Shown here piece by piece: positions 1-32,000 of a stretch of DNA of 32,000 bases. Numbering within the stretch: the first letter of the stretch is position 1; the number at the start of each line of letters is the position of its first letter. A program made the translations under genes and the position numbers. This stretch comes from Trichlorobacter lovleyi SZ (lineage in GTDB: Bacteria > Desulfobacterota > Desulfuromonadia > Geobacterales > Pseudopelobacteraceae): contig NC_010814.1 of NCBI RefSeq assembly GCF_000020385.1, positions 2,820,001-2,852,000 of the forward strand, written 5' to 3'. The notes below the pieces were generated by a model, which was given only the letters and a program-made list of their open reading frames with translations, was not told where the DNA came from and did no database searches.

Positions 1-558
1 GGCACCCCTTTAAATGGCATACTGCTGGATATGCCGGTATTGATCAAGGCAACGCCGAGTGAGAAGCTCGCCAGTGAAGATATCCTCAAGGCGCTTCCCA
101 GCGCCTATCTGAACATCGCGCCAGCCACCGACACCATCAAGCTTCTGACCGCAAACGGCATGCAGGGCGTTGCCAGAACAGTCAGCGAGTTTGCTGAACT
201 CTGCAAAGGTTTTACGCCACGCATGGTTCGCCCCAAGGATCGCTACCCGCTTCATCTGCAGGCTCTGCTGACCGCAACCCCAGGCCAGGGCAGCCCGGAG
301 CAGACCGTTACCCTGAATGTCTCGTCCCAGGGCTGCTTCCTGTTCAGCAGCAACCCGGACTATCAGCTCAATCAGCAGGTAGAGATCCAGTTTATCGACC
401 TCGCAGACAAAGACCCGGTCAGGGCCACCATCTGCTGGCTGAGACGATGGGGTTCAGGCGAGCACCAGATACCGGGTATTGGTGTCAGCTTCGATACCCT
501 CAGCGAGACCCAACGTTCCGAGATCATCCGCCTGTTGGAACCGCTGCAACCGCACTGA
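1..558 (+). CDS. PilZ domain (c-di-GMP receptor) protein, possibly 5'-partial
   Basis: ORF 31..558. The same frame has no stop in bases 1..30, so the true start may lie upstream of the window. It carries both PilZ signatures: RPKDR (RxxxR), then about 25 aa later NVSSQG (D/NxSxxG). Confidence 0.75.
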   Translation, partial: GTPLNGILLDMPVLIKATPSEKLASEDILKALPSAYLNIAPATDTIKLLTANGMQGVARTVSEFAELCKGFTPRMVRPKDRYPLHLQALLTATPGQGSPEQTVTLNVSSQGCFLFSSNPDYQLNQQVEIQFIDLADKDPVRATICWLRRWGSGEHQIPGIGVSFDTLSETQRSEIIRLLEPLQPH

Positions 559-599
559 CCCCAAACCGTCAGATCACCCACAGACACACACAGGTGCCT

Positions 600-2132
600 A
601 TGCTGAGAACGGTAGTACATCATATGAAACTGCGCAGCAAACTGCTGTTGCTGGTGCTGCCGCTGGTCATCACCCCGATTATCGTGGTGGCGCTGGTGAC
701 CGGCTTTATTGCCAACCAGAAGGCCTATCTGGGCATCACCCAGACCAGCAAGGACGACCTGCAGCATATGGCTGATTTCACCATTGACCTGCTGCGTTCC
801 TACGACAAGCAGTACCAGGACTACCGCCAGGAGATATCCGGCGATCTGGAAAACGAACTGGCATCCCAGGCCTTTGCGGCCCTGAAGGCCAAAATCAAGA
901 ACAAGCGGGTCGGCAAGACCGGCTACATCTACTGTATTGACCGCAGCGGCACCCTGAAGATCCACCCCGAGGCCGAGGGGCGCACCATCATTGACGCCAA
1001 GGACTCCGACGGCAATCCGTTCATCCGCGAGATGGTTGAAAACAAAAGCGGCTGGATACGCTACCCCTGGGAGAACGTTGGCGACCAGAAACCGCGTATG
1101 AAAATAGTACGTTATGAATATTTTCCCACCTGGGACTGGATCGTGGCGGTCGGTTCCTATGAAGATGAGTTCTACAAGGAAGCCAATGCCATCAAGAGTC
1201 ACATCTTCCTCAGCACGCTTGTGCTGATCGGTGTGGTCGGCCTCCTGGCCACCCTGTTTGTCTTCTATGCCTCAACCGTGGCAACCAACCCGATCACCCA
1301 TATGATAGAGACCATCCGCAAGGTTAAAAGGGGCGATATGCAGGCACGGATGGAGGTGGTCGGCAGTGACGAACTGGCAGAGATGGCCACCGCCTTTAAC
1401 CATATGACCGACATCATCCAGCGTAACCAGGAGATGGAAAGCACCCTGGCGCAGCAGGGCAAGATGGCCTCCCTGGGGGTGCTCTCGTCAGGTGTGGCCC
1501 ATGAGATCAATAATCCGCTGGGGGTAATTCTGGGATATGCAGCCTATCTGGAAGGGAAGCTCTCCCCTGATGATCCGCATTACAAGTACATCCATGAAAT
1601 CAAGCGGGAAAGCAAACGCTGCAAGAAGATTGTACAGGATCTGCTCTCCTACGCCCGTACCCCGCGCCCCACACTTGAGATGACCGACCTGAACGAGCTG
1701 CTGACCGAAATCGTCGAGTTTGCAGCCAACCACACCGACATGCGGGGAGTCACGATCAAGCCGGAATTTGAGGCGAACCTGCCCAGGGTGCTGCTGGATG
1801 GCGATCAATTGCGCCAGGTCGCCATCAACCTGATCCTGAACGCCGGTGGTGCCATGCCTGAAGGCGGCACCCTGCAGATCAGAACTGAAGCCGGCCCGGA
1901 ACGGACTGTTAAAATCAGCTTCCAGGACACCGGTTGCGGCATCCCCCGGGAAAGCCTGGAAAAGATCTTTGAGCCGTTCTACACCACCAAGGCCCGCGGC
2001 ACCGGACTGGGGCTGGCCATCACCCGTCAGATCGTCGAGATGCATCACGGCGATATCACGATTGAAAGTGAGGCCGGTAAAGGAACCACCGTAACTGTCA
2101 TTTTACCAATTGACCATGAGGAACTGGCATGA
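600..2132 (+). CDS. Sensor histidine kinase (TM - periplasmic Cache-like domain - TM - HAMP - HisKA - HATPase_c)
   Basis: The ORF track starts at 447, but that would overlap the PilZ gene. ATG 600 (AGGTG just upstream) or ATG 624 (MKLRSKLLLLVLPLV TM) are the plausible starts. Motifs seen: Cache-like GYIYCIDRSGTL...WDWIVAVG, H-box SSGVAHEINNPL, N-box LILNAGGAM, G-boxes DTGCGIP and GTGLGLAI. Its stop overlaps the next start (ATGA). Confidence 0.9.
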   Translation: MLRTVVHHMKLRSKLLLLVLPLVITPIIVVALVTGFIANQKAYLGITQTSKDDLQHMADFTIDLLRSYDKQYQDYRQEISGDLENELASQAFAALKAKIKNKRVGKTGYIYCIDRSGTLKIHPEAEGRTIIDAKDSDGNPFIREMVENKSGWIRYPWENVGDQKPRMKIVRYEYFPTWDWIVAVGSYEDEFYKEANAIKSHIFLSTLVLIGVVGLLATLFVFYASTVATNPITHMIETIRKVKRGDMQARMEVVGSDELAEMATAFNHMTDIIQRNQEMESTLAQQGKMASLGVLSSGVAHEINNPLGVILGYAAYLEGKLSPDDPHYKYIHEIKRESKRCKKIVQDLLSYARTPRPTLEMTDLNELLTEIVEFAANHTDMRGVTIKPEFEANLPRVLLDGDQLRQVAINLILNAGGAMPEGGTLQIRTEAGPERTVKISFQDTGCGIPRESLEKIFEPFYTTKARGTGLGLAITRQIVEMHHGDITIESEAGKGTTVTVILPIDHEELA

Positions 2133-3532
2133 CCGATAAACAGCGTATTCTGCTGATCGATAACGAGGAAGGCCTCTGCCGGATGATGGAACAGGTGCTG
2201 TTGGACAGCGGCTATCTGGTGCGGGCTTATACCAGCCCGGTCAAGGCGATGGAGGAGTTTTCGGCCGCTGCCTGGGACCTGGTGATTACCGACATCAAGA
2301 TGCCGGGGATGACGGGACTTGAGGTGCTGCAGCGGGTCAAGGAGAAGTGCCGTGATCTGCCGGTGATCATCATCACCGCCTATGCCACGGTTGAGATGTC
2401 GATTCAGGCCCTGCGCAAGGGTGCCTACGACATGCTGACCAAGCCGTTTGAGCCGGACGAACTGGTCTTCCGGGTCAAAAACGCCCTGCAGCAGGCCCAG
2501 CTGACTGAAGAAAACCGGGAACTGCGGCGTGAGATCGAAGAAAAGCTGCAGTTTGACAATATCATCGGCTCATCAGGGGCCCTGCGCAATGTGCTGGACA
2601 AGGTGGCCAAAGTGGCGGGCAGGGACACCTCGATCCTGATTACCGGTGAATCAGGCACCGGCAAGGAACTGATCGCCCAGGCGGTACATATTCACTCCAA
2701 CCGCAAAGAAGGCAGGTTCATGGCGGTCAACTGCGGTGGACTGCCGGAAAGCATCCTGGAAAGTGAGCTGTTCGGCTATCGCAAAGGGGCCTTTACCGGC
2801 GCCGCCGAAAACCGCCAGGGGCTGCTGGAGGCAGCGGATGGCGGCACCCTGTTTCTGGATGAGGTGGGCAACCTGCCGATGAACGTCCAGAAGACCCTGT
2901 TGCGCTTTCTGCAGGAAAAGGAGTTTCGCCGGGTGGGTGACACCAACTCTACCAGGGTGGATGTACGGATCATCTCGGCCACCAACGCCGACCTGAAGGA
3001 AGGGGTCCGGACCGGTACATTCCGGGAGGATCTCTACTACCGCCTGAATGTGGTCAACCTGCACCTCCCCCCCCTGCGGGACCGGATCGATGACATTCCG
3101 CTGCTGGCTGCCCATTTCATCCACCTGCAAAACCAGAAATTCGGCACGGCGGTCAAGGCGTTTGAGCGGGATGCAATGCAGATTCTCTGTACCTTTGAGT
3201 GGCCCGGCAACATCCGCCAGCTGCGTAACGTGATTGAGGCCTGCATGGCCATGGAGGCGAGCGACTATATCAGCCTGGACACCCTGGGACAGGTGATTGA
3301 TCTGCCGGAAGGCCGGATCGTGCCGGCAACGGTCCAGGCCGGGCCGGTCCTGTCCGATGATCTGCCGTTTACCGAGGCGCTGGAACGGTTTGAACGGGAT
3401 CTGCTGCGTGACCTGCTGAAAAAGCATGGCGGCGCTGTGGACAGTGCCGCCAGGGAGGCCGGTATGAACGTGGCCACGCTGTACCGCAAGATCAAGCGCT
3501 ACGGCCTGAAGAAGGAAGAGTACGCCGACTGA
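2129..3532 (+). CDS. Sigma54-dependent response regulator, NtrC/Fis family (REC - AAA+ - HTH)
   Basis: Receiver domain with LVITDIKMPGM. Walker A GESGTGKE, the sigma54-contact GAFTGA loop, and a C-terminal Fis-type HTH (AAREAGMNVATLYRKIKRYGL). Has a 4-nt ATGA overlap with the kinase gene. Confidence 0.95.
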   Translation: MTDKQRILLIDNEEGLCRMMEQVLLDSGYLVRAYTSPVKAMEEFSAAAWDLVITDIKMPGMTGLEVLQRVKEKCRDLPVIIITAYATVEMSIQALRKGAYDMLTKPFEPDELVFRVKNALQQAQLTEENRELRREIEEKLQFDNIIGSSGALRNVLDKVAKVAGRDTSILITGESGTGKELIAQAVHIHSNRKEGRFMAVNCGGLPESILESELFGYRKGAFTGAAENRQGLLEAADGGTLFLDEVGNLPMNVQKTLLRFLQEKEFRRVGDTNSTRVDVRIISATNADLKEGVRTGTFREDLYYRLNVVNLHLPPLRDRIDDIPLLAAHFIHLQNQKFGTAVKAFERDAMQILCTFEWPGNIRQLRNVIEACMAMEASDYISLDTLGQVIDLPEGRIVPATVQAGPVLSDDLPFTEALERFERDLLRDLLKKHGGAVDSAAREAGMNVATLYRKIKRYGLKKEEYAD

Positions 3533-3579
3533 TCCTGAAAGCTTCTGCTTGCAGTTACGATAAAAATCAAATACAAGAC

Positions 3580-5976
3580 TTGATCAATCCTTTTTCAAAA
3601 GGGCGTGATCCGGTGCCGACTACTCCCGTTGCAACTCTCCACCTTCGAAAGTGTGCCTGCCGGCTGTTCATGGCGCTGATCGCATCATGTCTGCTGCTGG
3701 TCACTGGTGTTTCCCCGGCATCCGGCAGCCAGGTTCAGCACTACCAGGAATCGCAGCTTCCATCCGTTCAGCACGTCCAGCTCAGCCCTGCTGAAAAGCA
3801 TTACCTTGAGCAGCTCGGTCCGATTACCGTCTGCCCTGATCCTGACTGGGTTCCCTACGAACAGATGGATGCCCGGGGCAACTTTACCGGTATCGCAGCA
3901 GATCTGCTGAACCTGATTGCACAGCGGCTCGGCATCAGTTTCCGTTATGTCAAGGCCAAGGACTGGGATGAGGCGGTTGCCCTCTCCCAAGCTGGCAAGG
4001 TGCTGCTGCTCCCCTTTCTGAACCAGTCACCGAAACGCGAACAGTGGCTTACCTTTACCGAACCGCTGTTCAGCGACCCCAACGTCTTCATCACCCGCGA
4101 AGAGCACCCGTTCATTACCGATGCAGCCCTGCTGAAAGACAGGACCATAGCCGTTCCCAGCGGCACCTCGATTGAGGAAAAGGTCCGCCGCGACTATCCC
4201 AACCTGAAGATTCTGAACACCGGCAACTCGGAGGCCGAGGTATTCAAAGCGGTTGCTGAACGTCGAGCTGATCTTACCCTGCGTTCATTAACTCTATCAG
4301 CCTATACCATCCGCAAGGGGGGCTGGTTTACCCTCAAGATCGCCGGTCAGGCACCTGACGAATATGTCAACCGCCTGCGGATCGGTGTGCTCAAGACGGA
4401 GCCGATGCTGCGGGATATCCTGAACAGGGGCATTGCCACCATTACCCCCCATGAGCGCGAAGAGATTGTCAACCGCCATGTCAACATTACGGTGGTCAAG
4501 CCGATGGACTACGGCTTTATCATGAGGATTGCCGCTCTTCTGGCAACCCTGATCGCTCTTTCGCTCTACTGGAATCTCCGCCTCAAACGGATCAATGCCG
4601 CACTGCAGGAAAGCGAGCGTAGCAAATCGGTCCTGCTGGCAAACCTGCCGGGTATGGCCTACCGCTGCCGGCTTGACCGTGACTGGACCATGGAATTTCT
4701 CTCCGACGGCTGTCTGATGCTGACCGGCTACTGCAGCGATGATCTGGTGCAGAACAGACGCCTCTCCTTCAACGACCTGATTGTTCCGGAATACCGGGAC
4801 CAACTCTGGGAGGCCTGGCAGCAGGCGGTCCGGGACCGCCAACCGGTACGGCTTGAATACCGGATCATGACCGCCGACAATAAAGAGAAATGGGTACTTG
4901 AGCAGGGTGTGCCGGTCTTTGACACCGAAGGTAGCGTACAGGCCCTTGAGGGGATCATTGTCGACATCAGTGAGCTCAAACAGATTGAGGCGCAGATACA
5001 GCATCTGGCCAGCTATGACAACCTGACCAGCCTTCCCAACCGGGCGCTCTTCAGCGACCGGATTGATCGGGCCCTGCTGTCTGCACAGCGCAACAGCTCC
5101 AAACTGGCGCTCTTTTTCATCGACCTTGACCAGTTCAAGCCGATCAACGATGAGCTGGGCCATGATACCGGTGACTGGCTGTTACAGGCAGCTGCGCAGC
5201 GGATGGCCGAGTCGGTGCGGGAATCTGACACGGTTGCCAGAATTGGCGGCGACGAGTTTGCCGTACTGCTGCAGAACATCGCCACAGCACAGGATGCCCG
5301 CACTGTGGCAGAGAAGATACGTACAACCCTCAACCGCCCTTTTATCACGCCGAGTGGAGTAACCCTGCATATTTCCTGCAGCATCGGCGTTGCCCTCTAC
5401 CCTGAGGATGGCGACAATCAGCGCGACCTGCTCCGCGCTGCAGATGAGGCGATGTACCGCGCAAAAAAAAGGGGACGCAATGCGGTTGAACTGTGCCAGC
5501 CGCTCGGATCACAGGCCGGGCCGGCCGCCAGCCGATCAATCATCAGGCTGGCCTGGAAGGCGGAGTACCTTAGTGGTGAGCCGGGTATTGACGCAGAGCA
5601 CCAGCAGCTGTTCCGGATGGCCAACCAGCTCTTTGAACAGGCAGCCTCACAAAAAAGTGACCCCGCAGGTTTTAACGCAGCTCTGGATGATCTGTTGCAG
5701 CATGTCACCTCACATTTTGACAACGAAGAGGCCTTGCTGAGACGGATCGGCTATAGCGAGCTTGAAGAACATGTCCGTCAGCATAGCCAACTGAAAGAAC
5801 AGGCCGTCAGCTTGAGGCAGGTTGCTGACAAACGGGAGATTTCAACCGGTGAACTGGTGGACTTCCTGGCCATCAGGGTGGTGCATGAACACCTGCTGGA
5901 GGCTGACCGGAACTATTTTCCTCTGCTGAGGCCGCTTGCCCCCGCCCAGGACTCTACCCCTGGAGCCTCCAGCTGA
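3580..5976 (+). CDS. Diguanylate cyclase: periplasmic solute-binding (SBP_bac_3-like) domain - TM - PAS - GGDEF - C-terminal hemerythrin-like domain
   Basis: GGDEF active site ARIGGDEF with an RESD I-site 5 aa upstream. The C-terminus carries hemerythrin-type His/Glu motifs (DAEHQQLF, HVTSHFDNEE, EEHVRQH, VVHEHLLEAD). The N-terminus reads as signal/TM (RKCACRLFMALIASCLLLV) followed by an amino-acid-binding-protein-like domain. The start is uncertain: TTG 3580, in-frame GTG 3613, or ATG 3670. Confidence 0.88.
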   Translation: MINPFSKGRDPVPTTPVATLHLRKCACRLFMALIASCLLLVTGVSPASGSQVQHYQESQLPSVQHVQLSPAEKHYLEQLGPITVCPDPDWVPYEQMDARGNFTGIAADLLNLIAQRLGISFRYVKAKDWDEAVALSQAGKVLLLPFLNQSPKREQWLTFTEPLFSDPNVFITREEHPFITDAALLKDRTIAVPSGTSIEEKVRRDYPNLKILNTGNSEAEVFKAVAERRADLTLRSLTLSAYTIRKGGWFTLKIAGQAPDEYVNRLRIGVLKTEPMLRDILNRGIATITPHEREEIVNRHVNITVVKPMDYGFIMRIAALLATLIALSLYWNLRLKRINAALQESERSKSVLLANLPGMAYRCRLDRDWTMEFLSDGCLMLTGYCSDDLVQNRRLSFNDLIVPEYRDQLWEAWQQAVRDRQPVRLEYRIMTADNKEKWVLEQGVPVFDTEGSVQALEGIIVDISELKQIEAQIQHLASYDNLTSLPNRALFSDRIDRALLSAQRNSSKLALFFIDLDQFKPINDELGHDTGDWLLQAAAQRMAESVRESDTVARIGGDEFAVLLQNIATAQDARTVAEKIRTTLNRPFITPSGVTLHISCSIGVALYPEDGDNQRDLLRAADEAMYRAKKRGRNAVELCQPLGSQAGPAASRSIIRLAWKAEYLSGEPGIDAEHQQLFRMANQLFEQAASQKSDPAGFNAALDDLLQHVTSHFDNEEALLRRIGYSELEEHVRQHSQLKEQAVSLRQVADKREISTGELVDFLAIRVVHEHLLEADRNYFPLLRPLAPAQDSTPGASS

Positions 5977-7301
5977 TGCGGGCTCCCGTGCTGATTGGTG
6001 CAGCAGCTGCATTACTGACCTGGTCAAACGTGGCACAGGCTGCAGAGAGCGACACCCGCTTGCTCCGGCAGTTGCAGGAAACCATCCGGCAGCAACAGCA
6101 GGTGCTGCAGCAACAGGCGGCACAGCTCCAGGGGCAGGCCGAACAGATCCGGCAGCAGGCAGACCAGCTGCAGAAACTGCAGCAGCAGGTCAGCAACCTG
6201 TTGCACAAGGCTGCAGAGCAACCATCAGACCCGGTGGCGCTCACCAAGCCGGAACCGGCTTTCCGGCAACCTCCCCCGGCAGTTGTTGCCCCGGGTAACG
6301 ACAGAATCAAGCTGACCCTCTCCGGTCAGATCAACCGCGCCATCAATGTTGTATCGGACGGCAGCGGAACCAGCGTCTACCATGTTGACAACAACGTCTC
6401 CAACTCACGTTTCAGACTGACAGGGGTCGCTGAGCTCAGCAATGAGCTGACCCTGGGCACCCGGCTGGAAATGGCCTTTACGGCAGATGAATCCTCAAAG
6501 GTCTCGCAGGATAACCAGGCGCCCGGTACCTACGTGAATGCCCGCTGGGCAGACATCTCACTGGCCAGCAAACACTTTGGCAAACTTTCTCTGGGCAAGG
6601 GCTACACCGCCTCCTACTTCACCGCTGGTTCCGACCTCTCCAAAACCGATATCGTGCTCTATTCGTCTGTGGCCGACATCGCCGGCGGGCTGAAGTTCCG
6701 CAGCAAAGACGGTCAGTTGACCGGCATAACCCTGTCAGACGTCTTTACCGATTACGACGGCCTGAATGTCAAATCCCGGTTGCGCTACGACAGCCCAACC
6801 CTGTACGGCTTCCATCTGGCCGGTTCACTTGTGTCAGGCCAGCGTTCGGATCTGGGGCTGTTTTGGGGGGGAGAAGGGTACGGTTTTCAGGGGGCAGCCA
6901 GTTTTGGCCTGGCAAATCCACGTCTTGAAGACAGCCGTCTGCAGTATGACGGTTCCTGTTCACTGCTCCATACTGCAAGCGGCCTAAACCTGACTCTCTC
7001 CAGCGGCATGCTGGAAAAAAAGAGCGAGCGGAACGCCTTCAGCTACTACGCGAAACTGGGCTGGCTGGCCAACCTGACCAGCCAGGGCAGCACCGCCTTT
7101 GGGGTTGACTTTTCCCGTTCCGAAAACGGATCCTCATCGGGCGACCGGGGCAGTTCGGTCGGGGCTGCAGTGGTACAGGAGTTTAAAAAGGCCGCCACCG
7201 AGCTGTACCTGCAGTACCGGGTCTATTCACTCCACAGGGGGGACGGCACCCCGCTCTACGACATCAATGCCGGCACTTTGGGGGTCAGGGTCAAATTCTG
7301 A
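5976..7301 (+). CDS. Outer-membrane porin-like beta-barrel protein with N-terminal Gln-rich coiled coil
   Basis: Signal peptide MRAPVLIGAAAALLTWSNVAQA. Next comes a heptad-like Q/L-rich stretch of about 55 aa. The remaining ~340 aa have alternating amphipathic strands and end in a C-terminal Phe (LGVRVKF), as is typical of OM barrels. The start overlaps the DGC stop (TGATG). Confidence 0.7.
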   Translation: MRAPVLIGAAAALLTWSNVAQAAESDTRLLRQLQETIRQQQQVLQQQAAQLQGQAEQIRQQADQLQKLQQQVSNLLHKAAEQPSDPVALTKPEPAFRQPPPAVVAPGNDRIKLTLSGQINRAINVVSDGSGTSVYHVDNNVSNSRFRLTGVAELSNELTLGTRLEMAFTADESSKVSQDNQAPGTYVNARWADISLASKHFGKLSLGKGYTASYFTAGSDLSKTDIVLYSSVADIAGGLKFRSKDGQLTGITLSDVFTDYDGLNVKSRLRYDSPTLYGFHLAGSLVSGQRSDLGLFWGGEGYGFQGAASFGLANPRLEDSRLQYDGSCSLLHTASGLNLTLSSGMLEKKSERNAFSYYAKLGWLANLTSQGSTAFGVDFSRSENGSSSGDRGSSVGAAVVQEFKKAATELYLQYRVYSLHRGDGTPLYDINAGTLGVRVKF

Positions 7302-7339
7302 TCCGCCTTTACCGCTTCGCACAACGTCCAACACCGCAT

Positions 7340-7648
7340 TTACTGCTGATCACCGCTCCCGCCGCCGTACATATCCAGCCATTGCTGCTGGGGTGTACGG
7401 CTATCACCGTATTGTACGACCACACCATCCTCACGCTGGTATGAACATGACCAGCCGGGCCGGTCTGCCTTGTCAAAGGTGGGGTAGTCACGGGGATGTT
7501 CCAGCGGATCGTACGGTTCAGAATAATTGCTCCAGTCCGTTGGCCGCGGGCAGCGTTCATCTCCGCGGTAGTCACCGGCAGCAAACGCCTGTACTCCCAA
7601 ACTTACGGCTATAATCATAAAGGCCAATTGCACGATTCTTTTTAACAT
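7340..7648 (-). CDS. Small secreted hypothetical protein (102 aa)
   Basis: Clear Sec-type signal peptide MLKRIVQLAFMIIAVSLGVQAFA. The mature part has 2 Cys, is Pro/Asp/Tyr-rich, and carries no motif I recognise. GGAAGGGGG lies upstream of the ATG. Confidence 0.55.
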   Translation of the reverse strand: MLKRIVQLAFMIIAVSLGVQAFAAGDYRGDERCPRPTDWSNYSEPYDPLEHPRDYPTFDKADRPGWSCSYQREDGVVVQYGDSRTPQQQWLDMYGGGSGDQQ

Positions 7649-7716
7649 GGCACAGGCCCCCTTCCAGTTTCATAGTTTCCATGAGTAAAGTCTAACATAA
7701 TTCCCGATTCATGTGA

Positions 7717-8112
7717 TCAGGAAAATGCCAGCCTGATCTGGCGTTGACGTGGCCCATCAAACTCACAGAAGTAGACCCCCTGCCAGGTTCCCAGCCAGAG
7801 CCGTCCTGCCCTGACAATCACCTGCACCGAAGAACCGAACAGACTGGCCTTGATATGGGCGTCTGAATTGCCTTCAGCATGACGGAAACCGGAAACGTCC
7901 GGCACCAGCTGCTGCATGAACCAGGTCATGTCGCCGGCCACATCAGGATCTGCATTCTCGTTGATGGTAACCCCGGCGGTGGTATGGGGCACAAAGACCG
8001 TCAGGATGCCATCCTGCCAGCCGCGTTGCTGCAGCAGCTCGGTCACCTGCCCGGTGATCGGCACCATCACATATTTCTGTCCCGTCCTGATCTGAAGTTC
8101 GGCAGTCTCCAT
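7717..8112 (-). CDS. yjbQ: YjbQ/UPF0047 family protein (secondary thiamine-phosphate synthase type)
   Basis: 131 aa with the family-typical HTTAGVTINENADPDV, NSDAHIKASL and LGTWQGVYFCEFDGPR blocks. AGGAGG RBS lies upstream. Confidence 0.85.
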   Translation of the reverse strand: METAELQIRTGQKYVMVPITGQVTELLQQRGWQDGILTVFVPHTTAGVTINENADPDVAGDMTWFMQQLVPDVSGFRHAEGNSDAHIKASLFGSSVQVIVRAGRLWLGTWQGVYFCEFDGPRQRQIRLAFS

Positions 8113-8127
8113 GGCACCTCCTGATAC

Positions 8128-8163
8128 GCAAAAGGGGCAAAAACCATCGGTTCATGCCCCTCT
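8128..8163 (-). terminator. Weak intrinsic terminator candidate after ilvE
   Basis: On the minus strand, AGGGGCA ... TGCCCCT forms a stem (8133-8139 / 8155-8161) followed by only TTTT. It lies between the ilvE stop and the yjbQ RBS. Confidence 0.35.
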
Positions 8164-8191
8164 GCAGGTCATAGCACTGGCACAACGACGG

Positions 8192-9271
8192 CTAGGCTGC
8201 GTCAACGATCCTGATCCAGCCGTAACGATCATCCAGCTTGCCGGTCTGGATACCGGTCAGGGCATCATACAGTTTCTGGGTGATTGCGCCAACGCCACCG
8301 TCACCGACCTGCAACGCCTCATCCTTGTAGCCCAGCGTTCCCACCGGGGTCACCACGGCAGCAGTACCGCTGCCAAAGGCCTCAGTCACCTTGCCGTTGC
8401 GCAGGTCAGCAAACAGCTCATCCACATCAATCAACCGTTCCTCAACCGTGCAGCCAAGTTCAATCGCCAGCCGCAGCACCGATTCGCGGGTAATGCCGGA
8501 CAGGATCGAACCGGTCAGGGGAGCGGTGACAATATGATTACCGTAGGCAAAGAACATGTTCATGGCACCGACCTCTTCAATGTAGCGCCGTTCCTTGCCG
8601 TCCAGCCAGAGTACCTGATCAAAGCCCTTCTTCTTGGCTTCCAGACCGGCCTTAAGGGAAGATGCATAGTTACCGCCGGTCTTGGCATCACCGGTGCCGC
8701 CTGCAACGGAACGGACGTATTTGTCCTCCACCAGGATGCTGACCGGGTTGAAGCCGGCTGCGTAATAGGCCCCCACCGGAGAAAGGATCACAAAGAAGTA
8801 ATAGTGGTCGCCGGGCTTGACACCGAGGTAGGGGTCAACCGCAATCATGGCCGGACGGATATACATCGCGGTACCGGGTGCGGAGGGGATCCAGTCCTTT
8901 TCCAGCTCAACCAGTTTGTCGATGCCGTCCAGAAAGAGCTCTTCAGGCACTTCCGGCATGCACATCCGGCTGGCGGACTGATTGAAGCGCCGGGCGTTCA
9001 TCTCGGGACGGAACAGGGCGATCCGGCCATCATCCCATTTGTAGGCCTTGAGTCCCTCAAAGATCTCCTGGGCATAATGCAAGACCGTTGTAGCCGGATC
9101 CAGCATGAACGGCTCGTATGGCTTGATCCGGGCATTATGCCAGCCTTTGTCGGCAGTCCACTCGACCAGCAGCATCCGGTCGGTAAACAGCCTGCCAAAG
9201 CCAAGTTGTGTTTCATCAGCCACCTTCTGCTTCATCTGCTCAGGGGCCAAGGGAAGTACTTCGATCTGCAT
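8192..9271 (-). CDS. ilvE: Branched-chain amino acid aminotransferase (class IV, long form)
   Basis: Strong family resemblance throughout (FEGLKAY, MNARR, IRP, GGTGDAKTGGNYASSL, YIEEVGAMNMFF, GITR). I moved the start to ATG 9271 (MQIEVLPL) because an AGGAGG sits 7 nt upstream; the track start is 9301. Confidence 0.92.
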   Translation of the reverse strand: MQIEVLPLAPEQMKQKVADETQLGFGRLFTDRMLLVEWTADKGWHNARIKPYEPFMLDPATTVLHYAQEIFEGLKAYKWDDGRIALFRPEMNARRFNQSASRMCMPEVPEELFLDGIDKLVELEKDWIPSAPGTAMYIRPAMIAVDPYLGVKPGDHYYFFVILSPVGAYYAAGFNPVSILVEDKYVRSVAGGTGDAKTGGNYASSLKAGLEAKKKGFDQVLWLDGKERRYIEEVGAMNMFFAYGNHIVTAPLTGSILSGITRESVLRLAIELGCTVEERLIDVDELFADLRNGKVTEAFGSGTAAVVTPVGTLGYKDEALQVGDGGVGAITQKLYDALTGIQTGKLDDRYGWIRIVDAA

Positions 9272-9458
9272 CTGACACCTCCTGCAAAAATATCTGAACA
9301 AAAGAGGCGGCCCACGGCCGCCCTGTTCTTTTCATACTTACTGCCAGGCCGAAACAGTGTCAACCATTTCTTGGGGGCAAACCGGGGTAGAGAAATGGCG
9401 GCTGAAATTCCAGACACTGCTGCAGGCTGTTTTTTTGAGTCATTTGTAAAAAAATGTA

Positions 9459-9486
9459 GTCTGAGTGCTTGCAGACGGGAAAACTG
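9459..9486 (+). promoter_or_regulatory. Sigma70-type promoter candidate for the HU gene
   Basis: TTGCAG (9459-9464), 16-nt spacer, TGcTATCAT extended -10 (TATCAT at 9481-9486). It lies about 75 nt upstream of ATG 9562. Confidence 0.4.
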
Positions 9487-9561
9487 GTGCTATCATGCTC
9501 TACCAAGTAGTAACCGGTGCAGGAGACGTCCTGTCCCGTATCCAACCAAGGGGGTACCCAG

Positions 9562-9852
9562 ATGAAGAAGGCAGATCTCGTTGCAAAGATGGCAACCGAC
9601 GCAGGCATCACCAAGGCACAGGCCGAAAAGGCACTGGCCGCCTTCACCGCTGCTACTGAAGCAGCCCTGAAAGCTGGCGACAAGGTAACACTGGTAGGAT
9701 TTGGCACATTCAGTACCATCTCCCGCAAGGCCCGCACCGGCCGCAACCCCCAGACCGGCAAGGAGATCAAGATTGCAGCCAAGACATCGGCAAAGTTCTC
9801 ACCCGGCAAGGGGCTGAAAGATCTGAAGATCAAGGCAGCCAAGAAGAAGTAA
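9562..9852 (+). CDS. hup: HU family nucleoid DNA-binding protein with short Lys-rich C-terminal tail
   Basis: MKKADLVAKMA...GFGTFSTISRKARTGRNPQTGKEIKIAA is canonical HU/IHF. The start was moved to ATG 9562 (AGGGGG upstream) instead of the track start at 9517. The tail reads KDLKIKAAKKK. Confidence 0.9.
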   Translation: MKKADLVAKMATDAGITKAQAEKALAAFTAATEAALKAGDKVTLVGFGTFSTISRKARTGRNPQTGKEIKIAAKTSAKFSPGKGLKDLKIKAAKKK

Positions 9853-9870
9853 GCCTGCTTAAAGCTGTTA

Positions 9871-9900
9871 AAAAGCCCCGGTTCTCGGGGCTTTTCCTTT
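9871..9900. terminator. Bidirectional rho-independent terminator between convergent HU and SNF-transporter genes
   Basis: The sequence is AAAAGCCCCG-GTTCT-CGGGGCTTTT. A GC stem is flanked by an A-run on one side and a T-run on the other, so it reads as a terminator on both strands. Confidence 0.75.
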
Positions 9901-9954
9901 ATGCAGCAGACCTCAGCTTCTTTTTTAAGGGCAGAGGCCATGCACTCCGGCATA

Positions 9955-11319
9955 TCAAAACAGACCGATCTTGTTCAGCAGTACCAGCGCCACCAATACC
10001 GGCGAAATGTAGCGGATCAGAAAGAACCAGACCCGGTAGACCCCCTGGCTTCCCCCACCCTTTAACAGCTCTTCCCTGCCGACCTTGGGGGTCAGGACCC
10101 AGCCGGCAAACAGGGTGATCAACAGACCTCCCAACGGCAGAAGATAGTTGGTAGACAGAAAATCAACCGAATCCAGAAAGTTGCGTGCCCCGAGCAGATG
10201 CCAGTCTTTCAGAAGGTTATTGGAGAGGGCTGCAGGAACACCCAGCACAAAAATTAACACCCCTGCAATCAGGGTTGCCTTGGTGCGATCCCATTTAAGC
10301 TCATCACAGTAGTAAGCCACCACCACTTCCAGCAGGGATATGGCCGAGGTAAGGGCTGCAAACACCAGCAGCAGGAAAAACAGAATGGCGATCAGGGTGC
10401 CACCCGGCATCCGGCTGAACAGAATCGGCAGCGTCTTGAAAACCAGCCCGGGACCGGCAGCAGGGGCCATACCATAGCTGAATACAATCGGAAAGATGGC
10501 CAGACCGGCCAGCAGCGCCACCAGCGTATCCATAATCGAGACGGTAATGGCAACCCTGGGGATGCTTATCTCCTCATCAGCATAGCTGCCATAGGTCAAC
10601 ATCGCCCCCATCCCCAGGCTGAGACTGAAAAAGGCATGCCCCAATGCCTCCAGCATGGCAGGCGGATCCAGCTTGCTCCAATCCGGTGCAAACAGAAACT
10701 GAAACGCCTTGACACCACCTGAAGAAAAGAAGCCATAGCCTGCCAGCGCCACCAGGATCAGGAACAGTATCGGCATCATGATCTTGTTGGCTCTTTCCAG
10801 GCCGCTCTTGACGCCACCGATCACGATCAGCACCGTGGCAACCATAACGATGGCCTGCCAGAACAGTTGACTGCAATCACTTGCCAGCAGGTCGCCAAAC
10901 AGCTGGGGAACCTGAGCGGCATACTGCAAGGAAAAAGTCCCCTTCAACGCCAGCCAGAGATAGTCCACGGCCCATCCGGCCACCACACAGTAGTACGACA
11001 AAATGACAAACCCGGCCACCACCCCCATCCAGCCCACCAGTGTCCAGCCGCCGCCTCGCAGTCGTTTGAAGGCCCCCACCGGATCTTTGCGGGTATGCCT
11101 GCCGATAACCATCTCGGCCACCATCAGCGGCACACCAATGGTAACAATGCAGAAGAGATAGAACAGTACAAAGGCACCGCCACCATGCATACCGGTGATG
11201 TAGGGAAATTTCCAGATATTGCCCAGGCCGACAGCAGAGCCGGCTGCAGCCATGATGAACCCCAGACGGCTGGACCAGCGCCCGCGGAAATGCTGTGGAG
11301 GCTGTGGTTGATGACTCAT
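9955..11319 (-). CDS. Sodium-dependent transporter, neurotransmitter:sodium symporter (SNF) family
   Basis: N-terminal WSSRLGFIMAAAGSAVGLGNIWKFPY signature, with about 11-12 hydrophobic segments. Confidence 0.9.
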   Translation of the reverse strand: MSHQPQPPQHFRGRWSSRLGFIMAAAGSAVGLGNIWKFPYITGMHGGGAFVLFYLFCIVTIGVPLMVAEMVIGRHTRKDPVGAFKRLRGGGWTLVGWMGVVAGFVILSYYCVVAGWAVDYLWLALKGTFSLQYAAQVPQLFGDLLASDCSQLFWQAIVMVATVLIVIGGVKSGLERANKIMMPILFLILVALAGYGFFSSGGVKAFQFLFAPDWSKLDPPAMLEALGHAFFSLSLGMGAMLTYGSYADEEISIPRVAITVSIMDTLVALLAGLAIFPIVFSYGMAPAAGPGLVFKTLPILFSRMPGGTLIAILFFLLLVFAALTSAISLLEVVVAYYCDELKWDRTKATLIAGVLIFVLGVPAALSNNLLKDWHLLGARNFLDSVDFLSTNYLLPLGGLLITLFAGWVLTPKVGREELLKGGGSQGVYRVWFFLIRYISPVLVALVLLNKIGLF

Positions 11320-11355
11320 GGGACACCTCAGGATAAGATAAAAACAGCAGCGATC

Positions 11356-13317
11356 CTACCAGATGTACTCTTTGGCAAAGGCCCGTTTATCATGCCCGGA
11401 AAGCACATGCAACACCCGTAACTGCTTCAGCCGTACCGGCGAAAGCGACCCCAGCGGGATATAGACAATGGTCCGGCCGATCCTGGCGGCATGCTGTTTG
11501 AAAATGCTGCGTGGCGGCTTTGCCGCAACATAGACCACATTCCGTTCCGTTGAGTAATCCAGCGCAGCCAGCAGCAGTACCTCGGCCCTGCTGTCGGCAA
11601 AACGGTAGTCAGGGTCGCTCCAGACCTCCATCAGGCGACGGGGAGGATAGGAGAGCATGAAGCCGCCGTATTCACAGCGGCAGATCCCCGGCCCCACCAC
11701 ATTTGCAGCCGGATCAGTGGCATAGAAGGCCATATCCGACTCCTGGTCATGTTCACCGAGCCAGGTGGTCTGGTAGGGGTACTCACCACGTCTGCCTTCA
11801 CTGAAGATCATGACCACGCTGCCGACGCCCCCCTTGGCCCTGACCTGCTGCCGTACGTAGATAGCCCCTTCATGCATGTTCCGCAAGGTCTCACGCATGT
11901 CAATGCCGTCGAGCAGCGAGGTGGAGAACTTTTCACTGCGGGACTGTTCCTCCGACAGCTGCAGGCTCCCCTTTTGTTTGAGAAAGTTGCCGAAGTTCTC
12001 AATGGCAAGGTCTTCAGGGGGGTAGGAACAGATCGAAGGGTTGTCAAACCCCTCCAGCCATTCTCCGGGCCGTTTCTCCCGCTTGCGCTGCATCAAGCGC
12101 AGGCCGGAAAGTCCCTTTTTACGTTGCTGTCGCGGCCGGAACCGGATCTGGCGTTGTCCTCCCCACAGCTCTTCCGCCGAGATGCTGCGGTCAGGCAGAT
12201 CACTGTTTTCCTGTTGCCAGGGATAGCTGACGGCCAGGCGGCAGAAGGCATAGGCAAAGTTATCATCCAGACAGCCGCGGGCAGCCGCCAGCAGCTGGAA
12301 CAGATCCGGCAGCAGCATCTTGTCCAGCAGGGCGTAGTTGCGGGCAAAACGGAAGAAGGCCCGTTTCTGCCAGATATGCACCGGTTCGCCGGTTTCCTGT
12401 TTGTAATGGCGGGCCGCTTCGCTGAACAGGTGATAGATCATCCGCTGCCGGTCAGGAAAGCGGCCTGCTGCCCCAAGCTGGTGGGCCGAACGCCGGATAG
12501 CCGCATCCATCACCTCTGCCTCAGGCAGTTCCTGCCTGCCGCCGCTGATCAGTTCCAGTGCATGGAACTGCTTACGCAGCCCGTTGCCGCGCTCACGGGG
12601 CAGGTCCGGCAGCCCGTGTCTCCGGTATTCATAGACGGCTGACAGAAAGGGGAACTCAGCCAGCACCTCACCGCAGCACTCAGGATGCAGATTCCAGAGG
12701 GTTATCCCTTCCCGCTGCTTCCGCGCCATCGGGGCTGCCTGGGGCCGGTCATACAGCTCAGCCACCCGCTGCAGATGGGCCATACCGCAGACAAACAGAA
12801 TCCGCTGATGTTCCCGCCCGAGCTGCTGCAGGGCGTAGGCCATCCCCTGCTCACGGCGGCGGTCGGCATGGCAGGGGATCTCTGCTGCTGTTGCCTCACA
12901 AAAGGCCTGATAATAGGCAGCCAGACCTATGCGGGCAATGCTGTAGGAGTCTGGCAGCGCTTCACGGTGGCGGGGGTAGCGGTCAATATCCGGATCAACA
13001 AAATGCAGCGGAATCCCCAGCTCCATAGCCAGCCGCCCGGCCTCGACCAGGGGATCTGCAGGCTCGACAAGCAGATGAACCGACGACTCACGGCCATCGG
13101 CCTCTTTGACCGGATAGCTGACCAAACTGATCTGGGGCAGTCGTGCCAGGGCACGGCGGAAGGGGGCTGCAAGGGTTGGCGGCAGCTCAATGGCAATGGC
13201 ATCAGGGCGGATCTGCTGCACGGCCTGTCGAACCAGATGGGCAAACTCCATCCGGTAGTGCAACACCGGCAGCCCGGACACAGGACCAAAGTGATGAAGA
13301 AAGAGTCGTCGCGGCAT
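11356..13317 (-). CDS. 653-aa conserved-looking protein of unknown function (N-terminal TraB/ChaN-like, DUF5682-like by recollection)
   Basis: Long ORF whose start lies 2 nt after the stop of the upstream AAA+ gene. N-terminal motifs are LHHFGPVSG, PDAIAIELPP and FVCGMAHL. I found no Walker, MIDAS (DxSxS) or TM motif. The family assignment is from memory, not a search. Confidence 0.75.
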   Translation of the reverse strand: MPRRLFLHHFGPVSGLPVLHYRMEFAHLVRQAVQQIRPDAIAIELPPTLAAPFRRALARLPQISLVSYPVKEADGRESSVHLLVEPADPLVEAGRLAMELGIPLHFVDPDIDRYPRHREALPDSYSIARIGLAAYYQAFCEATAAEIPCHADRRREQGMAYALQQLGREHQRILFVCGMAHLQRVAELYDRPQAAPMARKQREGITLWNLHPECCGEVLAEFPFLSAVYEYRRHGLPDLPRERGNGLRKQFHALELISGGRQELPEAEVMDAAIRRSAHQLGAAGRFPDRQRMIYHLFSEAARHYKQETGEPVHIWQKRAFFRFARNYALLDKMLLPDLFQLLAAARGCLDDNFAYAFCRLAVSYPWQQENSDLPDRSISAEELWGGQRQIRFRPRQQRKKGLSGLRLMQRKREKRPGEWLEGFDNPSICSYPPEDLAIENFGNFLKQKGSLQLSEEQSRSEKFSTSLLDGIDMRETLRNMHEGAIYVRQQVRAKGGVGSVVMIFSEGRRGEYPYQTTWLGEHDQESDMAFYATDPAANVVGPGICRCEYGGFMLSYPPRRLMEVWSDPDYRFADSRAEVLLLAALDYSTERNVVYVAAKPPRSIFKQHAARIGRTIVYIPLGSLSPVRLKQLRVLHVLSGHDKRAFAKEYIW

Positions 13318-13319
13318 GG

Positions 13320-14138
13320 TCAGGAAAGGTACGGAAGCGCCTCGTCCCCCAGAATACGTTCAACCGCTGTTGCCAGCATCTCACGGGGGGGACAGTTGCT
13401 GACGGCAGACATCTTCAGGGCGTAGCGGGCGATATTGATGCCGTCCCGTACCGAATAGCGTTCATCCCTGGCATGGGCCTGCTGGAGAAAATCAACCACG
13501 TAACGCAGGATCTCCGGTTCTGCAAAGGGCAGGTTTTCCTTCAGGATCAGCAGCTCTTCGTCCGCCTCGGGAAAATCGATATAGATCTGGGGTTGCAGGC
13601 GGGAATGGATATACTCGGGGATCTCAAAGGTAGAGGCGTCCTCGTTCATGGTCACCACAATCCTGAAATCGCGGTGCGCCGGGATTCTGAGCCCGGTAAT
13701 CACCGACTCGACATAGCGGCGGTCATCCAGCAGGGGAGCCAGGGAGGCCCAGGATTTCTCGCTCATCCGGTTACCTTCATCCAGGATCAGCACCCCGCCG
13801 TTTACCATGGCAGACACCAGTGATGAGCCCACGTACTGAATGGTACCGCCCGGCCCGATCACCGGTGTCACAATCAGATCCTCCGGCCTGGTATCCATGG
13901 TGGCCTGAAACAGATAGACCGGCCTGTTCAGACTTCTGGCTGCTGCGTAGGCCAGGGTTGTCTTGCCTACCCCCGGCTTACCGATCAAGCGGGGATTAAA
14001 CGGGATGTCACGGGCCTCAAGCACCATCCAGGCTGCCAGCAGCTGGCGTAACAGCTCGTCCTGTCCGATCCAGTTCAGTGCCAGATCAACCGGCCTGGCC
14101 AGCGAAAGGGTGATACCATCTATGGTGGTCTGTTGCAT
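13320..14138 (-). CDS. MoxR/CbbQ/NorQ-class AAA+ ATPase (AAA_5-like), 272 aa
   Basis: Walker A IGKPGVGKTT, Walker B GGVLILDEGNR, sensor region RIVVTMNE, and a C-terminal helical lid. GGAG RBS lies 7 nt upstream. Confidence 0.9.
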   Translation of the reverse strand: MQQTTIDGITLSLARPVDLALNWIGQDELLRQLLAAWMVLEARDIPFNPRLIGKPGVGKTTLAYAAARSLNRPVYLFQATMDTRPEDLIVTPVIGPGGTIQYVGSSLVSAMVNGGVLILDEGNRMSEKSWASLAPLLDDRRYVESVITGLRIPAHRDFRIVVTMNEDASTFEIPEYIHSRLQPQIYIDFPEADEELLILKENLPFAEPEILRYVVDFLQQAHARDERYSVRDGINIARYALKMSAVSNCPPREMLATAVERILGDEALPYLS

Positions 14139-14162
14139 AGGGAGACTCCAACCTGGCTTGGA

Positions 14163-16097
14163 TTATTTTTTTGAAGAATTGTCCTTGAGAAGGTGCTTTC
14201 TGAAAAACGCCTCCATGGCGCCGTAAAACTCAAACTGGTTTTCCTCATTATGGAAACCATGTCCTTCGTTGTCCTTCACCAGATACTGCACCTCAACGCC
14301 ACGTTTTTTCAGGGCAGCCACCATCTGATCAGATTCATCCTTGTTCACCCGGGGATCATTGGCCCCCTGGGCAATGAACAGCGGTGTCCTGATCCTGGCA
14401 GCATGAAAGACCGGAGAGCTTGCCGTCAGCGCGGCTTTGTCCTTTTCCGGGTCCCCCACCATCTCATACATCATGGCCAGATACGGCTTCCAGTAGGGGG
14501 GAATGGTCTGCATAAAGGTAAACAGGTTGGCAACACCGACATAGTCAACCGCTGCAGCATAGAGATCCGGGGTAAAGGTCACCCCGGCCAGGGTGGCATA
14601 ACCGCCGTAGCTGCCGCCATAAATCCCTACCCGCTTGGGATCGGCAATCCCCTCCTTGATCAGCCAGGCAACCCCGTCCGTAATATCATCCTGCATGCTC
14701 CTGCCCCACTGTTTGAAGCTCTTTTCCCAGAAGGCCCTGCCGTAGCCGGTTGAACCGCGATAGTTCATCTGGAACACCGCAAAACCACGGTTGGCCAGAA
14801 ACTGGATTTCAGGGTTGTAGCCCCATGAATCCCGCACCCACGGCCCGCCGTGGGGGTTGACAATAACCGGCAGATTCTTGGCTTCACGGTTGAGCGGCAC
14901 CGTCAGATAGCCGTTGATGGTCAGCCCATCCCGTGTCCTGTAGGTTATTGGCTTCATACTGGCCATATCAGCCGGATTGAGGCGGGGATTGATCTCACCC
15001 AGCGGAGTCAGGGTATCGGTTTTAAGCGAGTAGACATAACGGGCACCCTGGGTACGGTCGTTGTAGGCCGCCACAACAAAGGTGTCTTCAGCACGGTTTT
15101 CGCTCTGCAGCGAGATCTCATAGCCGGGCAGTTTTTCCTGCAGCCTGGTGTAGATCGCCCTGGTTTCAGCATCAAAGAAATGGCGTTGGCTCTTCCAGGT
15201 GGTGAAACCTGCCTGCGTAATCAGTTTACGCTTGTGGGAATAGGATACCCCGTCAAGATCAACCTCAGGATGTTCAAAAAGCGGTTGTGATTCAGAGGCA
15301 TTGACTGGATCAAGCACTACCAGCGCGGTCTTGTCACGGCCACGGTTTGAAAGGGCATACAGTGACTTGTTGTCAAAGGTGAAAAACAGGGGCGAAACCG
15401 TGGTACGGAAGTCGGTGGTCAGGATGGTCTTGAAGGCATCCTTTTCAGAAGCCCGGTACAGCAGGCTGGTATTGACCCCGTCGGATGTTGAGGCCATCCG
15501 GACCTGGCCTGCATGGTCAGTGATCCAGCCGGTGATGTTACCGGGGTTCTGGGCCACCAGTTGAGCATCACCGGTCTTGACATTAACCCGGTACACGTCA
15601 AAAAACTGCGGATCACGTTTGTTATGCTGCACCAGAACATGCTCAGGATCATCCAGCAGGTCATCCACAATCGATGCGCGGATCCTGGGAAACGGGGTAA
15701 GATCCTTGACCGTACCGCTTTTCAGATCCACCGCCAGCAGGTGGTAATTCTCATCACCGCCAAAATCCTTCACATAGAGAATGGTATCATTCCCCTTCCA
15801 GAAAAAGCCTGCAATATCCCGCTCTGTCTCGGCAGTAAGCCGCTTTGCCGTGGCAAAGTCAGGTGCCTTGCCGTCTGGCGGCAGGGTAACCACATGCAGA
15901 TTCTGACGACGCTGGTACGGCTGCATGAACCCGAGGGTTTTCCCGTCATCGGACAGCCTGAAAACAGAACGTTCCGGCTTGCCGAAAAAGTCCTTCAGGT
16001 CATACTGTTTTACCCCCTGGCCGGCCATGGCCGGGCCGGTCAGGGCAGAAAGCATCAACAGATTGCAGACACCGGTTGTTACCAAAGACTGCTTCAT
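14163..16097 (-). CDS. Secreted S9 family serine peptidase (prolyl oligopeptidase / dipeptidyl-peptidase type: beta-propeller + alpha/beta hydrolase)
   Basis: Signal peptide MKQSLVTTGVCNLLMLSALTGPAMA. Nucleophile elbow GGSYGGY, downstream GANDPRV and EGHGF (catalytic Asp and His contexts). The N-terminal ~400 aa look propeller-like. Confidence 0.9.
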   Translation of the reverse strand: MKQSLVTTGVCNLLMLSALTGPAMAGQGVKQYDLKDFFGKPERSVFRLSDDGKTLGFMQPYQRRQNLHVVTLPPDGKAPDFATAKRLTAETERDIAGFFWKGNDTILYVKDFGGDENYHLLAVDLKSGTVKDLTPFPRIRASIVDDLLDDPEHVLVQHNKRDPQFFDVYRVNVKTGDAQLVAQNPGNITGWITDHAGQVRMASTSDGVNTSLLYRASEKDAFKTILTTDFRTTVSPLFFTFDNKSLYALSNRGRDKTALVVLDPVNASESQPLFEHPEVDLDGVSYSHKRKLITQAGFTTWKSQRHFFDAETRAIYTRLQEKLPGYEISLQSENRAEDTFVVAAYNDRTQGARYVYSLKTDTLTPLGEINPRLNPADMASMKPITYRTRDGLTINGYLTVPLNREAKNLPVIVNPHGGPWVRDSWGYNPEIQFLANRGFAVFQMNYRGSTGYGRAFWEKSFKQWGRSMQDDITDGVAWLIKEGIADPKRVGIYGGSYGGYATLAGVTFTPDLYAAAVDYVGVANLFTFMQTIPPYWKPYLAMMYEMVGDPEKDKAALTASSPVFHAARIRTPLFIAQGANDPRVNKDESDQMVAALKKRGVEVQYLVKDNEGHGFHNEENQFEFYGAMEAFFRKHLLKDNSSKK

Positions 16098-16129
16098 TAT
16101 AAAACCCCTTTAAGATCGAACTATCTCTG

Positions 16130-17845
16130 CTAATCCAGCTTGAACCAGATGTAGGTGACTCCGGAGATCTCCACATGGTGCAGATCCCGTACCAGGCCTT
16201 TTACCAGCACCAGTCCCAGGGACGATATCTCTTCTTCGGTTGCAGCCATCAGATCAGCGGGCATCCCCTTGAAGTTGACACTTTCCACCCGTTCGCCATG
16301 GATGATCTCCACCACCAGTTCTTCGTCGTGACGCAGCACCTTGATCTTCACGCTGGAGGTTGCCGGGCTGCGCTTTGCAATATGCGCAAACAGTTCCTCA
16401 CAGACCAGCTGCAGCCGGTACTGCTGCTGCTGATCGAGATCAAGGTCATTGCCGGCCTGCTGCAGGTTTTCCAGCAGGACCGGGTACTGACTGGCCACAA
16501 CCGGAAAACTGAACTCTTTGCTCGACAGAATGGCAAAGCGGAACAGCAGGCTGAGGGCGACCGCAACCAGCCCGCCGGCGGCAACGCTGTTGTTCAGGAA
16601 CAAGGCAAAGGTTGGCGGGAACACACCGGGAAAAAACTTGCCGCTTTCAGCCAGCATGCCGACACACAGCGACACGCCGACCAGCAGCCCGGACTGATGG
16701 GTAATGCCGTGCGCAAACACCAGTTCAAGACCGGCCGGAAACATCATGGCGGCCAGCCCCATGATAAAGCCGCCGTACACCGGCGCAGGCAGGTTGACCA
16801 TCACCATGCTCAGCTTGGGCAGAAAGGGCAGCAGGATCAGCATCAAGGCACCGAAGACCCCCACCATCCGGCTGGCAACCCCGGTGATCCGCACCACCGA
16901 GATATTCTCGGAATAGGTCTCGTTCGGCATGGTCCCGAGGGCACCGGAGATGAGGTTGCCGCAAGCGTCCGCGTACATGGTGCCCTGAATAATACCGTAG
17001 TTGACCTGCCGCGGCTCACGGTGGGAGACCCGCTGGATCGCCATGCTGTTACCGATGGCCTGTACGCCGTTTATCAGGGTCAACAGGGCCAGGGTCAGAA
17101 AAAACGGGAACTGTTCCGGTTTCAGGTTGAAGGTCAGGCCGGGCCAGCTGCCGGCAAACCTGCCGAACCAGGGGTAGGCGGCTGCGGCACTCACATCAAG
17201 GATACCCAGCGCCCAGGATACTGCAAGGCCGGCAACCATACCGATGATGGGGCACCAGAGCCGCAGGGTCCGGTTGCCGAACAGCGCCATCCCCAGCAGG
17301 GCACACATGGTCACCCCGCCGGCTGTCAGATGCTGGGCAGAACCGTACAGGGCGCTCCCCTGCTCCCCCATCCATTCGTGATGGCCGACAGAGATCAGGC
17401 TGATCACCACCAGCAACAGGATGACGCCACCCACCACCGGCGTAAAGACATGGCGCAGGTGCCGCAGGCAGTAGGCCAGCACCATCTCAACCGGTGCAAC
17501 CAGTATGCTCAGGGTGGCCAGCAGCGCAAAACCGCCTGCGGTCACCACATCGACACAACAACTGAAGTAGGCCGCAGAACTGCCCATGAAAAGCACATAG
17601 CCGGTACCGACCCTGCCGAGACGCACCACCTGCAGCAGCGTTGACAGCCCTGCCGCCAATGCTGCCGCAAACGAGGCGAACAGGATATGCTCCAGCGGTG
17701 CACCCGCCTTTTTGCCGACAATAACCGGAAAGATGATGATCTCGCTGTAGATCAGCATCACATGCTGTGCCGCCATCAGCAGCGTCAGCCAGAACGGGGA
17801 GCGCTCGGCCATGTCGTAGAGCAGGTTTGTTTTTACGGAGGTCAT
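16130..17845 (-). CDS. NCS2/SLC23-type (xanthine/uracil/vitamin C permease family) transporter fused to a ~125-aa C-terminal cytoplasmic domain
   Basis: About 12-14 TM segments, with family-like GNSMAIQR..., PNETYSENI... and GVASR blocks. The soluble C-terminal tail (LQLVCEELFAHI...VVEIIHGERV...SSLGLVLVKGL) is laid out like an RsbW/SpoIIAB GHKL domain, but the ATP-binding residues are degenerate. Confidence 0.85.
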   Translation of the reverse strand: MTSVKTNLLYDMAERSPFWLTLLMAAQHVMLIYSEIIIFPVIVGKKAGAPLEHILFASFAAALAAGLSTLLQVVRLGRVGTGYVLFMGSSAAYFSCCVDVVTAGGFALLATLSILVAPVEMVLAYCLRHLRHVFTPVVGGVILLLVVISLISVGHHEWMGEQGSALYGSAQHLTAGGVTMCALLGMALFGNRTLRLWCPIIGMVAGLAVSWALGILDVSAAAAYPWFGRFAGSWPGLTFNLKPEQFPFFLTLALLTLINGVQAIGNSMAIQRVSHREPRQVNYGIIQGTMYADACGNLISGALGTMPNETYSENISVVRITGVASRMVGVFGALMLILLPFLPKLSMVMVNLPAPVYGGFIMGLAAMMFPAGLELVFAHGITHQSGLLVGVSLCVGMLAESGKFFPGVFPPTFALFLNNSVAAGGLVAVALSLLFRFAILSSKEFSFPVVASQYPVLLENLQQAGNDLDLDQQQQYRLQLVCEELFAHIAKRSPATSSVKIKVLRHDEELVVEIIHGERVESVNFKGMPADLMAATEEEISSLGLVLVKGLVRDLHHVEISGVTYIWFKLD

Positions 17846-17963
17846 CGGGCTTGTCGCCTTTGCTGGTGTTTCAGGATCTCCATGATCACCTTCCCCTTCA
17901 ATATCCGATACTGCTGATTAACAGCCGCAAGCTGACACGCACCGGTCAGCTCCAGCGTCCCCT

Positions 17964-18107
17964 GCAGGCCGTTGAAAAACGTTATGAGGAAGCACGACTA
18001 CACGGCGCACGGCGCGCAGCGACTGAGACATAACAGACCGTTAGACGAAGGAGCGAGCACCGCGCAACGCCGTAGACGGGCTCCGCAGTAGCTTTTCAAC
18101 AGCCTGC
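17964..18107. repeat. Long imperfect palindrome (~144 nt) abutting the eamA stop codon
   Basis: The outer arms are GCAGGCCGTTGAAAAAC (17964-17980) and GCTTTTCAACAGCCTGC (18091-18107), complementary at 15 of 17 positions. The GC-rich interior is partly self-complementary (e.g. CGGCG...CGCCG). Confidence 0.55.
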
Positions 18108-19036
18108 TAAGATTTCCTCAAGCGCAGCAGATCAGTGGCAAAGATAATGCCGACAACGATCAGCAGGATGCCAAGCAGATGGTAGCCCTGCAAATGCTCC
18201 TTTAAAAACAGTACCGCCAGAATGGTGCTGAATACCGGCATCAGGTGGATAAACTGGCCGCCCACCTGCGCCCCCACGGAACGGATGCCGCTGTTCCAGG
18301 CCACAAAGGCAACCACTGATGCCAACACCCCCACGTAGCCGATGCTGGCCAGGCTTGCCGCCGTCACCGGCACCGTTGCACCGTTGATCACTTCCAGCAG
18401 ATAGAGCGGCAGGATAAAAAGCTGACCGCACAGGGCGATACAGAACAGAAACACCAGCGGGTCCAGCCCCTCCGGATAGTAGCGCAGGCAGACGGAGTAG
18501 GCGGCCCAGGAGGTGGCGGCCCCCAACACCAGCAGATCGCCGGCACTGAAGGTCAAATGGGCGATGGTGGCCGGGTTGCCCCGCAGGATAATGATACAGA
18601 CCCCTCCCAGCGACAGCAGAATACCGACCCATTGCCGGGCACTGACCCCTTTGCGAAAGAAGATCCGGGTAAAGAGGATGATCAGGATCGGTATGGCAGA
18701 GTTTACCAGGGCGGCATTGATGGCCGTGGTGGTGTGCATCGCCAGATAGATCAGCAGATTGAAGAGGGTGACCCCGAACAGGCCGAAGAGGGGGAAGATC
18801 TTCAGGTTGGCCCGGATCAGCGGCCACTGGTTTTTCAGGCGTGGCAGTACAATCGGGCACAGCACCGCAAGGGCCACCACCCAGCGCCAGAAGAGCAGAC
18901 CCACCGGCGGAATCAAGGAGGCAACGGCCCGGCTGATCACAAAGTTACCGGACCAGATCAGGGCGCTCAGGGTTAACAGCAGATAGGCAAACAGTGGCCG
19001 ATGTACGTGAGATTTCCCGAAGATGATTAGACTCAT
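18107..19036 (-). CDS. EamA/DMT superfamily transporter (10 TM, duplicated EamA domains)
   Basis: 309 aa and about 10 hydrophobic helices. Typical DMT pattern (SALIWSGNFV, ...SWAAYSV..., ...VAFVAWNSGI...). Confidence 0.88.
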   Translation of the reverse strand: MSLIIFGKSHVHRPLFAYLLLTLSALIWSGNFVISRAVASLIPPVGLLFWRWVVALAVLCPIVLPRLKNQWPLIRANLKIFPLFGLFGVTLFNLLIYLAMHTTTAINAALVNSAIPILIILFTRIFFRKGVSARQWVGILLSLGGVCIIILRGNPATIAHLTFSAGDLLVLGAATSWAAYSVCLRYYPEGLDPLVFLFCIALCGQLFILPLYLLEVINGATVPVTAASLASIGYVGVLASVVAFVAWNSGIRSVGAQVGGQFIHLMPVFSTILAVLFLKEHLQGYHLLGILLIVVGIIFATDLLRLRKS

Positions 19037-19074
19037 AGGCTACTTTCAAGCATTTTCACTCCACAGATGATTAA

Positions 19075-19083
19075 ACTATTCAC
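19075..19083. repeat. Target-site duplication, left copy (ACTATTCAC)
   Basis: An identical 9-mer directly flanks both IS ends (19075-19083 and 20324-20332). Confidence 0.85.
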
Positions 19084-20323
19084 CACTGCTGTCCCATAAA
19101 TTGATTGAATAAGAGGAGGCTCTGAGAGCTACTTGTGATATATTGAGTTCGCCAAAACACCAATAAACACGAGGAGATCAGAGCCGTGCCACATAGTAAC
19201 ACAGTCCTTAATCAAGTTGTTCGTTTTTTCAAGAGACATGAATTTGAGACCCTCGCCCGTAAGCATCATGTCGGGCAGCAGTTTCGTTCTTTTTCACGTT
19301 GGAGCCAGTTCACCGCCATGCTGGTTGGCCAGCTAACGGGCCGTAAAAGCCTGCGAGATCTGGTTGATAATCTCAAGGTTCAAGGACATAAGCTCTATCA
19401 TCTGGGAACCAGGGATGTACCCCGTTCAACATTGGCACGGGTGAATGAAGAACAGCCACATCAGTTGTACAAAGAGCTCTTTCACAAACTGCTGGGTCGT
19501 TGCCAGGCCATTGCGCCGAAGAACCGGTTCAAGCTGGACGCCAAGCTGTACCTGCTTGATGCCACGGTCATCAACCTCTGCCTGAAGGTGTTTCCCTGGG
19601 CCAGCTACCAAAAGGCAAAAGGGGCCATAAAGCTGCATGTCGGTCTTTCTGCTGACGGCTATCTGCCAGAGTTCTTCGATGTCACCACCGGCAAAGAGCA
19701 TGAGATCAACTGGGCCAGACTGCTCAAACTGCCCACCGGCTCTTTTGTGGTCTTTGACCGTGGTTATACCGACTACGACTGGTATCAGGCCCTGATGGAC
19801 AGCAGCATCTTCTTTGTAGCCCGGCTCAAGGACAATGCCTTGGTTGAGTACTTCAAGAAACGTCCGGGCCGCAGGTCACAGGGAGTGCTCACTGATCAGG
19901 AAATCAGCCTGAACGGGATCAAGGGCAGCCTCCGCCTGGTTCATTTTGTTGCTGAAGATGGAAACGAGTACCGCTTCGTCACCAACGCAAACCACATTCC
20001 TGCTGCACTGGTGGCCGAATTGTACAAGGAACGCTGGCAGATTGAGCTGTTCTTCAAGTGGATCAAGCAGAACCTGAAGATCAAGGCGTTTTACGGCACC
20101 TCGGAGAATGCAGTGCTGACGCAGATCTGGATAGCACTCTGCGTGTACCTGGTACTGGCCTGGCTGAAGTTCATGTCAAAGATCACCATTACGATGCAGC
20201 AGATGTTACGGTTATTACAGCTCAATCTGTTCGAACGAAGAGACCTGGAAAGCTTATTCAAACCAACGAAAGCATTGCCAAATCCTCAACTGGCGCTGCT
20301 TTGAAAACTATGGGACAGCAGTG
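19084..20323 (+). mobile_element. Intact IS4-family insertion sequence (1240 bp)
   Basis: The terminal inverted repeat CACTGCTGTCCCATA is perfect over 15 bp (19084-19098 and, as reverse complement, 20309-20323). The element has a single DDE transposase ORF and 9-bp direct repeats outside the ends. Confidence 0.9.
19186..20304 (+). CDS. IS4-family DDE transposase
   Basis: GTG start. DDE contexts are LLDATVINL, VVFDRGYTDYDWY and the Y-x2-R-x3-E-x6-K signature in YKERWQIELFFKWIK. Confidence 0.92.
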   Translation: MPHSNTVLNQVVRFFKRHEFETLARKHHVGQQFRSFSRWSQFTAMLVGQLTGRKSLRDLVDNLKVQGHKLYHLGTRDVPRSTLARVNEEQPHQLYKELFHKLLGRCQAIAPKNRFKLDAKLYLLDATVINLCLKVFPWASYQKAKGAIKLHVGLSADGYLPEFFDVTTGKEHEINWARLLKLPTGSFVVFDRGYTDYDWYQALMDSSIFFVARLKDNALVEYFKKRPGRRSQGVLTDQEISLNGIKGSLRLVHFVAEDGNEYRFVTNANHIPAALVAELYKERWQIELFFKWIKQNLKIKAFYGTSENAVLTQIWIALCVYLVLAWLKFMSKITITMQQMLRLLQLNLFERRDLESLFKPTKALPNPQLALL

Positions 20324-20332
20324 ACTATTCAC
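20324..20332. repeat. Target-site duplication, right copy (ACTATTCAC)
   Basis: See the left copy. Confidence 0.85.
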
Positions 20333-20659
20333 TTAAGATGATTAGACTAAAATTAAAATTTACACAACTTAATTAGATTATCCGATAAAATGCTCCCCCA
20401 AAAGAATCATCGGCCCAGTTTTACATCCTCGTTCTACTGCCTTCAGCTCTGCTTTAGAGCAACTTGAGATATTTTGCAATTTTGAAGCTTAATCCATTTA
20501 AGAACCGAAACTATATTACTTTTTTATGGTTTTATGGTCTTTTTAGTCTCAAGAACAATATATCCATCCAAAGTGCAACAGTAAGCAGAAACATTGACAG
20601 GAGCATTTGAAATATAGCTACAAAAAACGGCGGTACCGACAAGCTTGTTTGTTTGACAC

Positions 20660-20706
20660 TGACAAAGCTCCAAAAAAGTGCAAATGCGGGCAGCCCCTTC
20701 CGGGAC
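20660..20706 (-). terminator. Intrinsic terminator candidate downstream of hcp
   Basis: 11-bp stem AATGCGGGCAG / CTGCCCGCATT (20673-20683 / 20696-20706) with a 12-nt loop. On the minus strand it is followed by TTGCACTTTTTT. Confidence 0.5.
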
Positions 20707-20755
20707 TGCCCGCATTCAAAATGTTTCACGGATACCGTAGCTATCCGCAACGAAG

Positions 20756-20864
20756 ATTTTTTTGCCCTGTGTGGGGTAAGCAAGGGGTGAGGCGGAGGCG
20801 TACTAAGCAGTACGCCGCACAACTCACCACGCTGCTTGACCTGCATCAGGGCGAAAAAAGATCG
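20756..20864. repeat. Long imperfect palindrome (~109 nt) 7 nt after the hcp stop codon
   Basis: The outer arms are GATTTTTTTGCCCTG (20756-20770) and CAGGGCGAAAAAAGATC (20848-20864). The apex is GGCGTAC-TAAGCA-GTACGCC (20798-20817). The inner arms pair, with bulges (GGTAAGCA.G / C.TGCTTGACC, GGTGAG / CTCACC). Confidence 0.5.
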
Positions 20865-20870
20865 TTGCCC

Positions 20871-22472
20871 CTACCCCAGGATGGCCTTCAGATCTTCCTC
20901 AGCCGTGGTAATCGGCATGATGTTGAAGTTCTCCACCAGGAAGGCCAGCACATTGGGGGTGATGAAGGCCGGCAGTGAGGGTCCCAGGCGGATGTTCTTG
21001 ATCCCCAGCGACAGCAGGGTCAGCAGGATTACCACCGCCTTCTGCTCGTACCAGGAGAGGATCATGGAAAGAGGCAGGTCATTCACGCCGCACTCAAAGG
21101 CACCGGCCAGGGCCACCGCGATCTGGATGGCGGAGTAGGCGTCGTTGCACTGGCCGATATCCAGCAGGCGCGGGATGCCGCCGATGTCGCCGAACTCCAG
21201 CTTGTTGAAGCGGTACTTGCCGCAGGCCAGAGTCAGGATGACGGTATCCTGGGGAGCCTTCTCGGCAAACTCGGTGTAGTAGTTGCGACCTGATTTGGCG
21301 CCGTCGCAACCGCCCACCAGGAAGAAATGCTTGATCTGACCGGCCTTGACCGCAGCAATGACCTTGTCAGCCACCCCCAGCACGGCGTTGTGGCCGAAGC
21401 CGGTCAGGATCTCCTGGCCCGGGTTTTCCGGCAGAGACGGACACTCCAGCGCCTTGTTGATCACTTCGGAGAAGTCCCAGCCGTTGATGTGGGTTACACC
21501 GGGCCATTGTACCAGGCCCCAGGTGTAGAGACGGTCCTTGTAGGAGTCGGCCGGACGCTGGATGCAGTTGGTGTTGAAGATGATGGCACCGGGGAAGTTG
21601 GGGAATTCCCTGGCCTGATCCTGCCAGGCACCGCCGAAGTTACCCACCAGGTGCGGATATTTTTTCAGGCCGGGATAGCCGTGGGCCGGCAGCATCTCGC
21701 CATGGGTATAGATGTTGATCCCCTTGCCTTCGGTCTGCTTGAGCAGTTCTTCCAGCATCTTCAGGTCATGGCCGGTCACCAGGATACCTTTGCCTGCCTT
21801 GGTACCCAGGTTGACCGGGGTCGGTACCGGAGCGCCATAGGTTTCATTATGGGCCGTATCCAGCAGCCCCATTACGGTCAGGTTCTGCTTGCCGCATTCC
21901 ATGCAGAGCCCCACGAAATCCATCAGCCCCAGGTTGGCATCGGTGGTGGCGGCCAGCGCCTTCTGGAAAAAGGCCATGACCTCATCGTTGCTGCGGCCCA
22001 GGATCATGGCATGGTCCATATAGGCGGACATGCCTTTCAGGCCGTACATCAGGATCTCAATCGTAGAACGGATGTCCTCATTGACATGCTGGGTGTTGAT
22101 ACCGTGCTGTTCTCCCTGGGCAACCATGGTGGCCAGGTCGGCAGCAGGCTTCCAGTCAGCCACCGGGCCGCTGATGGCGGCGCCTGAAGCGGCCTTGGCC
22201 TTTTCTTTCAGCTGGTAACACTTTTGAATCAGTTTGGCGATATCTTCGGGATCAAAGTCCACGTTGGTGACGGTGCTGAACAGCGCCTCAATGGTGAAAC
22301 GGTCGATCTCGGCATCCCGGCCGAGCTTGTCGGCATACAGGGCCAGGGACTTCAGGCCGTACAGAAGATGATCCTGCAGGGCGGCCACATCGGGCTTCTT
22401 GCCGCAGACTCCGGAAATATTGCAACCGGTACCGTTGGCAGCTTGCTCACACTGGTTACAGAACATGCTCAT
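20871..22472 (-). CDS. hcp: Hybrid cluster protein / hydroxylamine reductase
   Basis: N-terminal MFCNQCEQ...GC...GVCGK cluster motif and full-length family resemblance. The start was set at ATG 22472 (MSMFCNQCEQ) because AAGGAGG lies 7 nt upstream; the track start is 22505. Confidence 0.93.
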   Translation of the reverse strand: MSMFCNQCEQAANGTGCNISGVCGKKPDVAALQDHLLYGLKSLALYADKLGRDAEIDRFTIEALFSTVTNVDFDPEDIAKLIQKCYQLKEKAKAASGAAISGPVADWKPAADLATMVAQGEQHGINTQHVNEDIRSTIEILMYGLKGMSAYMDHAMILGRSNDEVMAFFQKALAATTDANLGLMDFVGLCMECGKQNLTVMGLLDTAHNETYGAPVPTPVNLGTKAGKGILVTGHDLKMLEELLKQTEGKGINIYTHGEMLPAHGYPGLKKYPHLVGNFGGAWQDQAREFPNFPGAIIFNTNCIQRPADSYKDRLYTWGLVQWPGVTHINGWDFSEVINKALECPSLPENPGQEILTGFGHNAVLGVADKVIAAVKAGQIKHFFLVGGCDGAKSGRNYYTEFAEKAPQDTVILTLACGKYRFNKLEFGDIGGIPRLLDIGQCNDAYSAIQIAVALAGAFECGVNDLPLSMILSWYEQKAVVILLTLLSLGIKNIRLGPSLPAFITPNVLAFLVENFNIMPITTAEEDLKAILG

Positions 22473-22563
22473 GGTGAATCCTCCTTGTTGGTGTGGGTAA
22501 CTCATGGATGAGTTTTACTCGGCTGTATTGGTCAATAAGTATAGCAGCTATTTTTTAAACGGC

Positions 22564-22577
22564 ATGACTGCGGTCAA
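22564..22577. promoter_or_regulatory. CRP/FNR-family (HcpR/Dnr-like) palindrome, site A, hcp-proximal
   Basis: ATGAC-TGCG-GTCAA, one mismatch to TTGAC-N4-GTCAA. A TATACT -10-like hexamer on the minus strand (22543-22538) puts the site near -41.5 of a leftward promoter. Confidence 0.5.
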
Positions 22578-22678
22578 AAAAATCGTTCCCATTAATTGAT
22601 GCAGTCAAAGCGCCTGCATTAACGACGACAGTCCCGTATCAGACTCTCCCCTTTCAAACAGGACAATAGTTGTCTTTT

Positions 22679-22692
22679 TTGACGACAGTCAT
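22679..22692. promoter_or_regulatory. CRP/FNR-family palindrome, site C, proximal to the DUF1858 operon
   Basis: TTGAC-GACA-GTCAT, one mismatch to the same consensus. TATGGT at 22715-22720 falls exactly at -12..-7 if the site is centred at -41.5. Confidence 0.5.
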
Positions 22693-22748
22693 ACTTTTAT
22701 ATATCGGACCACGCTATGGTTTGATCAGAAACGATCAAGGAGGAAAAC

Positions 22749-22970
22749 ATGCAGTTCACTCACGACCTCGGCAATCAGGCCATTCAGGACGTACTCAAGA
22801 CCTATCCGGAAATCGGCGAGATGCTTGCTCGCTACGATATCGGCTGTGTCACTTGCAAGGTAGGGATCTGCCTCTTGAAGGATGTGGTCTCGATCCACGG
22901 ACTATCCAAAGAAGATGAAACGAAGATCGAACAGGAAATCAACACTTATCTGGCTACAAAAGGAGAATAA
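22749..22970 (+). CDS. DUF1858-type hybrid-cluster-protein-associated redox disulfide domain protein (73 aa)
   Basis: Has the family CxxC context (GCVTCKVGIC) and a typical size. AAGGAGG RBS upstream. Divergent from hcp. Confidence 0.85.
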   Translation: MQFTHDLGNQAIQDVLKTYPEIGEMLARYDIGCVTCKVGICLLKDVVSIHGLSKEDETKIEQEINTYLATKGE

Positions 22971-22972
22971 TC

Positions 22973-23428
22973 ATGAGAAATTTGGGATGTGGCTGCCCCG
23001 GCAGCATGGCACGAGTCATTGAACGTCAGGAAACAACCGAAACTAACACCGTCAAGGCGCCCTCTGAGTTGCGGCAGTGGCCGGTACAGCTCCATCTGGT
23101 ACCGCCTACCGCAACCTACTTCAAGGATGCTGAACTGTTGGTCTGCGCCGACTGCGTGGCCTTTGCCATGGGTAACATGCACGCCGATCTGCTCAAGGGC
23201 AAGGCCTTGGCCATCGCCTGCCCAAAGCTGGACGACACGACACCGTATGTTGAGAAACTGTCACAGATCATCCAGACCAACAACACCCCCCGAGTGACGG
23301 TAGCCATCATGGAAGTGCCCTGCTGCCGCGGCTTGTCGATGCTGGTGGCAGAAGCAATCAAGCAGAGCGGCCGGGATGTTCCGGTGGATACGATCGTGAT
23401 CGGAGTTGACGGCAACCGGAGGAACTGA
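22973..23428 (+). CDS. Cys-rich iron-sulfur/redox protein of the QWPVQL-motif family, hcp-associated
   Basis: N-terminal CGCPGS, then RQWPVQLHLVPP...LLVCADCVAFA...ACPKLDD...MEVPCCRGL. I recognise this pattern from ferredoxin-like genes next to hcp in anaerobes. It starts 2 nt after the upstream stop. Confidence 0.78.
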   Translation: MRNLGCGCPGSMARVIERQETTETNTVKAPSELRQWPVQLHLVPPTATYFKDAELLVCADCVAFAMGNMHADLLKGKALAIACPKLDDTTPYVEKLSQIIQTNNTPRVTVAIMEVPCCRGLSMLVAEAIKQSGRDVPVDTIVIGVDGNRRN

Positions 23429-23976
23429 TGAAGACCAACATTACGCAGACATTGGTGGACGAGCACCAACTTATCTTGCGGATGATCGCCCTGCTGGAGC
23501 AAAACGCACCGCTCACGGCGGCTGGCGCATACACCAACTGGCAATTCTATCTGGACGGTATCGACTTCATCCGTCAGTACGCCGACCGTTTTCACCATGC
23601 CAAGGAAGAGGATGTTCTGTTCGAGGCACTGGTGGCAAACGGCATGCCCCGCGACCACAGCCCGGTGGCGGCCATGCTGATGGAGCACGACCTGGGGCGC
23701 TCCCATGTGCGCCAGCTGGAGGAAGCGGTACGTGAGGCCCGGGCTGGCCGCAACGAACGCTACCCGGCAATAGCCGAGCATGCTCTGGCCTATGCCGAAC
23801 TGCTCAAGGATCATATCGCCAAGGAAGATGCAGTGCTCTACCCGTTGGCGGAACGGGTACTGCCGGAAGGCGTACGCGCAGACATCCTTCAGCGCTATAA
23901 GACTGCAGAACAGCGCACACCGGAAGGGTTCAGCCGGCACTACGGCCAGATTGTCGACCAGTACGAAAAAAGTTGA
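23428..23976 (+). CDS. Hemerythrin (HHE cation-binding) domain protein, RIC/YtfE-like role plausible
   Basis: Di-iron ligand motifs VDEHQ, FHHAKEED, MEHD and KDHIAKEDAVLYP. The start overlaps the upstream stop (TGATG). Confidence 0.88.
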   Translation: MKTNITQTLVDEHQLILRMIALLEQNAPLTAAGAYTNWQFYLDGIDFIRQYADRFHHAKEEDVLFEALVANGMPRDHSPVAAMLMEHDLGRSHVRQLEEAVREARAGRNERYPAIAEHALAYAELLKDHIAKEDAVLYPLAERVLPEGVRADILQRYKTAEQRTPEGFSRHYGQIVDQYEKS

Positions 23977-24002
23977 AGATATCAGCTACAAACCATCTTT
24001 AG

Positions 24003-24036
24003 ACCGTTTGCCCCGCTTTGGGCAGGCGGTTTTTTA
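24003..24036 (+). terminator. Rho-independent terminator of the DUF1858/Fe-S/hemerythrin operon
   Basis: 11-bp stem ACCGTTTGCCC / GGGCAGGCGGT (two G-U pairs), 6-nt loop, then TTTTT. Confidence 0.75.
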
Positions 24037-24066
24037 TATTCAATTAACCGATAAAATATCGCTTTT

Positions 24067-24080
24067 TTGACATGGATCAA
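24067..24080. promoter_or_regulatory. FNR/CRP-type box upstream of the nar operon
   Basis: TTGAC-ATGG-ATCAA, one mismatch to TTGAT-N4-ATCAA. TATGCT at 24102-24107 is consistent with a class II (-41.5) arrangement. It lies 63 nt upstream of ATG 24143. Confidence 0.6.
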
Positions 24081-24142
24081 GGTTACGATAAAATAATGTT
24101 TTATGCTCGCGATACAATTAACCGAGGTGAAAGGGGAAAGCC

Positions 24143-24619
24143 ATGAAGCTCGTGTGCGGTATAAGCTGTCTGCTCATCATGTTGCTTGCAATGATCACTG
24201 AACCGTTTGCAGACCAGGCAGTCGATGCAGCCGTGGTGGGGGACGCCAAACGGGGTGCGGCCCGCTTCTCGGGCTCTCTCCCCTTTGCAAAGGGCGCCGC
24301 ACCCTGCGGGGCCTGTCATGCCCTGGCAAACCGGGGTGTCAACGGCGGGAAGATGGCCGGTGACTTGGGCGGCCTGTTCACCCCCGATGGTGCCGATGCG
24401 ATCAAGGATGCCGTCACTGCCATCGAAACACCGGTCATGAAGAAGATGTATACCGCACATCCCTTGTCTGACCTGGAATATGCTGATCTGGCTGCCTTTG
24501 CCCGCCAGCCGGGGCCTGAACAACAGCCGACACCGGGCCGGTCATTGCCCTTGGCCGGCATGGGTGCTGCAGGACTGTTTCTGATCGGATTCGCACTGTA
24601 CAAGAGGAGGATTTCCTGA
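24143..24619 (+). CDS. Monoheme c-type cytochrome, secreted with C-terminal membrane anchor
   Basis: Signal peptide (MKLVCGISCLLIMLLAMITEPFA), a single CGACH heme-binding motif, and a C-terminal TM (LPLAGMGAAGLFLIGFALY-KRR). Its stop overlaps the narG start (TGATG). Confidence 0.8.
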   Translation: MKLVCGISCLLIMLLAMITEPFADQAVDAAVVGDAKRGAARFSGSLPFAKGAAPCGACHALANRGVNGGKMAGDLGGLFTPDGADAIKDAVTAIETPVMKKMYTAHPLSDLEYADLAAFARQPGPEQQPTPGRSLPLAGMGAAGLFLIGFALYKRRIS

Positions 24620-27600
24620 TGGCCGACAACCGGATCAAAGACGAGAGCTGCTGTGGCGGACGGGACTGGGAAGAGTTTTATCGTAACCGCTGGCAGTACG
24701 ACAAGGTGGTGCGCAGCACCCACGGCGTCAACTGTACCGGCGGTTGCAGCTGGATGGTGCATGTCAAGGACGGTATTGTCGGCTGGGAACTGCAGGCCAA
24801 CGACTATCCCCAATTGAGTGGCGACATCCCCAACCACGAACCGCGCGGCTGTCCGCGTGGGATCAGCTACTCCTGGTATCTCTACAGTCCGTTGCGGGTG
24901 AAGTATCCCTATCTGCGCGGCGCGCTGCTGGATCGTTGGCAGGAAGCCCGTGCACAGCATGACGATCCGGTAACTGCCTGGGCCAGCATTGTTGAAAATC
25001 CCGACAGGCGCGCCAGCTACACCTCCCAACGGGGCATGGGCGGCTTCCGCCGGGCCGATTGGGAAACGGTGGTTGAGCTGATCGCCGCCTCCACGGTCTA
25101 CACCGCCAAAAAACACGGACCGGACCGGATCATCGGTTTTACCCCGATCCCGGCCATGTCCATGATCAGCTACGCCGCCGGCACCCGCTTTCTGCAACTG
25201 CTGGGCGGGGTCTGCATGAGCTTCTACGACTGGTACTGCGACCTGCCGCCGGCCTCGCCGCAAGTCTGGGGCGAGCAGACCGACGTCTGCGAATCAGCCG
25301 ACTGGTACAACGCCTCCTACATCGTGCTGTGCGGGGCCAACCTGCCACAGACCCGCACCCCCGACTCCCACTTCATGACCGAAGCCCGTTACCGCGGCGC
25401 CAAGGTGGTGGTCATGTCGCCGGACCTGAACATCGCCAGCAAGTTTGCCGACACCTGGCTGCCGGTGGAACAGGGCCACGACGGCGCCTTCTGGATGGCC
25501 CTGAACCACGTGCTGCTGAAAGAATTTTACGTCGACCGCCAGGTGCCGTTTTTTGAGGAGTACGCCCGCACCTACACCGACCTGCCGTTCCTGGTCAAGC
25601 TGGAACAGCGCGACGGCATCTGGCAGGCTGGCGAACATCTGCGCGCCTCAGAACTAGAGCGCAGCGCCGGAATGGAACAGGGCGAGTGGATCCTGTGCGT
25701 GTCGGATGCAAGCGGCAAGATCAGGATTCCCAAGGGCAGCCTGGGGATGCGCTGGGATTCCAAGCCGGGCAACTGGAACCTGGACATGACCGACGTCTTG
25801 GACAACCAACCGATCGACTGCGCGTTAAGTCTGCTGGGCGACCGGGCAACCACCGTATGTTTCCGCTACGAGGGCGAGCAGGATGCCTTGCGTGAAGTCC
25901 CCTGCCGCAGCATCCAAACCGTGAACGGTGAGGTGCTGGTGACCACCGTTTTTGATCTGCTGCTGGCCCAGTTCGGCGTATCCCGCGACCTGGGTGGCGA
26001 TTATCCGTCCAGCTACGACGATGACAAGCCGTTCACCCCGGCCTGGCAGGAAAAACATACCGGGGTCGGCCGTGAGACCCTGCTGCAGATCGCCCGCGAA
26101 TGGGGTGAGAACGGCGAGAAGAGCAATGGCCGCAACATGGTCATCACCGGGGCCGGGGTCAATCACTGGTACCACAACGACCTGATCTACCGTTCCTTCA
26201 TCACCGCCCTGCTCCTGACCGGCAGCGTCGGCCGCAATGGCGGCGGCATGGCCCACTACGTTGGTCAGGAGAAAGTTGTGCCGCTGGCCCCCTGGACCGC
26301 CGTGGCCATGGCCCAGGACTGGGTCAAGCCGTCGCGGCTGCAGAACACCCCCAGCTTCTGGTACATTCATTCCGACCAGTGGCGCTATGACCGCAACTTC
26401 ACCGACTATTTCAAGCCGGAAACCGGTGAAAACATTCCGGCCCATGCAGCTGATGTCAATGCCAAGGCAGTACGGCTCGGCTGGCTGCCGTTTGCGCCGC
26501 ACTTCAACGACAGCCCGTTACGGTTGATGCAGCAGGCCCACGAGGCCGGAGCAACCGACGATGCAGCTATCCGGGCCTGGCTGGTTAAACGGCTGCAAAG
26601 CGGTGAGACCCGCTTTGCCATTGAAGATCCGGACGCGCCGGAGAACTTCCCCCGTCTCTGGTTCATCTGGCGTTCCAACGCCATCTCGGCCAGCGCCAAG
26701 GGACACGAATACTTTCTCAAACATGTACTGGGCGCACCCAACAGCACGGTTACGGCCAGCGAGGTTGCCAAAGACCAGGTCACGGAATTGGTCTGGCACG
26801 ACAAGGCCCCGGAAGGCAAGATGGACCTGATCGTGGACCTGAACTTCCGGATGGACACCTCCACGGTCTACTCGGACATCATACTGCCGGCCGCCACCTG
26901 GTACGAAAAATCGGATGTCAACACCACCGACATGCATTCCTTTGTCAATTGCATGGATGCTGCGGTACCGCCATCCTGGGAATCCAAGGCCGACTGGAAG
27001 ATCTTCAGCATGATCGCCAAAAAGGTCAGCGAACTGTCTGCTCCCCACTTCCCGGAGCCGTTCAAGGATATCATTGCCGCCCCGCTGCTGCATGATACGC
27101 CGGGCGAGATAGCCCAACGCCGGGTGAAGGACTGGAAACAGGGCGAGTGTGAGCCGATTCCGGGCAAGACCATGCCCAACCTGGCCATCGTAGAACGCGA
27201 CTACGTCAACCTCTACAACCGCTTTATGTCGCTGGGTCCCAACATCGCTCACTTGGGGGCCCACGGGGTCAACTGGGATGCCGACGACGTCCATGCCGAC
27301 CTGCTGAACAGGCTGCCGACCCGCTCTTGGGGCGGCAAAACCTATATTGATCTGGAGGATGAGCGGAACGTGGCCGACACCCTGTTGGCCTTCGCCCCTG
27401 AAACCAATGGCGAACTGGCCGTTCGGGCCTACCAGAACATGGAGGCCCGCATCGGCAAACCGTTGGCCCATCTGGCAGAAGGCAGCCGGAACGTCCGGAT
27501 CAGTTGGGATGACATCACCCGCCAGCCGCGCCGTTTCCACAATTCACCGGTCTGGAGCGGGCTGGTCGACGGCGGCCGTCCCTACTCACCCTATGTGCTG

Positions 27601-28200
27601 AATGTGGAGCATGGTGTGCCTTGGCGCACCTTGTCCGGCCGTCAATCACTCTATCTGGACCACCCCTGGTACACCTCGTTCAATGAAGGACTGCCCACCT
27701 TCAAGGGCAAACTGCCTGCAGCGGTGCTGGACGAGCTACAGGAAGGAGTCCAGGACGGGCTGGTGCTGAATTTCCTGACCCCCCACGGCAAGTGGGGCAT
27801 CCACTCCACCTACACCGACAACCTGCGGATGCTGACCCTCTCCCGCGGCGGCCAGGTGGTCTGGCTGAACCATGAGGATGCGGCCCAGGCCGGCATTGAA
27901 GACAACGAAGGGGTGGAGTTGATCAACAACAACGGGGTGGTGGTCTGCAAGGCGATCGTCTCGTCCCGCATCCCCAAGGGGTCGGTCTTCATGTATCACG
28001 CCCCGGAACGGACCATTAACATCAAGAAATCCCGCAAAACCGGCAAGAAAGGCGGCGTCCACAACAGTCTGGCCCGGATCCGCCTGAAGCCGACCCTGAT
28101 GCTGGGGGGCTATGCCCAGTTTTCCTATTATTTCAACTACTGGGGGCCCACCGGGGTCAACCGCGACTGCTATGTGGTGGTCAGAAAGTTGAGGGGGTGA
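24619..28200 (+). CDS. narG: Respiratory nitrate reductase alpha subunit (cytoplasm-facing Nar type, no Tat signal)
   Basis: 1193 aa and collinear with E. coli NarG as I recall it: STHGVNCTGGCSW (FS0 H-x3-C-x3-C), HEPRGCPRG, FYDWYCDLPPASPQVWGEQTD, GAGVNHWYH, HYVGQEK, ILPAATWYEK, LNFLTPHGKWGIHSTY. Confidence 0.97.
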   Translation: MADNRIKDESCCGGRDWEEFYRNRWQYDKVVRSTHGVNCTGGCSWMVHVKDGIVGWELQANDYPQLSGDIPNHEPRGCPRGISYSWYLYSPLRVKYPYLRGALLDRWQEARAQHDDPVTAWASIVENPDRRASYTSQRGMGGFRRADWETVVELIAASTVYTAKKHGPDRIIGFTPIPAMSMISYAAGTRFLQLLGGVCMSFYDWYCDLPPASPQVWGEQTDVCESADWYNASYIVLCGANLPQTRTPDSHFMTEARYRGAKVVVMSPDLNIASKFADTWLPVEQGHDGAFWMALNHVLLKEFYVDRQVPFFEEYARTYTDLPFLVKLEQRDGIWQAGEHLRASELERSAGMEQGEWILCVSDASGKIRIPKGSLGMRWDSKPGNWNLDMTDVLDNQPIDCALSLLGDRATTVCFRYEGEQDALREVPCRSIQTVNGEVLVTTVFDLLLAQFGVSRDLGGDYPSSYDDDKPFTPAWQEKHTGVGRETLLQIAREWGENGEKSNGRNMVITGAGVNHWYHNDLIYRSFITALLLTGSVGRNGGGMAHYVGQEKVVPLAPWTAVAMAQDWVKPSRLQNTPSFWYIHSDQWRYDRNFTDYFKPETGENIPAHAADVNAKAVRLGWLPFAPHFNDSPLRLMQQAHEAGATDDAAIRAWLVKRLQSGETRFAIEDPDAPENFPRLWFIWRSNAISASAKGHEYFLKHVLGAPNSTVTASEVAKDQVTELVWHDKAPEGKMDLIVDLNFRMDTSTVYSDIILPAATWYEKSDVNTTDMHSFVNCMDAAVPPSWESKADWKIFSMIAKKVSELSAPHFPEPFKDIIAAPLLHDTPGEIAQRRVKDWKQGECEPIPGKTMPNLAIVERDYVNLYNRFMSLGPNIAHLGAHGVNWDADDVHADLLNRLPTRSWGGKTYIDLEDERNVADTLLAFAPETNGELAVRAYQNMEARIGKPLAHLAEGSRNVRISWDDITRQPRRFHNSPVWSGLVDGGRPYSPYVLNVEHGVPWRTLSGRQSLYLDHPWYTSFNEGLPTFKGKLPAAVLDELQEGVQDGLVLNFLTPHGKWGIHSTYTDNLRMLTLSRGGQVVWLNHEDAAQAGIEDNEGVELINNNGVVVCKAIVSSRIPKGSVFMYHAPERTINIKKSRKTGKKGGVHNSLARIRLKPTLMLGGYAQFSYYFNYWGPTGVNRDCYVVVRKLRG

Positions 28201-28204
28201 GGCG

Positions 28205-29656
28205 ATGAATGTCAGATCTCAACTGGTGATGGTATTCAACCTGGACAAGTGCATCGGCTGCCACACCTGCAGCATCGCCTGCAAGAATATCTGGACCGAC
28301 CGCCAGGGCGCCGAATACATGTGGTGGAACAATGTCGAGACCAAGCCGGGCATCGGCTACCCCAAAAACTGGGAAGACCAGGAGCATTATAAAGGCGGTT
28401 GGATCAACGATGGCGGCGAACTGCGCCTGAAGGGGCTGGGCAAAGGCCCTACCCTGCTGAATATGTTCTTTCAGCCTAACATGCCGGCCATTACTGATTA
28501 TTACGAGCCGTTCGACGTGGATTACGCCAACCTGCATGGAGCTCCCAAGGGGGACGATCAGCCGACTGCCGATATCGTCTCACAGATATCCGGCCAGAAG
28601 ATGGAGGAGGTTACCAGCGGCCCCAATTGGGACGACGATCTGTCCGGGTCGGGCCAGCATGCCGCCAACGACCCGAACCTGGCCGACGCCTCGATCATCG
28701 AAGACTACGGCCGGATTTTCATGCAGTATCTGCCCCGGCTGTGCAACCACTGTCTTAACCCGGCCTGCGCCGCCTCCTGCCCCTCGCGGGCCATCTACAA
28801 GCGTGGCGAAGACGGCGTTGTGCTGGTTGATCAAAATATCTGTAAAGGCTGGCGTTTCTGCACCAGCGCCTGCCCCTACAAGAAGGTCTATTACAACTGG
28901 ACCACCGGCAAGGCCGAAAAGTGCATCTTCTGCTTCCCCCGTACCGAAACTGGTCAGTGCAACGCCTGTTCACACAGCTGCGTCGGCCGGATCCGCTACC
29001 TGGGGGTGCTGCTGTACGATGCCGATGGGGTGGAACAGGCCCTGAAGCAACCTGACGACAAACTGGTTGAGGCCCAGCGGGCGTTGATCCTTGACCCCCA
29101 CGATCCGGCGGTGCAGCAGGCGGCCCGTAAAAACAACATACCTGACCACTGGCTGGATGCGGCCTGCAACTCGCCGGCCTACACTCTGGTGAAGGAACAG
29201 GGGATGGCCCTGCCGCTGCATGCCGAGTTCCGCACCATGCCGATGGCCTACTACATCCCGTCTCTCTCGCCGGTGATCGCCAAGCATGGCGATCTGCACG
29301 AGGTGGCGAAACACGGTCTGATCCCCGCCCTGGAACAGTTGCGGGTGCCGCTCGATTACCTGGCAAGCCTGCTGGGTGGCGGCAATCAGCAGGTGGTGAC
29401 GCAGTCACTGGCCAAGCTGATTGCGCTGCGGGTCTGGATGCGGGCCAAAAATCTGGGCGAGACCGCTGACCCGGCGCTGTTGGCCGAGGCCGGACTGGAC
29501 GAAACGTCCGCCACCAAGCTGTATCGTCTGTTCACCGTGGCCAATTACCGCGAGCGCAGCATCATCCCAGGGCAACAGCGGGAGATGAAGGAACCATACC
29601 TCCGCAAGGGGGGACGTGGTTTTGGCATCCTCAAGACTCCGCGAGGTGGCCTATGA
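28205..29656 (+). CDS. narH: Respiratory nitrate reductase beta subunit
   Basis: FNLDKCIGCHTCSIACK, CNHCLNPACAASCP and CKGWRFCTSACPY ferredoxin-type motifs, plus the characteristic WWNNVETKPG insertion. Confidence 0.97.
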   Translation: MNVRSQLVMVFNLDKCIGCHTCSIACKNIWTDRQGAEYMWWNNVETKPGIGYPKNWEDQEHYKGGWINDGGELRLKGLGKGPTLLNMFFQPNMPAITDYYEPFDVDYANLHGAPKGDDQPTADIVSQISGQKMEEVTSGPNWDDDLSGSGQHAANDPNLADASIIEDYGRIFMQYLPRLCNHCLNPACAASCPSRAIYKRGEDGVVLVDQNICKGWRFCTSACPYKKVYYNWTTGKAEKCIFCFPRTETGQCNACSHSCVGRIRYLGVLLYDADGVEQALKQPDDKLVEAQRALILDPHDPAVQQAARKNNIPDHWLDAACNSPAYTLVKEQGMALPLHAEFRTMPMAYYIPSLSPVIAKHGDLHEVAKHGLIPALEQLRVPLDYLASLLGGGNQQVVTQSLAKLIALRVWMRAKNLGETADPALLAEAGLDETSATKLYRLFTVANYRERSIIPGQQREMKEPYLRKGGRGFGILKTPRGGL

Positions 29657-30186
29657 GCACAACCGACGTGTATCAGGCATTAGCCGCCATGATCGCCTAT
29701 CCCCGTGACCGGCAGGAACTGCTGGACAGCTACGCCGTGGTTGCCCGTCATCTGCAGGAGCGGGGACTGACGCTGCCGACGGCCCCGTTTGGTGAGACCG
29801 TGACCAGCTCATCGCTGGCTGAACTGCAGGAGGCCTATGTGGCGCTGTTCGATTTCAATGCCGCCTTGGCCCCCTACCTGGGGCATCACCTCTATGGCGA
29901 CAACCAGAAGAAAGGGACCTACCTTATCGGCCTGAAGGGCGAGTTCCGGCGCTTCGACTTTACGCCAGCCAGCAACGAGCTGCCGGACCACCTGGAGATA
30001 CTGCTGCGGTTTCTGGCCCATCTTGAACAACACGAGCGCCCCGCCTTCCTGCGCAGCCAGATGCTGGCAGGTCTGCACAAGCTGGAACAGGCCTTTGCAC
30101 AGCGTTCTGACTGCCCGTGGGCCTATACCATTGCGGCAACCGGCGCGATCTGCGCTGCTGACTGCGAGGAGGTGACGTCATGCTGA
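29653..30186 (+). CDS. narJ: Nitrate reductase molybdenum cofactor assembly chaperone
   Basis: 177 aa TorD/NarJ-like protein with the ELPDHLEILLRFL motif. ATGA overlap with narH, in the canonical position. Confidence 0.88.
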   Translation: MSTTDVYQALAAMIAYPRDRQELLDSYAVVARHLQERGLTLPTAPFGETVTSSSLAELQEAYVALFDFNAALAPYLGHHLYGDNQKKGTYLIGLKGEFRRFDFTPASNELPDHLEILLRFLAHLEQHERPAFLRSQMLAGLHKLEQAFAQRSDCPWAYTIAATGAICAADCEEVTSC

Positions 30187-30863
30187 ATACCCTGGTCTTT
30201 GTGATCCTGCCCTATGTTGCCCTGACACTGGTGCTGGCGGTCACCCCTTATCGCCTGTTCAGCAACCGTCTGCGCTGGTCGTCCTACTCAACCCAGTTTC
30301 TGGAGCGCAAGGCGCTCTACTGGGGGATCAATCCCTGGCACTACGGCATCATTCCGGTGCTGGCAGCCCACCTGTTTGCGGTCATCTTTCCCGAGACTAC
30401 CTCCCGACTGGTGGGTGATCCGACCCAGCTGCTGGTGGTTGAAGCCACCGGACTGGGTCTTGGCATCATGGCGTTGGTCGGCAGTCTGATCCTGCTGCTG
30501 CGACGGGCCAACGCACCGATGCTGAACAAGGTCACCTTCCGGGCCGACTGGCTGGCGCTGCTGCTGCTCTTGTTCCAGACCGCCAGCGGCATTGCGGTGG
30601 CGATCACCAACAGCTGGGGGGCCCAGTGGTATCCTGCCACGGCAACCCCCTACCTGCGCTCGCTGCTGATGCTTAACCCGCAACCGGAGTATCTGATCGG
30701 CATCTCCACCATCTTTACCCTGCATGTGGCCGGCGCCTTCCTGCTCCTGGCAGTACTACCGTTCACCAAGCTGGTGCATCTGCTGTTTCTGCCGCTGGAC
30801 TTCCTCAAGGACCCGCCGATTCCGTACCGGTGGCATTCCCTGCCGGAAAACGGCAAAGAATAG
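30180..30863 (+). CDS. narI: Respiratory nitrate reductase gamma subunit (diheme b, quinol oxidising)
   Basis: 227 aa, 5 TM. Conserved His contexts (NPWHYGIIPVLAAHLF; FTLHVAGAF...KLVHLLF). Has a 7-nt overlap with narJ. Confidence 0.93.
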   Translation: MLNTLVFVILPYVALTLVLAVTPYRLFSNRLRWSSYSTQFLERKALYWGINPWHYGIIPVLAAHLFAVIFPETTSRLVGDPTQLLVVEATGLGLGIMALVGSLILLLRRANAPMLNKVTFRADWLALLLLLFQTASGIAVAITNSWGAQWYPATATPYLRSLLMLNPQPEYLIGISTIFTLHVAGAFLLLAVLPFTKLVHLLFLPLDFLKDPPIPYRWHSLPENGKE

Positions 30864-30872
30864 AGGCCGCCG

Positions 30873-32000
30873 ATGGCATCCCAGACCCACAAGCAACTTT
30901 CAGTACTGACCGGCAGCACGCTGGCCTTCACGGTCTGTTTCGCGGTCTGGGTGATGTTCTCGATCATCGGTATCCCGATCAAGACTAACCTGAATCTGAA
31001 CGAGACCGAGTTCGGCCTGCTGGCTGCCACCCCGATCCTGTCCGGTTCGTTGATCAGGCTGCCTCTGGGGATGTGGACCGACAAATACGGCGGCCGGATC
31101 GTGTTTCTGGTGCTGATGCTCTGCACGGTGCTGCCGATCTATGTCATCGGTGATGCCACCCGGTATTGGCAGTTTCTGGTGCTAGGGCTGTTTGTCGGTG
31201 TGGCTGGCGGCTCGTTTTCGGTGGGGATCAGCTACGTGGCCCGCTGGTTCAGCAAGGCCCGTCAAGGGTTTGCCATGGGGATTTTCGGTGCCGGCAATGC
31301 CGGGGCTGCCGTGACCAAGTTCGTGGCTCCATCGCTGGTGGCCGCCTACGGCTGGCAGATGGTGCCTAAGGTGTACGCTGTGGCAATGCTGGCCACCTGC
31401 GGCATCTTCTGGCTGCTGACCTATTCTGACCCGGCTCACCGGGTCAGTTCATCAGTCACTATGCGTGATCAACTGCTGGCCCTTAAAGATCCGCGGGTCT
31501 GGCGCTACTGTCAGTACTACGCCATGGTGTTCGGCGGCTATGTCGGGCTGTCGCTCTGGATGACCAAGTACTACATCAGCGAGTATGGCCTCTCAATCCA
31601 GACTGCAGCGTTGGTGGCAGCCATCTTTGTGCTGCCCTCCGGCGTAATCCGCGCCTTGGGCGGTTGGGTCTCGGACAAGCTCGGCGCCCATGCCGTGACT
31701 AACGCCATCCTGTGGATATCATGGGTTTGCCTATTCCTGCTTTCGCTACCCCAAGGGGGCTTTACGGTCAAGACGGTGCAAGGACCGGCGACCTTTGTGG
31801 TGGGCCTGAATGTCTGGGTATTTACGGTGCTGCTGTTTGTGGTCGGTATCGCCTGGGGATTCGGCAAGGCCTCGGTCTTCAAGCATATTGCCGACGAATA
31901 CCCCAAGAACATCGGCGTGATCTCCGGGATCGTGGGCTTGATGGGCGGCCTGGGCGGGTTTGTGCTGCCGATTGTGTTCGGCGCCCTGGTAGATCTGACC
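30873..32000 (+). CDS. narK: NarK/NasA-family MFS nitrate/nitrite transporter, 3'-truncated by window end
   Basis: This ORF is not in the supplied track because it has no stop in the window. My own translation from ATG 30873 (AGAGG RBS) gives MASQTHKQLSVLTGSTLAFTVCFAVWVMFSIIGIPIK...GMWTDKYGGR...GAGNAGAAVTKF..., typical NarK signatures. The frame is open to base 32000. Confidence 0.9.
   Translation, partial: MASQTHKQLSVLTGSTLAFTVCFAVWVMFSIIGIPIKTNLNLNETEFGLLAATPILSGSLIRLPLGMWTDKYGGRIVFLVLMLCTVLPIYVIGDATRYWQFLVLGLFVGVAGGSFSVGISYVARWFSKARQGFAMGIFGAGNAGAAVTKFVAPSLVAAYGWQMVPKVYAVAMLATCGIFWLLTYSDPAHRVSSSVTMRDQLLALKDPRVWRYCQYYAMVFGGYVGLSLWMTKYYISEYGLSIQTAALVAAIFVLPSGVIRALGGWVSDKLGAHAVTNAILWISWVCLFLLSLPQGGFTVKTVQGPATFVVGLNVWVFTVLLFVVGIAWGFGKASVFKHIADEYPKNIGVISGIVGLMGGLGGFVLPIVFGALVDLT

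Follow-up and report, generated by a model that had tools for sequence, protein, structure and literature searches.

MoxR-class AAA+ ATPases are seen as remodellers that act much like chaperones and depend on a VWA/MIDAS adaptor, and to our knowledge each of the few solved MoxR systems (NorQD, CbbQO and RavA–ViaA) has one. A dedicated cofactor encoded in an adjacent gene is usual for these ATPases, and this cofactor usually carries a VWA domain (PMC3893208). In a 32,000-nt stretch of the Trichlorobacter lovleyi SZ genome (NC_010814.1, positions 2,820,001 to 2,852,000; hereafter the window), the gene of a MoxR-class ATPase is followed at once by that of a large protein in which a first-pass annotation of the letters alone had recognised neither a VWA domain nor a function. 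Accordingly, the locus raises the question of how a MoxR-class ATPase might work with a partner of another kind, and what that partner is.

Both open reading frames have the lengths and coordinates of the first-pass annotation and lie on the minus strand: the ATPase of 272 residues (13320..14138) and the partner of 653 residues (11356..13317, with its stop codon at 11356–11358), a soluble three-domain protein of an unnamed family. Direct reading of the gene junction (13318..13322, minus strand) gives ...TCC TGA cc ATG CCG, in which the TGA of the ATPase is separated by a 2-nt spacer (cc) from the ATG of the partner. The ATPase start codon is preceded by GGAG at -12..-9, and no Shine-Dalgarno sequence is found in the 20 nt upstream of the partner ATG; together with the 2-nt spacer, this makes translational coupling from the ATPase to the partner plausible. 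One search returned at least 1713 homologues of the partner, whose family comprises 1490 clusters at 50% identity (E<=1e-3); judged by these numbers, both genes are real.

The assignment of the ATPase to the MoxR class stands. Its Pfam AAA_5 score is 70.1 bits, above the cut-off of 22 (E=2.6e-19), its orthologues are named 'MoxR family ATPase' in public sources, and its nearest solved relatives are midasin, NorQ and CbbQ (7.8e-21, 8.6e-8 and 9.3e-8, respectively, as a single query against PDB sequences; 7.9e-32 for midasin and 4.3e-10 for CbbQ with the family profile). Walker A (GKPGVGKT, residues 53–60), Walker B (VLILDEG, 116–122), sensor 1 (TMN, 163–165), the arginine finger R180 and sensor 2 R231 are all invariant in eight lineages, Bacteria plus one Asgard archaeon, at 56–84% identity. 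Midasin (Rea1/Mdn1), from eukaryotes, fuses six AAA modules and a MIDAS domain in one chain of about 4,700–4,900 residues. Its AAA domains are of the AAA_5 type and score highest among the solved relatives, whereas the window ATPase is a prokaryotic protein of one module, whose partner is separate and has no MIDAS domain. Among bacterial proteins of solved structure, CbbQ and NorQ are nearest (E~1e-9 to 1e-10 for the family profile); they resemble the window pair in that a compact ATPase of about 270 residues is encoded adjacent to a large dedicated partner, CbbO or NorD. However, the ATPase does not fall in the CbbQ/GvpN/NorQ subfamily, as its score for NCBIfam GvpN (TIGR02640) is 40.6 bits where the cut-off is 266.8, and it reaches CbbQ and NorQ only at E~1e-7 to 1e-10; its sequence similarity to these proteins is low, and no Rubisco, NOR or gas-vesicle genes lie nearby. 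Where the partner is 26–37% identical, the ATPase is still 57–63% identical, and thus it appears to be under strong constraint.

A survey of the two genes across genomes revealed that their co-occurrence is conserved. Of the 73 Geobacterales genome loci with at least 900 nt of upstream sequence, 67 carry the ATPase, 60 of them within 300 nt. The ATPase also occurs in 36 of the 52 loci from diverse metagenomes with enough upstream sequence, and it lies directly upstream of the partner in six of eight sampled distant clades (L087, L090, L091, L092, L093 and L095), which include Myxococcota and an Asgard archaeon (L092, Ca. Helarchaeota). The pair is adjacent in Desulfuromonadota, Myxococcota, several uncultivated lineages and this one Asgard archaeon, and a reciprocal test starting from a distant ATPase orthologue found the partner directly downstream. 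The gap between the two genes is mostly -4 to +3 nt overall; in Geobacterales 2 nt is commonest (21 loci), followed by 3 nt (10 loci), and 4-nt overlaps occur in other clades. Fusions of the two proteins were absent among the best 120 ATPase matches and the best 150 partner representatives. Within Geobacterales, at 60–97% identity, the pair occurs almost universally and in stable synteny. In about 8% of the Geobacterales loci and 31% of the diverse metagenome loci, the flank available contains no ATPase gene, and two of the sampled distant clades (L088 and L089) have none upstream of the partner; therefore, the partner may work alone in some lineages, or its ATPase may be encoded elsewhere.

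Beyond the pair itself, the flanks differ everywhere. Even the commonest neighbour family reaches no more than 17 of about 85 loci in one set and 9 of 82 in a second, independent one; a conserved third gene was found in neither, and no conserved neighbour points to a client, a metal or a substrate. As the first-pass annotation had it, there is no VWA partner gene: YehP-, YehQ- or YehL-like ORFs number 0 among 4766 flanking ORFs from about 170 loci, no Pfam VWA match occurs in any annotated locus, and neither a VWA nor a SWIM gene is conserved. Neighbours of the pair in Trichlorobacter ammonificans, at a distance of 3–7 kb, include HicAB and a Hachiman-like HamA+helicase pair.

The partner itself is predicted with high confidence by AF2 (pLDDT 92.6, pTM 0.87) and lacks a VWA domain. 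It has no family match in Pfam, NCBIfam or PADLOC; its full-length model finds nothing in the PDB at E<0.1 with Foldseek, and three family profiles (A1, A2 and A9) return only noise against PDB sequences. A transmembrane segment and a P-loop are absent, as annotated at first, the maximum 19-residue Kyte-Doolittle hydropathy being 1.12. A cryptic VWA domain was rejected on two sides: by sequence, no Pfam VWA match was obtained for the window protein, 46 diverse full-length members or 42 C-terminal domains; by structure, Foldseek against the PDB was empty at E<0.1 for both the full model and the model of the C-terminal domain. The earlier statement that the partner has no DxSxS motif needs amending, since a literal D376-R-S-I-S380 exists; its substance holds, in that no MIDAS is present. 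Residue 376 is T in the Geobacterales consensus, and the motif is a chance match because it is unconserved and sits in a loop rather than in a Rossmann fold.

The strongest conservation lies in the C-terminal alpha/beta domain (residues 425–653, 229 residues; 11359..12045, minus strand), which was delimited and modelled on its own by AF2 with pLDDT 96.7 and pTM 0.91. Ten residues (E435, D436, E440, D470, G471, E522, E526, S527, H637 and R645) are invariant, at about 100% conservation in all clades. Against the PDB, the best Foldseek match of this model has E=0.67 and a TM of at most 0.22; no PDB sequence matches, and 42 diverse C-terminal domains yield no recurring Pfam match, in line with the first impression that this part has no recognisable relative. 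A second TraB-like domain arisen by internal duplication was considered and rejected (hhalign probability 0.2%). The C-terminal domain thus belongs to no known fold or family and forms the invariant core of the partner family. It is preceded by a helical middle domain, assigned from AF2 secondary structure (residues 266–385; 12163..12522, minus strand), and by a flexible loop of conserved length (residues 386–420, RFRPRQQRKKGLSGLRLMQRKREKRPGEW; 12058..12162, minus strand) with reduced pLDDT around residues 400–410. Among 122 members the loop has a median length of 36 residues, 31% K/R and a net charge of +8. In NorQD, a finger of the partner inserts into the pore of the MoxR hexamer (PMC13036017), and the flexible basic loop of the window partner could do likewise; it is a candidate ATPase-pore finger or nucleic-acid-binding loop and, by analogy with the NorD finger, the best candidate for a pore-entering element. 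The weaker charge of this loop in a metagenomic clade (median +3) weakens the finger idea.

We thus propose, with a probability of roughly 45%, that the pair, an autonomous and ancient two-gene module, is a VWA-independent MoxR system in which the partner serves as adaptor or effector. In this putative model, a hexamer of the ATPase would bind the partner, and ATP hydrolysis would remodel the partner or a client held by it. The partner would thereby fill the adaptor or effector role that VWA proteins such as NorD, CbbO, ViaA and YehP play for other MoxR ATPases, although it differs from CbbO and NorD in having neither a VWA/MIDAS domain nor fold similarity to any PDB entry. The basic loop might enter the ATPase pore in the manner of the NorD finger, and the invariant site of the C-terminal domain would be the functional centre, for metal binding, substrate binding or catalysis. 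More tentatively, the pair could represent an eighth, VWA-independent branch of the MoxR type: an ancient ATP-driven machine of Bacteria and Asgard archaea with an obligate partner, whose unseen fold carries an invariant Glu/Asp/His/Arg/Ser site. If so, the C-terminal domain would be an enzyme or metal-handling domain of a new kind that an AAA+ ring activates or gates, and it would serve a housekeeping role. As the first-pass annotation had suspected, our literature search found no functional description of the pair. A very strongly conserved MoxR-class ATPase is here paired across domains of life with a non-VWA protein, and if the two act together, they would provide another route by which such an ATPase is coupled to a client. 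The pair also opens a way into a large 'dark' family of about 1,500 clusters at 50% identity, with members in culturable species of Geobacter, Trichlorobacter and Geomonas.

An alternative function is suggested by the N-terminal domain (residues 1–235; 12613..13317, minus strand), a TIKI/TraB-like alpha/beta domain recognised by hhalign to DUF5682 and by a TraB match in BFVD. The motifs on which the first-pass annotation had based a likeness to DUF5682 and TraB proteins (LHHFGPVSG, PDAIAIELPP and FVCGMAHL, starting at residues 7, 38 and 175) all fall within it. The likeness is borne out for the N-terminal ~190 residues: the hhalign probability to the DUF5682 profile, the family of E. coli YehM, is 96.8% (E=2.3e-10), and the fold search in BFVD gives a TraB family protein as the top match of the partner (E=6e-4, prob 1.0, TM(target) 0.42). 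It does not extend to the middle and C-terminal domains, which are unrelated to DUF5682. Among 46 distant partner relatives, three match TraB_PrgY_gumN, at 2.5e-3 at best, and DUF5694 matches also occur in distant members; the window partner itself reaches none of the Pfam TraB models. Catalysis in the TIKI superfamily relies on a 2His/2Glu set, in which one His-Glu pair is essential (PMC6254334). In the window partner, residues of this type are H20, E44, R155/E156 and G178-x-x-H181, an equivalence based on the DUF5682 alignment, not on a characterised TIKI enzyme, in which H20, E44, R155/E156 and H181 align with the invariant DUF5682 residues H11, E35, R175/E176 and H202. In alignment A2, these residues are conserved at 79–89% (79–87% for H20, E44, E156 and H181).

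The pair might accordingly be read as an ATP-dependent hydrolase or protease, in which the TIKI/TraB-like domain cleaves, at a peptide or ester bond, a substrate that is unfolded or presented by the AAA+ ring, on the model of two-component AAA+ proteases. The aligned His/Glu residues, the catalytic set of the superfamily and the TraB protein as top fold match in a viral library all speak for this reading, which we nevertheless consider unlikely. In a large metagenomic clade, E44 is replaced by P/A, E156 by I/V, G178 by S and H181 by D in about 90% of 82 sequences, yet this clade still has the adjacent ATPase and every invariant residue of the C-terminal domain. Furthermore, the N-terminal domain evolves faster than the C-terminal one, no TIKI-superfamily chain of the PDB is among the Foldseek matches listed for the partner, and MoxR-class ATPases are known as remodellers, not as threading unfoldases (PMC3893208, PMC13036017). 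Nor did the literature search find a description of a TIKI-superfamily member paired with an AAA+ ATPase. With the TIKI/TraB/PrgY/erythromycin-esterase superfamily, the N-terminal domain may share the type of alpha/beta fold and, in the window protein, the positions of the catalytic His/Glu residues; it differs from the superfamily in the loss of these residues in a large clade. From the alignments, the TIKI-like domain does not hold the family-wide function and may contribute an added hydrolase activity in the clade of the window; since its residues are not conserved throughout the family, the functional core is likely the C-terminal domain and not the TraB-like part.

The first-pass annotation had instead proposed a stripped-down version of SWIM–MoxR–DUF5682–VWA clusters, which it placed in actinobacteria. 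Such a cluster does exist in E. coli, namely yehLMPQ, and the window pair would then be what remains of a YehL-YehM-YehP-YehQ system after the loss of the VWA and SWIM genes. In both, an AAA_5/MoxR gene lies immediately upstream of that of a large soluble protein; YehM and the partner are homologous over the N-terminal ~190 residues, with the pattern H...E...RE...GxxH in both, and DUF5682 matches appear in 7 of 46 distant partner members, up to 4.9e-8. However, full-length membership of DUF5682 was rejected, as the profile–profile homology is confined to about 170–190 N-terminal residues. The window partner scores 9.9 bits against the Pfam DUF5682 cut-off of 26, over residues 150–187 only, whereas YehM scores 330.8 bits over profile positions 1–695; the C-terminal ~500 residues of YehM are unrelated to the middle and C-terminal domains of the partner, which have no DUF5682 counterpart, the middle domain giving no independent match. 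The ATPases diverge as well: that of the window is 22% identical to YehL (E=0.002), a phmmer search with YehL finds no ATPase of the window family at 1e-3, and by sequence it is not a YehL orthologue. YehP (VWA_CoxE) and YehQ (SWIM), which belong to the E. coli cluster, are absent from every locus of the pair examined, in all about 170. With a two-gene form that is widespread and ancient rather than a local degeneration, a reduced Yeh system is improbable, and 'stripped-down' alone does not describe the pair. The shared N-terminal homology still ties the partner family to the likewise uncharacterised E. coli YehM/DUF5682, so that results in one would inform the other.

Very little speaks for a role of the pair in phage defence or conflict, as an NTPase with its effector. 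Conflict systems built around MoxR are known (PMC7159879), the partner carries an enzyme-like invariant site, and the pair of T. ammonificans has the defence-like neighbours mentioned above. Against this, the partner has 0 PADLOC matches and the ATPase reaches only P-loop-level ones, none significant (IetA 1.4e-3, TRIP13 1.6e-3); the flanks are of housekeeping type in nearly all loci, and only 2 relatives occur in 2.9 million viral contigs. The near-universal, syntenically stable occurrence of the pair in Geobacterales and the extreme conservation of the ATPase across phyla are the opposite of a patchy, fast-evolving defence pattern. A known defence system was thus rejected, there being no significant PADLOC match and almost no family member in viral contigs.

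Links to genes near the pair in the window fared no better. The nitrate reductase and hybrid-cluster protein genes, and with them a NorQ-type role, were rejected as a context, because they lie beyond an IS insertion and adjoin the pair in no other genome. That the pair acts in peptide or amino-acid uptake with its same-strand neighbours (a xanthine/uracil-family permease, an S9 peptidase and an SNF-type transporter) is highly improbable: the five minus-strand genes from 17845 to 9955 do follow one another at intervals of 32, 24, 2 and 36 nt, and between them lies no promoter or terminator better than chance, but these neighbours are absent from all of the 80 other Geobacterales loci and from every distant locus, so that the transporter/peptidase context noted at first is true of the window and specific to its species (L002–L005).

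The ATPase (13320..14138, 272 aa) and its partner (11356..13317, 653 aa) are both encoded on the minus strand, with a 2-nt spacer at their junction (TGA-cc-ATG). These positions and spacing are exactly those of the first-pass annotation, and every motif it quoted is found in the two proteins. The ATPase start is preceded by a Shine-Dalgarno sequence (GGAG at -12..-9), whereas none occurs within 20 nt before the partner ATG; thus, translational coupling from the ATPase to the partner is a reasonable inference. The ATPase matches Pfam AAA_5 above threshold (E=2.6e-19). Eight orthologues from Trichlorobacter, Myxococcota, an Asgard archaeon and uncultivated lineages, 56%–84% identical to the window ATPase, share invariant Walker A, Walker B, sensor 1, R180 and sensor 2, in addition to characteristic motifs, FQ-T-D-RPEDL and LLD-RRY-ES among them. 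In public databases, the orthologues are annotated as 'MoxR family ATPase' or 'AAA family ATPase'; the best match with a name, at 97% identity, comes from Trichlorobacter lovleyi. Against solved structures, the single sequence is nearest to midasin AAA modules (7.8e-21), followed by NorQ (8.6e-8) and CbbQ (9.3e-8); the family profile yields midasin (7.9e-32), CbbQ (4.3e-10), NorQ (3.2e-9) and a MoxR-proper structure (1e-4). With this profile, the eukaryotic midasin modules far outscore every solved bacterial MoxR ATPase, none of which is better than 4e-10. Membership of the GvpN equivalog failed (40.6 bits versus a cut-off of 266.8), and identity to E. coli YehL is only 22%. The ATPase is therefore of the MoxR class, with the CbbQ/GvpN/NorQ group as its nearest relative among characterised bacterial subfamilies, and belongs neither to this group nor to the YehL group. 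The MoxR class assigned at first pass stands. Two distant orthologues (L090 4848-5762 and L093 3866-4801) end in an extra ~30 aa that includes acidic stretches, such as DFFFDEDDPMNPDQDPK, and has no counterpart in the window ATPase.

Other genomes bear out the two-gene unit proposed at first pass, as the ATPase–partner pairing is broadly conserved in both Bacteria and Archaea, the two genes often overlapping. Of the Geobacterales genome loci, 73 extend at least 900 nt upstream of the partner; the ATPase is present in 67 of these and lies within 300 nt in 60, most commonly with a gap of 2 nt. An AAA_5 gene (271–311 aa) is directly upstream of the partner in six of eight individually sampled distant clades, one of the six being a Ca. 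Helarchaeota MAG; the remaining two (L088 and L089) are without it. The family ATPase is also found, almost always directly upstream, in 36 of 52 (69%) metagenome loci of diverse origin whose upstream sequence was long enough. Where the partner is 26%–37% identical, the ATPase is still 57%–63% identical. A reciprocal check that started from a distant ATPase orthologue placed the partner next to it on the downstream side, broken by frameshifts: in L178 (5915-7705), it is split over four reading-frame segments directly 3' of its ATPase, reflecting either a pseudogene or assembly frameshift errors. In seven Geobacterales genomes (L031, L045, L049, L060, L066, L078 and L081), 1.0–4.7 kb of extra DNA separates the two genes. 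The partner occurs without a family ATPase in the available flank at L018, L040, L041, L055, L083, L088 and L089, the upstream genes at such loci being YicC, Tex, an SNF2 helicase or unknowns; the neighbours in L088 and L089 look cyanobacterial (CpeT, DUF2237 and CCB3_YggT).

The window partner has no significant match in Pfam, NCBIfam or PADLOC, the sole trace being a sub-threshold DUF5682 match (E=0.28). Its family is large even so. One search brought up 1713 or more homologues, every one of them labelled 'hypothetical protein'; at E<=1e-3, an exhaustive profile search counted 1490 clusters of 50% identity (398 at E<=1e-30), and relatives occur in at least 580 GTDB species genomes. The partner is a soluble protein of three domains. 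An AlphaFold2 model from 122 diverse sequences (pLDDT 92.6, pTM 0.87) comprises an N-terminal alpha/beta domain (residues ~1–235), a variable linker, a helical domain (~266–385), a flexible loop (386–420) and a C-terminal alpha/beta domain (~425–653). The loop, modelled with reduced confidence, is conserved in length (median 36 aa) and basic (31% K/R, median net charge +8) across the 122 sequences, and unconserved in sequence save for a closing PGEW. In a metagenomic clade of 82 family members recovered with a distant query, its length is kept and its charge is lower (median +3). As first reported, the partner contains neither a P-loop nor a TM segment (maximum hydropathy 1.12). Contrary to the same report, a literal DxSxS exists (D376-R-S-I-S380); it is ruled out as a MIDAS motif by its loop position and its lack of conservation even in close relatives.

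Conservation within the partner is highest in the C-domain. G471, E522, H637 and R645 are invariant across the 122 sequences, and E435, D436, E440, D470, E526 and S527 reach 93% conservation or more in them and ~100% in the 82 metagenomic sequences. Modelled alone (pLDDT 96.7, pTM 0.91), the domain has no fold match among 350,542 PDB chains by Foldseek (best E=0.67, TM<=0.22), and the full-length model gives nothing below E=0.1 against the PDB. Moreover, 42 diverse C-domains show no recurring Pfam match even at E<=5, and three partner profiles retrieve only noise from PDB sequences. Thus, a cryptic VWA domain is excluded and the C-domain is uncatalogued, in line with the initial reading of an unrecognised C-terminal half and no VWA partner. 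Profile–profile comparison also ruled out the C-domain as a duplicate of the N-domain.

The N-domain, in turn, has recognisable relatives. Among 46 diverse family members, seven match DUF5682 (best 4.9e-8), three DUF5694 and three TraB_PrgY_gumN. A profile–profile comparison with a 29-sequence DUF5682 alignment gave a probability of 96.8% (E=2.3e-10, 169 columns), and the best viral-library fold match was 'TraB family protein' (E=6e-4, prob 1.0), substantiating the DUF5682/TraB likeness suspected from the N-terminus. H20, E44, R155/E156 and G178-x-x-H181 of the window partner align with invariant DUF5682 residues and look similar to the 2His/2Glu set with which TIKI-superfamily hydrolases catalyse their reactions (PMC6254334). 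The pair might accordingly be an ATP-dependent TIKI-type hydrolase, an unlikely reading, yet the strongest of the alternatives. It is weakened by the metagenomic clade (L098-L177; alignment inspected directly), in which these positions are replaced in ~90% of the 82 sequences: E44 by P or A (AVPLP for AVELP), E156 by I or V, G178 by S and H181 by D (CSxxDWPW for CGxxH). The clade keeps H20, R155 and every C-domain invariant as well as the adjacent ATPase, and the loss does not depend on whether a sequence has that neighbour. TIKI-type hydrolysis therefore cannot be the function conserved family-wide, whose likely seat is the C-domain, jointly with the ATPase in members that have one. The window partner lies on the branch still carrying the full residue set.

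A less probable reading is a reduced YehLMPQ system. E. coli K-12 carries yehL (MoxR ATPase), yehM, yehP (VWA_CoxE) and yehQ (SWIM), and YehM matches DUF5682 over its full length (E=2.4e-98). The pair shares the N-domain and gene order with YehL/YehM, and ATPase class and size with the CbbQ/NorQ systems; however, it is a member of neither. Most tests of YehLMPQ membership failed, and the "stripped-down" DUF5682 cluster of the first-pass annotation calls for revision, given the 22% identity to YehL and the lack of any DUF5682 profile–profile match to the middle domain or C-domain. YehP-, YehQ- or YehL-like ORFs number zero among 4766 flanking ORFs.

The flanking genes vary in every lineage, with no neighbour family recurring in more than 17 of ~85 loci or more than 9 of 82 loci. 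A defence system is highly improbable, as the flanks are housekeeping genes, the pair is highly conserved and lacks a PADLOC match, and the partner family is all but missing from viruses, with 2 loci among 2.9 million viral contigs. Equally improbable is an involvement with the neighbouring transporter and peptidase genes: a permease, an S9 peptidase and an SNF transporter do adjoin the pair in the window, but this arrangement is confined to the window's own species. In Trichlorobacter ammonificans (L001), HamA with a DEAD-helicase (Hachiman-like; 2795-5833) and HicAB (1089-1708) lie 3–8 kb upstream of the pair, probably by coincidence.

We favour, with a probability of about 0.45, a model in which the pair acts as a VWA-independent MoxR remodelling system. 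The ATPase hexamer would bind the partner and remodel either the partner or a client held by it. MoxR ATPases usually work alongside VWA proteins (PMC3893208), and the partner would stand in for these as adaptor or effector. Its invariant C-domain site would serve as the functional centre. In NorQD, a finger of NorD inserts into the NorQ pore (PMC13036017); on this precedent, the best candidate for a pore-engaging element in the partner is its flexible basic loop. A MoxR ATPase with a dedicated partner is known; we rate as new a dedicated non-VWA partner bearing an uncatalogued domain. Our literature search found no mention of DUF5682, no functional account of yehLMPQ and no description of an AAA_5 plus TraB-like pairing, consistent with the initial remark that no function was known for it. 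An AAA+ specialist would find the pair moderately surprising, and by itself it settles no long-standing question; it makes a large dark protein family accessible to experiment in culturable Geobacter-type organisms.

Elsewhere in the window, a 441-aa ORF (5976-7301) without Pfam match directly follows an SBP_bac_3-PAS-GGDEF-hemerythrin gene, an arrangement identical in the near-identical contigs L002-L005. A nitrogen-oxide gene neighbourhood (20871-30863), comprising a hybrid-cluster protein (Prismane; 20871-22505, minus strand), a hemerythrin (23428-23976) and a narGHJI-type respiratory nitrate reductase (24619-30863), has no association with the pair in other genomes. A 1,240-bp segment (19084-20323) with a transposase ORF (19186-20304; Pfam DUF4372 and DDE_Tnp_1) is missing from the otherwise 99.994%-identical public contig L004 (GCA_050171295.1), which resumes at window position 20324; the segment is a strain-specific IS insertion.
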